IMG/VR virus record: IMGVR_UViG_3300042402_000298
Coordinates: 1 to 55,719 of that record
Length of the DNA stretch: 55,719 nt
Direction: 5' to 3' (one strand)
Origin: a virus
Lineage: Duplodnaviria > Caudoviricetes
Made by a program: the position numbers and the translations under genes
The notes under the pieces: model-generated
What the model saw: the letters and a program-made list of their open reading frames with translations, nothing else
Databases searched by the model: none
What the model was told of the DNA's origin: nothing
Shown: one piece after another, positions 1-55,719 of the stretch
Numbering within the stretch: the first letter of the stretch is position 1
Layout: every line of letters begins with the position of its first letter

Positions 1-158
1 TAGCACGTTAGGCTCATCGCCGTGGTGTGTTTCGTGCATGAAGTCACTAACACCTTCGCGATCAGCCTTTTCAATCGCGGCGTTGTATTCCGCCCTCGAC
101 ATGTTTTTAATTGACGGGCGATTGCTGGGCAAGCCAACACGAATCTCACGGTAGTTCT
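1..158. repeat. Terminal direct repeat (left copy), circular assembly overlap
   Basis: 1-158 equals 55562-55719 except g128 vs t55689; it lies inside an ORF that stays in frame across the junction. Confidence 0.95.
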
Positions 159-3048
159 CACCGCCCGGCATGTTGTAGTCAGGGTGCGAGTCAGGGCCAT
201 ACAGCGATGGCTTCTTACCTTCCAGTCGCTCTCTGTCTCTTGCGATTGACTGGCGCATCGTTTCAATCTTGCTCTCGTACTGCTGAACCAGTGGGCTCGT
301 GGGCGCAGTCTGTCTAACGCGATCTAGCTCAGCCTGCACCTGCTGGATGCCGCCCTCTCTGTATCGAATGCTTTCTTTCAAGGCGTCTGCGGTCTCTGAA
401 TACTCATCAGACTCTTGATACGGCCTGCGCACAGACTCACGCAGCGGGATGCGGTTCTGCTCAGCCAGCGCCACGACTTCATCTCGCGTCACGTTCGGCT
501 TACTCGCCAACTGATCGAGCCCCAGCTCAGCAATGCGCTCATCGTTGACGCCCTGCTCGAGCTTCTTCATGTCGCTGATAAATGCCGAGCCCGGCCCCTG
601 CTTGCGCTGCAGGTTCAGTGCTGCCTTCTCCGCGGGGTTGTAGAAGCCCACAGGATTTGCAGGCGCCTTTACCTTGCCCGGCTTGCCCGGAGGTGCGGCG
701 TACATTCTGGTGGGCTCTAAGGCCCGCTCAAGGCCTTCTTCAAGCATCTCTCGTGCGGTCGGGGCCAATGCCTTACCCAGCTTGTAGCTACCAACGCCGA
801 TAGTAGGCGCCAGTATCGAAGCCCCCATCTCCAGCATTGGGCGCTCTGTCCCAGAGGTCATGCCGGAGGACTTCATCATCTCCCGAGCAGCATCCGAACC
901 ATACGGGCCTTCGGGTGTCAAAGAAACTCGAGGGGCATATCCCATCTCGGGTTTTCGTAAAGGGCCGGTGTCCATCACCGACGCAGGCTTGCGAAGCAGC
1001 GGGTGCGTCTTCTGCACATGCTCGAGCGCCGAGCCAACCTCACCCACGATGTCCATCGGGGTGCCCACATATTCAGCCACGGGGCCGCGCATCAGTACGT
1101 CTTGCGCCGAGCCGGGCCGCACCATCGACCGGCGTTCTTTCTCAAATTGGGACTTCAGCAGATCAACCGTCTCTTGGAAGATCGAGGGGATCTTGAGCGG
1201 CTTCGGCTTGAACATCTCGCCCGATACGTCGCCCGGATTGCCACCGCCCTGCATGTGAACAACGCCGCCTTCGGCAAAGCCCTCACGCTGCAGGTGTCGC
1301 AGGTACTTGTCGGTGATCTCTTGGGTCGGGTATGGCTCACCCGGAGGTGTCATCGTCAGATCGTAGTAGCCCGGCTTCTTGCGCCCAGTGCGGCGTCTAA
1401 ACTCTTCGTTGAAGGTCGGCAGTGCGATCTCGTTCGGCACAGGCGTAAACAACTGCGCCAAGTCTTCGCCCTGCAGAATCTCGGGGAACGCAGGATGTAG
1501 GTCAGGGCGGCTTATAACGCCCCTGTCGAGCGTGAACAGCCGCGGGCCAATCGAGAACGTCTCAACGTCACGCAGCATCGGCTCGGCAGTCTCCATCATG
1601 ATTCTGCCGCCGGGGATGATCGAACCACCTCGGAGCGCACCGCCCAGCTTCTCACCCATCAGCAAGTCGGCAACGATAGCCCGCTTCTCGAACGTGTCGA
1701 TCTCTTTGCGCAGGCTCGGGTCGAGGATGTCGGCACCCTCACCGAAGTGCGGCTCGAGCGCCTTGTTGAACTTGGCACGAAGCTCTTCGTTCAGGTTGCC
1801 AGCCTTAGCCTCCTTTTGGAACGCCTTGTACAGCTTGTCGAACACGATCTCGTTCGACTTATGCTGGAACGGTGAGCCGATCAGGGTTGACCATAGGATG
1901 TCAGAGTCTGACTGGTTAGCGATGTTCTTTGCGGCGCCCGGCGTCTTCACGCCCCATGTGGCGCGAGCCTCGGCGTAGCGTGGGTCAACCAACTGCAGGC
2001 CAGAGAACGGAGGGCCACCTAAGTATTTAGCTGCCGTGCGGTCAGCCTGTGTGACGCGCAGCTTCTTGCCTTCAGCACCTACGTTACCCAGCGCCTCTGA
2101 CAGACGGGTCACGGGCTGATTCGCCGTGTACTCAGTCATCAGCTTGCCCGCCATGGCCCGCTCTGCCGCGGTCAAGGGACGCGCTGCCTCAACCATCGAC
2201 TGCAGGTCTTTGCCAGACTCCACAGCCTTCTCAGCGCCACGAGCCGCCTTCAGTGCCTTGCCGAGCTTACCGCCACCACCAGCCAGAGCCAGACCGCCTT
2301 CCGCCTTAGTGATGTCGGGGTTCTCGATGTCGTAGGTGCCTTGGTTGCCAATAGCGGACTTTACTTGCCTCGGATCGAAAGCAACCACTTCCTGCAACTT
2401 CCCATCTTTGTCGTAATAGAGAATGCCGTCATGCCCCATCTCCCTCAAAGCGTCAACATTGCTTTGCGAGAGCGTCCACGGATCGCCGCCCGTTTCCTTA
2501 AAAACTTCTCGCCAATTTTGCTCAGTGGTAATCAGTGGGTTCTTTATTTGCGTGTGCAGCGGCATCACGTTCGTGCCGGGGGTAAACATATTTGAGTTAC
2601 TACCGTACATGTACCCCGGCTTGTCGGGAATTTGCCTGATGTTATGAGCAGCGGGCTGAAACTCTTCGTTGGGGGTCATCCAAATGGCAGGGCCGCTTCG
2701 GTTTGGATTGTCGCCACCCGGCTTGAACTCAGAGAAATCCTTGGTGGTCGCGTGATACATCCGCTCTTTGACCGCTGACGGCTCGAGGAACTTCTGCTTG
2801 CCGCTCTCTCGGAGCTGGCCCTTGATCTCTCGCAGAGCCGCCTTGCCCTTGGTCTTATCTTCCACCTTCGGGGCGTAGAACGCATCCTTCTCAGCCTGCA
2901 GCCGCTCGAACATCAACTGCGCCTCGAGCTGGGCTTTGGGGGAGCCCTTCGGCAAGTTAGCCATTAATGCTTTGAAGTCAGGCTTTGACGCAGACTTCGC
3001 GCCCTTCGCCGCGTTCATGAGCTTCTTGATGTCTTTAGGGCTAGGCAT
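1..3048 (-). CDS. N-terminal 1016 aa of a 1426-aa multi-domain (polyvalent-type) protein with an ADP-ribosyltransferase-like (ART-PolyVal) domain; continues at 55561..54329
   Basis: ATG at 3048, 2 nt after the terL stop; I checked that the frame has no stop codon from 3048 to 1. Motifs MYHATTKDFSEF..GPAIWMTP..VMPLHTQIKNPL..GHDGILY..EVVAFDPRQVKSAIGNQGTYD resemble the ART-PolyVal pattern. Absent from the ORF track because it runs off the end. Confidence 0.85.
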   Translation of the reverse strand, partial: MPSPKDIKKLMNAAKGAKSASKPDFKALMANLPKGSPKAQLEAQLMFERLQAEKDAFYAPKVEDKTKGKAALREIKGQLRESGKQKFLEPSAVKERMYHATTKDFSEFKPGGDNPNRSGPAIWMTPNEEFQPAAHNIRQIPDKPGYMYGSNSNMFTPGTNVMPLHTQIKNPLITTEQNWREVFKETGGDPWTLSQSNVDALREMGHDGILYYDKDGKLQEVVAFDPRQVKSAIGNQGTYDIENPDITKAEGGLALAGGGGKLGKALKAARGAEKAVESGKDLQSMVEAARPLTAAERAMAGKLMTEYTANQPVTRLSEALGNVGAEGKKLRVTQADRTAAKYLGGPPFSGLQLVDPRYAEARATWGVKTPGAAKNIANQSDSDILWSTLIGSPFQHKSNEIVFDKLYKAFQKEAKAGNLNEELRAKFNKALEPHFGEGADILDPSLRKEIDTFEKRAIVADLLMGEKLGGALRGGSIIPGGRIMMETAEPMLRDVETFSIGPRLFTLDRGVISRPDLHPAFPEILQGEDLAQLFTPVPNEIALPTFNEEFRRRTGRKKPGYYDLTMTPPGEPYPTQEITDKYLRHLQREGFAEGGVVHMQGGGNPGDVSGEMFKPKPLKIPSIFQETVDLLKSQFEKERRSMVRPGSAQDVLMRGPVAEYVGTPMDIVGEVGSALEHVQKTHPLLRKPASVMDTGPLRKPEMGYAPRVSLTPEGPYGSDAAREMMKSSGMTSGTERPMLEMGASILAPTIGVGSYKLGKALAPTAREMLEEGLERALEPTRMYAAPPGKPGKVKAPANPVGFYNPAEKAALNLQRKQGPGSAFISDMKKLEQGVNDERIAELGLDQLASKPNVTRDEVVALAEQNRIPLRESVRRPYQESDEYSETADALKESIRYREGGIQQVQAELDRVRQTAPTSPLVQQYESKIETMRQSIARDRERLEGKKPSLYGPDSHPDYNMPGGENYREIRVGLPSNRPSIKNMSRAEYNAAIEKADREGVSDFMHETHHGDEPNVL

Positions 3049-3050
3049 AA

Positions 3051-4490
3051 TTAGATCGCGTAAGGGTTAGAACGCTTGCGCCGTCCTTCGACGTAATCGT
3101 CATCGTCGTCAACGGGCTGCGGGTCAATGTCCAGCCAGCCCGCGTCGCGCAAGTATCGCAGAGCCTGTGTGCAGCTGTCCACAAAGTCATCGTGTGTCGA
3201 TTCTGGGAAGGAACAGATCTGACTCACGAACCCTTCCGCCCAGTCACGCACGAAGCCCTTCTTGACCGCGCTCTCGGGGATGTACACACGGCGGTGGGCG
3301 ATGATGTTCGCCACAATCGACAGCCGCTGGATCTTGTCCGCCTTGCCGGGGTTGTAGGCTCTCACCGGCAGGTGTGCCCGCTGTAGGTCTTGGATCAGGG
3401 AGATGCCAGCAGCCTTGTCTTCAATAAGCACCAAGTCGACCTTCTTGCCCCCTGTAAAGTTTCCTCGGCCCTCTTCCTCGGGGTCAGCGCCATACGATAC
3501 TTTGAACTCTTCGATAACCTTCGGACGCAGATCCGGGTACTGCAGATGGTCTTGCCACGCATCGATGAGCATAACAGCCATCGGGCCGTCTTCGGGCTTA
3601 AAGACGCCCCACGTCGTTGCCGCGGTCGGATCATTGATCGTCTTCTCCGTGTAGGCGCAGTCATAGGACTGCAGGATGTACTCGAACTTGGGGAACGGCT
3701 TCTGTGCAGGCCAGAGCTTGAACATGTCCCGTTTCACGATGCCGCCCTCTTCGGGGTCGATCAGCTCGGCGTAAATCTCCTGCCGGCCTAGCTTGGTGCC
3801 CTCGTACTGCAGGATCTGCTTCTTGAAGTTGTCTGCAAGGTTGTTAATGTTCTGGTAAGTCGAGGCGGTTGTCAGAACTACGTCATCGCCTTCGCGCTCC
3901 ACCAGCTCGAGGATCAAGTCCTTCGGCCTCGGGGTCGTGGTGCAGAGTATCTTTGTCTTTTCGCCCAGACGAACGCCAAACTGGATCTGATTCCACGCCT
4001 CTTGCAAGTAGTCCCATGCCGCTAACTCATCAAGCCACGCGCCGTGGAACTGCGGGCCACGGAAACGCTCGGGCTCTGACGCCGGGATGCCAATCATGAT
4101 CGACCCGTTAATCAAGGTCAGGGTAGGACGCGGCGCTTTAATGTATTGGCGGATCAAGTCTTGAGGAATGACCGACAGTAGGCCAGAGTCGCCCTCAAAG
4201 CAAGTGCCCTGTACGTCAGAACTCGTTGGGGCAGACACTAGCCATCGAGTGCCCGGTTGCTGCCACGCCCACCAGCCTACCTGCTCAGCCGCGGTGCGGG
4301 TCTTCCCAGCGCCACGGCCTGCCAGCATCAGCCAGATGCCCCACCAATCACCGGGCGGAAGTATCTGGTAATCATGAGCCTTCAGCAGCCAGTTGGTGCG
4401 CCACTCAAACGCAGCTCGATACTCAGGCGGCAGCTTGGCGTACTGCGCTCGAGTCGCTGGGTCTTTCAGGATGTCTTCGATCTCGCTCAT
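3051..4490 (-). CDS. terL: Terminase large subunit
   Basis: Walker A AGRGAGKT, Walker B AWLDE, TTTP coupling motif, nuclease QSYD and HDDFVD motifs. Confidence 0.95.
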   Translation of the reverse strand: MSEIEDILKDPATRAQYAKLPPEYRAAFEWRTNWLLKAHDYQILPPGDWWGIWLMLAGRGAGKTRTAAEQVGWWAWQQPGTRWLVSAPTSSDVQGTCFEGDSGLLSVIPQDLIRQYIKAPRPTLTLINGSIMIGIPASEPERFRGPQFHGAWLDELAAWDYLQEAWNQIQFGVRLGEKTKILCTTTPRPKDLILELVEREGDDVVLTTASTYQNINNLADNFKKQILQYEGTKLGRQEIYAELIDPEEGGIVKRDMFKLWPAQKPFPKFEYILQSYDCAYTEKTINDPTAATTWGVFKPEDGPMAVMLIDAWQDHLQYPDLRPKVIEEFKVSYGADPEEEGRGNFTGGKKVDLVLIEDKAAGISLIQDLQRAHLPVRAYNPGKADKIQRLSIVANIIAHRRVYIPESAVKKGFVRDWAEGFVSQICSFPESTHDDFVDSCTQALRYLRDAGWLDIDPQPVDDDDDYVEGRRKRSNPYAI

Positions 4491-4702
4491 CGGCGTAGCT
4501 TCAGGTAGATAGCGATCAGGAACATGGCGCAGCAGGCTTCAGGCTTACCCGCCACACCAAACATCAGGCCGATCAGCACCGCCAAGAACTCAGCCACATA
4601 TAGGGCGATCTCTGGGAACTCGAGCATCTCGCGCTCTTTGATCGCCATCAGCTCAGCTTTGCGCTCGGCAATCCGGCGCCTTAGTTCTTCTGCTACGTCC
4701 AC
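4487..4702 (-). CDS. Small membrane protein
   Basis: GTG start, C-terminal hydrophobic helices, ATGA overlap with terL. Confidence 0.65.
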   Translation of the reverse strand: MDVAEELRRRIAERKAELMAIKEREMLEFPEIALYVAEFLAVLIGLMFGVAGKPEACCAMFLIAIYLKLRR

Positions 4703-4860
4703 GGTCTATTAGCCTTCCGGCGGCGCTCAGCGGGTGATAAGGACTCGATCTCGGGATCGCGGATAACTTGGTAGGCCTTCGACTCTCCGGCCTCAGAGCC
4801 CGCCATAAAGCCCAGTATCAGGCCGAATACGAATGTTACGATTGCGAACAGTATCCACAT
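4693..4860 (-). CDS. Small membrane protein (MWILFAIVTFVFGLILGF...)
   Basis: 3' part of track ORF 4693..5031; TGATG coupling to the upstream gene; N-terminal TM helix. Confidence 0.6.
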   Translation of the reverse strand: MWILFAIVTFVFGLILGFMAGSEAGESKAYQVIRDPEIESLSPAERRRKANRPWT

Positions 4861-5027
4861 CACCATAGTCTTCTCCGGCACTGGTCGGCTGTCAGGTCGG
4901 GCCGTAGCTCCGGGGTCTTGCAGATCGGGCGGGGCGGCATATGCAGGGTCACCACCGCAAACCATACCGACAGTACCGCCACCGCGGTCAGGTAGATTGC
5001 CAGCAGCACGATCTCGACCCTCTCCAT
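4860..5027 (-). CDS. 55-aa membrane protein (MERVEIVLLAIYLTAVAVLSVWFAVV...), not in ORF track
   Basis: ATG immediately after the upstream stop; TM helix; tiles the operon. Confidence 0.6.
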   Translation of the reverse strand: MERVEIVLLAIYLTAVAVLSVWFAVVTLHMPPRPICKTPELRPDLTADQCRRRLW

Positions 5028-5189
5028 TCATTTCCTCATCGGCTCACGATAAGAACTCTTACCAGAGGACTTGTAAGGGCTTGCGCTCTTGCGGTCAAGG
5101 CATGGCCTGCAGATCCAACGCATTACCGACCCCCGCCGTTGCATCTCCCCTTCGGCCCTCTGCGTTTGGCAGGAGGTGCAGAATCTCAT
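5028..5189 (-). CDS. 53-aa zinc-ribbon protein (MRFCTSCQ...RWICRPC), not in ORF track
   Basis: ATGA overlap with the terS stop; CxxC..CxxC. Confidence 0.65.
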   Translation of the reverse strand: MRFCTSCQTQRAEGEMQRRGSVMRWICRPCLDRKSASPYKSSGKSSYREPMRK

Positions 5190-5704
5190 TTCTTGGATTG
5201 CTTGGTTAGCTCTATGTTCTTTAGGACGGCGTCGAAGATGCCCGTGTCCACTTTCATCTCGAGCGGGTTCTCGGCGTCGCCGGCGACTATCTGGCGGTCG
5301 CCGTACTTCTTAGGCTTCAGCTTAGCCGCTACCCACTTGCGGGCGTCTACGCGGTTCTTCTGCCATGTCACCCAGCCACTATCTGTGCGGCTTATGCCCT
5401 TGTCGTCAACGATCTCTTGAGGGGGCTCATCAGCAATAGCATGTATCTCATCTGCGAGTGTGTCTGCTTGCTCTTCCCTTGCTCTCGCGTAATTATCCGA
5501 GAATTGCTTATTCTGCAACAGCCAAAGATACACGGTGCTGTGTACTGGCATTCTGTCTTCCATGCAGATTTGGCGTAGGGATTCGCCGCAACTGATCCTT
5601 GTACAGATCTCTGCGGCTATAGCGGGGTCGTACTCAGTCTTCCTACCAGCCCGCTTCTTTGGGGGCTTTGCTTGCTCGGCGGCAACTGTGGCTTCATCAG
5701 ACAT
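5186..5704 (-). CDS. terS: Terminase small subunit (Sf6 gp1-like)
   Basis: GRKTEYD..EICTRISCGESLRQIC..YARAREEQADTLADEI..RKWVAAKLKPKKYGD pattern; upstream of terL. Confidence 0.9.
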   Translation of the reverse strand: MSDEATVAAEQAKPPKKRAGRKTEYDPAIAAEICTRISCGESLRQICMEDRMPVHSTVYLWLLQNKQFSDNYARAREEQADTLADEIHAIADEPPQEIVDDKGISRTDSGWVTWQKNRVDARKWVAAKLKPKKYGDRQIVAGDAENPLEMKVDTGIFDAVLKNIELTKQSKK

Positions 5705-5729
5705 ATCTCAGTCTCTCTCTTGCCTACGG

Positions 5730-5933
5730 TTAGGTGAATAGCTTCTTCAAGAACTCTGCTGCGGCTCCCGGGCCAAGCAGTACCATAATCATCACGCCAT
5801 AGATCAACATCTCAATGCGGATCATGCGCTGGTCGCCCTTCTCTAAGCGCTTCTCGATAGCCTCGTATCGGGCATTTGATAGCGCCTCATGAACTGCGAA
5901 GCGCGTCTCTAAGTCCTTATCCATCTCAAGCAA
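5730..5933 (-). CDS. Small coiled-coil plus TM protein (XhlA/holin-like)
   Basis: HEALSNARYEAIEKRL coiled coil followed by a hydrophobic helix. Confidence 0.6.
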   Translation of the reverse strand: MLEMDKDLETRFAVHEALSNARYEAIEKRLEKGDQRMIRIEMLIYGVMIMVLLGPGAAAEFLKKLFT

Positions 5934-5947
5934 ACCCCCTCACGAAC

Positions 5948-6124
5948 TTACTCTGCGGCATCTTCTTTCTGCTCAGCAATTGGTAGCTGTGGCATTGCCT
6001 GCACCCGGATGTTGTCGATCATTGGCGCCGCTTGATTGAAAGGCAGAGCCCCAAGCAGTGTCAATAAATGGTTAATCTCTTCCAGATTGTATTGCAATGT
6101 AATACGAATGTCTTTGTTTTCCAT
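5948..6124 (-). CDS. 58-aa hypothetical protein (MENKDIRITLQYNLEEINHLLTLLGALPF...), not in ORF track
   Basis: SD AGAGGA 4 nt before ATG; resembles the small ORF at 34149..34298. Confidence 0.7.
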   Translation of the reverse strand: MENKDIRITLQYNLEEINHLLTLLGALPFNQAAPMIDNIRVQAMPQLPIAEQKEDAAE

Positions 6125-6164
6125 GCTGTCCTCTTATAGTTGATTTGACTTCTTGTACCCACCC

Positions 6165-6369
6165 TTGGTGAATCTTGGAGCATAGCAAGCCCTAACCGTA
6201 CAGCACGGGCCCGCTTTCCCACCCTCGGAGCCATCTCCTCGCGTAGCCCCCCAGACTTGATCCACCACCCGGCTCTAGGGTTCACCCACCGTCCCTGCTT
6301 TGGCTTGCTCGTGTAGCAGGGTAGTCCACAGACACCACCGACGTACCGCATGTCTGGGGCAGCAAGCCC
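6165..6369 (-). ncRNA. Candidate ~200-nt pseudoknotted structured RNA in the late-operon leader
   Basis: Multiple complementary segments: 6352-6359/6249-6256 (8 bp), 6315-6321/6293-6299 (7 bp), 6281-6286/6167-6172, 6271-6275/6228-6232, and loop 6302-6309 complementary to both 6361-6369 and 6184-6192. Confidence 0.5.
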
Positions 6370-6472
6370 AAAAAAAATGCCCAGTTAAGGAGGCTTTAGG
6401 CTTGGTTTGCCGCACACAGGGGATTGCTCACTCATCGATCCTGTAGCTTTGACGAAGCCGCCTTAACTGGGC
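6370..6472 (-). ncRNA. P4 CI / P1 C4-like antisense or attenuator RNA ending in a U8 tract
   Basis: Perfect 12-bp inverted repeat GCCCAGTTAAGG 6379-6390/6461-6472; inner stems; loop and bulge complementary to upstream leader; T8 follows on - strand. Confidence 0.5.
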
Positions 6473-6528
6473 GTTCTTGCGCTAGTGAGAGCTTTCTACT
6501 CGGCACCACCCGTTAGTAGATAGCCCCA

Positions 6529-6557
6529 AAGATACTCCAGAAAACTCCAGTATGCAA
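6529..6557 (-). promoter_or_regulatory. Sigma70-like promoter facing the late (terS to tail) operon
   Basis: TTGCAT-17bp-TATCTT on - strand. Confidence 0.55.
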
Positions 6558-6558
6558 G

Positions 6559-6993
6559 GTGTTGGGTTCGATTTGGTCTTCAGCTAGGCAAATGGGAAAG
6601 CCAGAAAACCATCTGCGTCAACATCCTCGAATGCTGGCTTAACACCCAACACGACTGAGGACTGACATCCCTACAGCGCCGAGCTGCCGAGTCGAACGGC
6701 GGCCCCACCACAAACCCGTGAACGCCTTGCGCTAGGTTGCGCAGCCAATCCCCATGCGTGTTGGTAGTCGGTACTCGCTGCGTCTGGGGTAACTCGTCGG
6801 CTTCAGCTCACCGATTTCCGTCCCAGCATCCGCTTTCCCAACTGGTATGGAGACCGACTCTGCTCCGCAGGTTCCAGTCTACGGGGTCGGGGGTAGTGAC
6901 CAGCCGATCTCCATGCCACTTGGCGCTCTACGCAAACGGCTGAGCTGCCGATCCTTGACGCTCATTGTTACGGGATTGCGCTTCCCCAATGAG
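6559..6993 (-). ncRNA. Array of abutting stem-closed structured RNA elements
   Basis: Closing stems 6559-6567/6644-6652, 6646-6653/6757-6764, 6766-6771/6838-6843, 6843-6859/6902-6918, 6961-6967/6987-6993; T-loop and loop-E-like motifs; G-U wobble pattern favours the - strand. Confidence 0.55.
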
Positions 6994-6996
6994 TCG

Positions 6997-7248
6997 TCAG
7001 TCTACAGACTTTTTGTCATCCACGAGGCCCATCGCATACTCCGCGATCTCCCTGATACTCGCCGTGCAAGTACCGTCAGCAAGGATGTCCTCCAACGCGC
7101 TCATCAGGATCATCCGCTTGCAATGCTCATCATACGCAGCGTCAGCCAACCTATCGAACTGCGTTTCCATCCTGTTAAGAGCTTTGTAGTCGTTGTCGCC
7201 AATGTCAACCACGATCATCTTGCTGCCCAGCTTCAAAGTTTCAGTCAT
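6997..7248 (-). CDS. Hypothetical protein
   Basis: 83-aa ORF in operon context. Confidence 0.7.
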   Translation of the reverse strand: MTETLKLGSKMIVVDIGDNDYKALNRMETQFDRLADAAYDEHCKRMILMSALEDILADGTCTASIREIAEYAMGLVDDKKSVD

Positions 7249-7264
7249 GTCGTATCTCGGTGGT

Positions 7265-7282
7265 GCCCGGCTTTCGCCGGGC
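7265..7282 (-). other. Intergenic GC-rich hairpin with GAAA tetraloop
   Basis: GCCCGGC-GAAA-GCCGGGC on - strand; no U-tract, so more likely a stabilising or processing hairpin than a terminator. Confidence 0.6.
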
Positions 7283-7289
7283 GGGTTAA

Positions 7290-7673
7290 TCAGAAGCTGA
7301 AGTCGTGATACTTCTCGCGCTCACCCAGATACAGGTTGCCGCTTGGCGCATTGTTCAGGCGACCAGTCTCAGGGTTACGAACCTGCTGCACCCACTGGCC
7401 CTTCTTGTTCTTGCGGTAGATGCGCTTGTAGTTCTCAGGGTTCTGGGTGTACTCGTAAACTTGGCTCTCGCTCATGCCGTTGCCGTCTACGCGCTTGTAG
7501 TCGTCGTCCTGAACCACGATGTACCGGCCCTTCATGTTGACTTCCACTACGGTCGCTGGGCTGCGGTCAGTCCAGTAGCAGATGGTGGCGGGCATACCAA
7601 CGCAGGGCTCAGCCGAGCGGCTGTTGGTCATGATGTGGTTAACTAAGCTGCCTGTTTCGGTTCCGAGTCTCAT
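7290..7673 (-). CDS. Hypothetical phage protein
   Basis: 127 aa; SD AGGAG; own promoter. Confidence 0.8.
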   Translation of the reverse strand: MRLGTETGSLVNHIMTNSRSAEPCVGMPATICYWTDRSPATVVEVNMKGRYIVVQDDDYKRVDGNGMSESQVYEYTQNPENYKRIYRKNKKGQWVQQVRNPETGRLNNAPSGNLYLGEREKYHDFSF

Positions 7674-7715
7674 GATTTTCTCCTGTTTCGCATCCTGACC
7701 AATGTGTCAGTGGTG

Positions 7716-7748
7716 TAATTCTACATTAAACGATCGCACCCGTGTCAA
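7716..7748 (-). promoter_or_regulatory. Promoter with 18-bp putative operator
   Basis: TTGACA-19bp-TAGAAT; TAATTCTACATTAAACGA (7716-7733) is 16/18 identical to 8503-8520. Confidence 0.6.
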
Positions 7749-7760
7749 CAATTTTCTTTG

Positions 7761-7928
7761 TTAACTAAACCACAAGTACAAGCCGTGCAAAATGCCGATG
7801 GGAAAGAAGATTGCCCCAGCTATCAGAAACCCCCACGCCGCGGTGATAAAGCAGGTGAAGACGTGGGTCAGCCATGCCGCGATCATCAGGATGACCAACC
7901 CTACCCCAAACAATGTGCCGTCGCTCAT
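7761..7928 (-). CDS. 55-aa two-TM membrane protein
   Basis: Start revised to ATG 7928 (ATGA overlap); almost entirely hydrophobic. Confidence 0.7.
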   Translation of the reverse strand: MSDGTLFGVGLVILMIAAWLTHVFTCFITAAWGFLIAGAIFFPIGILHGLYLWFS

Positions 7929-8152
7929 TCTGAGGCCTCCACAGGCTCGTTTTGGTACCGGACATCCAAAGATGCCTCCACATTGCTGATCGCGGCTTGT
8001 AGGGCTTCTATGAGCTTCTTGGCCCCCTCCGCTGACAGGAGAGTGTTCGCGCTGCCATTGCTGGTCTGGACGTTGACCCAAACCGAGTCGTCTATCGTTG
8101 ACACATAGACAGACTGAAAACGCTCGATGCCTTGTACTTTGATTGATTCCAT
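7925..8152 (-). CDS. Hypothetical protein
   Basis: 75 aa; SD AGGGGG. Confidence 0.7.
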   Translation of the reverse strand: MESIKVQGIERFQSVYVSTIDDSVWVNVQTSNGSANTLLSAEGAKKLIEALQAAISNVEASLDVRYQNEPVEASE

Positions 8153-8165
8153 GATTACCCCCTAA

Positions 8166-8453
8166 TTAACGTGAAGTGACTTTAACGCTGAAGACGGCAG
8201 CGGTCTTGGTGTAGGCAGCAAGCTGCTCGTCAGTGATGCCGAGGTCTGCAGCCAGACGCTTCCAGTCGATAGTGCTGCGGTTGGACTCGATAACGGTAGC
8301 CTTGAACAGCGAACCCTCGAAGGACTTGGAACCGCCGGGCGCTGTAGCCGCATCTTTGAGATCGTCCTTGATGGCGGTGGCCTGAGCCTCGAGATCAGCA
8401 ATCTGAGCCAGCAAGGTACCGAGTGTGTCGATGGTGTTGATGTCGTTTTTCAT
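8166..8453 (-). CDS. Hypothetical coiled-coil protein
   Basis: 95 aa; SD AGGAG; own promoter. Confidence 0.8.
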   Translation of the reverse strand: MKNDINTIDTLGTLLAQIADLEAQATAIKDDLKDAATAPGGSKSFEGSLFKATVIESNRSTIDWKRLAADLGITDEQLAAYTKTAAVFSVKVTSR

Positions 8454-8498
8454 GGTGTTCGCTCCTGTCGCATCCGATCCAACTTGACCGTGAGACAG

Positions 8499-8528
8499 AG
8501 TTTAATTCCACGTTAAACGACATGTCAA
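8499..8528 (-). promoter_or_regulatory. Promoter with 18-bp putative operator
   Basis: TTGACA-18bp-TAAACT; operator TAATTCCACGTTAAACGA at 8503-8520. Confidence 0.65.
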
Positions 8529-8535
8529 CAACAAA

Positions 8536-8826
8536 TTAAAATATTTTTTCGTCTTGCTCGATTGGCAATCCGTCGCACAGCAGGCGCTGGATGGTGACGT
8601 TCAGGGCGTCCAGTTCGTCCATCTTGCGGATGCGCCACAAGGCTTTAGTGCCATGCCAGCCCATTGTGCCTTGGTGGCAGTCATAGCAAAGGGCCACAGT
8701 GGTGTATTGCTGGCCCTGATTGATGTGGTGTGCTGAGCTGGGCGGCGGGGCGTTGCAGACGCTACAGGGCAGGCTCTTAACCCTTTCCAGATGCTTACGT
8801 TCAGCCGCGGTCAGCTTGTTGTTCAT
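8536..8826 (-). CDS. Zn-binding HNH-like nuclease (DUF968/DUF1364-like)
   Basis: LPCSVC..HHI..ALCYDCHQG. Confidence 0.7.
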   Translation of the reverse strand: MNNKLTAAERKHLERVKSLPCSVCNAPPPSSAHHINQGQQYTTVALCYDCHQGTMGWHGTKALWRIRKMDELDALNVTIQRLLCDGLPIEQDEKIF

Positions 8827-9155
8827 ATCGTCGCCTTGAACTCCGCCCGGTTACTGGCCTCTTGGCTGCGCCATACTTCGACCCTCGCCTGAGCTGCGAC
8901 CATCTCCCACCGCAGGCGCTCTTCCTGTTCGACCGCTTCTTTCAGACCGTTCAGCAGCTCAATGTACTCAGGGTGACTGTAGGCTTCACGCTCCTGCGCA
9001 TTGACCGCGGTCTCCATCGAGCGCTTCATGAGAATTGCTTTCAAACTCTTGCGGTACTCTTCCATGTACACCCGATCAGCCTTTGCTTTGGCATAGAACT
9101 TACCGTTGTCACGGATAAAGTCCACGGCCTTATTTGGATCGATCTCCCTGTCCAT
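8823..9155 (-). CDS. Hypothetical helical protein
   Basis: Start revised to ATG 9155 (SD GAGGTG); coiled-coil character. Confidence 0.7.
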   Translation of the reverse strand: MDREIDPNKAVDFIRDNGKFYAKAKADRVYMEEYRKSLKAILMKRSMETAVNAQEREAYSHPEYIELLNGLKEAVEQEERLRWEMVAAQARVEVWRSQEASNRAEFKATI

Positions 9156-9303
9156 ACTCACCTCGCTGTGATTTTTTATGACACTGCTCACATAGCCAGC
9201 GTTGTCTCATTCCATCTGCAAACCGCTCATACATCCCGCCGTTCACTGGCTTGGTCTCCCGGCAATTCGAGCAGCGCCTCGGGACTGCGTTGTTCCACGA
9301 CAC
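9130..9303 (-). CDS. 57-aa zinc-ribbon protein (RRCSNC...RWLCEQC), not in ORF track
   Basis: GTG start with AAAGG upstream; CxxC..CxxC; resembles 5028..5189. Confidence 0.55.
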   Translation of the reverse strand: MSWNNAVPRRCSNCRETKPVNGGMYERFADGMRQRWLCEQCHKKSQRGEYGQGDRSK

Positions 9304-9415
9304 GATTAACTACCTTTCGTACTTGAGTCTTATGTAACTTATACCGCTTCGCGATTGATCCAATTGAGTCGCCCCTCATCCATGCCCGATACATCTCAAT
9401 GTCGGACGGATTCAT
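9227..9415 (-). CDS. Small HTH protein (Mor/sigma-4-like)
   Basis: GDSIGSIAKRYKLHKTQVRKVV HTH pattern. Confidence 0.55.
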   Translation of the reverse strand: MNPSDIEMYRAWMRGDSIGSIAKRYKLHKTQVRKVVNRVVEQRSPEALLELPGDQASERRDV

Positions 9416-9584
9416 TCCTTACCCCCATCATCATGTCCGCCATGTCGAAAGCAGTTTCAGCAATAAACCGACGGTTGTTTTCGTTCTCTAAAATTTCCAA
9501 CTGATCAATCGATGACATTATTCCCTGTAATGCAAACGCTGCAAAGGCACAGCGCATCTGCTCTTCAGTGTCAAACATACTCAT
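9396..9584 (-). CDS. Hypothetical phage protein
   Basis: FAAFALQG..AFDMADMM pattern common in phage small ORFs. Confidence 0.7.
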   Translation of the reverse strand: MSMFDTEEQMRCAFAAFALQGIMSSIDQLEILENENNRRFIAETAFDMADMMMGVRNESVRH

Positions 9585-10039
9585 GAGAATGTCCTCCGTG
9601 CGTACTCCGCGATCAACAATGCTTCAGCCTTCCCGTGATCCTTCTTCAACAATAACGTCGCCTGCGGAAACGCAATCCTCGCCGCGGCTAGTGACTCGTT
9701 TTTATCCGATGTCACGCTCATGGCTTTTTTCCAAACTTGTGGCGTAACGTAAAAAATCCTCTCGCACATAAGTTCAGCGACAGCACCAATAGCCCCAAAG
9801 GCGCGCATAAAACGACCAGTAGAGGCAATGCCTTGTTTTGGCATCGTCCAAACCTGTTCCAAACAGATTGCATAGTCATCCCCCGGTATCGTCAAGTCTA
9901 ATATCAACTGCTTCAATGCTCGGGCATCAATACGGTCTTGCTCGGCAGGTATGTCATATGCCCCAATGAACAACCCGCTATGGTCGATTGCTGCGATGGC
10001 CCCAGTGCGTAAGCCGGGGTCTATTCCGATCCAAATCAT
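9581..10039 (-). CDS. RuvC-like Holliday junction resolvase
   Basis: IGIDPG, CLEQV, TPQVWKK, HGKAEALLIA motifs. Confidence 0.85.
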   Translation of the reverse strand: MIWIGIDPGLRTGAIAAIDHSGLFIGAYDIPAEQDRIDARALKQLILDLTIPGDDYAICLEQVWTMPKQGIASTGRFMRAFGAIGAVAELMCERIFYVTPQVWKKAMSVTSDKNESLAAARIAFPQATLLLKKDHGKAEALLIAEYARRTFS

Positions 10040-10314
10040 TGTCTCTGTGCTGGCAATCGATTCTTGATTGCTTCAGCGGCATTACGAAGGGCTGTACACA
10101 GCTCACCCTCTTCCTCTTCCTCAGCCAGCTTCTCCACTATCTCAGCGCAGGCCTCACGCTCGATCTTGATTGCTGTCTTTGTGGTCTCAATTGCTACCGC
10201 CATGATCTCGGCCTTAGCAATCGCAAGCGCGTCATCAAACTCACGCTGGGTGAACACTTGCACCTGACCGCTGCCTGCTAAGAACTTCTTTTGAAAATCA
10301 CTCATCTCCTTCAT
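10036..10314 (-). CDS. Hypothetical protein, EREACA-motif family
   Basis: Start revised to 10314 (ATGA overlap); IEREACAEIVE..AEAIKNR. Confidence 0.7.
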   Translation of the reverse strand: MKEMSDFQKKFLAGSGQVQVFTQREFDDALAIAKAEIMAVAIETTKTAIKIEREACAEIVEKLAEEEEEGELCTALRNAAEAIKNRLPAQRQ

Positions 10315-10502
10315 TTCCAATCTCCCTTTTCCCCTCGGTTGCCTTTGTCCCACTGAGCTTTAACCACAGCCCGGAGCTGCTGATCATCATGGTTCTTTTC
10401 CCACATTCGCAAAAACTCGTGAGCCTGATTCCGGTCTTTAATCCGCATTCGGATAACTTCTCGTACAAGACACTGCCATATTTCGGTTGGTACATTCTTC
10501 AA
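10311..10502 (-). CDS. Hypothetical protein
   Basis: 63 aa, overlaps both neighbours by 4 nt. Confidence 0.6.
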   Translation of the reverse strand: MKNVPTEIWQCLVREVIRMRIKDRNQAHEFLRMWEKNHDDQQLRAVVKAQWDKGNRGEKGDWK

Positions 10503-10987
10503 TCGCTACCTTCAAAATGTTTACGCTTGATTGCAAACACAACACTACGCGCAGTGGTCGTCAGGTAGTCATGCACACGGTTGGCAAGTTCGGTCTCATC
10601 AAGCTCAAGTTCTTTTAGCTCAGCAGGACACAACAGAACTCTGTTGCAGACTTTGCCGGGTACGCGGTACACAGTCCAACCAGCCTCTCTTAATTTTTTA
10701 TCGCGCCCAGCGTCTCTCTTAGCATCATGCCACTGCGACCCGTCGCACTCAATCGCTACTTTAACAAACGGATTAGCGAAGTCTAAAAAATAATTGAACA
10801 CCGGTAGCTGTGGAAACATCGGAAGGTCTGCAGCCCGTATCTCTGACCACATCGATTCTTCAATCGGTGTAAATATCGAAGCCCAGTCATAAATGTATGG
10901 ATCAACTTTGTGCGGGTCTTCTTTGTATTGTTCTGTCAAACTCGGCATGTGGTCTGCGTAAACTTTTCTGATTTCGTTAAATTTCAT
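10499..10987 (-). CDS. DUF559/Vsr-like PD-(D/E)xK endonuclease
   Basis: YFLDFA..VAIECDGSQWH..RDKKLREAGWTVYR. Confidence 0.8.
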   Translation of the reverse strand: MKFNEIRKVYADHMPSLTEQYKEDPHKVDPYIYDWASIFTPIEESMWSEIRAADLPMFPQLPVFNYFLDFANPFVKVAIECDGSQWHDAKRDAGRDKKLREAGWTVYRVPGKVCNRVLLCPAELKELELDETELANRVHDYLTTTARSVVFAIKRKHFEGSD

Positions 10988-10995
10988 GATAGCCC

Positions 10996-12339
10996 TCAGT
11001 CAAAACCGCGTGATCGCACTGGCTCTCGCATTGCTGGCGGTTGCCACTTAAATGCCACATTCTCAAACCTAGTTTGATTTCCTATGTAAGTCAACGGAAC
11101 CACGCCCGGCTCGCCCTGTCTTTGCTTGGCAAGAATGACTTCACAAATACCCTTGTCCGGCGTGTCTGAGTTGTAGACTTCATCTCGATACAACATCATC
11201 ACCGTTGAGGCATCCTGCTCTATAGAGCCTGAAGACGACAAGTCAGAGAGAATTGGGCGTTTGTTGTTTCGCTTCTCGCATTCCCTGTTGAGCTGGGCCA
11301 ACAGCAACACAGCGCAATCCAGTTCCTTAGCAAGCGCCAACAGACCCCTTGTGTAGTCGCCAATCTCATACGCCTTGTTCTCAGCTTTACTGCCAGAGAT
11401 AAATGAAAGCTGGTCAATTACCAAAAGATCTAGCCCAGACCTGCGCTTAATGAACCGAGCCTTTGATCGGATTGCAGTCAGGTTCAAGCCTGTTTCGTCA
11501 TCGATCCATAGCTTCAAGCGTTGAGCTTTTTCAAAAGCCGCAGTGAGCCGCGTCCAGTTTTCTTCGTCACCTTCGTTCGGCTTACGAAGCCAAGGAATTG
11601 GAATCTGACCCATCGCCGCGATGTTTCGGTCATTGATCTGGGCTTTCGGCATTTCCATTGACAGAAAGCCTACGCTACCCCATTCGGCTACGTTTCGAGC
11701 CAACGCCAGCCCAAAAGCCGTCTTACCCATCGAAGGTCTGGCTGCCAGCACGTTCAAAGTACCCCGCTCGAAGCCCCCGTCCATACGCAGGTCGAGGTCA
11801 AGGAAGCCGGTGGCGATTGGCTTGATGCTGCCATCAACCCGAGCCTGCAGCAGCTCAACGTAGTTGCTCAAAGACTCACCAACAGTCTGCGGATCAAGAC
11901 TCGCTGCATTCTGCGACAGCCGTTCCAATTTATTCGACAGCCAGTCCGTCACCTCCGGCACAGGCATCTTTGCAGCCATGTCTGTCGCCTCTCGGCAAGC
12001 CGCCATAAACTGACGCTTTTTTGCATATTCGATAACGATGTCTGCATGGACGCGAATAGAGGCCGCTGAAGGCGTTCGATGGGCTAGTTGGTTGAGATAT
12101 ACCAACCCATCGTCGATCTCGTCTCTGAGGCCGTCGTAGGCCGTTATAACGTCACAAATTTTGCCCGAGGTTATCTGCCCGCTGATTTCTTGGAAAATTT
12201 TGCGGTGGTCGCCATGGTAAAAATCTTCGGTTGTCAAGTCAGCAACCTTGTCAAGCGCCGCGTTGGAAACCAGCAGGCAACCAAGAACCGCCTGCTCAGC
12301 CTGCATGGAGAACGTCAGGGGTAGATCATGCGCGTTCAT
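10996..12339 (-). CDS. dnaB: Replicative DNA helicase DnaB-like
   Basis: AEQAVLG N-domain, AARPSMGKT, FLSMEM, VIDQL, AQLNR, SGSIEQDA, KQRQG. Confidence 0.95.
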   Translation of the reverse strand: MNAHDLPLTFSMQAEQAVLGCLLVSNAALDKVADLTTEDFYHGDHRKIFQEISGQITSGKICDVITAYDGLRDEIDDGLVYLNQLAHRTPSAASIRVHADIVIEYAKKRQFMAACREATDMAAKMPVPEVTDWLSNKLERLSQNAASLDPQTVGESLSNYVELLQARVDGSIKPIATGFLDLDLRMDGGFERGTLNVLAARPSMGKTAFGLALARNVAEWGSVGFLSMEMPKAQINDRNIAAMGQIPIPWLRKPNEGDEENWTRLTAAFEKAQRLKLWIDDETGLNLTAIRSKARFIKRRSGLDLLVIDQLSFISGSKAENKAYEIGDYTRGLLALAKELDCAVLLLAQLNRECEKRNNKRPILSDLSSSGSIEQDASTVMMLYRDEVYNSDTPDKGICEVILAKQRQGEPGVVPLTYIGNQTRFENVAFKWQPPAMREPVRSRGFD

Positions 12340-13058
12340 GCTGCCTCCCGATGCAGTTTTTCAGCCTGCTGACCAGTAGTCGTCAAGGCATACCCGTTGT
12401 CAGTCGCGTACCAGAGCTTGAACCAGTTACCACGAACCGATTTGCCAAACACCGTCGCCCAATCTTTGTACCGCTTAGCGTCAGGAGCTGCGTACCGATC
12501 CTTAAATTCAAGCCATTGCAATTTTAGAAAGTCGTTGGGCAGACCAACTTTTGCGGCGTACTCAAAAACGGCACTGGTCTCAGGTATCGGCTTACGACCT
12601 TCTTGTTTACAAGTTTTTAAGTAGGTCAGAAGTGAAACCGCGGGGTTACCCCCCTTGGGGGGTTTGGGGGGCTTTTCTATTTGGTTATTGGTTATTGGTT
12701 CTTGGTTATTGGTTGGTTGAACGTCCGTTGAACGGGCGTTGCTCCGACGTTGAGCAGACGCTTTGCCAGCGTTCCTTGCTTGCTCGACTTTACCGCGGTA
12801 ATGCTCGATTTCCCTGTCAGCCCGGCGGTGAATCCAACCAGCTTCTGTCAGCTCGAAGAACTCTTCAAGCACCGCCTTTACCGCCTCTTCATGGTTCCGC
12901 ATGTTGATCTGTCGCGCAACGGACGTAACACCGACGTTCAACGGGCGTTCCTGAAGATAGTACGCATCCAGCAGCCTGCGGTAAGCAAGGTCTTCCAGAT
13001 CGGTGAGGTGGCGGGTATGGCTGGCGTAGTCGCCAATATTGAATTGGTAATAATGCAT
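12336..13058 (-). CDS. Replication initiator, YdaU/DUF1376 family
   Basis: MHYYQFNIGDY..HLTDLEDLAYRRLLDAYY; start revised to 13058 (SD GAGGG); directly upstream of dnaB. Confidence 0.85.
   Translation of the reverse strand: MHYYQFNIGDYASHTRHLTDLEDLAYRRLLDAYYLQERPLNVGVTSVARQINMRNHEEAVKAVLEEFFELTEAGWIHRRADREIEHYRGKVEQARNAGKASAQRRSNARSTDVQPTNNQEPITNNQIEKPPKPPKGGNPAVSLLTYLKTCKQEGRKPIPETSAVFEYAAKVGLPNDFLKLQWLEFKDRYAAPDAKRYKDWATVFGKSVRGNWFKLWYATDNGYALTTTGQQAEKLHREAA
12681..12734. repeat. Iteron-like tandem repeats; putative replication origin inside the initiator gene
   Basis: Five tandem 7-mers TTGGTT(A/C/G) at 12681-12715 plus two GTTGAACG copies; lambdoid origins lie within the initiator gene. 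Confidence 0.6.
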
Positions 13059-13063
13059 GGTAA

Positions 13064-13152
13064 CCCTCATCAAAGGTTGTCATCACGGTAATAGGTGGGA
13101 CGCAGCAGGCCGGTGATGAGTCGGCTTTTCAGGAGCTACCCTAGCTGTTCCC
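13064..13152 (-). promoter_or_regulatory. Structured 5' leader with pseudoknot over the initiator RBS
   Basis: Stem 13097-13109/13140-13152; loop CUCAUCAC (13113-13120) complementary to 13080-13086 and 13066-13072. Confidence 0.55.
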
Positions 13153-13163
13153 GATGAACTATA

Positions 13164-13364
13164 TCAGTCGAAAATATCCGGGCGCAAGACTTTCCGCGGT
13201 ACCTTGCCTTTGGTATGGGCACTAATCGCCACTGCTAACATGGGGCTAGGCATCTTTTGCCCATTGATAATCAGGGACAGCCACGTCTTGCTGACGTTGA
13301 TCGCCTCCGCCATAGCGGTCTTCGCGCCTCGGGGCTGTTTGGCAAACCATTCTTGTAGGGTCAT
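13164..13364 (-). CDS. Cro/YdaS-like HTH regulator
   Basis: AKTAMAEAINVSKTWLSLIING..TKGKVPRKVLRPDIF; first gene of the leftward unit. Confidence 0.85.
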   Translation of the reverse strand: MTLQEWFAKQPRGAKTAMAEAINVSKTWLSLIINGQKMPSPMLAVAISAHTKGKVPRKVLRPDIFD

Positions 13365-13387
13365 AACAATTCTCCGTTTAATGCCTC

Positions 13388-13449
13388 ATTACACCACGTT
13401 AAAAAAGTTTGTGCAAGCTGTTGTAATCTGGAATTAGATGTTGTATCGT
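13388..13449. promoter_or_regulatory. Back-to-back divergent sigma70 promoters
   Basis: Leftward TTGCAC(13416-13411)-17-TGTAAT(13393-13388); rightward TTGTAA(13421)-17-TATCGT(13444); the strand switch occurs here. Confidence 0.6.
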
Positions 13450-13475
13450 TGCAATACTTAACAGGAGGTTACACA

Positions 13476-13721
13476 ATGGAACACTCACCAATTACATTCT
13501 CTAGCGGAAGGAAGAAGGTCACCCCGTACCGCACGAAGACGGGAATTGAGATCGGCAAGTATTACCAGCCGCAGCCTGCTTGGGATGCATCTCATGACAT
13601 GGAGCTGCTGCAGGAATCCTTGCTGACAGATATGAGCATCCTGCGCCGGATCCGCATGAAGAACATTGCCTACGCTTGGATCGTTGGCGCTGCCATCTTC
13701 CTGCTTGTGGTTGCCAAATGA
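13476..13721 (+). CDS. Hypothetical protein with C-terminal TM helix
   Basis: SD AGGAGG, ATG 13476. Confidence 0.75.
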   Translation: MEHSPITFSSGRKKVTPYRTKTGIEIGKYYQPQPAWDASHDMELLQESLLTDMSILRRIRMKNIAYAWIVGAAIFLLVVAK

Positions 13722-13822
13722 TTACCGCAGTCGTTGGCCTAATGATGATTGGCGCCGGGGTAATGGTGCTGGTACTTGGGCTGACGATAGTCCTTGGCAT
13801 CTTGCTTGGGGATGATGAGTAA
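13718..13822 (+). CDS. 34-aa membrane peptide (MITAVVGLMMIGAGVMVLVLGLTIVLGILLGDDE), not in ORF track
   Basis: ATGA and TAATG couplings on both sides. Confidence 0.6.
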   Translation: MITAVVGLMMIGAGVMVLVLGLTIVLGILLGDDE

Positions 13823-14145
13823 TGCCACTCGGGATCGCTACCGCAGTAATTACAGTGGCTGCTGTCACCAGCAAGCCAAGCACTGAGATAGTCAGGATGG
13901 AGCTGACTCGTTACGAAAACGAGAAGGTGACGCTTTACTACCGCAGGTGCGATCAGGAAGAGGGCAGGCTGGCAGTGTACGAGGCACCCAAGAAGAAGCC
14001 TGTGAAGGGCTGCTGGTATTCCGACTTAGGGTCAGCTCAGATCATTTGGGCGAACGGCAAGAGCAACACATTTGAGTTTAGCGAGTTCAACTTGTTTACT
14101 AAAGACACACCCGACACTGGCAAACAACTGGGAGATGAAAGATGA
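13822..14145 (+). CDS. Exported protein with GCW motif (paralog 1)
   Basis: Hydrophobic N-terminus; C..GCWY..IIW. Confidence 0.7.
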   Translation: MPLGIATAVITVAAVTSKPSTEIVRMELTRYENEKVTLYYRRCDQEEGRLAVYEAPKKKPVKGCWYSDLGSAQIIWANGKSNTFEFSEFNLFTKDTPDTGKQLGDER

Positions 14146-14420
14146 AATGGCTTTTACTTTTGACGCTGTGGTGCGGGTCTGCGAACGCTGAAGAATGGAT
14201 GGAGATGGCAAATCAAGCAGGCGGCAAGATCCTACTGCTGAATGGTCGCTGCAACAGTAAGAGCGGCGGTGAAGGCCGCATGGTAATCGCCACGACACCC
14301 TCAGGCACAAACATCAATGGCTGCTGGTACTTCTTTGCAGAGATGATCCACATTGTTTGGGATAGCGGCAGCACTTCCAGCTTCTCGCCAAACGACTTCA
14401 ACTACCGGAAAACCAAATGA
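14142..14420 (+). CDS. Exported protein with GCW motif (paralog 2)
   Basis: Signal peptide MKWLLLLTLWCGSANA; C..GCWY..IVW. Confidence 0.75.
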   Translation: MKWLLLLTLWCGSANAEEWMEMANQAGGKILLLNGRCNSKSGGEGRMVIATTPSGTNINGCWYFFAEMIHIVWDSGSTSSFSPNDFNYRKTK

Positions 14421-14722
14421 ACCGCGATGACATTATCCGCATGGCGCGAGAAGCCTGTGGTGAACCTGCATGGGATGGCGGCGTTGAATGGACTTGGGAA
14501 GAACTTGAACGCTTTGCCAACCTAGTCGCAGCAGCGGAGCGCAACCGTACATGGACTCAAGACCATTGGACGGAGTACGAGCGCAGCATTGCAGCAGAGG
14601 AGCGCGAAGCGTGTGCGAAGGTGGCTGAAGATATGGGCAACATAAGCGGAAACATGAACAAAACATGGCGCAACGGATGTTTTGACGCTGCTTTTGCTAT
14701 CCGAGAGAGGGGAGAGAAATGA
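14417..14722 (+). CDS. Hypothetical, EREACA family
   Basis: MNRDDIIRMAREA..LERFANLV..EREACA..AIRERG. Confidence 0.8.
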   Translation: MNRDDIIRMAREACGEPAWDGGVEWTWEELERFANLVAAAERNRTWTQDHWTEYERSIAAEEREACAKVAEDMGNISGNMNKTWRNGCFDAAFAIRERGEK

Positions 14723-15063
14723 CTGAAGGATCAAATAATATCGGCGTATTCAAAGCCCCTTCCGACATACATTTTATGGGGTATGAGAAAACATCAAACT
14801 CATCGATGCCGCACTCATCCGTAGAGCTAATGAAAATGTCTCGTGATGGCATATGGGTCAACCCTGATATACCTGTAGAGGAAACTGCCAAGCAGGTTCT
14901 TGAAATTCTTGATAACGCGTTGAAGAACATGGTTTGCATAGCAGTGGAAGAGGAACGCGAAGCTTGTGCTTACTTGTGTGACCGAGTTGCCGAAGAGAAT
15001 AGGCATGTAGACGAACAGGCAGAACTCTGCGCGTTCGCTATCCGCGAGAGAGGTGCGCCATGA
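14719..15063 (+). CDS. Hypothetical, EREACA family
   Basis: EREACA..AFAIRERG C-terminus. Confidence 0.75.
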   Translation: MTEGSNNIGVFKAPSDIHFMGYEKTSNSSMPHSSVELMKMSRDGIWVNPDIPVEETAKQVLEILDNALKNMVCIAVEEEREACAYLCDRVAEENRHVDEQAELCAFAIRERGAP

Positions 15064-15275
15064 ACAACCAAAACGTAATCGCACTACCAGCATCAACAAG
15101 CTACACACCAGAACAGGCGTTGCAGTCTGCTTTGAATGAGTCGCTTACGGATGTGTTGATTATTGGGTACGACAATGAGGGCGAGTTGGTTATACGCTCA
15201 TCAAAAATGAGTCGTATGGATGCTTTGTGGATGACAGAGAAGGCGAAAGAGTGGGCGTTGCGGGGTGGGTTATGA
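15060..15275 (+). CDS. Hypothetical phage protein
   Basis: 71 aa, ATGA-coupled. Confidence 0.75.
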   Translation: MNNQNVIALPASTSYTPEQALQSALNESLTDVLIIGYDNEGELVIRSSKMSRMDALWMTEKAKEWALRGGL

Positions 15276-15484
15276 CTGACGCATTACTAATGGACATGGT
15301 CTATGTCGGCTGCGGCGTCATCTTTGGGTTAATCGTTCGCAAGCTTGTCGTGACGTACTGTAAACGCCCGTGGGTGGGGCTGACAGAGGACGAGGCACTT
15401 GCACTTGGCAAACAGTATTACCACAGTCCTGTTTCGCTTATGTACGCTGTCGAAGCCAAGTTAAAGGAAAAGAATCATGACTGA
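15272..15484 (+). CDS. Hypothetical, WxGLT...EAKLKEKN family
   Basis: Start revised to 15272 (ATGA overlap). Confidence 0.7.
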   Translation: MTDALLMDMVYVGCGVIFGLIVRKLVVTYCKRPWVGLTEDEALALGKQYYHSPVSLMYAVEAKLKEKNHD

Positions 15485-15893
15485 CAGAGAACTGATGCAG
15501 ATGGCGCTGGATGCGTTGGAAGAATACGTTGGGGTAGTTGTTTCTGTGAATGACCCTAATGATTGGACACCCAAAGTTGCAGACGCAGGTGAGCCAGCAA
15601 GAAAAGCAATCGAAGCACTCCGCGCCCGACTAGCGGAGCCTGAACAGGAGCCGGTGGCGTGCGACTGTGATAGTCCAGCATGGTGTAAACAATATAAAAA
15701 GTGCCACCGAGCGATGCTTGGGTTTGAACCTTATGTAGCCCCACCACAGCGCGAATGGCAAGGGCTGACGGATGAGGACTGCGAAGAAGTTGAGCGATGG
15801 GTCGAGTTTAAAGAAGAAGGTAGCGGGCGCATCCCAACACTCAAGCTAATTCGATACATCGAAGCCAAGCTGAAGGAGAAGAACAATGGATAA
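15477..15893 (+). CDS. Hypothetical, WxGLT...EAKLKEKN family
   Basis: MTDRELMQMALDALE..EQEPVA..WQGLTDE..IEAKLKEKN. Confidence 0.8.
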   Translation: MTDRELMQMALDALEEYVGVVVSVNDPNDWTPKVADAGEPARKAIEALRARLAEPEQEPVACDCDSPAWCKQYKKCHRAMLGFEPYVAPPQREWQGLTDEDCEEVERWVEFKEEGSGRIPTLKLIRYIEAKLKEKNNG

Positions 15894-16077
15894 ACCGGTT
15901 TTGGGTTATGACAAGGATGATCAGCCCATTCACGAAACAAAACGTGGCTACGTCTACACGGCGGCCTGCATCCTATGTTGCAAGTGTCGAACAATCATTC
16001 GCGGCTCGGGTGGCCCTAAGCACGGCAGTACGTGCGTCCCATGTTACGAAGCCAAACTCAAGGAGAAGAACACATGA
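15886..16077 (+). CDS. Cys-rich hypothetical with EAKLKEKN tail
   Basis: CxxC..CxxC; shared 3' junction. Confidence 0.65.
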   Translation: MDKPVLGYDKDDQPIHETKRGYVYTAACILCCKCRTIIRGSGGPKHGSTCVPCYEAKLKEKNT

Positions 16078-16286
16078 ACACTGTAGGCGATGGATCAAAT
16101 GGTTACCCGATTAGTCGGATAAGACTTTATAAAGATTGGGTAAGTTTGACAGACAAGGAAATATTGGCAGACGATGTGTTGCGGTATCACTTTGGTTTAA
16201 ATGGCGGCGCAGGGCCAGTATCAAAAAAAGGTAAAGCAATTATTGAAGCAATAGACGCAAAACTAAAGGAGAAAAATCATGGCTAA
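16074..16286 (+). CDS. Hypothetical, WxSLT...DAKLKEKN family
   Basis: Start revised to 16074. Confidence 0.7.
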   Translation: MNTVGDGSNGYPISRIRLYKDWVSLTDKEILADDVLRYHFGLNGGAGPVSKKGKAIIEAIDAKLKEKNHG

Positions 16287-16482
16287 GTTACCTTACACAA
16301 TCACTATCTGCCCAGATGAGCCGAACCCGAAGCAGTTCACGGCATTGACCCCCGCTATCGTCCGAGCTTTGCGCTACACAAACGACTTGACGATTGATCA
16401 GAGGCAGCACGTTTATCCATCAGCTCCACAAGGAATAACGCAAATCAACTGCCACAGGGAGAAAAACAGTGGAACAGGCTGA
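16279..16482 (+). CDS. Hypothetical protein
   Basis: SD AAGGAG; overlaps both neighbours. Confidence 0.65.
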   Translation: MAKLPYTITICPDEPNPKQFTALTPAIVRALRYTNDLTIDQRQHVYPSAPQGITQINCHREKNSGTG

Positions 16483-16654
16483 ATACCAACAGATGATGGA
16501 AGAGCGCCAGCAAATACTCGAAGCAGCATTTGATCGCGCATACACAGGCTTTGCCACCGAAGAAGACTGGGCGGTTCTTCGGTACGAATGTGGCTTATCC
16601 GCCCTGAAGCGAAAGGAAAGTTATGTCTCTCATAGCGAAAGCAGAATCCAATAG
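16469..16654 (+). CDS. Hypothetical protein
   Basis: GTG start with GGAG SD. Confidence 0.65.
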   Translation: MEQAEYQQMMEERQQILEAAFDRAYTGFATEEDWAVLRYECGLSALKRKESYVSHSESRIQ

Positions 16655-17270
16655 TTCAACATTCACCCCTGTACCTGCGGGTATGCACTTGGCACGGTGC
16701 TTTAGGGTTGTCGATCTTGGCACCCAAAAGTCCACCTACATGGGCAAGGATAAGTTCCTGCGCAAGATCATGCTTCAGTTTGAGATCCACTCTGAAGACG
16801 CGCATGGCAACCCTCTGCTGACCGATAAAGGCGAGCCCCTGTCGATTGCTAAGCGCTACACCCTGTCTCTGGCAGAGAAGGCAACCCTGTCTCTTGATCT
16901 GGAGTCATGGAGAGGTGCAGCCTTTACCGCCGATGAGCGCCGTGGGTTTAACCTCGAGAAGCTGCTCGGTGTTTGGGCTATGTTGAACGTCACAAAGAGT
17001 GTCGGCAACGATGGTAAGGAATACACCAACATCGAGACGATCAACCCTGTGCCTGCGCAGATCAAGAAAGCGGGCCTGCCGGAAGGTCATAACGACACCA
17101 TGCTCTACAGCATCGATAACAGCAGCCAACAGGTATTTGACAAGCTGTCTGAAGGCATCAAGAAAACCATCATGAATAGCCCTGAGTGGCAAGAGAGGAT
17201 GGCTAAGAAGGGCAGAGACCCGCTTGATGATGACTTTGCTGATCTTGACTACAAAAACGAACCGTTCTGA
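16623..17270 (+). CDS. Putative single-stranded DNA-binding or annealing protein
   Basis: PAGMHLARCFRVVDLGTQ beta-rich core; acidic tail ending DDDF..EPF typical of SSBs; near an exonuclease. Confidence 0.65.
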   Translation: MSLIAKAESNSSTFTPVPAGMHLARCFRVVDLGTQKSTYMGKDKFLRKIMLQFEIHSEDAHGNPLLTDKGEPLSIAKRYTLSLAEKATLSLDLESWRGAAFTADERRGFNLEKLLGVWAMLNVTKSVGNDGKEYTNIETINPVPAQIKKAGLPEGHNDTMLYSIDNSSQQVFDKLSEGIKKTIMNSPEWQERMAKKGRDPLDDDFADLDYKNEPF

Positions 17271-17277
17271 GGATGAA

Positions 17278-17490
17278 ATGGCTGACGCTCACGCACTTTT
17301 GGATTTCTTAATTGAAGAATACGGGCTGAAGAATGATGCAGCCCTTTCAAGGGCGCTGGGCGTCAAGCCTCCAGCACTCAGCAAGATACGGGCTCGCGTT
17401 ATGGGGGTCAGCGGCGACATGAAGATTCTCATCTACAAGAAGACAGGCATGTCGATTGAAGACATCGAAGGATTTTTGGAGAAGACATGA
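17278..17490 (+). CDS. HTH (XRE-like) regulator
   Basis: KNDAALSRALGVKPPALSKIR; start revised to 17278. Confidence 0.75.
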   Translation: MADAHALLDFLIEEYGLKNDAALSRALGVKPPALSKIRARVMGVSGDMKILIYKKTGMSIEDIEGFLEKT

Positions 17491-17789
17491 CCGTTGCTTC
17501 GACCTCGATAGCAGCCTACGTCGAACACAAAGACACGGGGAAGTTAGGTCGGCAGGCATCCGCAATACTGGAAAGGATGTCGCCGACCGCCGACTACTCG
17601 CGCAAAGAACTTGCAAGGCTTACAGGCTTTGAACTCTCGGCAATCTGCGGGCGAGTCAATGAGCTGTTAGCTGTTGGGATGCTCGAAGAGCTGGCCTCCC
17701 GAAAGTGTTCGATCACAGGCAAGAACATCCACCCAGTCAAACTTAGGACACCACATGTCACTTATAGCCAAACAGGTTCACTCTTCTGA
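17487..17789 (+). CDS. Winged-HTH protein
   Basis: YSRKELARLTGFELSAICGRVNELL. Confidence 0.7.
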   Translation: MTVASTSIAAYVEHKDTGKLGRQASAILERMSPTADYSRKELARLTGFELSAICGRVNELLAVGMLEELASRKCSITGKNIHPVKLRTPHVTYSQTGSLF

Positions 17790-18519
17790 GTCTACACACT
17801 GGTACACCAGAGATGGGGCGCCGATGTACACGGTACCCTCAAAGAAAGATGGCACCCCGCGGAACACCACCCTGCGGGACGCCCGAGAACTCAGCTTAAT
17901 ACCCAGCGTCACCACAATTTTAGGCGTCGCGGCTAAGCCAGCCCTAACCGCTTGGCTGCAGGAGCAGGCGATTTTGGCGGCACTCACCCTACCCAGACTC
18001 CCTGATGAGCCGGAATCCGTCTGGTTAAAGCGCGTCCTGCAAGACTCCAAGCAGCAGGGCAAAGACGCCGCCGATCTGGGCACAGAGATACACGCAGCCG
18101 TACAGGGCTATTACGAGGGCAACAAGGCCTCCGCATACCCGATCCATGTGAAGACATGCGTCGGGGCTATAGAAAGCCGCTACGGGGCTAAAAACTGGAT
18201 TGCCGAGCGTTCTTTTGCCCACGAGATGGGCTTCGGCGGGAAGGTGGACTTGCACTGCGAGGACATGGTCATCGACATTAAGACTAAAGACTTCGACGAC
18301 CCCAAGAAAGTCATCGCTTATGACGAACACATGATGCAGCTTGCTGCCTACCGAGTAGGGCTAGGGATCCCCACAGCCCGGTGCGCGAACGTCGTCATCT
18401 CCCGCACTAACCCGGATCAGGTAGTGGTGGTGGACTGGGCAGAAGAGGATCTGCAACGGGGCTGGGAGATGTTCTGCAGCCTTCTGCGGTACTGGCAAAT
18501 CAAAAACCAACATGAATAA
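17755..18519 (+). CDS. PD-(D/E)xK exonuclease (RecB/Cas4/lambda-exo superfamily)
   Basis: PSVTTIL, GTEIH, E..GGKVDL..IDIKT, QLAAY; start revised to 17755 (SD AGGA). Confidence 0.85.
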   Translation: MSLIAKQVHSSESTHWYTRDGAPMYTVPSKKDGTPRNTTLRDARELSLIPSVTTILGVAAKPALTAWLQEQAILAALTLPRLPDEPESVWLKRVLQDSKQQGKDAADLGTEIHAAVQGYYEGNKASAYPIHVKTCVGAIESRYGAKNWIAERSFAHEMGFGGKVDLHCEDMVIDIKTKDFDDPKKVIAYDEHMMQLAAYRVGLGIPTARCANVVISRTNPDQVVVVDWAEEDLQRGWEMFCSLLRYWQIKNQHE

Positions 18520-18531
18520 GAGGACACGGTC

Positions 18532-18906
18532 ATGTTAGAAATTCAGCGAACTACTTTAACGAAGGCGATCAAGTTACTTAACTCTATTGGGGCTGAGTAC
18601 GCCATCATCGTGGGTGAAGAAAAGCACGGCACATTAGAAGTCGTCACAAAGAAGCAGAAAGCCACACACGGGAAGAAAGCGTTCTCCCATCTTTATGGAA
18701 GAAATGTCTTGCGTGAGTACGTTAGGCCATACATTGACCCGTTAAAGGTTGGAGACGTTGCTCAAATCCCTCCCGGTCAATTCATGCGTGAGGCCATAGC
18801 CGCTGCAGCAGCCTCTTACGCGCATCAGGTGTTTGGCAAGGGCGGTCATACAGGTAGGCAAGACTATGAAAACAATGTCTACGAACTTTTACGATTGGAG
18901 AACTGA
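18532..18906 (+). CDS. Hypothetical protein
   Basis: SD GAGG, 124 aa. Confidence 0.75.
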   Translation: MLEIQRTTLTKAIKLLNSIGAEYAIIVGEEKHGTLEVVTKKQKATHGKKAFSHLYGRNVLREYVRPYIDPLKVGDVAQIPPGQFMREAIAAAAASYAHQVFGKGGHTGRQDYENNVYELLRLEN

Positions 18907-19152
18907 ATGGAATTGCGCGAAGAAGCACAGAAGTACGTCAACGAAGACACAATCAGGCAGGCTTACTTTCAGTGCAATAACAACCTGAAAGATGGCATCT
19001 ACCCCGAAGAGATCGAGCTGATCGAATACTCAGAGAAGCTGATCTTGATTGCCGGGCCACAGATTGCTAAGGCTGAACGAGAAGAGTGCCTGAAGATTGT
19101 CGAGGCGTTAAACCCGGAGGTGGCTCGCGTCTTACGGGAACGTCGGGGCTAA
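18907..19152 (+). CDS. Hypothetical protein (EREEC variant motif)
   Basis: Abuts upstream stop; last + strand gene. Confidence 0.7.
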   Translation: MELREEAQKYVNEDTIRQAYFQCNNNLKDGIYPEEIELIEYSEKLILIAGPQIAKAEREECLKIVEALNPEVARVLRERRG

Positions 19153-19212
19153 AAAAACCCCGAGAGGGAGAATCTCGGGGTAAACATCACTCCCCTGTCG
19201 CTAGGGGTGATG
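19151..19212 (-). terminator. Terminator region at the convergence of the two transcription blocks
   Basis: ACCCCGAGA/TCTCGGGGT hairpin (19157-19181) followed by T7 on - strand; second hairpin 19185-19212. Confidence 0.75.
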
Positions 19213-19215
19213 CAG

Positions 19216-20631
19216 CTACTTTTCCATAACACTAGGTACAGGAGGCAGCATCATCTTGACCGGAAGCATCCCCAGCGCACCAAGGGTGCCGACGCCTTTA
19301 ATTGTCGCGGTCACAGGATTAACCGGTGGCACCATCGACATCGTGTTCATCAGGCCTGAGATACCGTGGACTGCAGCCCCCAATGGGTCTTTGCGGTCAA
19401 ACGCCTCAGTGATGTCATAGAACGCACCAGCACCAGCTAAAGCATTCATCGTGGTCGGGCCAAGTAATGGAATCCGGCTAGGTGCAGCCATCTGGTAGCC
19501 AAACTTAGCCAGCGGGCTGATGTTCGCCTGCATAGGTACGTTCAAACCCCGGCCTACTGCGTTACGGGCTGTGCGCTCCATCCTGCGGAGCTGCTCAAGC
19601 CGTGCGGTGAATTGGGACGCATCCTTACCTAACCGAGTCAGACGGGCTACCTCGGCCTCTACAGAGGCGATCTGAGGCTGCAGAACACTTAGAGCCTCTT
19701 TGGCTACCCTTGCCTGCTCCGCAGCCTGTGCGGCCTCTCTAGCGCCCACAGCAGCCGCCTCTTGCGGGGGAAGCATCAACTGCCCCTGACCGCGACCAGC
19801 CAACTGAAACTGACCGCCGCCAAGCTGCTTAATCTTCTCAAGGCGCTCGAGATCCTGCCTAATTAGGTTCTGTGCCCCTTTGGGGCTGCTTTTGGTCATG
19901 TCCTCAGCCGAGGCGATCAATTGTTCAGGCAATTGATGTTCAGCCCCAGCCATCGCCCGCATCCAATTCGCAGGCGCAGAACCGCCGGGGACTTTCTCAC
20001 CTGAAAGGCGGGTCGGGAAGCCACCAAGGTCACCCAGCTCAGGCACCATACCAGCAGCAGCACGAGCAGCCTCTGCCTCAGACTGCAAGGCACCAAGCTG
20101 AGCCTGCTGGCCTTCGAGAACCTTCGGCATCATCTGTCGAGCCAAGTCGATCAGACCCTTCTCATCTTTGACGCCCATCACATTGACGCCAGCCTCAGAC
20201 AAGACGTTTCGGATCGACCGGGCGTACAGCTCGCGCTGGAGCTTATCAGGGGAGCGGAAGTAGCCCTCGAGCAGACCCTTTACAGCCCCAGCACCCGCAC
20301 CATAGCCAGCCATCGTGGTTGAGCTTGAGCCTGCTGCTTGAGGGGCTGCAATTTCAGGCACCTCACCCGATACAGGCTGGAAAATGCTTTGAGGAGCTTC
20401 AGCTACAGCCTCTTCCATTGGAGCTTCTGCAGGGGCTTCCACAGGCGCAGGAGCGACTTCTACCGCAGGTTCTTCAAGACCAAACTTCTGGCGAATCAAT
20501 GCCTGCGTCTCAGCATCCGCATTTGCGTAGTTCGGGTCTTTGGCTACCTTGCGGGCAAAGATTCGTTGGCGCTCTTCAGGAGACGCCTGCTGCCACTCTT
20601 TGCTTGCGCGAATTTCTGATCCTGTTGGCAT
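19216..20631 (-). CDS. Putative internal virion (ejection) protein
   Basis: Ala/Gly/Gln-rich, helical, C-terminal hydrophobic segments; end of podoviral structural block. Confidence 0.6.
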   Translation of the reverse strand: MPTGSEIRASKEWQQASPEERQRIFARKVAKDPNYANADAETQALIRQKFGLEEPAVEVAPAPVEAPAEAPMEEAVAEAPQSIFQPVSGEVPEIAAPQAAGSSSTTMAGYGAGAGAVKGLLEGYFRSPDKLQRELYARSIRNVLSEAGVNVMGVKDEKGLIDLARQMMPKVLEGQQAQLGALQSEAEAARAAAGMVPELGDLGGFPTRLSGEKVPGGSAPANWMRAMAGAEHQLPEQLIASAEDMTKSSPKGAQNLIRQDLERLEKIKQLGGGQFQLAGRGQGQLMLPPQEAAAVGAREAAQAAEQARVAKEALSVLQPQIASVEAEVARLTRLGKDASQFTARLEQLRRMERTARNAVGRGLNVPMQANISPLAKFGYQMAAPSRIPLLGPTTMNALAGAGAFYDITEAFDRKDPLGAAVHGISGLMNTMSMVPPVNPVTATIKGVGTLGALGMLPVKMMLPPVPSVMEK

Positions 20632-20638
20632 GTCTCAC

Positions 20639-22594
20639 CTATTGAGCAAGCGGGTTGTCGGCGCCTCGGGCCGGAGTTGCATTCGACGGCGCACGACCTG
20701 ATGGAGCTGGCGCAGCGCGACGTGGGAAATACTTTGTGCGTAGGTCTTTCATCACGCCATCGTACTCTTTGACCATCTGCTTGTACTCTTTCGAGTCGTA
20801 GAACATAGAGCCAGCTTCACTCGGATTAGCTTTGCGCCATGCGTTGTAACGAGACATCGTCTCTTTGTCGAACTGCGCACGGTACTTCAGCAGCTCTGCA
20901 GTTGCCATCGCAGACTTAATTGGGCTATCGAGGCCAGAAGCAACATCACCAATCAACCGACGCTCAGCATCCGACACAGAGCCCTGACCAGACAAGTCTC
21001 TTTTGGCAACCTGCAGTTTCAACTCGCCGTAGATACGCATAGCTTCAGCCGCAGCATCGATCTGATCCTGCGTCATGTTGGCTTTCTTCAGCGCACTCTC
21101 AAGTGCAGGCAAGCCCACGTTGAAGTTGCCAACCTGCAGACCTTCCTTCAAGAATTGAATCGTAGCGTTCTTGATGCCGGGGCCGCTGAACATACCCCAT
21201 GCACCCTTGTAGGCTGGGTTATTCATCAGCTCAAGCAATGTGTCGGAGTTCTGGATCAAGCTCTCTGCAGAACGCCCAGCACCGCGGATAGTCTCATCTA
21301 GTGCAATGGTTGCCTTAGCTTCGTTCTCGACAAGCTGCTTCTCACGAGCCTCTCGTACAGATCTTTGCTCAACGCTTTCAACCGCCGCAGGTGCGCCTAC
21401 GGCACCAAGGGTTGCGCCTTTAACTTTGACGCCAGCCTCTGGATAGTTTTCATTAAAGAATTGTTGTAAGGCATTGCTACCCTTTGACTTAGCTACTCGG
21501 TAGTCATCCCATGTAACGCGGTCAGTTGTGAACTTGCCCGGCCCTAATTCAGGGATCGGCACCTCAATCGGCGACTGCGAGAACCTTGCCTTTGCGCGTT
21601 CCTTCTTCAGCTCAAGCTCGCTTTCAGTCATGAAGCGCGGAACTTTCGGGTCGTCATAGTTCAAATTCAGCGGAACATTGAACTTCTTGTATGCATCCTT
21701 CACATCATCAAATGTCTTGGCGTCGTCTAATGCCTTCCAGAAAGCCATAGGCATTTCAATGGCACCAACGCCCGGCGCATAACGCTTGACGCTCTGCTCT
21801 TTAGCAACAACCTCACGCTCCTTACGAGCGCCTTCCTGCTTGGAAAGCTCAAGCTGCTGGAGTTCTTTTGCCAGATTGACTTCTTTAATCTCCAGCTCAC
21901 GACCCTGCCTGAAAGCAGTTCTGTAATCATTCAGAACTTTGCCCACCTTTGGATTAAAGGCTGAAATGATGGCAATCTGTTCGTCAGTTGCTCGAGCAAT
22001 TGCATTTCGAGGAATCGCTTGAGGCAGCGAAAGCTCAGGCATAGCCTTGACTGCATCAGCAGCAGTCGCCTTCTTTGGTTCAGCAGGCTCAGCGCCAACA
22101 ACCGGTGGCTTTGCTTCAGTTGGTGCTGCAGCCAATGTAATAGGTGCCCCAACAGCAGGAGCCTCCGCAGCAGGCGCAGCGGGGGCTGCAGGCATCGCAA
22201 GGTTGCCGGACATCTCGCCAGAGAACATATCTGCCAGCAGTTGATCGCCCATGATGTCACGCTTCTGCTGTTGGGCAGCAAGCTCAAGCTCGTAACCCAT
22301 CTTGGCTTCTTCTTGCTGGCGCTTTAGTTGCTTCTCCATCTCTTCGGCATAACCAGACATGCCATAACCAAAAGATTCACCAAAGCTGCCAGTTTTAGTA
22401 GGAGCAAGAAGACCTTGCGCTAATCTCATCAACGCAGGATCAAACGGCATCTGCTGACGCGCATTGATTAAGTTCATCAGGCGCGTCCGGTGCTGATCCA
22501 GAATCTGCTGGCTCTCGCTGGTTTGCTTTTGCAACTTCTGAGCAAAAGTCAGCGGGCCTTTTACCTCTTCATCTTTTACATCAGCCATGATCAA
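20639..22594 (-). CDS. Putative DNA ejection protein
   Basis: Coiled coils; GQGSVSDAERR motif; position. Confidence 0.6.
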   Translation of the reverse strand: MIMADVKDEEVKGPLTFAQKLQKQTSESQQILDQHRTRLMNLINARQQMPFDPALMRLAQGLLAPTKTGSFGESFGYGMSGYAEEMEKQLKRQQEEAKMGYELELAAQQQKRDIMGDQLLADMFSGEMSGNLAMPAAPAAPAAEAPAVGAPITLAAAPTEAKPPVVGAEPAEPKKATAADAVKAMPELSLPQAIPRNAIARATDEQIAIISAFNPKVGKVLNDYRTAFRQGRELEIKEVNLAKELQQLELSKQEGARKEREVVAKEQSVKRYAPGVGAIEMPMAFWKALDDAKTFDDVKDAYKKFNVPLNLNYDDPKVPRFMTESELELKKERAKARFSQSPIEVPIPELGPGKFTTDRVTWDDYRVAKSKGSNALQQFFNENYPEAGVKVKGATLGAVGAPAAVESVEQRSVREAREKQLVENEAKATIALDETIRGAGRSAESLIQNSDTLLELMNNPAYKGAWGMFSGPGIKNATIQFLKEGLQVGNFNVGLPALESALKKANMTQDQIDAAAEAMRIYGELKLQVAKRDLSGQGSVSDAERRLIGDVASGLDSPIKSAMATAELLKYRAQFDKETMSRYNAWRKANPSEAGSMFYDSKEYKQMVKEYDGVMKDLRTKYFPRRAAPAPSGRAPSNATPARGADNPLAQ

Positions 22595-22600
22595 TTACCC

Positions 22601-23473
22601 TTAACTGGTTTTTGTCGGGATAGCCGTCACACCTGTTGAAGCAGGCGTAAACGCAGTACCGCCAGCAAAGCTACCAAGCGCTGCCAAGAGACCCGTAATC
22701 TGCGCCAATGGGCTACCAGCGTAACCTTGAGAGCCGACACGCTGCTCTGTTGTACTCATTGGGATCTGGTATCCCTGCAGCAACTTGGCAAAGTTCTGCG
22801 CCTGCGCCATCGGGTAATCCAATTCGCGTTGCGCTTGAGCTTGCTCAGTCTGACCCAAGGTGCCCAAAGTTTCCAGACCCTTGATACCCCCGGCCTGCTG
22901 GATCTGACCCAAGCCACCTAACGTCTGACCTGCCTGCATTTGTCTTTGCAGATCCGCTTGCGCATTCGTTATTGCGTTTTGATAGCCAGTCTGCAAAGCA
23001 CTCTGCTGTTGACCTAGCAAGTTAGCCTGCATGTCTCTCAAAGACTGACCAGTGGCTTGAAACTGTCTCTGTGAGCCAAATTGACCCATAGAACCTGCAG
23101 CCCCTTTAAGGGCAGGCATGATGTTCTCGCGGATATTACGGCCCTGTAGACGCGCCATCTCATCGACGACGTTCTGCTGGTACGGGTTCATGTACTGGTT
23201 GACTAGCTGGGGCGCGGCTGTGGTGCCTGCAGCGGTCGCTAAGTTAGCCCCCGTACCCATCGTACCCATACCGGCAAAAGCCGCCTGTGGGGCCATCTGC
23301 ATAGCCTGCATTTGAAGCGGTGACAGACCAGCCACACCACCCATCTGCACACCCGCCTGACCCAAGTTGGCGATGTCTTGCAGGTAGTTGGTATAGAACT
23401 CGGGCGCTACCTGTCCCCGTTGGGTAATCTCGGTAGTTGCTGGTAGCGGACTACCTTGGAAAATGTCAGCCAT
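22601..23473 (-). CDS. Putative DNA ejection (pilot) protein
   Basis: Gln/Gly-rich; YMNPYQQNVVD and QFGSQR motifs typical of podoviral pilot proteins. Confidence 0.65.
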   Translation of the reverse strand: MADIFQGSPLPATTEITQRGQVAPEFYTNYLQDIANLGQAGVQMGGVAGLSPLQMQAMQMAPQAAFAGMGTMGTGANLATAAGTTAAPQLVNQYMNPYQQNVVDEMARLQGRNIRENIMPALKGAAGSMGQFGSQRQFQATGQSLRDMQANLLGQQQSALQTGYQNAITNAQADLQRQMQAGQTLGGLGQIQQAGGIKGLETLGTLGQTEQAQAQRELDYPMAQAQNFAKLLQGYQIPMSTTEQRVGSQGYAGSPLAQITGLLAALGSFAGGTAFTPASTGVTAIPTKTS

Positions 23474-24782
23474 GCTTCTTGCTCCTTGATTGAGCTTGCT
23501 TCAGATATTGTAGGGGCGACTTGGATGGCGGCGGGATTTTATCCACCGGGGCAGAGCGTTTATGCGCCCTGATCTCTTCACGGAACTTGTCTAATAGGTC
23601 AGAACCAGCCTTCGTGGAGCCATTACCCAACTGGGCTACGGTATCCGCGTCAAAGACATACTCGCCGTCAGCCAGCATTGCAGGGATGTCATCAGATTGA
23701 CCATCACCTTCGCCAGATACGCGGGAACCAGCACGATAGTCGTGACGGCCTTCGACCGTCGGAACATGTAGACCACCGTGGGCATAGCCACCGTCGGCAT
23801 AACCCTCTTGGGCATAATTAGCCTCAGCCATTTGTTGCATGACCTGCTGAGGGTCTACCGCAGTACCGTAAGTGTAGAAGCTAGGCTCAGGCGGCATACC
23901 GCCATCAGCCATCAAAGGCGTAGCCATGCCGCCACCAGCCATGTCCTGATCAATCAAGCCACCGTCTTTGTTCTGACTAGGGCTGCGCCAGTAAGTGTCA
24001 AAAGAACTTCCCCCAGAAGGAAAAGTGAAGTAACTGCTGCTGCCAGAGGTGCCGGGCGAGTTGCTCGATACAGAAGTCGAGCCATCTGAATAAGTGGTAA
24101 CCGTTCGACCAAAAGAATCAATAAAGTCCCCAGTTGCCGTCTTGCCTGAAGGCCCAGTTGCCCAGTTGTATAACTTTGACAACCCGCCACCAATCAAATC
24201 GAGAATGCCTGTACCACCTCCACCCGTCCCACCAGCGCCACCTGCTGTGCCCGTGCCGCCCGATGTTTGAGATGGAAACAGATACCCCGCGGCAGCACCC
24301 AACAAAGCCCCAGTCAAGGGGCTAATGTTTTGTGTGGACTTTGGCGTTAAGTTAATTGTTGGGATTACTTGACTGCCAGACCCAGCGCTAGTCACAGTCA
24401 CTGGCGCCCTGTTAGTTAAATGAGCAGGCGTTGCAGACATAGCCGCCTGAGATACTGCAGGCGCCAAACCGGGAATGCCGCCCATAGCCGTTGTCTGCTC
24501 ATCACTCAAACCTGACAAGCCGCCACGGGTGCCATATTGCGAATAGGGGATAAAGCGAGCTGGGCCGATTGTAGTGGTTCGTGGCGCTATTTTGAGCTGC
24601 GACAGATCAATCGGTCTGGCAACACCACCGGGCTCTTGATACTGGCTCAGGATGTTGCTCATTAAGGCGCCAAGCGCCGCCCCTTTGGCTGGGGTGGAGG
24701 AGACAACGTCCTTAAAGAGCTGACCTAAGTCAACACCAGCATCTGTTGGCGCGGATGTTGTCGTTACGGTTTCATCTGCCAT
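23466..24782 (-). CDS. Putative ejection protein with a tape-measure-like C-terminal motif
   Basis: MADGG/YADGG motifs followed by GEGDGQSDDIPAMLADGEYV. Confidence 0.6.
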   Translation of the reverse strand: MADETVTTTSAPTDAGVDLGQLFKDVVSSTPAKGAALGALMSNILSQYQEPGGVARPIDLSQLKIAPRTTTIGPARFIPYSQYGTRGGLSGLSDEQTTAMGGIPGLAPAVSQAAMSATPAHLTNRAPVTVTSAGSGSQVIPTINLTPKSTQNISPLTGALLGAAAGYLFPSQTSGGTGTAGGAGGTGGGGTGILDLIGGGLSKLYNWATGPSGKTATGDFIDSFGRTVTTYSDGSTSVSSNSPGTSGSSSYFTFPSGGSSFDTYWRSPSQNKDGGLIDQDMAGGGMATPLMADGGMPPEPSFYTYGTAVDPQQVMQQMAEANYAQEGYADGGYAHGGLHVPTVEGRHDYRAGSRVSGEGDGQSDDIPAMLADGEYVFDADTVAQLGNGSTKAGSDLLDKFREEIRAHKRSAPVDKIPPPSKSPLQYLKQAQSRSKKHG

Positions 24783-24790
24783 AATTCCCT

Positions 24791-27373
24791 CTAAATTCTT
24801 CTAAGTGCTGCCAGCCCACCACGGGCAAACATTTGCGGCTCCATCATCCCTTCAAAACGAGGCAGAACCGCGATCCCTAAACCCGTGTCACCCATTGCAT
24901 CTTTTTCATCACCACCCTGCCCAGAGAGCCGCTTGTACTGCGCATACCGTTGGGCAGGGGTCATCGGCATCGCTGTTGACAGCGCCATCATCTGACCCGT
25001 TTTTACCGCCTCATCTACCAGCGGGAATTCCTGCGTAGCAAGTTTTTCGTCTGGCAGAACTGGGAATTCCTCGCCAGCTACTTGGGTGTACATTTTCTGC
25101 GAAAGTTCATAATTTGCAAGCGCATCTCGCGCCGCTTGAACGGTTTCTGGCGTATTGGCAGATTGTAAAGCCACTAGCGCTTCATTGGCAGCGACTTTGG
25201 CTTGATTCATCTGGTATCTCAGGTTCTGCCCAAGCGGTTGCCCTCTGGCTGCGCTTAACTCTTGTAAAGCAGCTAAATCTTTAGCCCCTGTACCCGGCAA
25301 AGTTACCTTTAAACCTTGCCCAGCCTCGGATGGCAAGAGAGATTGAGATAAGCTGTACTTAGCCGATAACGCTTCAGTTTGGGCTGTTGCTGCTGCAGCA
25401 ATGTTTTCAGGCGTTGGATCAGCCTGTGCCTTAGCCATCAAGTCATTTGCTTTGGCTTCGGCGGCATCCAAGGCTGACTGCAGATTAGTCAATGCCTCGC
25501 CAGAAAATGGCGAATCTTTACCCGCACCAGCAGACAACAAACCCGTCAAATCACGCAAGTCTTGCGTAGGTAGCTTTAACAAAGATTGACTGAACTCTTT
25601 GCTTTCGGGTTTAATTGACTCAAAAAACTTTTTTGCCTCAAGAGCGGCGGGCAACTCTGCTTTTTGCGTTGCGCTAATTAGCGTTCGCAAATCACCAGTA
25701 ACTGCAGCATTCTTTAGCTCATCAAGAAATGCGGACTCTTCTGCGACAGAGAAAATGGGTACTTTAGATCCAGCGGGGATCTGAACTCCAGAAGCATCTT
25801 TCAAGACTTGTTGCTTATAAGTCTCTGTGTTTGGGTCGAAAATAATTCGACTGACCGCCCCGTTTTGGTAGGTTACATCTCTGGCTTGAAAAACTTCACC
25901 TTGCTCATTTTTTACATTATAAATATCACCAACAGATTGGGTTTCTGGTGAATACCTTAAGTATCCAGACGAAAACAACAATGGGTCTTGCTCAGAAGCC
26001 TTCGAAGTGTTTACATCAATAACGGTTTTGCCACCAACCTCAGAGCCTTCAAGTGCTGCTAATTTTTGACCGTATTGAGGATAGTACGGCGTAGCTCCCT
26101 CAATTGATGCAGTGCCATCTGCTTTTTTCTTTACCGATTCCGCCTCAATCTTACGCCTTGCCTCATCCATCTCTGAATCGGCAAAACTAGACAATGCATT
26201 AAACATCGCCTGCTCAGGGGACTGACCAGCAGATATTGCCTGCGTGTATTCACCAGTAGCACGACCAATCGCAGCACTATCACTTGCCTTGGCAACACCA
26301 GCAGCGGTTACGCCACCCACAAAACCAGCAGCACCAGATTTGGCTACATCTTGACCGGTTACTTGCGCGTAAGTTGCCTGCTTAAAGGCATTCTCAATGC
26401 CAGCGTTGAGAACCTCATTTGATGAGGTCGCTTTGACTGCCTTCAAAACATCTGGAACTTGACTTGCCGCGACCGTACCAACAATGCTTTTTAAAACGTC
26501 CTCAGGTTTGGCGCCTTGAACAAGAGCAGCAGTTGCGTTAATACCAATTTGGTAGGGAAGAGACAGGCCACCGGTAACAATTGAAAAACCAGCGTTTGTA
26601 ATAAATGGCAATGCTTTGCCAACAAAGCCCAAAATGCCAGAAGCATTTTTTCTTTCAATATCAGAGTATGCGTTGTAATTAAACGTGTAATCAGCTACAG
26701 CTTGATCAGTAAGAATTTTTGCTGAGTCCTCAATTGAAAACCCAGCAGTTGCAGCTCGCTTAACAATTGTTTCAATCTCTTTTTTTAACGCCTCTTTGTT
26801 TGCCTCTCTTATCTCCAAAGCCTTTGGTGTTGGCTTGTTTCTTCCAAAGTCATCTGGGTTTATAAACAGATTGTAATAATTACTTCCAAGAGCCTTTAAC
26901 TCATTAGTGAAAAATGTTTTTGGGTTGTCGTAAAATGTTTTTGCTTCAACAGCATTGTTTTCAACAAAAAAATTCTCAGAAGGGAGCTTTGTTCCAGTTC
27001 TTTTTTCAACAGCATCTTGCGAATAATAATTTTGATAAGCGTCAGCAATTTCTGTAGGAGATGAATACCAGCGAGCCGCTGCTTGCTGCGTATCTCCACT
27101 AACAAAATTTTCTGGGCCAAACGCTTGAGAATAAGCATTTGCACCAACAAAACTACGTTGATTTACATTAAATGCATTAGCCAAAGTTTGAGGCTCAACA
27201 TTTACCCCGCGACTTTTTAAAATATCAGAAGCCTTCTTTGCTACCTCTTGTGTGTTTTTATTTTTTTCATTCCTAATAGACCTTTGATTGTAAGAACTGT
27301 TTGGTCTAATAGCGCCCTGCGCAACAGTTAACGAAGGCGGAGTAACATAAGGATTAATCGTAGTCGTAGCCAT
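24791..27373 (-). CDS. Large putative ejection protein
   Basis: 860 aa; hydrophobic Gly-rich central segment; ends MFARGGLAALRRI. Confidence 0.6.
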   Translation of the reverse strand: MATTTINPYVTPPSLTVAQGAIRPNSSYNQRSIRNEKNKNTQEVAKKASDILKSRGVNVEPQTLANAFNVNQRSFVGANAYSQAFGPENFVSGDTQQAAARWYSSPTEIADAYQNYYSQDAVEKRTGTKLPSENFFVENNAVEAKTFYDNPKTFFTNELKALGSNYYNLFINPDDFGRNKPTPKALEIREANKEALKKEIETIVKRAATAGFSIEDSAKILTDQAVADYTFNYNAYSDIERKNASGILGFVGKALPFITNAGFSIVTGGLSLPYQIGINATAALVQGAKPEDVLKSIVGTVAASQVPDVLKAVKATSSNEVLNAGIENAFKQATYAQVTGQDVAKSGAAGFVGGVTAAGVAKASDSAAIGRATGEYTQAISAGQSPEQAMFNALSSFADSEMDEARRKIEAESVKKKADGTASIEGATPYYPQYGQKLAALEGSEVGGKTVIDVNTSKASEQDPLLFSSGYLRYSPETQSVGDIYNVKNEQGEVFQARDVTYQNGAVSRIIFDPNTETYKQQVLKDASGVQIPAGSKVPIFSVAEESAFLDELKNAAVTGDLRTLISATQKAELPAALEAKKFFESIKPESKEFSQSLLKLPTQDLRDLTGLLSAGAGKDSPFSGEALTNLQSALDAAEAKANDLMAKAQADPTPENIAAAATAQTEALSAKYSLSQSLLPSEAGQGLKVTLPGTGAKDLAALQELSAARGQPLGQNLRYQMNQAKVAANEALVALQSANTPETVQAARDALANYELSQKMYTQVAGEEFPVLPDEKLATQEFPLVDEAVKTGQMMALSTAMPMTPAQRYAQYKRLSGQGGDEKDAMGDTGLGIAVLPRFEGMMEPQMFARGGLAALRRI

Positions 27374-27376
27374 TTT

Positions 27377-27622
27377 TTACCTCGGCAATACAGCGCCAAC
27401 CACTGCCTGAGCCCAATCTTGCCAATCATTAAATGGCCCCGGCCCCGGAATAGCTTCGTTCGTGAATACGTCAATGGCTTTCAAGCCTTCTCCCCACTGC
27501 TTCCAATCAGTGTCTGACATTGGAATAGCCAACTGCTGCGTGGCATACAGCTCACACATAAGAGACGCCCACGATTCAAACGAATGGCCTCGTGGGTCGT
27601 AAATAAGCGATACGTTAGCCAT
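27377..27622 (-). CDS. Conserved tail-module protein
   Basis: Trp-rich 81 aa, coupled to the upstream gene. Confidence 0.7.
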   Translation of the reverse strand: MANVSLIYDPRGHSFESWASLMCELYATQQLAIPMSDTDWKQWGEGLKAIDVFTNEAIPGPGPFNDWQDWAQAVVGAVLPR

Positions 27623-29427
27623 TAATAGCCTCTGACATCGCCGATGTTCGCCGACAGTAAGATGCGGCCTAGTTGATAATCGCCATTGGCTACGTTCGAT
27701 ACAACTTTCAAACGTAACTCACGACGCTGCTCACGCATATCAATCTTGCCAGTTGTTGATGTAAATGGATAAGGGTCAGACACAAGATCCTGTTCCTGCG
27801 CATAGGGTCGACCGGTAACATACAGCGACAGCTCGCCGTTTTGTATAAAGTCAGGCTCTACCCGCTCTAAATGCAGCCAGTAGTTCTCACCAACCGCAGA
27901 TGGCTGTGCTGGGCCTCCAGATACCCAACCTAGATCATTGGTCTCGAAGTAACTCTCAATTGCGCTAGTCTGCGCACCACGAATCTCATTTGTGCCAAAC
28001 TCGTGCTGCCACAAAGACACAAAGTTCATTAAATGAGTCAGCGTAATCTTGAAGTTCGTACCACCACCGGGTAATGCATACGTCAGCTCATCACCAATCG
28101 TGTAGCCAGAACCATTTGCAGTAATCGTGACTGAAGTAACAACACCAGCAGAAACGACAATTGTTGCCTTTGCCCCTGATCCAGTGCCGCCAGTCAGAGC
28201 TACATCAGAATAGGTTCCGTTGGTATAACCAGAGCCCGCAGACAAGGTAAACAGGTTAGCCCCACCGGTCTCATTGAAGTGCGTTCCAGCGTTGATTGGG
28301 AACGGGAAGACCTGAGAGAAGAACCCAGCTGAGCGGCGAGCCCCCAAAGCCTGACCAACGTCATACCAAGTGTTCTCACGCACATTGTAGATAATCGCGT
28401 CGTTGCATTCGGTAGAGTCACCTCGAGGATAAAACCACCAGATCTCGCCATAACGAGGCACTTTACTGGCGTATACCTTCTGACGCTGGGCGTAGTTCAA
28501 ATTATCAAAGAACCAGTTCTGGTTCATGACGTTTGGTATTTCTTTGACAACACCGTTGTACATCAGGAACCGGTCAACACCACACCAGTAGTAGATACCG
28601 TCATACTCAATGACCGACTGAGCGGACAGAATCGATGACTGGCTGGAAATGATGTCGTAACGCCAATACAAAGTTGTCGTAGTAACGCCATTTGAAATCG
28701 TAGTGGGGTTGTACGACACACGGATAAGCGAATCAAGCGACCAGAAGAGCCCAGAAGGCGAGTTTGAGCCGCCCCGTACTGGTAGCCCCTGAACGATCTT
28801 CGTGCCCGCTACGTTCGTCTCATTGGCGTCAGCGCCCGACCAATCCGTAGGATCTCCCGCGGCGCAGTTCTTAATCAGCCCGTCATTACCGTAGACAAAA
28901 AGATAAGGATGCAGAACAACCACCCCACCGCTTACCGATACTGGGTTTACCCCATCAAGCACCGCGGTCATACTTGTGCCCGCTAAATTGCCAATTAGGA
29001 CAGGTGAGTTTGTCGGGTTTGCAATGTCGTTAAGGTTCTGCCCCGGATGGGCTACCAGCGACTCCGTGCCGCCGCCAGTGGTGTCGTACAGCGTGTCAAA
29101 CTGCCACAGGTTATTGTCACTGGGCGTAAAGTTTGACAGCGTAAAGTTGCTGATACCGGCACCTGCGCCGTTATTGTCAATCGGGATGACTTGTAAGCCG
29201 TCCGAGTAGCCACTGAAAACAAAGTTAAAGTTGCTTTGGACGTTGACGTAAATACCCCGCGAAGGGCCAGCCAGATTCCCCGTAATCTGACGGTAGCCAA
29301 GAATCTTACGAGGGCGACCACGCTGAAAGCGTACCCAACGCCCGTCGTTGTAAAACTGCTTGTCAAAGACAGTACCGTCTCGCTGAATTCCCGGCTTGGT
29401 GTCTAAAGCAAAGACGCGCTTTGTCAT
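27622..29427 (-). CDS. Tail nozzle / DNA stabilisation protein (P22 gp10 / T7 gp12-like)
   Basis: Beta-propeller-like repeats, KPGI..WVRF..EIWWFYP; size and position. Confidence 0.7.
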   Translation of the reverse strand: MTKRVFALDTKPGIQRDGTVFDKQFYNDGRWVRFQRGRPRKILGYRQITGNLAGPSRGIYVNVQSNFNFVFSGYSDGLQVIPIDNNGAGAGISNFTLSNFTPSDNNLWQFDTLYDTTGGGTESLVAHPGQNLNDIANPTNSPVLIGNLAGTSMTAVLDGVNPVSVSGGVVVLHPYLFVYGNDGLIKNCAAGDPTDWSGADANETNVAGTKIVQGLPVRGGSNSPSGLFWSLDSLIRVSYNPTTISNGVTTTTLYWRYDIISSQSSILSAQSVIEYDGIYYWCGVDRFLMYNGVVKEIPNVMNQNWFFDNLNYAQRQKVYASKVPRYGEIWWFYPRGDSTECNDAIIYNVRENTWYDVGQALGARRSAGFFSQVFPFPINAGTHFNETGGANLFTLSAGSGYTNGTYSDVALTGGTGSGAKATIVVSAGVVTSVTITANGSGYTIGDELTYALPGGGTNFKITLTHLMNFVSLWQHEFGTNEIRGAQTSAIESYFETNDLGWVSGGPAQPSAVGENYWLHLERVEPDFIQNGELSLYVTGRPYAQEQDLVSDPYPFTSTTGKIDMREQRRELRLKVVSNVANGDYQLGRILLSANIGDVRGY

Positions 29428-30662
29428 GTAAACACTCCGCCCGAAACACCATTGGTGAATGTGCCTGAACCAGTCACGCTAAAACCTGTCGCCCCAAATG
29501 CCGCTACCTGAATACCCAAAATAGATACCGCCATTTGACCGGCGCCCGGACGATAAATACCCGTCGAGGTCTCTAGCGCAAAGTTCAACGCAGGCGTAGA
29601 TACCGAACCGTTAATCAGGCTGATCGCAGTAGCACCCGCCTGTACTGTGTTGGCATTTAAGAAGTTCGTGCCGTCGCAAATTACAGTAACCTGCTGACCT
29701 GCCGGAACAACTGCATTCGCGCCACCTACAACGCCAGTGGTGATTGTCAAAGAGTAACCGTTATCAACCGTCTGGTTAGAGATAACGTACAGGTTTACCG
29801 CAGGCGGATACTGTGCGGTGACGTTACCCGACAAGGTGCCAACGTACTCTTGAATCGTGTTCGAGGCTTCGCTTGGGGTGATAACGTAGGTACCAGTCGT
29901 GACAGGCTTAACTAGCGCGTTAAAGACAAAGTTTGAGCTTTGTCCATAGCCAACCGTCACAAAGCCCGAGCCAGTACAAACAATCAGCGCAGACTCATCG
30001 GGTGCAAAGTTTTTCGTTGCGCTGCCGTCAATCTCTTCGGAACCGGCGCAGGAAATTGCCAGCGTACCAGTCCCGTTGTTTTTGAATAGGCAGAACCAGT
30101 TATCCCCAAGGGAAACCGCTGTCGGCAGGTTAGCCGTGCCTGCGCCACCACCCCAGATCTTAGTCTGCGCACGATCAGTCGAGTTGAACGTATACCCAGT
30201 CGCAAATGACGACGTAGGGTGGCTTTGGTTGAGCGTATTCGAGATCGCTAACAGGCCATAACCTGCCAAGGTGCTGGCATTTGCATTTGCGGTAGTAGCA
30301 CCAAAGGCAATAACGCCCCAAGTGCCTGCAGCGTCAGCGTTGTCTGTAATGTAAATGTACTCAGACTTGCCAGCCTCAACGGTGCAGATTACCCCGCCGT
30401 CATTGTCTAAAACGTCAAAGTTGTAGGCGCTCGGATTGTTGAACAGAGCATCCTGACCCACAGAGACTTGATCCGCAGGCGGCATAGTGAGCGTTCTGCT
30501 TGCAGCGTTCGGCGTCACATCCATGATCCGAGCTGCGACCGTGTCCGTCTCCGTCGCAAAGAAAGGCCACACCAGCTCGATATTCGAGGTTAGGGCAATG
30601 TCCTGATAGCTAACGTCAGTCGGGATGATGACGTTGCCTGTAAATGGGCTTGTGTAGGTCAT
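29424..30662 (-). CDS. Tail structural protein or fibre base
   Basis: Beta-rich Thr/Gly/Ser composition; C-terminal TGIYRPGAG motif. Confidence 0.65.
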   Translation of the reverse strand: MTYTSPFTGNVIIPTDVSYQDIALTSNIELVWPFFATETDTVAARIMDVTPNAASRTLTMPPADQVSVGQDALFNNPSAYNFDVLDNDGGVICTVEAGKSEYIYITDNADAAGTWGVIAFGATTANANASTLAGYGLLAISNTLNQSHPTSSFATGYTFNSTDRAQTKIWGGGAGTANLPTAVSLGDNWFCLFKNNGTGTLAISCAGSEEIDGSATKNFAPDESALIVCTGSGFVTVGYGQSSNFVFNALVKPVTTGTYVITPSEASNTIQEYVGTLSGNVTAQYPPAVNLYVISNQTVDNGYSLTITTGVVGGANAVVPAGQQVTVICDGTNFLNANTVQAGATAISLINGSVSTPALNFALETSTGIYRPGAGQMAVSILGIQVAAFGATGFSVTGSGTFTNGVSGGVFT

Positions 30663-30664
30663 GA

Positions 30665-31297
30665 TTAGCTATCCTGTGCAACCGCCTGACGGTCGCCGAG
30701 ACGTTGAATGTTTTCAGTCTTCAGTTGTGCCACGATCTTATCGTACTGGGCTTGCCACAAAGGCAATCGCTCATCGTTCTTAAGGAACGGCATCGCCTGC
30801 AGTAACGACCCATAAAGCATGGCTTGAGGCGCATACTGGGTAAACCAGTTCTGCTGATTGGTCGCATCTAAGGGCTGGACTTCTTCGTAGTACATCACCT
30901 CAAAAGTGTAGGTATCGTCAGGCGTAGGCGCCACCAACCAATGAGAGTAGTCATAGTCCCCGTAGTACCGTGGAACGCCTTCCTCCGCGTCGTCAGCCCA
31001 ATACTGGCGCATGTATTCGTATGTCCTCAGAAAGACCGGCTGGCGCTCTCCAGCGACCGTGACGTTCATCGACACCGTCTTACGCCACCGCGCAGGCTTC
31101 GTGATTACCGCGTTGCCAGCAACCATTGTCGATTGATTAACAGTCAGGTTGCCAAGAAACTTGATCTCGCTTGCTAAGACTTGCTCAGCCAGCATGATGA
31201 AGGTAGGTATCTTATTCAGAGTTGCGGTGTCTGTACGCTCCAGATAGCTGGAGATGTCGTTGTACAGCGAGTTGTAGGTCATTGAGACAGCCATCAC
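30665..31297 (-). CDS. Head-tail adaptor protein
   Basis: MTYNSL..YLERTD..FIMLAE..APTPD..NW..AMLYGSL pattern. Confidence 0.7.
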   Translation of the reverse strand: MMAVSMTYNSLYNDISSYLERTDTATLNKIPTFIMLAEQVLASEIKFLGNLTVNQSTMVAGNAVITKPARWRKTVSMNVTVAGERQPVFLRTYEYMRQYWADDAEEGVPRYYGDYDYSHWLVAPTPDDTYTFEVMYYEEVQPLDATNQQNWFTQYAPQAMLYGSLLQAMPFLKNDERLPLWQAQYDKIVAQLKTENIQRLGDRQAVAQDS

Positions 31298-31770
31298 TTT
31301 TCCTTATTCAGCTTCACTACCGCGTCGTATTGGGCGTAGCACTGCTTGAGGGCGATGCGGATTTCGTCGGCTTCTCGGGCGAGTCCGACAACCACCTCGC
31401 TATCCTGTCGGTAAAGCTCTCTTGGGGTACATCCACCCGCGCCAGATTGGGCGGCACTGGACACGGCACCGATAGCGGTGGGGCGCTCCGGCCTACTGCG
31501 CAGGCTGTTAACAAGGGCAGTATTCCTAGCAGCAAGCTCACGCGTCTCACGATCCTTCTCCTGTCGTAGTTGGTCAGCACTTAGCTGCAACGCCTGCTGT
31601 CTCTCAATAGACTCTCGTAGCGCCTTATTGTGCGCCTCCTGCTGCTGCAGCCGCTCGGCATCCCACTCTGCCTTGACCTCGGATTTACCCGCAGAGTTGC
31701 CTTTATAATACCCGCCCCCAGCCGCCGCGCCAACAGCCAAAACGAAGCCCAGAATCAGCCAAGGGTTCAT
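31294..31770 (-). CDS. Rz: i-spanin (Rz-like)
   Basis: N-terminal TM, coiled coil, C-terminal Cys; follows the endolysin. Confidence 0.8.
   Translation of the reverse strand: MNPWLILGFVLAVGAAAGGGYYKGNSAGKSEVKAEWDAERLQQQEAHNKALRESIERQQALQLSADQLRQEKDRETRELAARNTALVNSLRSRPERPTAIGAVSSAAQSGAGGCTPRELYRQDSEVVVGLAREADEIRIALKQCYAQYDAVVKLNKEK
31317..31550 (-). CDS. Rz1: Embedded o-spanin lipoprotein (Rz1-like)
   Basis: GTG 31550 with SD AGGAGAAGG; signal RRVSLLLGILPLLTA-C lipobox; Pro-rich; fully nested in Rz in another frame. Confidence 0.8.
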   Translation of the reverse strand: MRRVSLLLGILPLLTACAVGRSAPPLSVPCPVPPNLARVDVPQESFTDRIARWLSDSPEKPTKSASPSSSATPNTTR

Positions 31771-32252
31771 TTGGGCGCCATGAAGTAAAGCGCAATCTCA
31801 TCGTTGCGGCGCTTCACCAGACCCGGCAAAACCTTGCCACCCGCCTTAGTGAACTTTAAGAACTCTTGCCTTACACCTTCAAAGTCCCCGCGGTTATGCT
31901 TCTGCCGCAAAGTCGACCTCTGAAGGGTGCCTAGCCCAACATTGAATGCAAAGCTGACCAACGCTCCCATGCGATTTTCGTTAAGATGGTCAGGGCAGTA
32001 ACGAAGAACACCAGCGATAAAACGCTGTAGGTCTTTCTCAAGGATCGAATCAACTTCTTCTTTGCTAAATACACGGAAGTCCTCCACCTTAAGCGCAAAC
32101 TTGTCACGCTGATCTATCGGCATCTTGCCCTGCTCGGGGTACAGCACATGCCCCACGCCAATCGTCCACAACTTAGCCGGGCACTTGTACGGCTTGTATC
32201 GGACACCTTCATGATGTTTTATGCAAGCGATAACTGCATTAGAGAGTCGCAT
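31767..32252 (-). CDS. Endolysin, GH24 lysozyme
   Basis: HEG..YKC..WTIGVGH (E-x8-C-x5-T), ALVSFAFNVG, GLVKRR; start revised to 32252. Confidence 0.9.
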   Translation of the reverse strand: MRLSNAVIACIKHHEGVRYKPYKCPAKLWTIGVGHVLYPEQGKMPIDQRDKFALKVEDFRVFSKEEVDSILEKDLQRFIAGVLRYCPDHLNENRMGALVSFAFNVGLGTLQRSTLRQKHNRGDFEGVRQEFLKFTKAGGKVLPGLVKRRNDEIALYFMAPK

Positions 32253-32784
32253 GTTTACACCTATCAAAATGCCATCTTTGCATAGCGCCTTGGCCCCCAG
32301 TTTTAGCGCAATAGGGGCAAGCAACTACAATCCTTTTAACATCTTTTAAATGTAAGTTTGTCCTGCCCTTTGCCGCCTCTGACAACCGCCTTCTATGTGT
32401 TTCAGAAAAGGTAATTTTTTTGCCAAACATGGGATTTTTATCCCCCATTTTGGCTGCAGCAATATTTCTTCTGTATTCGTCAGACCTTAACTTTCCTTTT
32501 GGGCTTGGCGGAACCCCGCCGCCTTTACAAATATTCCAACCAATATTGGGCCACGGCCTTAACAACAACTCAATTTGCTTGGCAACTTCAAAAGTAACAT
32601 TTTGAGCTATTACCAAAAATTTAACCTTGTCACCATATTTTTTTAATGCGTTCCTCAAATGAGCATTTGATTGCTTTCTGTTCCAACCATGCTGCGAAAA
32701 GCGCAACTCTAAATTTTTGGTGATGCCAACATACCCGCCATATAGGTTATCGCTAATAGCAATGTGATAAACCGCGTATGTCAT
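32239..32784 (-). mobile_element. Free-standing GIY-YIG homing endonuclease with NUMOD3-like motif
   Basis: AVYHI..YVGIT..RF..H; GDKNPMFGKK..SETHRRRLS; visibly AT-richer than its neighbours. Confidence 0.8.
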
Positions 32785-33293
32785 TTACCAGCCTTAGAGT
32801 TACCGCGTGAGCCGAACCACATAGCGATGATGGTACCCAGCAAGGCCATCTCATCAGCGTCAAAGACGATCTCCATGATCTGAATCAGCTCACCAATCGA
32901 GGTCACCTTGTCGCCGTGCATAAAGATCCACAGCATGGTCAAGAGGTTGATCAGCACCAGCTCAAACACGAAGATGAAGGTGACGAACGGGCGGGTAGCC
33001 GCGGTCATGTCCTTAACCCACTGGGAGGACGACTCCAGCATCTTTTCTTGGTTGTTGTAGATAGCGGCGGTCTGCGCCATGTACTGCTGATGGTCTTGCT
33101 CATCGTTCTCGCGCACTTCTTCGGTCTTGTCCGACGGCGAGTAGCCCTTCTCGGTCAGGGCAAGTTGCTGACGCATCTGCATGTGCAGGATGTCAAGCTC
33201 GTGCTTCTTGTCTGCGCGGTCTTGCAGGATGTCAAACAGTCTTGGGAAAAGAGCGACGATGTAGCCGCCAATGGTAGAGATTAACGTCAACAT
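32781..33293 (-). CDS. Holin-like membrane protein
   Basis: Three hydrophobic segments, RPFVTF and MWFGSR motifs; in the lysis cluster. Confidence 0.65.
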   Translation of the reverse strand: MLTLISTIGGYIVALFPRLFDILQDRADKKHELDILHMQMRQQLALTEKGYSPSDKTEEVRENDEQDHQQYMAQTAAIYNNQEKMLESSSQWVKDMTAATRPFVTFIFVFELVLINLLTMLWIFMHGDKVTSIGELIQIMEIVFDADEMALLGTIIAMWFGSRGNSKAGK

Positions 33294-33302
33294 GATGGCT
33301 CC

Positions 33303-33608
33303 TTATTTACCGTATAACCGCTCTTCTAGAATCTCTTTGCGCAGTTGGCGCATCTTCTTCGCTTCATACACCGCAGCCTGCGTGGCGTAATGTAAGTCGT
33401 AAAGCATAAAACCGATGATAGGCATCACGATGAAGAAGCAAAGCAGCACAGCCATTACCGTAATCAGTAGTGACCAAGGGATGTTCTCATCATCGCGCTT
33501 CTGGTTGTCAGAAACATTACCAGAACCCCCCACAGAATTACGAAAACGGCCGCTGAAATCCATGTTGCCTTTGCCCTGACCTCCTCCATTCTTTTTCTGC
33601 GTCGCCAT
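33303..33608 (-). CDS. Membrane protein overlapping the upstream gene
   Basis: TM helix; start uncertain. Confidence 0.55.
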   Translation of the reverse strand: MATQKKNGGGQGKGNMDFSGRFRNSVGGSGNVSDNQKRDDENIPWSLLITVMAVLLCFFIVMPIIGFMLYDLHYATQAAVYEAKKMRQLRKEILEERLYGK

Positions 33609-34153
33609 CGTGCCATTTGGATCAGTTTAAGCTCTTCTGCGTGTGCTTCTTCTTGCTCCGCGATAATGGTCTCCCACATCTCAGAGAACTTGCCCCAAAG
33701 TGAGCCCAATTCCGGCGGGCTCTTAAACACCATGGTTTCGCGTATCTCCGCCAGCATCGCATCTAATCGCGTCGTAATGATGATGCGCCTTAGTGCCCTG
33801 CGACCGATGCTCTCCTCCCCTCGGTACACTTTCTTGCCTTCCATCTGCTCAGCCAACAACGCTTTACTCAATGCGTCATAGGCATCCATCAACTTGCCTA
33901 GCTGCTCCCCAATCTCGGTGTAAACATCGTTAGGGTCTGCTTTTGCTACCTCCTGCACTCTCTGTATCTCAGAGTGAAGCTGCTGCTTCTGCGCAGGTGT
34001 TGGATCGACAATCTTGTCATACTGAGCTTTCAAATCATCGATGACATCTTTTGCCTCTCCGGCTACGCTCTTAATTTCCTTGTACAACTCGCAGCCCTTA
34101 CGAACCGCAGCGACCGCGGCATTTGCAGCAGCGAGTAGGGTTAGCGGGTCAAT
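33464..34153 (-). CDS. Coiled-coil protein with C-terminal TM; probable ATT start
   Basis: Frame extends 22 codons above the track start to ATT 34153 (IDPLTLLAAANAAV), preceded by in-frame TAA and SD GGAGG. Confidence 0.7.
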   Translation of the reverse strand: MDPLTLLAAANAAVAAVRKGCELYKEIKSVAGEAKDVIDDLKAQYDKIVDPTPAQKQQLHSEIQRVQEVAKADPNDVYTEIGEQLGKLMDAYDALSKALLAEQMEGKKVYRGEESIGRRALRRIIITTRLDAMLAEIRETMVFKSPPELGSLWGKFSEMWETIIAEQEEAHAEELKLIQMARWRRRKRMEEVRAKATWISAAVFVILWGVLVMFLTTRSAMMRTSLGHY

Positions 34154-34298
34154 TTACTTCCTCCGGCTTTGGCGGCACTTGCTCGTTAAACTGTGCTACC
34201 AGCTTCTGCCACAGAGGATGCGCTCCTGACTGCGTTGGCAGGTTGCCGATTACCTGTACGATAAACTGCGCTTCGTTTTGGTCTAGTTCGAATTTCAT
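34149..34298 (-). CDS. 49-aa protein (MKFELDQNEAQFIVQVIGNLP...), not in ORF track
   Basis: ATGA overlap with the fibre gene. Confidence 0.7.
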   Translation of the reverse strand: MKFELDQNEAQFIVQVIGNLPTQSGAHPLWQKLVAQFNEQVPPKPEEVN

Positions 34299-35254
34299 GC
34301 GTTGCCTTTCAATGCTGCGATTTCTGCTGCTTGTGCGTCGACTTTGGCGTTGAGTTCTTGGATAGCTGCTGTCAGGGTTGCGACTAAAAAGCTAGTATCA
34401 ACTCCTTGATAAACAGGATTGCCGTTTTCATCTATCGCATCTTTTTCACCTGTTACCGCTATAGGCAATATTGCTTGCAATTCATGCGCGACAAAACCTT
34501 CACATTCTGGTTGTGTGCCACCATATCCTTCTTTCCACGTCCACGTTACAGGGCGAAGTTTTGATACACGATTAAGAGCGTTGTTCAAAGGTTGAACATT
34601 ATCTTTTAAGCGGTAATCAGATGTTCCGTTATATGAAGTAGTAGCGCCATTGGAAGCAATATTTCCAGCAGTAACCCTTGCAGACCCATTATCAGTGTAA
34701 AAAGTTATATGAATACCAGAAGTAACGCTGATACCAAAATCGCTTGCTCCGCCTGCGCTTCTTGTAAGAATGCCACCAGCATTTTTAATGTTAGTGCCAT
34801 TTACACGGTTAAATGTTGGGTCTGTATTTGTTGTCCCCACCAGCAAATCACCACCGCTGGTGATACGGGCGCGTTCGGTGTTGTTGGTTGCAAATGCGGT
34901 AAACCCATTAAGACGGTTAAATAGGTAAGCATCAGTACCCACAGTAGTAAGTGAGAAACCATCGCTTGTTCCATCTGTTGCACTTGTGGATTGGACAATA
35001 AGTTCAGCGCCGTTTGCATTACCACGCAAAACCAAACCACGTCGACTTGATGCAGCTGTTGGCGAAGTCGTACCAACCCCCACGTTCTGCGCCGAGTTCA
35101 CCCGCAACGCTTCCGTACCACCTGTACCAATAGCTACCGTATCCGCAGCAGGGTAGAAGATGCCCGTGTTGCTGTCTGTGCCTTCATAGGACGGGTTGGA
35201 CGCAGTACCATCTACGCCAGAGATTCCCGTTGTGCCATCGATGACAATGGTCAT
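34295..35254 (-). CDS. Tail fibre with C-terminal intramolecular chaperone (peptidase S74)
   Basis: TSDYRLK..GFVAHELQ..LTAAIQEL. Confidence 0.85.
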   Translation of the reverse strand: MTIVIDGTTGISGVDGTASNPSYEGTDSNTGIFYPAADTVAIGTGGTEALRVNSAQNVGVGTTSPTAASSRRGLVLRGNANGAELIVQSTSATDGTSDGFSLTTVGTDAYLFNRLNGFTAFATNNTERARITSGGDLLVGTTNTDPTFNRVNGTNIKNAGGILTRSAGGASDFGISVTSGIHITFYTDNGSARVTAGNIASNGATTSYNGTSDYRLKDNVQPLNNALNRVSKLRPVTWTWKEGYGGTQPECEGFVAHELQAILPIAVTGEKDAIDENGNPVYQGVDTSFLVATLTAAIQELNAKVDAQAAEIAALKGNA

Positions 35255-35255
35255 G

Positions 35256-35507
35256 TCAAACTCCTAACTGATTAGCTTCTTGCGCTGCTTGATATGCCGA
35301 TACTGTTTCCGGTGTCCACGCTACATTGCAGATCGCTACCACGTTAGCGGGTTGACCTTCTAAGTCTTGCCCCGGTGTCAGAGAAGTCCTGTGATACGTC
35401 TGTGTCAGTACCTTGCCATCTTCAATGATGCGAGTAGCTTCGCGGTACAGCACGATGCCGTTCTCGACTACGGTGATTTGATCCACAACGGTTTCTTTGG
35501 TAATCAT
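35256..35507 (-). CDS. Small tail-fibre-associated protein
   Basis: 83 aa directly after a fibre gene. Confidence 0.7.
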   Translation of the reverse strand: MITKETVVDQITVVENGIVLYREATRIIEDGKVLTQTYHRTSLTPGQDLEGQPANVVAICNVAWTPETVSAYQAAQEANQLGV

Positions 35508-35546
35508 GTTTATTCCTTTCCGTCTACGCTAGTCCGGCGTAGATAA

Positions 35547-36290
35547 TTAGTCTGTGATATAGCAAGCTGTAAAGTAAATGTCTGGAGTAGCTGAATTCAA
35601 ATCAGTTCCATTAAAACCATTACCATCTGTCTTGTAAAAATAAATATTAATATCATTAATCCCCATATACAAAAGCGGCATATTCGTTGTTGTTGAATTT
35701 ATTACACTACTAGCAACATATGAAAATGTACCTGCACCATTTGGGGCGCCTGAACTTCTTACAGTAAAAGGCAAATTTCCTATTGTAAGAATGCTGCTGT
35801 TTCTTGTCCCGCTGCTTACAGTGAGTCGCGCAGTAACATAAACAAACCTACCAATTTTTGTATAACTCCCACCTTGATTACTGTATACAGGTGATGTGAA
35901 TCCAGAAGAAAAAGTTGCATTCCAATTACCTTCCTCATAGTCATCCAGCGTATTCGCATTAGACGATGCTGATTGCGTAGCAGGGAAGGTGATGCCTGTG
36001 CCGTTAGCCGATGTATCTCCACCCGATAAAACGACTGTGCCTGAAGAATTAATCCGTAAGGCTTCTGCTCCACCCTCTGCAAACGCTATCGTATCTGCTG
36101 CCGGGAAGAAAATACCTGTGTTGGTATCGCCTGATGTCGTAATACTCGGAGCCGCTGCTGTTCCTGCTTGTACCGTCGTAGGGCTAGTCACAAACGTCGC
36201 AGCACCACCTGATGTCAGCGTAATAACGTCTGTGCCGCCTACCTGAATAGCTGCGCTTCCGTCTGGATTTGCCTTCAGCCCCGTTGACAT
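35547..36290 (-). CDS. Tail fibre / receptor-binding protein
   Basis: NTGIFFPAADTIA and ANTLDDYEEG motifs; start revised to 36290. Confidence 0.75.
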   Translation of the reverse strand: MSTGLKANPDGSAAIQVGGTDVITLTSGGAATFVTSPTTVQAGTAAAPSITTSGDTNTGIFFPAADTIAFAEGGAEALRINSSGTVVLSGGDTSANGTGITFPATQSASSNANTLDDYEEGNWNATFSSGFTSPVYSNQGGSYTKIGRFVYVTARLTVSSGTRNSSILTIGNLPFTVRSSGAPNGAGTFSYVASSVINSTTTNMPLLYMGINDINIYFYKTDGNGFNGTDLNSATPDIYFTACYITD

Positions 36291-36303
36291 TATGCTTCTC
36301 CTA

Positions 36304-36429
36304 TTACTTAAATAATCCAAGACAAGTACCGACGATCAGGAACCCAATCGTCATACCTGAACCAACAACAAAAACAGCGAGTAAAAAACCAAGTACCTGA
36401 GGTACAAGAAGGTTAATTACCGATTTCAT
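36304..36429 (-). CDS. 41-aa hydrophobic peptide (MKSVINLLVPQVLGFLLAVFVVGSG...), not in ORF track
   Basis: ATGA-coupled; SD AAGGAG. Confidence 0.55.
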   Translation of the reverse strand: MKSVINLLVPQVLGFLLAVFVVGSGMTIGFLIVGTCLGLFK

Positions 36430-36590
36430 GCTTCTCCTTCATCTGGTGGCAATGGTTCGTTGCCCATCTCAATCCAAGCCTTAAACTCTGGATAGTCTGC
36501 GGTGCAAGTCAAACGGCATAGACCGTCATCATCAATACGAGCGTAGATGGTTTGACCATCCATATTGGTTGTCAGTATTTTGAACATCAT
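36426..36590 (-). CDS. 54-aa tail-fibre-associated protein, not in ORF track
   Basis: ATGA overlap; DYPEFKAWIEMGNEPLPPD chaperone-like tail. Confidence 0.7.
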   Translation of the reverse strand: MMFKILTTNMDGQTIYARIDDDGLCRLTCTADYPEFKAWIEMGNEPLPPDEGEA

Positions 36591-37786
36591 AGTTCTGCGC
36601 TCCATGCGAGATACGCACTAGTAGTTTCAGATTGCCCTTGCGACCCTTGACCAGCAGTTAATCCAGACGCAACAGTAAAGATTGATGCCGAACCGAATTG
36701 ACTTGCTCTATTAAAAGTAGGAACAGACGAACAAGTTGCTACTGTTGCTAAGTAAGCTATTCTGTAATGCCCCGCTGTACCAGATTGCTCTAACGCACTT
36801 GGGTTTGTCCTCATTGGCACTTGGAATGGAACGTGTACCAATGCTTGTGTTGTACTTATATTAAAGCTAGACCCAAACGGATCACCACCTGTTTGACTAG
36901 TAATCTTGAAATAATATCTTTGGCATAACTGCAACTCCGTACCATACGGTCTGTAATCAAAGCTCGTCGCTGTGCTGCCTTTTTCTAGTTGTACGCCGGT
37001 GATGTAGAAGGTTGCGCCGTTGGTTCCAACGAGTGAAGTCTGTCCAGTCACTCCTAACTTTGTGGAACCTATCCATGCGTTAGCAGTTCCACCGTAAGTT
37101 GATCCTGTACCCAAACAAAAATAAACAGTTATGCCTATACCGTTGTCTGTCAGCCAAGTGCCGGTTGTGTCACCTGCAATCGTGACTGTTTTTTGCTCCC
37201 AAGTGTTTGCGCTGTTAATGGTGTAGCTAAATGGGTAGCAGCGATTTGCCGCACTGTTGTACAGCGAACCACCGAATGCCCCAGTCAAAGATGAGCGAAC
37301 CCAAAAAGAAACTGTGACAGTTGAAGCTGATGCTGTACCAAATCCTAAATCGGCAGTATTAAATCCTTCTATTCTTTGCACCACCCCAAACACATCACCA
37401 CTAGTAATTGAATATGCAGACGACGATGTCACCAGAAGTGAATTTGTAAAACCAGTTGGCGCAACAGTTGACTGCTGAATCGTGGCTCTTGAAGTTTGAG
37501 TTGCGTTGTACCAAAAACGATCTAGTGTGTATGCGCCGTTTGCAGGAGTAACACTCGCCCCAGCATTACGCTGATCAATCACCATCGCACCGTTGATGAT
37601 GCGGTTCTTAAAGCCAAACGTATTCGGTAAATTAGCAGCCTGAGCAAAGGTGACGTTCTGACCTGTACTTACCGTCATCGCAGTCGTACCCGACCCTGTA
37701 CCAGATTTTAGTTCCAGTATCCCGGTGTTGTCGCTGCTAATCGCAGCACCGTTCGTCGCATTACCCGCTGTTATCGTCGTTGCCAT
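36587..37786 (-). CDS. Tail fibre with carbohydrate-binding-like jelly-roll domain
   Basis: FKNRIING..QR..LDRF..VTVSFWVRSS..TGVQLE..ELQLCQRYY. Confidence 0.8.
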   Translation of the reverse strand: MATTITAGNATNGAAISSDNTGILELKSGTGSGTTAMTVSTGQNVTFAQAANLPNTFGFKNRIINGAMVIDQRNAGASVTPANGAYTLDRFWYNATQTSRATIQQSTVAPTGFTNSLLVTSSSAYSITSGDVFGVVQRIEGFNTADLGFGTASASTVTVSFWVRSSLTGAFGGSLYNSAANRCYPFSYTINSANTWEQKTVTIAGDTTGTWLTDNGIGITVYFCLGTGSTYGGTANAWIGSTKLGVTGQTSLVGTNGATFYITGVQLEKGSTATSFDYRPYGTELQLCQRYYFKITSQTGGDPFGSSFNISTTQALVHVPFQVPMRTNPSALEQSGTAGHYRIAYLATVATCSSVPTFNRASQFGSASIFTVASGLTAGQGSQGQSETTSAYLAWSAEL

Positions 37787-37795
37787 GTTCTATCC

Positions 37796-38710
37796 TTACA
37801 CTACAGTCCAACGTGAGCCATCAGATACCGTTACCGTGACACCGTTGGCAATCGTAATAACACCCGCAGACATCGCGTTATCGCCTGTTGCTACCGTGTA
37901 ACTCGTATTGACGGTCGCGCTGTTTACGAAAATGCCGTTCGACGCTCTCGGTACACTCGCACTCAACTCCCCCGTAGAAGGCTTGTAGAGCAACTTAGCG
38001 TTACTCGTATATAAGTTCTCAGCCGTACCGCTTGTCGCCCCAGCAAAGACCGGATACAGGTTACTCGCCGTACTCGTATCGTTGCTGAGTGCCGAGCCAC
38101 CAATCGACTTCCACGCTGGGGAAGAACCGCTGTAACCCTCAAACTGGTTCGTCGTGGTGTTGTACCGCATCATGCCCGTTGCAGGGCTTCCCGGCTGCTG
38201 TAACGTCGTACCCTTGCTAATCAGCAAAGCGCCCGTTGACGTAAAGGACGAATCAGCCGACGCGGTTAGCGTAGTAAACGCACCAGTATTTGCAACCGTT
38301 CCGCCAATCGGTGGGGGCGATGCAAAGTAGTTAGTAAAGCCGGTGCCAGATACCGTCGAACTCGCAGCTAATGTCGTGAATGAGCCTGTGCTTGGAGTTG
38401 TCGCGCCCACTGTTCCATTCAACGGGCCTGAAAAGCCCGTAGAGGTCAGTATCGTGCCGTTCCATGTCAGGTTCGCCGACCCACCTAGAGCGCCGTTATT
38501 GTTGAACTGAACTTGCGTGTTCGATCCACCAATAGAACCGGTGCCCTTGGTAGCTAGTACCTGTACCGCGCCAAGATTGTCTTTGTAAAACAACTTGCCA
38601 TCGGTAATGTTGATCGCCAACTCGCCATTTACCAGATTCCCGGCTGTGGGAGCGGCAGCAGCGGTTGTGCTGTAATACAGCGAAAGCGGCGTAAATCCGG
38701 TCTGCGCCAT
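37796..38710 (-). CDS. Tail fibre / adaptor with Mtd-N-like N-terminus
   Basis: GELAINITDGKLFYKD; GMMRYNTTTNQFEGY. Confidence 0.75.
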   Translation of the reverse strand: MAQTGFTPLSLYYSTTAAAAPTAGNLVNGELAINITDGKLFYKDNLGAVQVLATKGTGSIGGSNTQVQFNNNGALGGSANLTWNGTILTSTGFSGPLNGTVGATTPSTGSFTTLAASSTVSGTGFTNYFASPPPIGGTVANTGAFTTLTASADSSFTSTGALLISKGTTLQQPGSPATGMMRYNTTTNQFEGYSGSSPAWKSIGGSALSNDTSTASNLYPVFAGATSGTAENLYTSNAKLLYKPSTGELSASVPRASNGIFVNSATVNTSYTVATGDNAMSAGVITIANGVTVTVSDGSRWTVV

Positions 38711-41700
38711 TAGAAGGTACCTCCAAATATGCCGGTAGTTGCTACCACCGTTCCGGCAGTCAGCGTGTTAGTAGAAGGATTGTAAGTAAGATCGCTGTCT
38801 ACGGAAATACCTAAATTTCCAGTAGTTGCACTGACGAAAGCTGGGTAAAAAGAAGCGTTCGTCGATACCGCAGTTACAGTGACATTCGCCGCCGTTCCTA
38901 CAGACAACGTAGACTGATCAACATACTGCGGTGCCGAACCTGTGGAAGTCAACACCTGTCCGGTAGTCCCTATCGCCAGCTTTGATAGCGAGGTGCCTGT
39001 AACGTAGTACAGCAGATCCCCTGCCGCATAGCTCGTCAGCCCTGTGCCGCCATAGGTGGTCGTTATAGCCGTGCCGTTCCATACGCCCGTCGTAATCGTG
39101 CCGGTCGTAGTCAGGCTCGTAGAGCCCGCCAGAGGGCTTGCGCCAACCGTGTTGTAGCTGATGGTGTAAGCAACCGACCCATTAAAGGCAGTGCCCGACG
39201 CAGCCCCAGCACCCGAATTATCGAAAGTTACGGAATTCGTCGTATTGGCAGTGACCGTCACACTACCGCCCAAGCTCACCGCACTACCATTAATCGTGAT
39301 GCTGGAGTTCGCCAAATAATTATTGGCAATCGGCGTGGCGTTCCAAGTACCAGCCGTCAGCGTACCAACCCCAGTGATCCCAGTATATGAGCCACTGATA
39401 TAGCTCGATCCCACCGTACCCGAGGTGATCTGATTGCCGTCGATAGCAATCGGCACCGTCGCGGCGGTCGTTAACTGCCCTTGGGCGTTGACTGTAAAGG
39501 TACCTACTGCCGAAGACGAACCATAAGCCGCCGCAGCCACCCCAGTATTGGTAATACTGAACTGATTACCAGAAAGAGTTAGCCCAGTACCCGCCGTATA
39601 AGTTCCAGCCCCAGAGAACTGCTGCCAGATGATTGCATCAGTACCTATGACTGCGACCGGCTGAGTCTGCACCCATCCCGTATTGGCATACAGACTGCCA
39701 TTAGAGATGAACGTAAAGTCTCCGCTGGCAATCTCAATCGCAGTATCAAAGTCCGTCGCCCGAGTCAGTACCGTTCCACCAGTTGCCCAAGTGTAAATAC
39801 CGTTGTTTGCCTGCGTGGCTTCGTTCTTGACCAGAATCCGGTCAGTCGGCTGCAGGGTATAGCCATCAAGAATCGTCAGCGGGTTTGACAAAGTCAGCGT
39901 AGCGCCTACCCCTGCCGTGCCGTTGTTGTAGGTAACCGTACCTCCGGTAATCGACGCCAGAGTCCCTGTGGTCGCTGCCGCGCAAGATGCATGGACATGC
40001 AAACCCTCAGCTATAGCATCAACATATTGCTTAGTAGCCAACTGCAAGGCCGAAGTCGGGTCTTGCGTCACCGCAACCGAAGTCAGACCACCCAAAGTCG
40101 CTGTCGAACCGCCTAAAGAGATAGCAGTGGTGCCAATCGTTATCGAAGAGTTATCGAGCGCAACATTCGGGATGTTGGTTAATGTGTTTGTGGCGCCAGA
40201 GATCGACTTGTTTGTCAGCGTCTGAGTGCCAGTAAGAGTCGCGACCGTAGAATCAATCGCAATCGTGACAGCGGTCGAGCCGTTAAAGCTCGTACCGCTT
40301 AGCCCCGTGCCAATCGTCAGCGCATTCGGGGTAGCAGCGGTGATCGTCCCCGACGCACCCAAAGCCACCGTCTGACCGTTGAACGTGACCGCCGAGTTAT
40401 CCAACGAGCTATTCGGGATGTTCGACAGGGTGTTTTGGTTACCGGCAATCGTCTTGTTCGTCAGCGATTGAGTGCCCGACAAAGTAACCACCGACGAATC
40501 AATCGCAATAGTGACTGCAGAAGATCCGTTATATGAGCCGCCAGATAAACCTGTACCGATGGTCAGCGCATTAGGCGCCGCAGCAGTAATCGTAACTGTC
40601 CCACCAAGGCTGACATTGCTGCCATTAATTGTGATCGAGCTATTGGCAAGCTGAGCGTTCGAGATCGTGCCCGATAGGTCTGTCGTCGGGATAGTCGCCG
40701 AGGCAGTCATCGGCAGGATGCCGTTGCCAATGACATACCCAGTCAGGGTTGTGGCGCCTGTACCGCCGCTGGCGACGTTTAAAGTGCCCCCGAGGGTAAT
40801 CGTTCCCGAAGTGGTAACCGGGCCACCGGAAGTGGTCAGGCCAGTCGAACCACCCGACACATCTATCGACGTAACCGATCCAACACCAGCCAGCGCCCAG
40901 TAGGTTGTCGAACCATCGGTCGCCAAGACACGCCCCGAGTTCCCAGTCTGGGTCGGCAACAGATTCGTCAGCGCCCCGTTGGGTGTACTTGCCCCTGTAC
41001 CGCCCCTAACAACAGTGACTTGCCCATTTGTAATCTGGGAAGCATCTATCGCAATCGCCTGCTCAGACAGGCTAGAAAGCCGCCCCTGAGCGTCTACCGT
41101 GGCACTAAGGCTCTTATTAGCTGCGCCATAACTAGCCGCCACGACGCCTGTATTCGTTAGGCTCAATGTCGGGCTACCGGCGCTGGCGTCTCCATTGACG
41201 ACCGTAATCTGCCCTGCCGTTCCAACAATGTTTCTGCCGGCGACCGTCGAGCCTCCGACGATGGCAATCAGACCGGTGCCCGAGAAGCCCGCAAATTGGG
41301 CCGCTAAGCCGCTTAAAGCAATAACAGGGTTACCAGATACCCCATCGCCATCCGTGATCTGTAAACCGGCCCCAGTGACCTGTATTGCCCTCGCTGTGAC
41401 CGTGGAGCCACCTGTCTTGACAGCGAACCCCGTACCGGCGGCATTCAGGCTTGCAGCCGCCCCAGTCAAAGAGATTGTCAACGCAGATTGAGCCCCGCCA
41501 TCAGTCAGCGCAATCCCAGAACTGCCCGACAAAGAACGGCTATTAGGTAAAGTGGGCTCCTGAACTAAAGTCAGGAACGTCTGCTGCTGAGAAGGCGAGC
41601 CAGCTACCGCGGCTGTGGTGGTGCGAACAGTAATGCCGCCCTGAACGACGGGGACAAGCTCCGTACCGGTTAACGGTAAGGCGGCTGGCAGATCGGTAAT

Positions 41701-41715
41701 CTGTACGTTTGGCAT
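38710..41715 (-). CDS. Long tail fibre protein with internal repeats
   Basis: 1001 aa G/T/S-rich; ATKQYVD..RILVKNE..NGIY; 82-aa repeats. Confidence 0.85.
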   Translation of the reverse strand: MPNVQITDLPAALPLTGTELVPVVQGGITVRTTTAAVAGSPSQQQTFLTLVQEPTLPNSRSLSGSSGIALTDGGAQSALTISLTGAAASLNAAGTGFAVKTGGSTVTARAIQVTGAGLQITDGDGVSGNPVIALSGLAAQFAGFSGTGLIAIVGGSTVAGRNIVGTAGQITVVNGDASAGSPTLSLTNTGVVAASYGAANKSLSATVDAQGRLSSLSEQAIAIDASQITNGQVTVVRGGTGASTPNGALTNLLPTQTGNSGRVLATDGSTTYWALAGVGSVTSIDVSGGSTGLTTSGGPVTTSGTITLGGTLNVASGGTGATTLTGYVIGNGILPMTASATIPTTDLSGTISNAQLANSSITINGSNVSLGGTVTITAAAPNALTIGTGLSGGSYNGSSAVTIAIDSSVVTLSGTQSLTNKTIAGNQNTLSNIPNSSLDNSAVTFNGQTVALGASGTITAATPNALTIGTGLSGTSFNGSTAVTIAIDSTVATLTGTQTLTNKSISGATNTLTNIPNVALDNSSITIGTTAISLGGSTATLGGLTSVAVTQDPTSALQLATKQYVDAIAEGLHVHASCAAATTGTLASITGGTVTYNNGTAGVGATLTLSNPLTILDGYTLQPTDRILVKNEATQANNGIYTWATGGTVLTRATDFDTAIEIASGDFTFISNGSLYANTGWVQTQPVAVIGTDAIIWQQFSGAGTYTAGTGLTLSGNQFSITNTGVAAAAYGSSSAVGTFTVNAQGQLTTAATVPIAIDGNQITSGTVGSSYISGSYTGITGVGTLTAGTWNATPIANNYLANSSITINGSAVSLGGSVTVTANTTNSVTFDNSGAGAASGTAFNGSVAYTISYNTVGASPLAGSTSLTTTGTITTGVWNGTAITTTYGGTGLTSYAAGDLLYYVTGTSLSKLAIGTTGQVLTSTGSAPQYVDQSTLSVGTAANVTVTAVSTNASFYPAFVSATTGNLGISVDSDLTYNPSTNTLTAGTVVATTGIFGGTF

Positions 41716-42072
41716 TTACTCTGGCGAAGGTGTGACCTGCAGACCATCAAGGTTGCCGTCGTTGTTGTTAGCCTGCGGGTCTAAGTTCTGCTGAGCAGAA
41801 ATCACAAACCCACCGTATCCACCTGTGTCTAAACCGTTTGGATTCACCGCCACACTGACATCAGGACGCGGAAACCGCAACGCAATCCGCTCAGTCTTTC
41901 GTGCAGGCAAGCGATACGGGTCAAACTGATCCTTACACCCCTGCTCACAGACCATCAAACCCGGAAAGTTCGGGTCTTTGGATAGCTCAGCATGAGGGCG
42001 CTTCATCTTGCACCGATCGCATACCGCGATGGCGATGTCTGAATAGCCACGGGTGTCGAGAAAGATCGGCAT
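41716..42072 (-). CDS. Conserved Zn-finger structural-module protein
   Basis: CDRC..VC..C.D..P..LRFPRPD. Confidence 0.7.
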   Translation of the reverse strand: MPIFLDTRGYSDIAIAVCDRCKMKRPHAELSKDPNFPGLMVCEQGCKDQFDPYRLPARKTERIALRFPRPDVSVAVNPNGLDTGGYGGFVISAQQNLDPQANNNDGNLDGLQVTPSPE

Positions 42073-43145
42073 TATCTTGTGTAAACGCTAATATTCGGGG
42101 ATAGATAGATCGGCGACTTATCGCGTTCTTCAGATTCAGCAAGATTTAGGTACTTCTCGGCCTGCATCTCGAGATACTGCACCCGAGCCAAGTCCACCCC
42201 CGGCAATTCCATCGCCATTTGGTGCGCCAGCATGTTCTGCACAGCCAAATACCAGCGGTCAGGGATCTCGAGCTGCCCATTCAGGGCGCCAACGTCCATC
42301 ACCTGACGCGAATACCAGACCACCATCTGCACAAATGGGTCGCTCGGCGCAGGCCAGAGCGTAATTTGAGGCCGCGGGATCGTCCGGTTGAACCAGAACT
42401 GGTACGGCTGATTGGCGGTGAAGTTTTTGTTCGGCAGCGAGACGTAATCGTCACGGTTTAGACGTGCCATCGGAACTTCGCGGCTCATGTTGCCAACGTA
42501 AAACTCTCGAACCTGCAGCGTATTGCCGCCAGTCTCACGCATCCGGTACCACTGCTGATTGGCACCCGGCTCAATCTGATACCAGAGCCACTCGTTATCA
42601 ACCCAAGTGGTTATTCCGGTGTCGTCAAGGAGCGTCCAGTTCGTGCCATCGCTGGAGACTTCCAAAAGGATATGAAAATCTCCTGACACGCCCGGAAGAA
42701 TACCAATAGAGCCAGCGTAAACAGGGTTGAAATCGCCATAATTGATCGAGAGGTTGCCGTTAGGGGTGGTTTGAACTGTCTTTGTCTCAACGTCGCTGTC
42801 AAAAGCATTCGCGACTTGACCGCCAGCCGATGAGAAATAGCCGCCCGTTGCGTTCGGGGTAGGCCGCTCCATCGTCCGATAGTTGGCATTCAAGACATCA
42901 ATCGAGCCAAGCGGCAGCTCGTAAATAAACTGCTCAGCCTTTAGACCAAAAACCTTCTGGCCTATCGCCCAATAGTTGATGCCAATGTTGGAAAGGTTGG
43001 ATAGCAGATAGAACAGCGACTGCTTCGATGCATAAATCTGCTCAGAAGTCAGCTCTTCAGCAAGTTTTCCAGACCTACGCGCTCCGTGATCAATCAGATC
43101 TTGAACGGAAACAACGGTGAGCCCTACAGTACCTGAGTACGCCAT
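42072..43145 (-). CDS. Head-tail joining protein with inserted discoidin-like domain
   Basis: Helical N/C parts flank AFD..LEVSSDGTNWT..WYRM. Confidence 0.65.
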   Translation of the reverse strand: MAYSGTVGLTVVSVQDLIDHGARRSGKLAEELTSEQIYASKQSLFYLLSNLSNIGINYWAIGQKVFGLKAEQFIYELPLGSIDVLNANYRTMERPTPNATGGYFSSAGGQVANAFDSDVETKTVQTTPNGNLSINYGDFNPVYAGSIGILPGVSGDFHILLEVSSDGTNWTLLDDTGITTWVDNEWLWYQIEPGANQQWYRMRETGGNTLQVREFYVGNMSREVPMARLNRDDYVSLPNKNFTANQPYQFWFNRTIPRPQITLWPAPSDPFVQMVVWYSRQVMDVGALNGQLEIPDRWYLAVQNMLAHQMAMELPGVDLARVQYLEMQAEKYLNLAESEERDKSPIYLSPNISVYTR

Positions 43146-43154
43146 TTGCTTTCC

Positions 43155-43517
43155 TTACCATTGAGATGCTTTTTTCGACCTCTGGTGCGTAGATACCTTG
43201 GACTTCGACATCTTCGCCTTGCCGCCCTTCTTAAAGCTCTCTAATTCAGATCTCATGCGCTCTCTAGGAGACGGGCGAGGCATCGTGCTTTTCTTCATCA
43301 TTGCAGGAAGACTATCTAAGTCTTCAGCACCCGGAGTCGGCTCAGCCCGCATTCTTCGTGGCGCCTGAGTTACTGCGTCATATTCTTCTTTGCTGACTTC
43401 TTGACCGCCAAGGTAATACTTACCGTCGACAATCTTGCCGACAGAAAGCTCAGGAACCGCCTCACCTCTAGCGCGACGCGCTTGAAGCTCTTTCACATAA
43501 TCACTCAAGTCAGCCAT
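43155..43517 (-). CDS. Hypothetical virion-module protein with FKKGG motif
   Basis: SD AAGGAG. Confidence 0.7.
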   Translation of the reverse strand: MADLSDYVKELQARRARGEAVPELSVGKIVDGKYYLGGQEVSKEEYDAVTQAPRRMRAEPTPGAEDLDSLPAMMKKSTMPRPSPRERMRSELESFKKGGKAKMSKSKVSTHQRSKKASQW

Positions 43518-43526
43518 ATCGTCTCC

Positions 43527-44078
43527 TTACCAGCCGGGGCAGTTCCAACGCTTCATCGAGGCTCTTGATCTCGAACCGCTGTCGCTCTTTTCCGCCACAG
43601 CCCCCATCCGCGCACAAAATGAATCCCTCCGCTTGCCACCTTCAGGCTGCGGAGCTTTTAAATTGCTGCCAGTCTCGCGGTTGTACTTCGCCCGGCCTTT
43701 AGCCGTTAAGCCAGCGCCCTGATCAGCAGATAGCTTCTCACCACGTCCAATAGCCAGACTGACGTTACCGCCTTTGGCTTTCTTGGCAGTCTTTGCAGAC
43801 TCACGGAAAGCAGATGCAGTCGGTGCGCCAGCCGATCCGGGCTTACGCATCTTCTCGCCACTACCCTCTGCAATACGCTCACGCTTGGCGTGAATGTTGG
43901 CGTACAAGCCGCCACCAGCCATCTTTTCTGGCAGCTTGCCGTAAGCCTTCTTGCCGACGTTCGACTGGGTGTATTCAGAGGCAACGTCTTCAGAGATGCC
44001 AACCTTCTTGGCAAACTTAGGGTTGTACTCTGCAGCCTTCATCAAACGAAATTGAGCTTTTGATTTAGCTGGCATCAC
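43527..44078 (-). CDS. Basic three-module protein with GG linkers
   Basis: MPAKSKAQFRLM / MAGGG / GLYANIHAKR / KAKGG / RRDSFCARM..RWNC. Confidence 0.75.
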   Translation of the reverse strand: MMPAKSKAQFRLMKAAEYNPKFAKKVGISEDVASEYTQSNVGKKAYGKLPEKMAGGGLYANIHAKRERIAEGSGEKMRKPGSAGAPTASAFRESAKTAKKAKGGNVSLAIGRGEKLSADQGAGLTAKGRAKYNRETGSNLKAPQPEGGKRRDSFCARMGAVAEKSDSGSRSRASMKRWNCPGW

Positions 44079-45076
44079 GACACCTGATTAACGGTCAAGA
44101 TCATTGCAGGAGCTGCAGGGTATAGCGGGCTGGCACTTGCAGGGTAGGTCACAATAGAACCATGCCCATCTACAGAGAGCCACCTCATAGTGACATTGTC
44201 CCCAGCGTTTAGAGACAAGAACACATTAGCCGCCATCAAAGCAGATGCTGGGGTTGATTCATTTTCTCTTGAGGCAATAGTCACCCAGCTAGTAGAGTTG
44301 GCGACATTGGTGCCATTAACTGCGAACCAGATAGCCACTAGGGATTGACCTGCTGTCGAGTTATTCAACTGCCCACTAAACGCAAAGTTGTACTTACCAG
44401 CAATTGCAACATTGATTTGGCTAGTCGATGTATTGAGCGTCACACCGTTGCTCAAGTCTTGGGTGTTCAACTGCACTAGCGTCGGAGTGTTGGCAACCGC
44501 CACCTGAGCGCCGTTTACAAAGGCTCCAGAGTTATGAGATTTGTTAGGTGAGCCTGCCGCACCACGAGTACATCCAGTGAACGATGTAGCGGTGATTCCT
44601 GTGTAGGTAATCAACTCTGCATCAATAAAGATTGCCCCAGTAGCAGAAAACCCGCTGGTGGTCACCACAGGAATAGTGGTTTGCACGTTGGTGATTGCGC
44701 CACTTAGCGTAGTGCTGAAGTCGTAGAAAAATGATCCGTACTGAGTGTTAATGTCAGAGGGATCGAGGACTTCCCACGAAGGCGCCGCAGAGACCGATCC
44801 AGTGCCAGTCTGGGCTAAAAACTTCTTAGTCGTCGTTGTATTACCAGCCAACTTTGCCAGCGTGTTCGTCGCCGACGCATAGAGCGTATCGCCGAGCGTA
44901 TAAGACGTAATGTTCGTGCCGCCCTGCGTAGTCTCTACAGGATTAACATCCAACACTTCAGAAACGTATTCTGCAGTGGTGACCTGCTTATTCAGGCCAC
45001 CCTGAACGATTGGGGTAATTTCTGTACCGTCCAGCGTTGACGCTGAAGGCATCGCGGAAATTTTCTGGTCAGCCAT
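44075..45076 (-). CDS. Fibre protein with C-terminal C1q/BclA-like jelly roll
   Basis: MADQKISAMP N-terminus; INVAIAGKYNFAFS..LSLNAGDNV. Confidence 0.65.
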   Translation of the reverse strand: MADQKISAMPSASTLDGTEITPIVQGGLNKQVTTAEYVSEVLDVNPVETTQGGTNITSYTLGDTLYASATNTLAKLAGNTTTTKKFLAQTGTGSVSAAPSWEVLDPSDINTQYGSFFYDFSTTLSGAITNVQTTIPVVTTSGFSATGAIFIDAELITYTGITATSFTGCTRGAAGSPNKSHNSGAFVNGAQVAVANTPTLVQLNTQDLSNGVTLNTSTSQINVAIAGKYNFAFSGQLNNSTAGQSLVAIWFAVNGTNVANSTSWVTIASRENESTPASALMAANVFLSLNAGDNVTMRWLSVDGHGSIVTYPASASPLYPAAPAMILTVNQVS

Positions 45077-45315
45077 CAGCAAACCTCCAAATAAATCTTG
45101 CTATCGTCTTCTTGTAAGACGTAGCCTGAATCTTCCATCAAAATAAAGCAAGTCTCTGGCGGCACTGGTGGGACAACACAAGAATAAGTGTCCACCACGC
45201 CCGAACCGCCAGTATCGTTACCGTAGTCATCATTGGCGTCAGCTACAACGCCAAGAGCGCATCCCGGTGTGGTCTGCGCTTGATTAGCTACACCGCCGTA
45301 GCCAACGTAAGACAT
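45076..45315 (-). CDS. Small structural protein
   Basis: ILMEDSGYVLQEDDSKIYLE motif; coupled to both neighbours. Confidence 0.65.
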   Translation of the reverse strand: MSYVGYGGVANQAQTTPGCALGVVADANDDYGNDTGGSGVVDTYSCVVPPVPPETCFILMEDSGYVLQEDDSKIYLEVC

Positions 45316-45617
45316 TAGATGCCCGCTTGAATTAGCTTCAACTGTGCTGTGCCGCCACCGGAATTAACCGTCAGGCGAATACCAGTCACTGGGAATGCAT
45401 AGTTACCGTCAGCATTCGCCGCTTGGCTGGCAACCGTCGGATGCGGAAACCAAGTCGAAAAACCAATCGCAGGATCATCAAACGTATGCTGTATGGTGTA
45501 GTTCACTGTGCCTGTCACAATGACACCAAAACCCACATTGAATGGGCTAATGTTGGTGTTCATGACTAGCGGCGAAGTGCTGCCAGAGCCAGTCTGAGAA
45601 ACAATCTGAACTTTCAT
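45315..45617 (-). CDS. Beta-sandwich structural protein
   Basis: 100 aa, beta-rich. Confidence 0.7.
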   Translation of the reverse strand: MKVQIVSQTGSGSTSPLVMNTNISPFNVGFGVIVTGTVNYTIQHTFDDPAIGFSTWFPHPTVASQAANADGNYAFPVTGIRLTVNSGGGTAQLKLIQAGI

Positions 45618-45638
45618 ATCAGAGCCCCATAAATGACA

Positions 45639-45654
45639 GGGAGCCGAAGCTCCC
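45639..45654 (-). terminator. UUCG hairpin downstream of the capsid gene block
   Basis: GGGAGC-TTCG-GCTCCC on - strand followed by TGTCATTT. Confidence 0.55.
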
Positions 45655-45662
45655 CGCCGTTC

Positions 45663-46742
45663 TTAACACTTACCGCCACGCTTTTTGCCGGGAGAAACTG
45701 TACGACTAACCTCACGCTCAGTCGTTGTTACTGACCCAGAACCCTTCATACCCTTCTTGATTGCCTCGTAGCCTTGTTTAAGGCGATCTGGCAGCTCTTT
45801 CATGGTCTGGAAAGGGCTCTTAATAGCTCGCATCACCGCGGCGCGTTCCGCCTCGTTCTCCGCCTTTTCGTCAGCATAGAACTTGTCGTAAGCCTCGGAT
45901 TGCTCCTTGTCGGACATAGCGCCACCACCTGCATACTTCTTCACCTTGCCGCCTTTGCGGTATGTACCGCTGAGCTGCGAGATGCTTACAGACGATGGAG
46001 GACGCTTACTTCCTTGCGGCATCTTGACGGGGCGACCATCGTCCTGAACCGATCCCCCGTCAGCAAACTTTTTTAGGGCACCGCCCTTCTTGTAGCCGCC
46101 GCCGTTGCCCTTCTTTACGCCACCAGTAGTGGTGTTAGTTACGCCGGCAGGTGTAGTGCTGACGTTACCTTCAACGCCGCCACCCTTGGCATACTTAGCC
46201 GTACCACCTTTTTTGTAGCCACCAGCGTTACCCATCTTCACGCCACCAGTTTTAGCCGGCGAATGATCAGGGGTTGCGGTGTTCATCTTGGTGTTGACGT
46301 AGCCCTCAGCGCCCTTTTTAGAGGCACTCACAGGGATTACGTTGCCGCCATCTTTGTAGCCGCCTTGACCCATCGCTACGCCACCTGTTTTCAGACCCTT
46401 GTGGGCCTTCGAAGCAGGCATGTCAGCGTGTTTCTCTAGGGCAGAGCCGCCATCCTTCATTACAGGACGAACGGGCATCTTAGAGGCCATCATTGCCTTA
46501 CGGCGAGATGCCATAGACGGCTTCTTAGGCGATACGCCAGCAGGCATTGCCGGAGGCGTACCCATAGCGGTCATTGGAGATGGCATAGCTGGGCTTGCAG
46601 AACGCAGGCCACCCATCGCCATCTTTTTGGCCTTAGTGGTAGAACCACCACTCTTCATTGCTACCGCGCCGCCCTTTTTGAGCTTCAAAATAACAGACGG
46701 CTCCGTGGTCATCATTTTGACCATTGGTTTAAATTGGCCCAT
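45663..46742 (-). CDS. Low-complexity basic protein with about 14 hydrophobic-x-x-GG repeats
   Basis: LKKGG, MKSGG, MAMGG, MKDGG, LKTGG, YKDGG, YKKGG x2, YAKGG, FADGG, YRKGG, YAGGG and others. Confidence 0.8.
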   Translation of the reverse strand: MGQFKPMVKMMTTEPSVILKLKKGGAVAMKSGGSTTKAKKMAMGGLRSASPAMPSPMTAMGTPPAMPAGVSPKKPSMASRRKAMMASKMPVRPVMKDGGSALEKHADMPASKAHKGLKTGGVAMGQGGYKDGGNVIPVSASKKGAEGYVNTKMNTATPDHSPAKTGGVKMGNAGGYKKGGTAKYAKGGGVEGNVSTTPAGVTNTTTGGVKKGNGGGYKKGGALKKFADGGSVQDDGRPVKMPQGSKRPPSSVSISQLSGTYRKGGKVKKYAGGGAMSDKEQSEAYDKFYADEKAENEAERAAVMRAIKSPFQTMKELPDRLKQGYEAIKKGMKGSGSVTTTEREVSRTVSPGKKRGGKC

Positions 46743-46753
46743 GTGGTGCCTCC

Positions 46754-47203
46754 TTAAACTTTTTGAGCATACACAACGGTCAAGCGGATAACGCCTTGAG
46801 TTGTGCTGATCGTGCCGTTCGGGTCAAGCGTAACAACAACAGACTGGTTGGTACCAATGTCAGCCATTGCGCTCAACTGTGCGGCAGTAAAGGTTAAAGC
46901 AATCCGACCACCAGCAAACACATCAGTCGAAGACACATATTGAGTGCCTGCGGCGGCTGTGCCGACGGTCATAGCGATTGCTGTAGCAGTACCTCCACCC
47001 ACTACTTCGTTCACGGTCATATCGGCATAAATGTCGATAATCTGGGACGACGCAGGCAGGGTGATTGTTGCGCTAGTTGCGGTTCCAGCGGCAGCGGTAG
47101 TGACAGTAGTTGTCTGACTCAGGACGACGAAACCGCCGTCGGTAGAGTCAGTCAACGTGCCAGAACCGGAGCGCAAAGCAGAACCGAAGTAGGTTTGAGC
47201 CAT
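46754..47203 (-). CDS. Putative capsid decoration protein
   Basis: Beta-rich 149 aa downstream of the MCP; SD AGGAG. Confidence 0.6.
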   Translation of the reverse strand: MAQTYFGSALRSGSGTLTDSTDGGFVVLSQTTTVTTAAAGTATSATITLPASSQIIDIYADMTVNEVVGGGTATAIAMTVGTAAAGTQYVSSTDVFAGGRIALTFTAAQLSAMADIGTNQSVVVTLDPNGTISTTQGVIRLTVVYAQKV

Positions 47204-47215
47204 TTCGTTCTCCTG

Positions 47216-47881
47216 TTAAGAGGGTTCCAAATATTTGATTGCGCTGCGCAAAATCTCTGGGCTGTCAAAAAATAAGCCAAGACCTCTATTGCACTTTGTG
47301 CAGAGAAGACCCCTTGGCTTTCCTGTTGCATGATCATGGTCAACTGGCATGGCAATTACCTTTTGTTTAATCTTTACCGTTTCCGGTTTAGAACAAATTG
47401 CACAAACACCATTTTGGTCAGAAAGTTTTTTATGGTACCACTCAAGAGAGACACCATATTTCCTCTGTAAGTCTTGATTAGCATAGTAATCAGGATTTGC
47501 TGCACGAGCCTGCTTTCGCCACTCTTTTGCATATTCCTTTTCGGAATCAGAGGTTGTTTCAATTTCCTTCCAATAGAAATTGTCTTTCGACCAAATGGCA
47601 TTTGGATTAGGTCGGCATGATTGAGATCGTTCCGGTTTTTCTGGAACCTCTGCAACAAACCGCCAAAAATCATTAAACCATTCGGATGCCATATCCTGTT
47701 GATGGTATCGCCGCAAATTGCACCACGCTTTATAGGCAGGATGCTTATTGCGTTTACCCCAATCGTCAGGACGACTGACATCAATTTCTCCAGTTCTTTG
47801 AACCCTCATGTAGTGCTTTCGGCACAAGGCTTTTGCAACTACAGGCTCAGAACAATTAACCACACAACACTTTTTTGGCAT
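47216..47881 (-). mobile_element. Free-standing Endonuclease VII-type (HNH) homing endonuclease
   Basis: QNGVCAIC..VDHDHATGKPRGLLCTKCNRGLG; N-terminal Cys-rich finger; AT-richer; start revised to 47881 by SD spacing. Confidence 0.85.
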
Positions 47882-47888
47882 TTGCATC

Positions 47889-47912
47889 CTCCTTGGCTTT
47901 TACACCAAGGAG
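47889..47912 (-). promoter_or_regulatory. Hairpin sequestering the endonuclease SD
   Basis: CTCCTTGG/CCAAGGAG 8-bp inverted repeat containing AAGGAG. Confidence 0.65.
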
Positions 47913-47946
47913 TTTACATATCGCCGTGAGACTTTACAAGCTCCCG

Positions 47947-48861
47947 TCAAACACCCGGCGTCCCGTACATAGCCCGCCAGTCGGTGAATCCGACGTCATA
48001 ACGTTCTGTTGCTTTATAACGCATGCTGTCAGTCTCAAAGTCCCCTTCCATCGTTTTCTCCAGCTTACGACGCATCAGGAGCTTCATGCCCTCTGGTGCA
48101 TCGGTCTGAACCCACCATGCGGTCGACGAAGTCAGACGCGACAGAACTGCAGCGCCTTCGTCCAGCAGACCAATCGACTTGATTGGGTTGATGTCGTTGT
48201 TTGCATTGCCAGCGCGGAGAACGCTCTTCAGCAGAACTTCTGCTTGGAAGATGTTGCCCGGAGCAACCACCAACTGACGCGGTACCAGACGGATCTTCTT
48301 GCCGTTGTTGTCAACAGCTTGACGGATCTGAATGAGCATCTGTTCCAGCGAAGTCTGCGAGAGAACCGCAGCAGTCGCCAAGAGGTTAGATGCAGTACCG
48401 TTTACGATTGGGTGCGAAGCACTGTTCAGTGCAACGCCGTCACCGCCCGGATACGAAGCGTTAAACGCACGGTTCAGTACGTTTGCCGACAGGGTTTCCT
48501 TGGTCTCAATCAACGACTGCGCCAGATGGCGAGCGTAGACTTGACCAATGCGGATGTGGTCGCCATCTTCAACCAGAACTTTGGTCAGAGCAAATGCCAG
48601 ACCGTAGACCTTGTAGACATAGCGCTTTAAGAACAGCACACCACCCTGCTGATACGATACTGGAGTACCGTCAGGCAGTTGTGGAGCTGCGCCAAAGCCG
48701 TACAGCACTGGCTCTTCGTGGTAGTTGCGTGGGATGCCTTCCGACTCGCGGAAGACGCGTGACCATTCATCAGTACGCTGATCGTAGACACCGTCGAAGC
48801 ACTCATTCAGAATGGGTTCAACAATGCTACGAAAGTCGGTACTTCTCATCGGAGCTGCCAT
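47947..48861 (-). CDS. Major capsid protein (Mu gpT-like HK97 fold)
   Basis: 304 aa; YGLAFALTK, DGVALNSASHP, PRQLVVAP, YKATERY; position after the scaffold. Confidence 0.85.
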   Translation of the reverse strand: MAAPMRSTDFRSIVEPILNECFDGVYDQRTDEWSRVFRESEGIPRNYHEEPVLYGFGAAPQLPDGTPVSYQQGGVLFLKRYVYKVYGLAFALTKVLVEDGDHIRIGQVYARHLAQSLIETKETLSANVLNRAFNASYPGGDGVALNSASHPIVNGTASNLLATAAVLSQTSLEQMLIQIRQAVDNNGKKIRLVPRQLVVAPGNIFQAEVLLKSVLRAGNANNDINPIKSIGLLDEGAAVLSRLTSSTAWWVQTDAPEGMKLLMRRKLEKTMEGDFETDSMRYKATERYDVGFTDWRAMYGTPGV

Positions 48862-48876
48862 GATTAGTACCTCCTA

Positions 48877-49449
48877 TCAGATGGCGTTGGACAGAGCAAC
48901 ATACTGATGCTTGCTGATCTGTGCCTGTACGATTACATAATCATCACCCCATGCATTGTCTGCGTAGGGGGCCAAGTTGATCACACGCATTTGGGCGTTG
49001 TTGCCAGAGCCCGCAGGAGTGATGCTCATAGTGGCTTGCGAAAGGCCAGTAGTAGTCGAACCAGCAGTAGTGTTGCTGAGGTCGAACTCTTCGCCGATAG
49101 CAGCCTGAGTTAGAGTGCCAGCCGCCTGAACTTCGTAAACGATGTTCGGGTCGGAGTAGTAGTAAGCAACGCACGAACCAGTCTGGTATGCAGTGTTTGC
49201 AGGCCAGTAGTTCGATACGCGGCGACGACCAGTGGTGTCAGTCCATTCGACGCCAGCAAAGGCACCTTGGAATGCATCACCAGCAGCAGCTACTTGGAGT
49301 ACACCAGTAGTTGCCATTTTTACCGGCTGACCTTTGAGAATGTCAGTGGAATAAGCCGATACGATGCCGTCAGCAAGCGCAATAGCGCGATCCAGACCAC
49401 TCGGGTGGAACGCGGGGCGCAGGCCGAACGGAGCAGAAGTTGCAGACAT
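48877..49449 (-). CDS. Capsid-associated (decoration/cement) protein
   Basis: APFGLRP N-terminus; directly upstream of the MCP. Confidence 0.65.
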   Translation of the reverse strand: MSATSAPFGLRPAFHPSGLDRAIALADGIVSAYSTDILKGQPVKMATTGVLQVAAAGDAFQGAFAGVEWTDTTGRRRVSNYWPANTAYQTGSCVAYYYSDPNIVYEVQAAGTLTQAAIGEEFDLSNTTAGSTTTGLSQATMSITPAGSGNNAQMRVINLAPYADNAWGDDYVIVQAQISKHQYVALSNAI

Positions 49450-49477
49450 AATTAGCTCCAATCGTTAAACAATTACC

Positions 49478-50020
49478 TCAGCCACTAAAAGTGGGCGTCG
49501 GCACTTGATCATCCATTTGCCTAATTCCTTCCCCTTCCGCCTGTCCGAGACTACGTCCCGAACTATCCCTGCCCTGAATGTTTTCTGCCTGTACGCGGAT
49601 CTTATTGGCCTCTTCCATCGGTGCATCGTGGTGGAAGTGGGTCATAATTTCTTGGTACTGATCCATCGGGATCTTAAACAGCAACATTTCATTGCAAGCG
49701 ATATACCCCACATGCTCGCCAGCCTTTACGCGGTAATTTTCGTAACCCTTGATGTCGTCAGCCAGAACTGGGACGTAACCAAGGCGAACCCGCTTATCGA
49801 TGCTGTCGTATGTGTTAGTCGTCGATAACCAGATGGTGTGCCATCCGGGAATCTTGGGAGAATCAGGCAACGCGCTTTGTGTCCATTCGTCTTTCCACAT
49901 CTTTCGACGCTCTTCTGACGATACGAACTGTTCCTCCGGTGCCTCACGAATCGGATCGTGACTCACGCGACTTGCTTCGCGTCCACCTGCAGAGAGAGAT
50001 TTTTTTAAACGAGAATCCAT
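49478..50020 (-). CDS. Conserved head-module protein of unknown function
   Basis: PGWHTIWL..RLGYVPV..LLFKIP; between scaffold and capsid genes. Confidence 0.75.
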   Translation of the reverse strand: MDSRLKKSLSAGGREASRVSHDPIREAPEEQFVSSEERRKMWKDEWTQSALPDSPKIPGWHTIWLSTTNTYDSIDKRVRLGYVPVLADDIKGYENYRVKAGEHVGYIACNEMLLFKIPMDQYQEIMTHFHHDAPMEEANKIRVQAENIQGRDSSGRSLGQAEGEGIRQMDDQVPTPTFSG

Positions 50021-50022
50021 GA

Positions 50023-51033
50023 TTAGTTCCTTCCTTGACGGTTGCGGGCTTCCATTGCATAGCGCTTGATCATGCGGTTACGGACTTCTATGTTGTCCCA
50101 CATGCCGGCATCTTTCATAGCTTTCACCTGATCGGGTGAGAGGGTGAAGGTGTTCCTGCCCCCACTATTACTCGACGCTACTTCGCGACCACTGCTTGTT
50201 ACCACGCTCCGAGGACGGCGCTGAACCGGCTTCTCATTGCTGGTTTCAGTATAGCGGTTCGGTAGTCTTTCTGACAAGCGGTTATCAAGCTCTTGCCAAT
50301 AATCTGGCGTGGACGGATCCCAGCCTTCTTCAGCCAAGGCCTGATCGACCGTCAAGGCAATCTTGGAGTCAAGATCACCGCCTTGAGGGTCGTACCAAGG
50401 ATTGGTCTCTAACCACCGTGTCGCATACCGCTGAACCCGCGGATCCTGCTTAATAGTCTGGGGACGCTCAGGCTGCACCATGCGCTGCTTGTAGGACTCC
50501 AAGTCCTCCGCCTTGCGACGTGCCTCAAACCACATTTCTTGAGCCGAAGTCAGAAGCTCGCCGTCACCGCTCGAAGTCGCCTCGGCAATCTTGCGCTTGG
50601 CAAACTCAATACGGTGGTGCTGGTCTTCAATCGCCTTATCCAAGCGGGCCAATTCACCCGTGGCAGACTTCTTCTCCAACGTGCTGATGCGCTCCAGAAG
50701 CTCTTGGTTCTGGCGTGACAGGTTTTGCAACCTCGCATCTTTCTCGTTAGAAACCTGCCGGTGGTATTCCTTACGAGCCTTGCGCTTTGCCCGCTTTGCA
50801 GCACGGATGCGCTCTTGCTCTGGGTCTACCTCGCCGTTGGCCTCGATCTCAGCCTGCTCAGCCGCCTCATCTTCCTCATCGGAACCGTGGTCGTCTTCAG
50901 CAGCACCGCCCTTCTTCATCAGCTCTTCGTCATCATCCGGCAAGTCACCCGGCAGCGTTACCGTTGCCGAGCCATCCTGACCTTCGTTGACTAATAAGTC
51001 AGCCGTTATTTTGTCGTTCGTATCTGTAGCCAT
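50023..51033 (-). CDS. Scaffolding protein
   Basis: Acidic N-terminus, long coiled coil, W..NPWY; position. Confidence 0.7.
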   Translation of the reverse strand: MATDTNDKITADLLVNEGQDGSATVTLPGDLPDDDEELMKKGGAAEDDHGSDEEDEAAEQAEIEANGEVDPEQERIRAAKRAKRKARKEYHRQVSNEKDARLQNLSRQNQELLERISTLEKKSATGELARLDKAIEDQHHRIEFAKRKIAEATSSGDGELLTSAQEMWFEARRKAEDLESYKQRMVQPERPQTIKQDPRVQRYATRWLETNPWYDPQGGDLDSKIALTVDQALAEEGWDPSTPDYWQELDNRLSERLPNRYTETSNEKPVQRRPRSVVTSSGREVASSNSGGRNTFTLSPDQVKAMKDAGMWDNIEVRNRMIKRYAMEARNRQGRN

Positions 51034-51042
51034 ACGTCCTCC

Positions 51043-51480
51043 TTAGATGAAAGCCCGCATTTCCAGCGGATCACCAGTTACTTTTGCGATAACTTCATGG
51101 TCGTTCAGGATCATGAATAGCGCTGGGTCTTCAAAGTCATCGTCGCCCGGCACTTTGGCCTCCCAACGATCACCACCCCACTTTGGAACGCGAATGTAGT
51201 CGCCTACCTCGCACCATGCGCCCTCAGGCCACGGCTCCATCGTGTCGCGCTTACGAAATGCCAAAGGCCCGATCATCAGGACTTTGCCAACCATGTTGTT
51301 CCACTTCTCGGTCTCTTTGGTCTCTTCGACCAAGATAATCCCGGCACTGGTTGCTTTCTTCTTGGTACGACGTAGCTGCACCAAAATTCTCGCCCCAAGG
51401 GGCTTAGCACCGGGGTCTACGCTCGGGAATGCCCAAGCCAATTCAGCTTCGTTAGAAGCTACCGGTTCACTCATGTTCAT
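51043..51480 (-). CDS. groES: Co-chaperonin GroES (Cpn10)-like
   Basis: KPLGARILV..TSAGIIL..GKVLMIGP..VGDYI..ILNDHEVIAKV. Confidence 0.85.
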   Translation of the reverse strand: MNMSEPVASNEAELAWAFPSVDPGAKPLGARILVQLRRTKKKATSAGIILVEETKETEKWNNMVGKVLMIGPLAFRKRDTMEPWPEGAWCEVGDYIRVPKWGGDRWEAKVPGDDDFEDPALFMILNDHEVIAKVTGDPLEMRAFI

Positions 51481-51652
51481 CTTCTTCCCTTAAAAGATTG
51501 TTAAGAATTTCGAGGGCTTCTTGCAGCCCCCGGTATTGACCCACCAGCCGTTGATACGCCTCGAATGTGACAGCGTTACCGCCTGCCAATGCGAAAGCAA
51601 TCTCGTGCTGACGCGCTTTTACAGCACCAATGAAGTCAGACTCGTATCTCAT
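51467..51652 (-). CDS. Small conserved head-module protein
   Basis: FEAYQRLVGQYRGL motif. Confidence 0.7.
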   Translation of the reverse strand: MRYESDFIGAVKARQHEIAFALAGGNAVTFEAYQRLVGQYRGLQEALEILNNLLREEDEHE

Positions 51653-51828
51653 GCGTTACGCTTGTCTATACCCTTGTTGCTGGAAAAATTGCCATGATCA
51701 GAGTTAGCCTCCGGTTGGGTAGGCGAGCCCTGCTCTTTGTACTCTTGACCGGTGATCCAAGCACCAGTCGCGTTGCGATGTTGTTGACGAACCGCTTCGG
51801 ACTGCTCGTCTTTCAAAGTAACGGTCAT
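51649..51828 (-). CDS. 59-aa protein (MTVTLKDEQSEAVRQQHR...), not in ORF track
   Basis: SD AGGAG; ATGA overlap downstream. Confidence 0.65.
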   Translation of the reverse strand: MTVTLKDEQSEAVRQQHRNATGAWITGQEYKEQGSPTQPEANSDHGNFSSNKGIDKRNA

Positions 51829-51830
51829 AA

Positions 51831-54317
51831 TTAAACTCCTAAGTTACGTTGTGCTGCTTCCTGCAGCGATAGGGCAGTTTCCTGCTGTTCCTTCTGTAAA
51901 TTGGCACCCTCAACCGTCAGGTCGGCGGCTTTCATGCGCTCTTTCGTCAGGTTGTTCTCGGTGTTCATAGCGACTTCTGTCTGCAGCTTCTGGGTCTGCA
52001 ACTGGATGTCCGCCTGATCGCGCATCTGGCGACGCTGGGTCTCAGCCATCGACGCCTGCAATACAGCCTGCGAGTCAGGATCCATCTGCGTAGCCTGCTG
52101 CTGGCGCTGCTGCGTCATCTGGGAAATCAACTGACCCAACTGCTGCAGGGCAGGCATAACCTTCTCAAAGACCTTCTGCGTGTCCATCTTGACGTGTTCT
52201 GAGGCCACCGCAATCGTCTGATCAATCGGCTTCGTCATGCCCTTCTCATCGTACTTCTGCAAGTTCAAGCCCGTATCGCCCGCGGCGTACTGGGTCATCT
52301 GATCCTTGTACCAAAGCACCATGTGCTGCTTGATGTGTTCCATCTCCTGCGGCAAACAGGTCATCGCGATGATCGGGTTGCTGCCTAAAGTCGGGTCTAA
52401 AGAAAAGTTCAGGTGGCTCATAATATGAGCTAGGTGATCCTGACCGGGATACGCAAAGGCAGGCTTACCCAGCGCCATCGCCATGTTTTCATCAATCGCG
52501 TTCATCTCACCCGGCTTGATCGCTGCAGGCATTAATTCCGCCACGTTCGGCACTTTCATCTGCTTTAACGCACGGGAAACCACAGCTCGGCGGTCAAACA
52601 GGTCGGGATTCTGTTGCGACAGCGAAATAACCGCCTGCATTTGGGCAATACGCTGCGTCTCACTGAAAATATGCGGGTCAGACACCGGAACAACGTCTGA
52701 ATTGCGCATGAAATCTTCTTTGGAGACAGGCAAATCAGCGACAACGTCACCTTTTTGCTGCTCATCCAGATACCAACGGTTAATCCGCCCCAAAATCATC
52801 AAAACGCGCTTCTGCGACTCGTGCAAACGGGCATGAATTGAAGAAAATACCGCTGCGCCCTGCTCAATCAGCGCCTGAGTCGTGCCCACAGGGGCATTTG
52901 ACGTGACATCGGCAATCTTTTCCTCTGCCGTAGTCACTACACCCTTAGCCTGCGTGGTCAGCCAGCCCAAAAGCTCGAACAAAACAGCACTTGGCGGGTT
53001 AAATGGTAAGGGCATCGCGATCTTGCGCACGTCATCCACGCCCGGGGCGCCTTCAATCTCGATAACTTGCGTCACATCGATAGAATCTGACTGCCCGGAG
53101 ATCTTCCCGCCCTTCAACTTCATCATCGTGGCAGAGTTATTGATGTGCGCAGTGTCCAGAAGCGCCCGCAAAGCACCCGTTAGAGCCGCCGACATGCCCC
53201 CAATGATGTGCGGCAGGCCTACAGCGTAGGCGCCACGCCACGGAATGAACTTAAACTCGACGATCCAGTCGAGCTTCGTCATCGTTTCGTCGCCCTCTTC
53301 CCAGTTACGGTACAGACCAAGCATCTCGTGGTCGTTGGCATCGATCATCATGATGTACGGCGCCCACTTACCGTCGGTGCGGTCATCCTCATCAAGCTCA
53401 AGCCATGTATAGACGTGGTAGACGGTGCGTAGGCCGTCCACGTTGTCACTCATGGACTTGCCTTCAATCTTGTCGTTCGCCTTCTCTGCGCCGCTCTGCT
53501 CGGGTTCTAGGGTGCTTCTGATGAACTGCACGTCCCGATACAGGCCGCGGTCGATGCGCTGCTTGAATTCGAAGTCCGTAATCTCGTGAACTTCGGTCAC
53601 GCGCTGGGCTGTGTAGAAGTTGCCAGCAGCGAAAGGCAGGTAAATGTTGTCGATAGGAACGAATTCAGCGCAAGGACGGCGCTTTTTGTCGTCATACCAG
53701 AGCTTCAGGTACTGCGAACCACCCAGCGGGAGCTGCGTGAGCATCTGTTCTTGCTCATCACGGTACTCTTCGATCTGCTCGGTGAGCTGCCAGTTCATGT
53801 AATCGCGCTTACGCTCAGCGACTTCCATCTTCTCAGGCGTCACTTCGCCCAAAATCTTTGTGCGGGTCGGGCCATCAGGTGGGAACAGCTCCTTAATCGC
53901 CCTCGATGCAAAGTCGATACAGGTCTCCACCATGATCGGATGGACGACTTTCGAGGCGCCTTGGAAGTTAGCGCCACCCGGAGCGTCGTTACCCATGCCA
54001 GTACGACGTAGACCATCTTCGTATTGCTTGTCGCGGCCCTTGCGATCCTCTTTATCCTTCTCAATCAGGTCGAGGTAGCGCATGGCGACCGAGTCCAAGT
54101 CCATAGGATTCAGCACATCAGCCAAGTTTTGGTAGAAGTCTTCGTCTTCAGAGGGCGTCTTGAAGCCCTTCTCCATCGATACAACGACGGAACCGTCTGG
54201 CAACTCTTCCAGATCGTCCTCATCGATGTCCAGCTCTACCTCAGCGCCACCTTCGGCGTTCTCTTTTAGTCCGCTGATGAACCGCCCGAACTCCGGGTCT
54301 ACAGGCATCTCAGGCAT
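51831..54317 (-). CDS. Portal protein (P22-like, with long C-terminal coiled coil)
   Basis: 828 aa; GASKVVHP, RKRDYMNWQL, APVGTTQALIEQG; position. Confidence 0.85.
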   Translation of the reverse strand: MPEMPVDPEFGRFISGLKENAEGGAEVELDIDEDDLEELPDGSVVVSMEKGFKTPSEDEDFYQNLADVLNPMDLDSVAMRYLDLIEKDKEDRKGRDKQYEDGLRRTGMGNDAPGGANFQGASKVVHPIMVETCIDFASRAIKELFPPDGPTRTKILGEVTPEKMEVAERKRDYMNWQLTEQIEEYRDEQEQMLTQLPLGGSQYLKLWYDDKKRRPCAEFVPIDNIYLPFAAGNFYTAQRVTEVHEITDFEFKQRIDRGLYRDVQFIRSTLEPEQSGAEKANDKIEGKSMSDNVDGLRTVYHVYTWLELDEDDRTDGKWAPYIMMIDANDHEMLGLYRNWEEGDETMTKLDWIVEFKFIPWRGAYAVGLPHIIGGMSAALTGALRALLDTAHINNSATMMKLKGGKISGQSDSIDVTQVIEIEGAPGVDDVRKIAMPLPFNPPSAVLFELLGWLTTQAKGVVTTAEEKIADVTSNAPVGTTQALIEQGAAVFSSIHARLHESQKRVLMILGRINRWYLDEQQKGDVVADLPVSKEDFMRNSDVVPVSDPHIFSETQRIAQMQAVISLSQQNPDLFDRRAVVSRALKQMKVPNVAELMPAAIKPGEMNAIDENMAMALGKPAFAYPGQDHLAHIMSHLNFSLDPTLGSNPIIAMTCLPQEMEHIKQHMVLWYKDQMTQYAAGDTGLNLQKYDEKGMTKPIDQTIAVASEHVKMDTQKVFEKVMPALQQLGQLISQMTQQRQQQATQMDPDSQAVLQASMAETQRRQMRDQADIQLQTQKLQTEVAMNTENNLTKERMKAADLTVEGANLQKEQQETALSLQEAAQRNLGV

Positions 54318-54328
54318 GATTTGTTCCT

Positions 54329-55561
54329 TTAGTTAACTGTCCAGATAGATTTCACAGCGCCGCCCTCTGCAAATGCAGGCGCCTGCACATATAGACCGCC
54401 ATCAGACATGTCGGGGTCGCTGCTGTACTCATTCACTTCGCCGCCATCAGCCATGCCAAGATGCTTCTGCAGCATCTCATTAAAGCGGGATTCGTAGTCC
54501 ACGGCGCCACCCTCAGCCATGCCGAGGTGCTTTTGAAGCATCTCGTTGAAACGTGATTCGTAATCGACCGCACCACCTTCTGCCATCGTGACTGCGCCAC
54601 CAGCTTTGTACGACTGCCCCTTCTTGGCGGAGTTACGCATCGCGTCGGTCAGGTCGATGAAGTAGACCGTCTCAGTTTTATTGCCCAAGGCGCTTTGGAA
54701 TTCGCGCACATATTTACTTACAGAGCGTTCGCCCTCGTTAGGCCAAAATGCATTTGCAAATCGACCATTTACCCCATTGGGATACTTGTTTTCAAACCAA
54801 TCTCTGAAAGCGGGCCAAGTATTTTGTTCTTTACCCACAACCAACTTAGTCTCACCTAACTTACCACCGTGCTGCTTGGCGTACTTCTCGAGGAAGTTCT
54901 TGTAGGTCTTGTCGTAATACTGCTTCATACCCTCGCCGCCGACTTTGAGGTCGAGGCCAGCAAGCCTATTCACTCCTTGATTGGCAGTTGCCTCTCCAGC
55001 GCCAGAAACAATCTTTTCAGCAATCTCTTTGCCTAATTGCGCTTTAATTTCATCTTTTGTGAAATTGCCTTGCAGCACAACATTCCCGTCTACGCCCTGC
55101 GCCTCAACATAATATTTCCCTGAGCTTGAAGGCCCGCGACTAAAATCAATCGCACCAACATGTTTTGACAAGTCATAGCGATCAGCCTGCCGCGCACCCG
55201 TCGTCAGGTACACGCGATCCATGCCGGTGTCTGCAGCTTCTTTGATCGCCCGCTTCAGGCCAAGCTGATACCAGTTGTCTTTGAAGGGGGCGTTGGGAAC
55301 ACCTTGAGCCGCTTGAGTAATTTTGCTATGCCAATCATCCACTCGTTTGCTCAAAGCGTTCCATTCTGCATCTGACAGATTTCGTTTGCCGCCATAAAAC
55401 TTATTAAAGTCTTCTTTGGCTAACGCCTCTATGTCTTGAACAGATTGATTACCCTTATATCCTCTCTCGCGCCCTTTCTGATGCCAGTCAGACTGCAGCT
55501 CATCGATCAACAGACCACGCTTGCCTTCTTCGTCAACATGATCAGCGACACGCAGGTGGAA
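54329..55561 (-). CDS. C-terminal 410 aa of the 1426-aa protein that begins at 3048
   Basis: In frame across the circular junction; LIDELQSDWHQ domain and MAxGG repeats. Confidence 0.85.
   Translation of the reverse strand, partial: FHLRVADHVDEEGKRGLLIDELQSDWHQKGRERGYKGNQSVQDIEALAKEDFNKFYGGKRNLSDAEWNALSKRVDDWHSKITQAAQGVPNAPFKDNWYQLGLKRAIKEAADTGMDRVYLTTGARQADRYDLSKHVGAIDFSRGPSSSGKYYVEAQGVDGNVVLQGNFTKDEIKAQLGKEIAEKIVSGAGEATANQGVNRLAGLDLKVGGEGMKQYYDKTYKNFLEKYAKQHGGKLGETKLVVGKEQNTWPAFRDWFENKYPNGVNGRFANAFWPNEGERSVSKYVREFQSALGNKTETVYFIDLTDAMRNSAKKGQSYKAGGAVTMAEGGAVDYESRFNEMLQKHLGMAEGGAVDYESRFNEMLQKHLGMADGGEVNEYSSDPDMSDGGLYVQAPAFAEGGAVKSIWTVN
54455..54586 (-). repeat. Two tandem 66-bp coding repeats (MAEGGAVDYESRFNEMLQKHLG)
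   Basis: Identical 22-aa peptides; 14 of 22 codons differ synonymously. Confidence 0.95.
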
Positions 55562-55719
55562 TAGCACGTTAGGCTCATCGCCGTGGTGTGTTTCGTGCAT
55601 GAAGTCACTAACACCTTCGCGATCAGCCTTTTCAATCGCGGCGTTGTATTCCGCCCTCGACATGTTTTTAATTGACGGGCGATTGCTGTGCAAGCCAACA
55701 CGAATCTCACGGTAGTTCT
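55562..55719. repeat. Terminal direct repeat (right copy)
   Basis: Duplicate of 1-158. Confidence 0.95.

Follow-up and report, generated by a model that had tools for sequence, protein, structure and literature searches.

A pseudoknotted, non-coding RNA ahead of the packaging genes of an uncultured phage and the family to which it belongs

Upstream of the terminase genes of an uncultured phage, about 200 nt of the minus strand (6165-6369) were proposed in a first-pass annotation to fold into a pseudoknotted RNA heading the late operon. Is such an RNA real, what is its structure, and what could it do at this place? To our knowledge, few large structured RNA families of phages have been recognised, and most of these are without an assigned function. 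The window analysed here is the complete 55,719-base IMG/VR virus record, with an estimated completeness of 99%. The finding is real and goes beyond a single-locus oddity; most of the structure originally proposed is wrong.

The minus strand of the window contains 870 nt (6996-6125) free of conserved ORFs, bounded by an 83-aa ORF and a 58-aa ORF, and the flagged stretch sits toward the 3' end of this gap. The 58-aa ORF is followed by a 67-aa ORF, a small terminase of the Sf6 type (Pfam E = 2.7e-40) and the large terminase. Annotation of the ten neighbouring ORFs with Pfam and PHROGs revealed no antiterminator, which is weak evidence since Q families are diverse; neither an N-like nor a Q-like protein was recognised among them. 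According to ARAGORN, the window carries no tRNA or tmRNA genes. A blastn search of 50,697 GenBank phage records returned no phage with a matching sequence. The nearest GenBank phage by TerL is MW202545 (65%), whose unannotated gap, inspected by eye, apparently holds ORFs and not the RNA of the window.

The conserved core and its 3' domain

Comparison of homologues has shown that 6157-6369 on the minus strand is the conserved part of a structured, non-coding, strand-specific, pseudoknotted RNA. The stability of the single sequence is uninformative: 6130-6380 has a minimum free energy of -87.8 kcal/mol, shuffled versions average -89.95 (sd 5.13, z = +0.42), and 132 of the 200 are no less stable than the sequence itself. 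The structural evidence therefore rests on homologues, among which covariation, named with the original proposal as one of its checks, is present. The core alignment includes 61 representatives with less than 93% identity, drawn from the matches listed, and helices H1, H2, S1 and S2 (Table 1) were counted in it. Together these helices are paired in 92.8% of cells versus 71.4% after shuffling, 19 of 24 pairs show compensatory changes, and the covariation score is 0.529 versus 0.144 in shuffles (0/500 as high). Controls with the helices slid out of register were paired in 33-48% of cells. The counts were repeated on the 44 sequences free of inserts, giving 91.3% paired (71-72% in shuffles) and compensatory changes in 17/24 pairs. 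The nine close relatives alone, with 86% identity per column, contain only 4 covarying pairs.

S1 and S2 cross and thus form an H-type pseudoknot. One S1 pair takes four forms in the 61 sequences (CG in 35, AU in 11, GC in 11 and UA in 4). U-G pairs are frequent in the core, reaching 51/61 sequences at one pair and 43/61 at another, which fits an RNA transcribed from the minus strand, unlike a DNA palindrome or an RNA of the opposite strand. A covariance model of the core, R1, was built with 116 positions and 21 pairs; its second-best match in the window scores 7.2 bits, so the core is present there as a single copy.

Table 1. Features of the RNA module in the window, listed along the minus strand from 5' to 3'
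Feature	Positions	Strand	Remarks
Segment with presence/absence polymorphism (entire module)	6142..6558	-	Relatives L002, L005 and L008 join 6559 to 6141 via 6-17 nt
Promoter-like site	6529..6557	-	TTGCAT (6557-6552), 17 nt, TATCTT (6534-6529); putative, by reading the sequence
5' domain (RNA-1), type 1	6370..6523	-	P1 (6519-6496), P2 (6477-6455 / 6396-6374), U8 (6377-6370)
R1 match to family core	6247..6360	-	116.7 bits, E = 1.1e-30
H1	6329..6356	-	Stem CAGAC/GUCUG, family-invariant 18-nt loop AUGCGGNACGUCGGUGGU (6351-6334); 7/7 pairs compensatory in 61 sequences
H2	6293..6321	-	CCCUGCU/AGCAGGG, conserved 15-nt loop ACACGAGCAAGCCAA; 94.8% paired, 6/7 pairs compensatory
H-type pseudoknot	6249..6291	-	S1 and S2 crossing; counted on 61 sequences, repeated on 44
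S1	CGG 6291-6289 / CCG 6272-6270	-	3 bp, 100% paired, 2/3 pairs covary
S2	CCCUAGA 6280-6274 / UCUGGGG 6255-6249	-	97.3% paired, 4/7 pairs covary
3' domain	6157..6248	-	RNAalifold on 9 close relatives; weaker support than core
CUAC	6246-6243	-	Pairs with GUGG within word X1
Conserved GGCUCC	6232-6227	-	In 3' domain
Word X1, AGGGUGGG	6225-6218	-	First copy of repeated word
Hairpin AGCGGGCCCGU / ACGGUUAGGGCUUGCU	6215-6205 / 6199-6184	-	Multi-base compensatory change in relative L044
Last hairpin, AUUCACC-AAG-GGUGGGU	6173-6157	-	In 3' domain
UUCACC	6172-6167	-	In 3' domain
Word X2, AGGGUGGG	6165-6158	-	Second copy of repeated word

These counts revise the original fold considerably. All the strings quoted for it are found on the minus strand at the places given, including GGGCUUGCU at 6369-6361 and 6192-6184, and the CCCUGCU/AGCAGGG hairpin (6321-6315 / 6299-6293) is retained as H2. 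The CAGACA/UGUCUG pairing, listed as an alternative, is H1 itself, so that the pairing stands and its secondary status does not. The long-range helix CCCCAGAC/GUCUGGGG is paired in 34.8% of cells in the 61 sequences, and the actual partner of GUCUGGGG is CCCUAGA (6280-6274). The loop AGCAAGCC had been assigned two mutually exclusive partners, the two copies of GGGCUUGCU, and hence a possible role as a switch. Its pairing with the 5' copy is seen in 39.5% of cells. In the nine close relatives, pairing with the 3' copy reaches 97%, and zero pairs are changed on both sides; the proposed switch is not supported. The 3' copy of L044 instead covaries with a nearby partner (AGCACAG/CUGUGCU). Of the two crossing helices proposed, GGUGAA/UUCACC has its third-position U-A pair in one of nine sequences, the window itself, and GAGCC/GGCUC (90.2% paired) is invariant, shows no covariation and overlaps the covarying S1 and S2. 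The claim that the RNA is pseudoknotted is correct, and the pseudoknot is a different one from that proposed.

The 3' domain carries a word that differs between phages and is repeated within each. It was searched by comparing the 18 nt past GGCUCC with the 18 nt past YCACC. An identical word of 6-11 nt is found twice in 98 of the 101 members with both anchors among the matches listed, the two copies lying 60-79 nt apart, and 50 distinct words occur among phages. As a control, sequences of different phages have at least 6 nt in common in 226/1944 pairs. The word doubles as the 3' strand of a helix in the subgroup of the window (CUAC/GUGG in the window, CUGUCG/CGGCAG in L060); since it is present twice, the 5' strand has two possible partners. 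Complements of the repeated word, sought in the module and across the loci, are neither enriched nor consistently placed; some words only, for example AAAAGCAA, match the U-run or a linker. The G-rich motifs were also weighed as Chi-like, ops-like or anti-Shine-Dalgarno-like sequences, and these readings were rejected, the positions concerned either covarying as helices or not being conserved. A conserved small zinc-ribbon ORF without a Pfam family starts right past the RNA in 21/103 loci (among the matches listed) and is absent downstream of the RNA in the window.

The surrounding module and its exchange between phages

A module of about 370 nt (6557-6157) has the core as its 3' part and consists of a promoter-like site of the sigma-70 type, a 5' domain and the core; the next gene is reached from it without an intervening terminator. 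Judging from the promoter-like site, a transcript would start near 6523. This site scores 7/12, which is weak and under the threshold of the scan tool. Relatives have a promoter-like site of differing sequence at the same distance upstream: TTGAAA-17-TATAGT in L028, and the consensus TTGACA-17-TATAAT/TACAAT in L050 and L052. Among the matches listed, a promoter-like site of at least 9/12 occurs on the strand of the RNA, within 300 nt upstream, in 54/113 members versus 11/113 on the opposite strand and 8/98 in the downstream region, and these sites cluster mostly 120-200 nt ahead of the core.

The 5' domain, RNA-1, was found by motif scans in 9 viral loci, 13 metagenome loci (one of which, L048, is unrelated) and 1 MAG contig. 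Its alignment A3 includes 15 distinct sequences from about 6523 to the U-run. The fold predicted by RNAalifold has a hairpin at the 5' end, a long closing helix, an inner hairpin and one small hairpin that is invariant. Of 44 predicted pairs, 20 show compensatory changes; 98.5% of cells are paired versus 89.3% after shuffling (0/500 as high), and slid controls gave 32-56%. The helix P2 encloses a three-way junction with invariant junction sequences, whose strands are unchanged even in the divergent L050, L052 and L053. The overall shape is terminator-like: with AGAA on its 5' side and U8 on its 3' side, the closing helix resembles an intrinsic terminator with a structured insert. When P2 and U8 were examined as a terminator, the helix proved conserved and covarying, and about 60 nt of structured sequence were found in place of a simple "loop"; the scan tool makes no call. 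A T-run lies at most 60 nt upstream in 117/121 members, 8-53 nt (median 18) before the H1 loop, among the matches listed. At least three further types of 5' domain exist in the family, each ending in a long helix and a U-run.

Comparison of 26 loci encoding relatives of the small terminase revealed that the closest relatives are without the module. L002 (97.8% identical upstream), L005 and L008 lack 6558-6142, and L003, L004 and L006 lack 6822-6142; the entire module is therefore accessory. L011, L014 and L026 have only 6664/6522-6362 in common with the window, after which a different non-coding stretch of 276 nt follows.

RNA-1 precedes at least six unrelated downstream stretches, 200-450 nt long, non-coding and G-rich. 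The core found in the window, type A, is replaced behind the same 5' domain by five other, apparently unrelated cassettes, in which model R1 detects no likeness to the core. L028 and L036 have their flanks in common and differ in their cassettes. By eye, the alternative cassette of L050 and L052 ends in its own terminator-like hairpin, past which L050 has a new promoter-like site. The type of cassette is uncoupled from the type of TerS. Both halves of the module are exchanged between phages. Direct repeats of GGCUUGC were considered as the mark of an insertion site, and this idea was dropped because they are not general across cassette types.

The first-pass annotation assigned the RNA to no Rfam family, and the scans agree. 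Rfam 15 gave no match in the whole window at the gathering score; over 5900-6900, with E up to 10, it gave a single chance snoRNA match (E 0.76). Five loci with alternative cassettes and the type-A member L028 had no match with E up to 1, and the scan of ten family loci returned only three tRNAs, so that no relevant match came from the window or the family loci. A search of the full-text literature found no description of the family; the candidate lists of PMC10690425, a possible prior listing, lay outside this comparison.

Distribution and genomic contexts of the family

The 18-nt loop motif of H1 matches at least 120 IMG/VR contigs. Together with the loci known earlier, the matches listed comprise 129 loci with the motif, of which L073 is a chance match, and 122 distinct contexts. 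Part or more of the stretch is present in 24 sequencing runs from 22 studies, the stronger holders being mostly labelled lake or freshwater. The family is widespread, mostly of freshwater origin by labels, strongly conserved and carried by uncultured phages. Contigs of four runs, aligned to the window, show that the segment 6249-6352 is common to many contigs with differing flanks, including 13 contigs in one run. In two metatranscriptome runs the contig depth over the core is 145-205 versus 7-30 in the flanks, and a probable DNA run behaves alike. Such depth was for this reason rejected as evidence of expression, of RNA ends or of strand; since the core is common to many contigs, the depth reflects sharing among genomes.

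Among the 122 contexts in the matches listed, 18 lie upstream of terS, 1 between terS and terL, 3 upstream of terL and 25 just after terL; the other 75 are without a terminase from -3 to +3.5 kb. About 40 contexts (among the matches listed) belong to recombination or replication regions. In a 40-locus cluster, again among the matches listed, the RNA is directly upstream of a conserved 121-aa ORF. By Pfam names, Sak, ERF and YqaJ recombination genes run leftward in 13-21 loci each, and RusA, NinB and YbcO genes rightward in 15-17 loci each (among the matches listed); in such loci the RNA precedes the RusA/NinB/YbcO genes, which face the leftward Sak/ERF/YqaJ genes. The TerL of several carriers shows a large insertion, seen as two aligned pieces within one ORF of about 750 aa.

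Among the matches listed, the RNA is co-oriented with TerS relatives in 36/36 loci and with TerL relatives in 47/47, and the first downstream ORF of at least 90 aa is on its strand in 74/89; antisense shadow ORFs probably account for the others. No terminator-like site, by a crude criterion of our own, separates the RNA from the first long ORF in any of 89 loci among the matches listed.

The family heads packaging, structural and replication-side operons. The place at the head of the late operon, as originally described, is confirmed for the window in that the RNA is upstream of the packaging genes and co-directional with them. It is not obligatory, as the closest relatives, with flanks 97.8% identical, lack the entire module; nor is the location specific, since other members lie between terS and terL, past terL or at the head of RusA/NinB-type operons.

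Possible roles and comparison with known systems

The best guess, and a tentative one, is that the RNA is a cis-acting leader controlling transcription elongation or termination. The module would act in cis on transcription of the operon that it heads. Its 5' domain could serve as a conditional terminator, and the core could bind the elongating polymerase or a phage factor and so, like a nut or put site, bring about antitermination or anti-pausing. The invariant loops would then contact conserved machinery, and the phage-specific word, present twice, could make the RNA specific for a protein encoded by the phage, the role that boxB has for N. A put-like, cis-acting reading appears to fit position and orientation best: the RNA occupies the operon head, where put and nut sites lie, and its co-orientation is strict.

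Several observations speak against this reading. The operon of the window has no excess of terminators: terminator-like sites in the window number 16 versus 19.1, 28 versus 21.5 and 16 versus 14.4 in shuffles, and the sole clear one on the minus strand stands at the operon end (19181-19157). There is thus no visible need for processive antitermination, Rho-dependent sites being unpredictable. Close relatives can dispense with the module. Coming after the terminator-like helix, the core cannot rescue that terminator, and the promoter of the window is weak (7/12). The replacement of the core by unrelated cassettes would equally fit a payload RNA. Finally, the repeated word has no complementary partner, and the zinc-ribbon ORF is missing downstream in the window.

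Such a payload could be a stable, trans-acting RNA that has a promoter to itself and serves host takeover, anti-defence or sRNA-like regulation, with the 5' domain acting as a conditional terminator or as a separate Hfq-type small RNA. This reading is rather doubtful. In its favour, the module has its own promoter-like site, is accessory (present or absent among near-identical phages) and varies in genome position; its core gives way to unrelated structured cassettes while the 5' domain is retained (L028 versus L036), and the L050/L052 cassette brings its own terminator-like hairpin and, in L050, a new promoter-like site (both by eye). However, a terminator after the type-A core is found in 0/89 loci and the core is always co-oriented with the downstream genes (both among the matches listed), and no target complementarity of the variable words was found.

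It is unlikely that the module is a portable, largely RNA-based device for transcription control, in which a promoter, a conditional terminator and a core reprogramming the polymerase are combined and the twin words are a programmable site for a small protein, for example the product of the zinc-ribbon ORF. If true, this would be a further class of RNA-based antiterminator and the first with an exchangeable specificity code.

A small chance is left to a ribozyme, self-cleaving or otherwise processing, that would cut the leader off the operon mRNA. Highly conserved loops and junctions combined with covarying stems are typical of ribozymes, a pseudoknot is present, and several structured cassettes are interchangeable in one slot; different classes of self-cleaving ribozymes are known to share genomic neighbourhoods. 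The described ribozyme models (hammerhead, twister, pistol, hatchet and others) nevertheless gave no Rfam match, even at E up to 10, and the contigs, which are uninformative on ends, give no sign of a cleavage site.

The precise presence/absence polymorphism, the same core in many unrelated flanks (13 contigs in one run), the varying insertion points in the packaging module and the large TerL insertion in several carriers could also be produced by a selfish, mobile non-coding cassette, which would spread through recombination or homing and benefit the phage little. This explanation is compatible with the others and has a low probability. Structure and loops are under strong purifying selection, which indicates a function at the RNA level, and the junctions in the window show neither a transposase or endonuclease nor a clear target-site duplication.

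A packaging element, either a motor RNA similar to phi29 pRNA or a pac/cos site that the small terminase recognises on the DNA, is very improbable. Although 47/122 contexts adjoin terS or terL (among the matches listed), G-rich motifs of the GGUGG type are repeated and several contigs end within or near the element, contig breaks are expected at a sequence common to many strains, and 75/122 contexts among the matches listed have no terminase from -3 to +3.5 kb, and about 40 contexts lie in recombination or replication regions. The G-U pairs and compensatory changes are strand-specific, as in an RNA, and the uncoupling of cassette type from TerS type also speaks against a packaging role. The phi29 pRNA model is included in Rfam; it gave no match, and the scans of the window (gathering score) and of 5900-6900 (E up to 10) returned no RNA family beyond the weak chance match.

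A protein-coding gene can practically be dismissed: the 96-aa ORF (6061..6351), whose conservation and translation were named originally as grounds for refuting the RNA, is present in the window and has translated look-alikes in 70 loci, which cluster because the underlying DNA is conserved, but it has no Pfam family, and close relatives carry a 2-nt indel. Among the 109 unique members in the matches listed, the frame that begins at the loop ATG reaches a stop within 9 codons in 55 and is open for 66 codons in 17; of all frames on both strands, none stays open across 150 nt of the core in more than 38.

Among known systems, the 5' domain recalls riboswitches of the HMP-PP/thiS type, in which an aptamer is embedded in a terminator; it likewise has invariant junction bases within a helix, followed by a U-run. 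It differs in being part of a phage leader and not of a metabolic gene, in having no known ligand and in the absence of an Rfam match.

In the late leader pR'-tR' of phage lambda, with Q and the nut sites, the order is promoter, leader, terminator and operon, as in the family. The family RNA resembles the nut site (boxA/boxB, N) in combining a conserved part with a phage-specific part, here the repeated word. However, it greatly exceeds a nut site in size and structure, close relatives dispense with the module, and the N- or Q-like protein of lambda has no recognised counterpart among the ten ORFs neighbouring the RNA in the window.

The put RNA of phage HK022 (putL, putR) renders RNA polymerase resistant to terminators in cis via the zinc-binding domain of the beta' subunit. 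The family RNA is similarly located past a promoter-like site, at an operon head and on the same strand, and near the RNA of the window no antiterminator gene was recognised either. Passages of PMC9378689 describe put as a cis-encoded RNA that closely follows a strong promoter, heads long phage operons and runs in their direction, and state that no dedicated antiterminator gene of the phage is needed; nut and put sites of lambdoid phages occupy operon heads (excerpts of PMC9378689). The RNA described there measures about 70 nt and forms two stem-loops and a short triplex (same passages of PMC9378689). In contrast, the core of the family spans 114 nt and comprises two hairpins and an H-type pseudoknot, to which a 3' domain of about 90 nt and a 5' domain of 150 nt are added; compared by description and not by sequence, the family RNA does not have the two-stem-loop form of put.

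The DNAVirus_N catalogue of candidate structured RNAs (2023) was derived from IMG/VR, the data source used here too, and contains 14 candidates upstream of a putative large terminase (PMC10690425, in excerpts). The function or structure of a comparable family is not described in these excerpts of PMC10690425. Whatever the function of the RNA, the alignment and model obtained here define a new family missed by current genome annotation.

The RNA antitermination elements conAn2, from conjugative plasmids of Gram-positive bacteria, and EAR are situated near the starts of long operons of mobile elements, and conAn2 works with a small protein encoded adjacently (passages of PMC8191782). The small zinc-ribbon protein encoded directly downstream in 21/103 loci of the family (among the matches listed) is reminiscent of this arrangement. 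Host range and element type are different, and as no Rfam antitermination family was matched, there is no relation in sequence or structure to conAn2 or EAR. In the same passages of PMC8191782, put and EAR are named as the only RNA-based antiterminators besides conAn2. If the module controls elongation, it would be an addition to a very short list, and its co-varying duplicated word would provide a handle for engineering specificity.

Cassettes behind the RNA-1 domain

Besides the type-A core, five other non-coding cassettes (types B–F, 200–450 nt) are found downstream of the RNA-1 motif, all behind the same 5′ domain (Table). These cassettes contain GNRA-type loops and show local compensatory changes, e.g., in type D, where L035 and L045 differ by AUGGG/CCCAU versus GUGGG/CCCAC. 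Cassettes B–F matched neither Rfam nor R1, the covariance model of the type-A core.

Among 185,579 species genomes, the RNA-1 motif had a single match, L053 (contig CAZRFL010000172.1), from a metagenome-assembled genome labelled uncultured Bacteroidales bacterium; being only 3.2 kb long, this contig is too short to be used as host evidence. A 23-nt exact match to the motif was also observed in L048, an A+T-rich contig with no further likeness, and is probably due to chance or a chimera. Two contigs that are otherwise unrelated also carry the window RNA's 3′ hairpin motif (18 nt, 6174–6157), at L029:9613–9630 and L033:33–50, in each case 32 nt from a contig end.

Table. Cassettes and genes associated with the RNA (L-numbers, loci or contigs compared with the window)
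Feature	Locus and coordinates	Position
Cassette type B	L011, L014, L034	downstream of RNA-1 motif
Cassette type C	L036, L037	downstream of RNA-1 motif
Cassette type D	L035, L045, L053	downstream of RNA-1 motif
Cassette type E	L050	downstream of RNA-1 motif
Cassette type F	L052	downstream of RNA-1 motif
Small cysteine-pattern protein ORF	L054:8010–8156; L055:12495–12728; L084:8686–8940; 18 further loci	directly 3′ of RNA
Extra ~45-aa ORF	L031, L030, L043, L046, L051	between RNA and 58-aa gene homologue
tRNA gene	L084:8106–8179	~350 nt upstream of core
tRNA genes	L113:1323–1395 and 11225–11297	

Genes adjacent to the RNA

In 21 of 103 loci, an ORF beginning directly 3′ of the RNA encodes a conserved small protein (38–85 aa) with the pattern M-R-x-C-x-C-G-G ... 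C-x-x-C-G-R-Y-E. This protein belongs to no Pfam family and could possibly be a partner of the RNA. In some type-A carriers, an extra ORF starting with M-D-T-E-Q-R-I-K-H-L is inserted before the homologue of the 58-aa gene, the ORF downstream of the RNA in the window. Two loci with the type-A core, L084 and L113, have tRNA genes near the RNA.

Other features of the window and of collected loci

The remaining part of the intergenic stretch that holds the module, 6559–6996 (- strand), is likewise non-coding and G-rich. It is conserved in relatives lacking the module (L002, L005, L008, L014, L031); segment 6595–6664 is common to up to 12 contigs of one sequencing run, and 6665–6744 is replaced by 22–39 other letters in other contigs. 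It might constitute a further structured element, or else the region that controls the operon itself.

The sole strong canonical terminator-like site on the window's - strand, a 9-bp stem with T7 at 19157–19181, is likely the operon end, since it lies just past the end of the last - strand gene (19216..20631).

TerL ORFs of ~750 aa were observed in L060, L066, L070, L133, L158, L160 and L171. Their alignment with the window's 479-aa TerL falls into two pieces (~329 and 152 aa), which suggests a putative inserted element, e.g., an intein.

What the first reader, a model, noticed from the sequence alone, without database searches (positions are those of the whole stretch)
54455..54586. 22-aa peptide duplicated with 14 synonymous and zero amino-acid changes, bounded by MAxGG
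Seen: ATG GCA GAA GGT GGT GCG GTC GAT TAC GAA TCA CGT TTC AAC GAG ATG CTT CAA AAG CAC CTC GGC versus ATG GCT GAG GGT GGC GCC GTG GAC TAC GAA TCC CGC TTT AAT GAG ATG CTG CAG AAG CAT CTT GGC. Fourteen of the 20 degenerate codons differ. Inference: strong purifying selection on a short amphipathic peptide (AVDYESRFNEMLQKHLG), perhaps with selection for DNA divergence that prevents recombinational collapse. It resembles a multi-copy peptide precursor or a bivalent binding motif, such as an injected inhibitor.
Basis: partly seen in the sequence, partly recalled or inferred. Interest (0 to 1): 0.7.

Follow-up and report, generated by a model that had tools for sequence, protein, structure and literature searches.

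The report
Repeated helix in phage cargo tail
The duplicated 22-residue peptide is a pair of old, strongly conserved helices in the floppy C-terminal tail of a giant protein that this phage probably packs into its head and injects. The tail most likely docks that cargo at the head's portal and does not make free peptides.

Summary
On the minus strand, 54586-54521 and 54520-54455 both encode MAEGGAVDYESRFNEMLQKHLG, with 14 differences, all synonymous.

The repeat lies in the last ~100 residues of a 1426-aa ORF that the window ends cut. The contig ends overlap by 158 nt, so the genome is a circle. The ORF sits between the large terminase and the portal and carries an ART-PolyVal domain, so it is a phage "polyvalent" cargo protein.

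The two copies are old paralogues. Each is closer in DNA to its counterpart in other phages than to its neighbour, and their synonymous sites are as different as random codon choice predicts (P=0.27). No selection for DNA divergence is needed.

- 63 relatives carry this tail, and 29 of them have the same helix pair with 1-8 differences. The window's 0 is the extreme.
- AlphaFold2 gives two isolated helices between flexible x-A-x-GG-x-V hinges and no fold.
- The variable helix positions lie on one face.
- The tail is fused to at least five unrelated upstream domains.
- It is co-conserved with the portal block.

Best reading (about 0.5): a portable, bivalent docking or loading tail for head-packaged cargo. 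Its partner is untested. A peptide-precursor role is unlikely.

The parts
54521..54586 (-). Repeat copy 1 (22 codons, MAEGGAVDYESRFNEMLQKHLG); residues 1342-1363 of the 1426-aa protein; predicted helix YESRFNEMLQKHL
   Evidence: repeat; AF2 helix at 386-398 of the 462-aa piece, which is 27-39 of the 103-aa tail; DNA closest to copy 1 of L001, 5/60
54455..54520 (-). Repeat copy 2 (same 22 residues, 14 synonymous differences); residues 1364-1385
   Evidence: helix at 408-420 of the piece, 49-61 of the tail; DNA 2/60 from copy 2 of L008, 7/60 from L007, 13/60 from its own copy 1
54587..54640 (-). Lead-in of the tail: end of the conserved domain (..MRNSAKKGQSY) and first hinge K-A-GG-A-V-T
   Evidence: KGQSY and GG-A-V conserved; this is the junction where different upstream domains are joined to the tail
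54332..54454 (-). Distal tail: MADGGEVNEYSSDPDMSDGGLYVQAPAFAEGGAVKSIWTVN. It holds three more GG hinges, the Y-x-x-x-PD-M-S-D-GG core and the conserved C-terminal end.
   Evidence: A64, G66, G67, Y72, P76, D77, G82, F90 invariant in 50 aligned tails; AF2 pLDDT about 30 in the 462-aa model and 49-58 in the tail-alone model
54329..55561 (-). C-terminal 410 codons plus stop of the giant ORF: a confidently folded conserved domain of unknown fold, followed by the tail
   Evidence: frame continuity across the contig join; 9824 homologues at E<=1e-3; pLDDT 80-97 up to residue ~366 of the piece; no Pfam, PDB-sequence or Foldseek match
1..3048 (-). N-terminal 1016 codons of the same giant ORF (ATG at 3048). 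Bases 1-158 repeat 55562-55719.
2335..2760 (-). ART-PolyVal (ADP-ribosyltransferase of polyvalent proteins) domain, residues 97-238
   Evidence: PF18760, E 5.9e-12, 47 bits against a cut-off of 31.2
2269..2307 (-). Internal GG hinge after the ART domain (KAEGGLALAGGGG), preceded by YDIENPDITK, which resembles the tail core
   Evidence: the same place holds hinges in L002, L003, L008, L012
1240..1278 (-). Second internal GG hinge (FAEGGVVHMQGGG) between domains
   Evidence: homologous 'YADGGAVHMAGGG' in L008
51831..54317 (-). Portal gene, 11 nt downstream of the giant ORF's stop; candidate docking partner, co-conserved with the tail
   Evidence: phrog_1216 portal, E 6.7e-18; 75-90% nt identity from the tail through the portal in L007, L008, L012; one natural cargo-tail-portal fusion
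3051..4490 (-). Large terminase gene immediately upstream of the giant ORF
   Evidence: Terminase_6N E 2e-24, Terminase_6C E 1.3e-7

Best explanation
SHOWN. The two 22-residue units are old paralogous copies of a short amphipathic-helix module. Each copy is flanked by a flexible hydrophobic-A-x-G-G-x-V hinge. They lie in the ~100-residue disordered C-terminal tail of a 1426-aa accessory protein encoded between the large terminase and the portal of a ~55.6-kb circularly assembled phage. The protein has an ART-PolyVal domain and belongs to the phage polyvalent proteins, a class thought to be packed in the head and injected with the DNA. The copies differ at 14 synonymous sites because the duplication is old and synonymous sites are saturated. 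They are identical in protein because one face of each helix is under strong purifying selection. The window is the extreme of a family in which the two helices usually differ at 1-4 of 16 core residues.

INFERRED. The tail is a portable docking or loading module. It attaches whatever cargo domains lie upstream to the head-assembly machinery, most probably the portal vertex. The two like helices would bind two equivalent sites of a symmetric partner, and the GG hinges would supply the slack. A disordered end held at the portal would also be placed to lead the protein out through the channel at infection. My odds: what it is and how it evolved, about 0.9; docking or loading function, about 0.5; portal as the partner, about 0.25.
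For: Anatomy:
- Searches show one ORF across the 158-nt end overlap.
- Searches give the order TerL, giant ORF, portal, and the PF18760 hit.

Age of the duplication:
- copy 1 against copy 2 differ at 13/60 nt. Copy 2 differs from L008 copy 2 at 2/60, from L007 copy 2 at 7/60 and from L001 copy 2 at 2/30. Copy 1 differs from L001 copy 1 at 5/60.
- One search shows synonymous saturation (6 identical degenerate codons against 7.8 expected, P=0.27).

Selection:
- 0 of 200,000 random substitution sets leave the peptide unchanged.
- (50 aligned tails): D, Y, E, F, N, M, L, Q and H are conserved. The variable positions 29, 30, 33, 37 (and 51, 52, 55, 59) fall in a 100-degree arc of the helix.

Disorder:
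- domain pLDDT 80-97; the two helices 45-54; the rest about 30.
- (tail alone, 50 sequences): pLDDT 53, pTM 0.17, only helices 27-39 and 49-61, hinges lowest.

Portability:
- 63 proteins of 815-1846 aa carry the tail.
- It is joined at an x-x-GG-x-V hinge to at least 5 unrelated upstream sequences.
- 24 of 63 have a precomputed PF18760 and 4 have PF14284.

Two helices kept:
- 29 of 63 have two DY..FN.MLQ.H helices, differing at 1 (3 proteins), 2 (11), 3 (8), 4 (5), 5 (1) or 8 (1) residues.
- Other lineages hold other look-alike pairs.

Link to the head block:
- nucleotide identity to L007, L008 and L012 rises to 75-90% from the tail on and stays there through the portal. L012's upstream part is unrelated (~46%).
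- Caulobacter phage RW has the same head module (portal 47% identical) but no giant gene, so the protein is accessory cargo.
- one relative (P0327, 1719 aa) has the cargo domain, a GG-helix tail and the portal in one reading frame.

Papers:
- Iyer et al. 2017 (PMC5512222, passages read) say polyvalent proteins of phages are likely packaged in the capsid, and that the C-terminal region of N4 vRNAP is required for encapsidation.
- A phi24B preprint (10.64898/2026.04.10.717836, passages read) found a polyvalent protein in virions by proteomics.
Against:
- Co-conservation with the portal may be plain linkage, because the tail is the last ~300 nt before the portal gene.
- The fusion P0327 is a single sequence from a single contig, 1 hit among 7999 candidates scored, and could be a sequencing or gene-calling artefact.
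- P0160 and P0162 have a different distal end (..ANGGTARLY). If so, the extreme C-terminus is not tightly matched to the portal.
- Relatives with the same portal family lack the helices altogether (L002-L006), so the helices are not required for this head type.
- Similar GG-plus-helix modules occur at N-terminal and internal places in related cargo proteins. That fits a general linker as well as it fits a docking signal.
- Packaging of this protein in virions is assumed from its class, not shown.
Confidence: 0.5

Rival explanations
1. Processing sites. The x-A-[ED]-GG motifs are cleavage sites for a maturation or other protease. Cleavage would cut the polyvalent protein into its domains and release the 22-residue units as free internal peptides, like the internal peptides of the T4 head.
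For: - The motif lies at domain borders inside the giant protein and six times in the tail.
- An acidic residue before GG is preferred: E29/A10/N4 at tail position 21, E31 at position 43, and E42/D8 at position 65.
- A related GG motif is conserved near the N-terminus of the portal, in 97 of 120 homologues.
- A GG motif also lies near the N-terminus of the scaffold-like ORF.
- Iyer 2017 proposes proteolytic processing of polyvalent proteins.
Against: - No protease family was found in any of 73 non-nested ORFs of 70 aa or more. The one exception is the tail-fibre intramolecular chaperone Peptidase_S74.
- The capsid protein aligns to its Pfam model from residue 6, so it has no propeptide.
- The residue before GG is often A, K, N, G or F in relatives.
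- The helix sequences themselves are under strong selection on one face, which a mere spacer between cut sites would not need.
Confidence: 0.12
2. Host-directed motif. After injection the two helices bind a host protein, for instance to place the ADP-ribosyltransferase on its target or to block a host factor.
For: The protein belongs to a class taken to be injected. The units are amphipathic helices with one conserved face. Two copies would give avidity.
Against: - The tail follows the head-gene block and not the effector domains. It is attached to at least 5 unrelated upstream domains, and only 24 of 63 tail-bearing proteins have the ART domain.
- It is always at the extreme C-terminus of the gene next to the portal.
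- Helix sequences differ between phage lineages while the pair stays alike within each protein. That fits a co-evolving phage partner at least as well as a host one.
Confidence: 0.15
3. Passive flexible linker or ejection leader. The tail has no specific partner. It is a disordered, acidic, glycine-hinged end that keeps the protein extended, or that threads first through the portal and tail channel.
For: AF2 gives no fold. GG-plus-helix modules also occur between domains and at N-terminal places in related proteins. GG motifs are clustered in other probable internal proteins of this phage.
Against: A passive spacer would not keep 9-10 of 14 helix residues, or the invariant Y..PD...GG...F core, across proteins that are otherwise 45% identical. 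It also would not confine variation to one helical face.
Confidence: 0.15
4. Double-glycine (RiPP or bacteriocin-type) multi-copy peptide precursor, cut after GG by a C39-type peptidase.
For: The GG pairs are invariant. Hydrophobic residues fall at -4, -7, -12 and -15 from the GG, which resembles the recalled leader consensus (recall, not a call).
Against: No C39 peptidase, ABC exporter or modification enzyme was found in 73 ORFs. The units are the end of a 1426-aa virion-type protein, not of a small precursor. The same modules occur singly or inside proteins in relatives.
Confidence: 0.02
5. Recent duplication kept from collapsing by selection for synonymous divergence.
For: The two units have identical protein sequence but 21% DNA divergence.
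Against: Divergence equals that expected from random codon choice. Each copy has a closer DNA counterpart in other phages than in its own neighbour. In 29 of 29 relatives with the pair, the copies differ in protein.
Confidence: 0.03

Closest known systems
Phage polyvalent proteins (Iyer, Burroughs, Anand, de Souza, Aravind 2017, PMC5512222)
   Same: It is a giant multidomain protein with an ART-PolyVal domain, encoded beside the terminase and portal genes, in a class proposed to be packed in the head and injected.
   Different: In that paper 'glycine' and 'linker' each occur 0 times, so the GG-hinged helix tail does not appear to be described there. This protein has no MuF or MPTase domain by Pfam. 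Its conserved C-terminal domain has no Pfam model.
C-terminal encapsidation region of coliphage N4 virion RNA polymerase gp50
   Same: The C-terminal part of a giant injected protein is what gets it into the capsid (as cited in PMC5512222).
   Different: In N4 this is a 1400-aa folded region with a zincin-like domain. Here it is about 100 disordered residues with two helices, and the function is not shown.
T4 capsid targeting sequence of internal proteins and the ADP-ribosyltransferase Alt (recalled; T4 head reviews appeared in the listing and were not read)
   Same: A short portable peptide directs an ADP-ribosyltransferase and other cargo into the prohead.
   Different: The T4 signal is N-terminal, about 10 residues, binds the scaffold core and is removed by the prohead protease. 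Here the signal is C-terminal and repeated, and no protease was found.
MuF / SPP1 gp7 portal-binding domain of head-packaged and MuF-toxin proteins (recalled; mentioned in PMC5512222)
   Same: It is a constant module that ties variable cargo to the portal, and the gene lies next to the portal gene.
   Different: There is no sequence relation (no Pfam MuF hit). MuF is a folded domain, usually N-terminal to the cargo.
Encapsulin cargo-loading peptides, and the helix-turn-helix coat-binding end of the P22 scaffolding protein (both recalled)
   Same: These are C-terminal, disordered or short-helical, sometimes repeated tags that bind the inner face of an HK97-fold shell. They are portable between cargos.
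   Different: There is no motif similarity. The partner here is unknown and may be the portal and not the shell. AF2 does not predict a stable helical hairpin (pTM 0.17).

Membership tests
Phage polyvalent proteins | One very long polypeptide with several unrelated domains | tested here: met
   1426 aa. It holds an ART-PolyVal domain at 97-238, a separate conserved C-terminal domain, GG hinges between domains and a mosaic middle in relatives.
Phage polyvalent proteins | Carries a domain typical of the class | tested here: met
   PF18760 ART-PolyVal, 47 bits against a cut-off of 31.2
Phage polyvalent proteins | Encoded in a phage with a terminase-portal packaging system, beside virion genes | tested here: met
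   TerL, giant ORF, portal, GroES-like, scaffold-like, capsid protein
Phage polyvalent proteins | Present in the virion and injected | not testable with these tools
   This needs virion proteomics. A different polyvalent protein was found in phi24B virions.
Cargo-targeting signals of phage heads (T4 CTS, N4 gp50 C-region, MuF) | Terminal module shared by cargos with unrelated domains | tested here: met
   63 proteins carry the tail, with at least 5 kinds of upstream sequence at the junction.
Cargo-targeting signals of phage heads (T4 CTS, N4 gp50 C-region, MuF) | Sequence relation to a known targeting domain (MuF, MPTase region) | tested here: not met
   No such Pfam family on either part of the protein
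Cargo-targeting signals of phage heads (T4 CTS, N4 gp50 C-region, MuF) | Needed and sufficient for incorporation into the procapsid | not testable with these tools
   No experiment was possible, and the complex predictor was not available.
Double-glycine leader / RiPP precursor | Small precursor with a dedicated C39 peptidase or exporter nearby | tested here: not met
   The units end a 1426-aa ORF. 0 of 73 ORFs hit a C39 peptidase or ABC exporter family.
Double-glycine leader / RiPP precursor | Invariant GG at the end of each unit | tested here: met
   G66/G67 are 50 of 50; the other GG pairs are present in 40-49 of the 44-49 sequences with a residue there.
Encapsulin-type cargo-loading peptide | Disordered C-terminal tag | tested here: met
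   AF2 pLDDT is 26-54 over the tail, with no fold.
Encapsulin-type cargo-loading peptide | Binds the inner face of the HK97-fold shell protein | not testable with these tools
   The complex predictor was not available.
Recent tandem duplication / gene conversion | The copies are each other's closest DNA relatives | tested here: not met
   13/60 nt between the copies, against 2/60, 5/60 and 7/60 to counterparts in other phages

The most novel reading that the evidence does not exclude
The GG-hinged helix tail is a general, portable loading tag of a very abundant group of environmental phages (at least 8000 portal homologues). Any protein fused upstream would be carried into the head and injected. 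The acidic hydrophobic-A-[ED]-GG-x-V hinges of the cargo would pair with the basic hydrophobic-K-K-GG-x-V repeats of a co-occurring internal protein (window ORF 45663-46742). Together they would form an internal protein bundle anchored at the portal, so the two identical helices would be the bivalent clamp of this system.
Probability: 0.2. Interest if true: 0.7.

Novelty: new variant of a known kind. Interest (0 to 1): 0.45.

Why it matters
How giant polyvalent effector proteins get into phage heads is unknown, apart from the MuF-linked ones and N4. A roughly 100-residue portable tail is shared by at least 63 cargo proteins with different domains and is co-conserved with the portal block. That offers a concrete, testable candidate for the loading signal in an abundant group of uncultured phages. 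If it works as proposed, it could be used to load chosen proteins into phage heads in laboratory phage-bacteria systems. It would also explain how effector domains are swapped freely while packaging is kept.

The finding is also a clean example of how identical peptides with saturated synonymous sites arise: old paralogy plus selection on one helix face. No selection against recombination is needed.

Tried and rejected
- Complex prediction of tail with portal: the tool answered that it is not available.
- Fold of the conserved domain before the tail: Foldseek against PDB gave 0 matches at E<=1e-3. PDB sequence searches with the 462-aa piece, the 103-aa tail, the 438-aa ORF and the 180-aa ORF gave nothing significant.
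- Search for a prohead protease: the ESM Atlas gave only unnamed viral clusters for the 180-aa ORF. Pfam and PHROGs gave no protease.
- Earlier notes of this scan: three look-ups returned nothing.
- Glu-specific prohead-protease sites (T4 or phiKZ type, recalled): set low, because the residue before GG is not fixed and no protease was found.
- Mimicry of the GroES mobile loop (recalled GGIVL-type motif; the phage encodes a GroES-like protein): rejected. The residues after GG are not a hydrophobic triplet.
- Internal translation starts at the three ATGs: no ribosome-binding-like sequence lies before them in the sequence read.
- A stable helical hairpin like the P22 scaffold end: not predicted (pTM 0.17).
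- Other occurrences of the helix motif in the window: none outside the two copies.
Full report
OBSERVATION. The reverse complement of window 54455-54586 is two 66-nt units. Both translate to MAEGGAVDYESRFNEMLQKHLG. They differ at 14 nucleotides in 14 codons, all third-position and synonymous; 8 codons are identical, two of them ATG. Tandem Repeats Finder reports one array with period 66, 2.2 copies, 80% matches and no indels. Only 40 of 198 possible single changes are synonymous, and 0 of 200,000 random sets of 14 substitutions left the peptide unchanged.

WHERE IT LIES. The units are on the minus strand, in an ORF that runs off the high end of the window (54329-55717, 462 codons). A second minus-strand ORF starts at 3048 and runs off the low end.
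- The window is the whole contig.
- Its first 158 bases repeat bases 55562-55719 with one mismatch. This gives a P/H difference between the two read-outs. The contig is therefore a circular assembly of about 55,561 bp.
- The two ORFs are in phase across the join and form one protein of 1426 aa. The 1016-aa and 462-aa pieces share 52 residues. The repeat is residues 1342-1385.
- On the minus strand the order is small terminase, large terminase and the giant ORF. Eleven bases later comes the portal. After it come a GroES-like protein, a scaffold-like 336-aa protein, two small proteins and the capsid protein.
- Residues 97-238 of the giant protein match ART-PolyVal (PF18760, 47 bits against a cut-off of 31.2). 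By size, domain content and context it is a phage polyvalent protein in the sense of Iyer et al. 2017. That paper proposes that such proteins are packed in the head and injected (PMC5512222, passages read).
- A polyvalent protein of phi24B was found in virions by proteomics (preprint 10.64898/2026.04.10.717836, passages read).

THE TAIL. AlphaFold2 on the 462-aa piece (35-sequence alignment) gives a confident domain up to about residue 366 (pLDDT 80-97). After it come two isolated helices, at 386-398 and 408-420. These are the two repeat units, with pLDDT 45-54. The remainder has pLDDT about 30.
- The tail alone, with 50 aligned tails, gives mean pLDDT 53 and pTM 0.17. The same two helices are the only secondary structure, and confidence is lowest at the GG motifs.
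- The tail is therefore a disordered region made of three kinds of element:
  - six hinges of the form hydrophobic-A-x-GG-x-V (KAGGAV, MAEGGAV twice, MADGGEV, MSDGGLYV, FAEGGAV);
  - two amphipathic helices;
  - a conserved distal part, Y-x-x-x-PD-M-S-D-GG-x-F-x-Q-A-P-A-F-A-x-GGAVKSIWTVN.
- In 50 aligned tails the helix residues D, Y, E, F, N, M, L, Q and H are conserved. For example, N is present in 47 of 48 and 46 of 50 sequences, and H in 41 of 48 and 43 of 46.
- The variable positions (tail numbering 29, 30, 33, 37, and 51, 52, 55, 59) fall at 200-300 degrees on a helical wheel, so they lie on one face (the angles are my arithmetic). This pattern is expected for a helix that binds a partner through the other face.

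AGE OF THE DUPLICATION. Over the first 60 nt, copy 1 and copy 2 of the window differ at 13 sites.
- Copy 2 differs at only 2 sites from copy 2 of L008, at 7 from copy 2 of L007 and at 2 of 30 from the partial copy 2 of L001.
- Copy 1 differs at 5 sites from copy 1 of L001 and at 10 from copy 1 of L007.
- The copies are therefore orthologous across phages, and the duplication predates their divergence.
- Under the phage's own codon usage, two independent encodings of this peptide would share 7.8 of 20 degenerate codons. Six are shared, P(<=6)=0.27. Synonymous sites are simply saturated, and no selection for DNA divergence is needed.
- A word-indexed search with the last 103 residues found 63 proteins of 815-1846 aa (only lengths of 810-2310 aa were searched, so this is a lower bound).
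- Of these 63, 29 have two helices of the DY..FN.MLQ.H type, 18 have one and 16 have none by that pattern.
- Within the 29, the two 16-residue cores differ at 1 (3 proteins), 2 (11), 3 (8), 4 (5), 5 (1) or 8 (1) positions. None differ at 0. The window's perfect identity is the end of a distribution, not a separate phenomenon.

MODULARITY. A crude parser counts two helix-sized modules in 48 of 64 tails. In most of the 9 it counts as three, the extra module is an upstream domain segment. The 5 it counts as none include tails with other helix pairs that it missed.
- Lineages differ in which pair they hold. Pairs seen include:
  - DYESRF twice;
  - QLTFAKANQLLQ with DYESRF;
  - DLTAHLNNLLRQHH with NLEEKLNNLLRQHH;
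  - FDYESHVNNIF with FDYEGHVNKIM;
  - NLDDIVAKAF with NLDEIVSQAF;
  - HPAVEKFAASLP with HPAVTEFVAKLA.
- In most of these the two helices of one protein resemble each other more than they resemble helices of other lineages.
- A few relatives have one helix (P0014, P0195). Some with the same portal family have none (L002-L006, whose tail is ..SYA[DF]GGGVFNTDPDITD[AS]GRIIP..).
- The tail is joined, always at an x-x-GG-x-V hinge, to at least five unrelated upstream sequences. The usual one is the ..KGQSY domain. The others are an ..EPIVQKYLPQ.. domain (6 proteins), a ..YYTLDDFK.. domain (5) and others.
- Only 24 of the 63 have a precomputed PF18760, and 4 have PF14284.
- 46 of the 63 also share a conserved N-terminus of the PKDIKK type. 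Constant ends therefore flank a variable middle.
- The domain before the tail is very common: 9824 representatives at E<=1e-3 and 2246 at E<=1e-30, in proteins of up to 6796 aa. It has no Pfam, PDB-sequence or Foldseek match.

LINK TO THE HEAD GENES.
- In 100-nt bins, identity of the window to L007, L008 and L012 is mosaic (40-89%) in the giant gene. It rises to 75-90% from the tail onward and stays there through the portal.
- L012's giant gene is unrelated (~46%) until the tail begins.
- The order terminase, giant gene, portal holds in L007, L008, L009, L012, L002 and L003.
- The portal family is very large: all 8000 scored candidates have E<=1e-10, and the best 120 are 69-100% identical.
- Among isolates the nearest portals are Caulobacter phages RW, KcrB, RLK and GB2A (47%). 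Roseobacter phages CRP-901 and CRP-902 and Pelagibacter phages HTVC027P and HTVC023P are at 31-33%.
- Phage RW has the same head module but goes from terminase through a tRNA straight to the portal, with no giant gene. The protein is therefore accessory cargo.
- A search for longer portal homologues found one protein among 7999 candidates. This is P0327 (1719 aa, one member, one contig). In it the conserved cargo domain, GG-plus-helix modules and the portal lie in one frame. This gives weak support for closeness of the cargo end and the portal N-terminus. It may be an artefact.

THE HINGE MOTIF ELSEWHERE.
- The strict motif [AS][ED]GG occurs 13 times in open frames of 80 aa or more. Twelve of the 13 are on the coding strand.
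- The looser motif [FYMLIVK][AKS]xGGx[VIAL] was counted against 300 shuffles per ORF. Results:
  - the tail-bearing part of the giant ORF holds 5 (0.12 expected; 0 of 300 shuffles reach it);
  - the basic 359-aa ORF 45663-46742 holds 8 (0.23 expected; 0 of 300);
  - the 438-aa ORF 23466-24782 and the N part of the giant ORF hold 2 each;
  - several other virion-module ORFs hold one each;
  - no replication gene holds any.
- The motifs of the 438-aa ORF are kept in its orthologues. Its residues 313-391 match tape-measure PHROGs (E 1e-5 to 6e-4).
- The portal N-terminus keeps [DE]GG[AVLI]x[VIM] in 97 of 120 homologues.
- The 359-aa protein has homologues in G001-G003 (3 of 3) and in MW202545. 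That record also has an 890-aa GG-module protein before its portal. RW has no homologue of the 359-aa protein. RW's frames hold 9 single motif hits and no cluster.
- This co-occurrence rests on few, related genomes.

MECHANISM. Shown: the anatomy, the age of the duplication, selection on one helical face, disorder, portability, and co-conservation with the head block. Inferred: the tail is a docking or loading module that ties variable cargo to the head-assembly machinery. The two like helices would bind two equivalent sites of a symmetric partner and the GG hinges would give slack.
- The portal vertex is my first choice of partner. The reasons are gene order, analogy with MuF-type proteins and the N4 vRNAP C-region, low-copy logic for a 157-kDa cargo, and the one fusion.
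- The capsid inner face, the scaffold and the basic GG-repeat protein are open alternatives.
- No binding was tested, because the complex predictor was not available.
- Points against this reading:
  - linkage alone could explain the co-conservation;
  - the helices are absent in some relatives with the same portal family;
  - similar modules occur inside and at the N-terminal side of related proteins.

RIVALS.
- Protease processing (0.12). The motifs lie at domain borders and prefer an acidic residue before GG. However, no protease was found in 73 ORFs, the capsid protein has no propeptide, and the residue before GG varies.
- Host-directed binding after injection (0.15). This is possible, but the tail tracks the head genes, not the effector domains.
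- Passive linker or ejection leader (0.15). This fits the disorder, but not the conserved helix face and the invariant core.
- Double-glycine peptide precursor (0.02) and selection for synonymous divergence (0.03) are close to excluded.

NOVELTY. The protein is a new member of a known class. The GG-hinged two-helix tail as a portable terminal module is, as far as I could check, not described.
- In Iyer 2017 the words 'glycine' and 'linker' each occur 0 times.
- Full-text searches on polyvalent proteins with portal or ADP-ribosyltransferase terms, on capsid targeting and encapsidation and on polyvalent proteins in virions listed no paper on such a tail. For some searches only titles and abstracts of the listings were seen.
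- A paper on HTVC023P-type pelagiphages mentions GroES as a core gene but no such protein (PMC9599517, passages).
- Supplementary files were not consulted.

I rate it a new variant of a known kind (a cargo-loading signal), with the function unproven, and set interest at 0.45.

Noticed in passing
window 1-158 and 55562-55719: The contig ends are a 158-nt direct overlap with one mismatch (G/T). So the record is a circular assembly of about 55,561 bp, and the window ends cut the giant ORF. The mismatch changes one residue (P/H) between the two read-outs.
   Followed up: yes
window 45663-46742 (-): A 359-aa very basic protein with no Pfam or PHROG hit. It is packed with hydrophobic-K-x-GG-x-V repeats (8 by the loose motif against 0.23 expected; more by eye). 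Homologues occur in relatives that also have a GG-tailed cargo gene (G001-G003, MW202545), but none occurs in Caulobacter phage RW, which has no such cargo. It may be an internal DNA-binding protein, or a partner of the acidic GG motifs.
   Followed up: partly
window 23466-24782 (-): A 438-aa protein whose conserved C-terminal third (..GDGQSDDIPAMLADGEYVFDADTV..) matches tape-measure PHROGs. Yet the phage has an SU10-type adaptor (PF24175 at 30665-31297) and no sheath or tube hit. MADGG and MAxGG motifs are conserved in its orthologues. The neighbouring 860-aa ORF (24791-27373) ends in FARGGLAALRRI. These are probably ejection or internal proteins.
   Followed up: partly
window 54641-55561 (-) and relatives: The domain before the tail (motifs ..ELQSDWHQ.., ..VGGEGMKQYYD.., ..KKGQSY) has 9824 representative homologues, in proteins of up to 6796 aa. 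Its AF2 model is confident, but it has no Pfam model and no PDB sequence or Foldseek match. It is a large family of polyvalent-protein domains that has no Pfam model.
   Followed up: partly
protein P0327: A single metagenomic protein of 1719 aa joins the cargo domain, GG-helix modules and a portal (44% identical to the window's) in one frame. Its portal part also ends with ..FATGGLV... It is either a real cargo-portal fusion or an artefact.
   Followed up: no
window 2269-2345 (-): Right after the ART domain, the sequence GTYDIENPDITKAEGGLAL resembles the distal tail core (..EVNEYSSDPDMSDGGLYV). So the 'PD-x-x-x-GG' element is itself repeated within the protein.
   Followed up: no
window 51043-51480 (-): A GroES-like co-chaperonin (Cpn10, E 2.4e-6) lies inside the head module, between the portal and the scaffold-like gene. 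It is conserved in all relatives looked at. Some sources mislabel the neighbouring portal as 'chaperonin GroES'.
   Followed up: no
window 32239-32784 (-) and 47216-47887 (-): Two homing-endonuclease-type genes lie inside the structural module. One has GIY-YIG plus NUMOD3. The other is Endonuclease VII / HNH-like and lies directly after the capsid gene.
   Followed up: no
relatives of the giant protein: 46 of 63 tail-bearing proteins also share a conserved N-terminal ~60 residues (MPSPKDIKK..LPKG..QLEAELMF). So both ends are constant and the middle is mosaic. This recalls N4 vRNAP, where one end serves injection and the other encapsidation.
   Followed up: partly
window 49478-50020 (-): A 180-aa head-module protein is conserved from this phage to Caulobacter phage RW. 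It has no Pfam, PHROG, PDB or named Atlas match, and its role is unknown (protease, decoration or assembly factor).
   Followed up: partly
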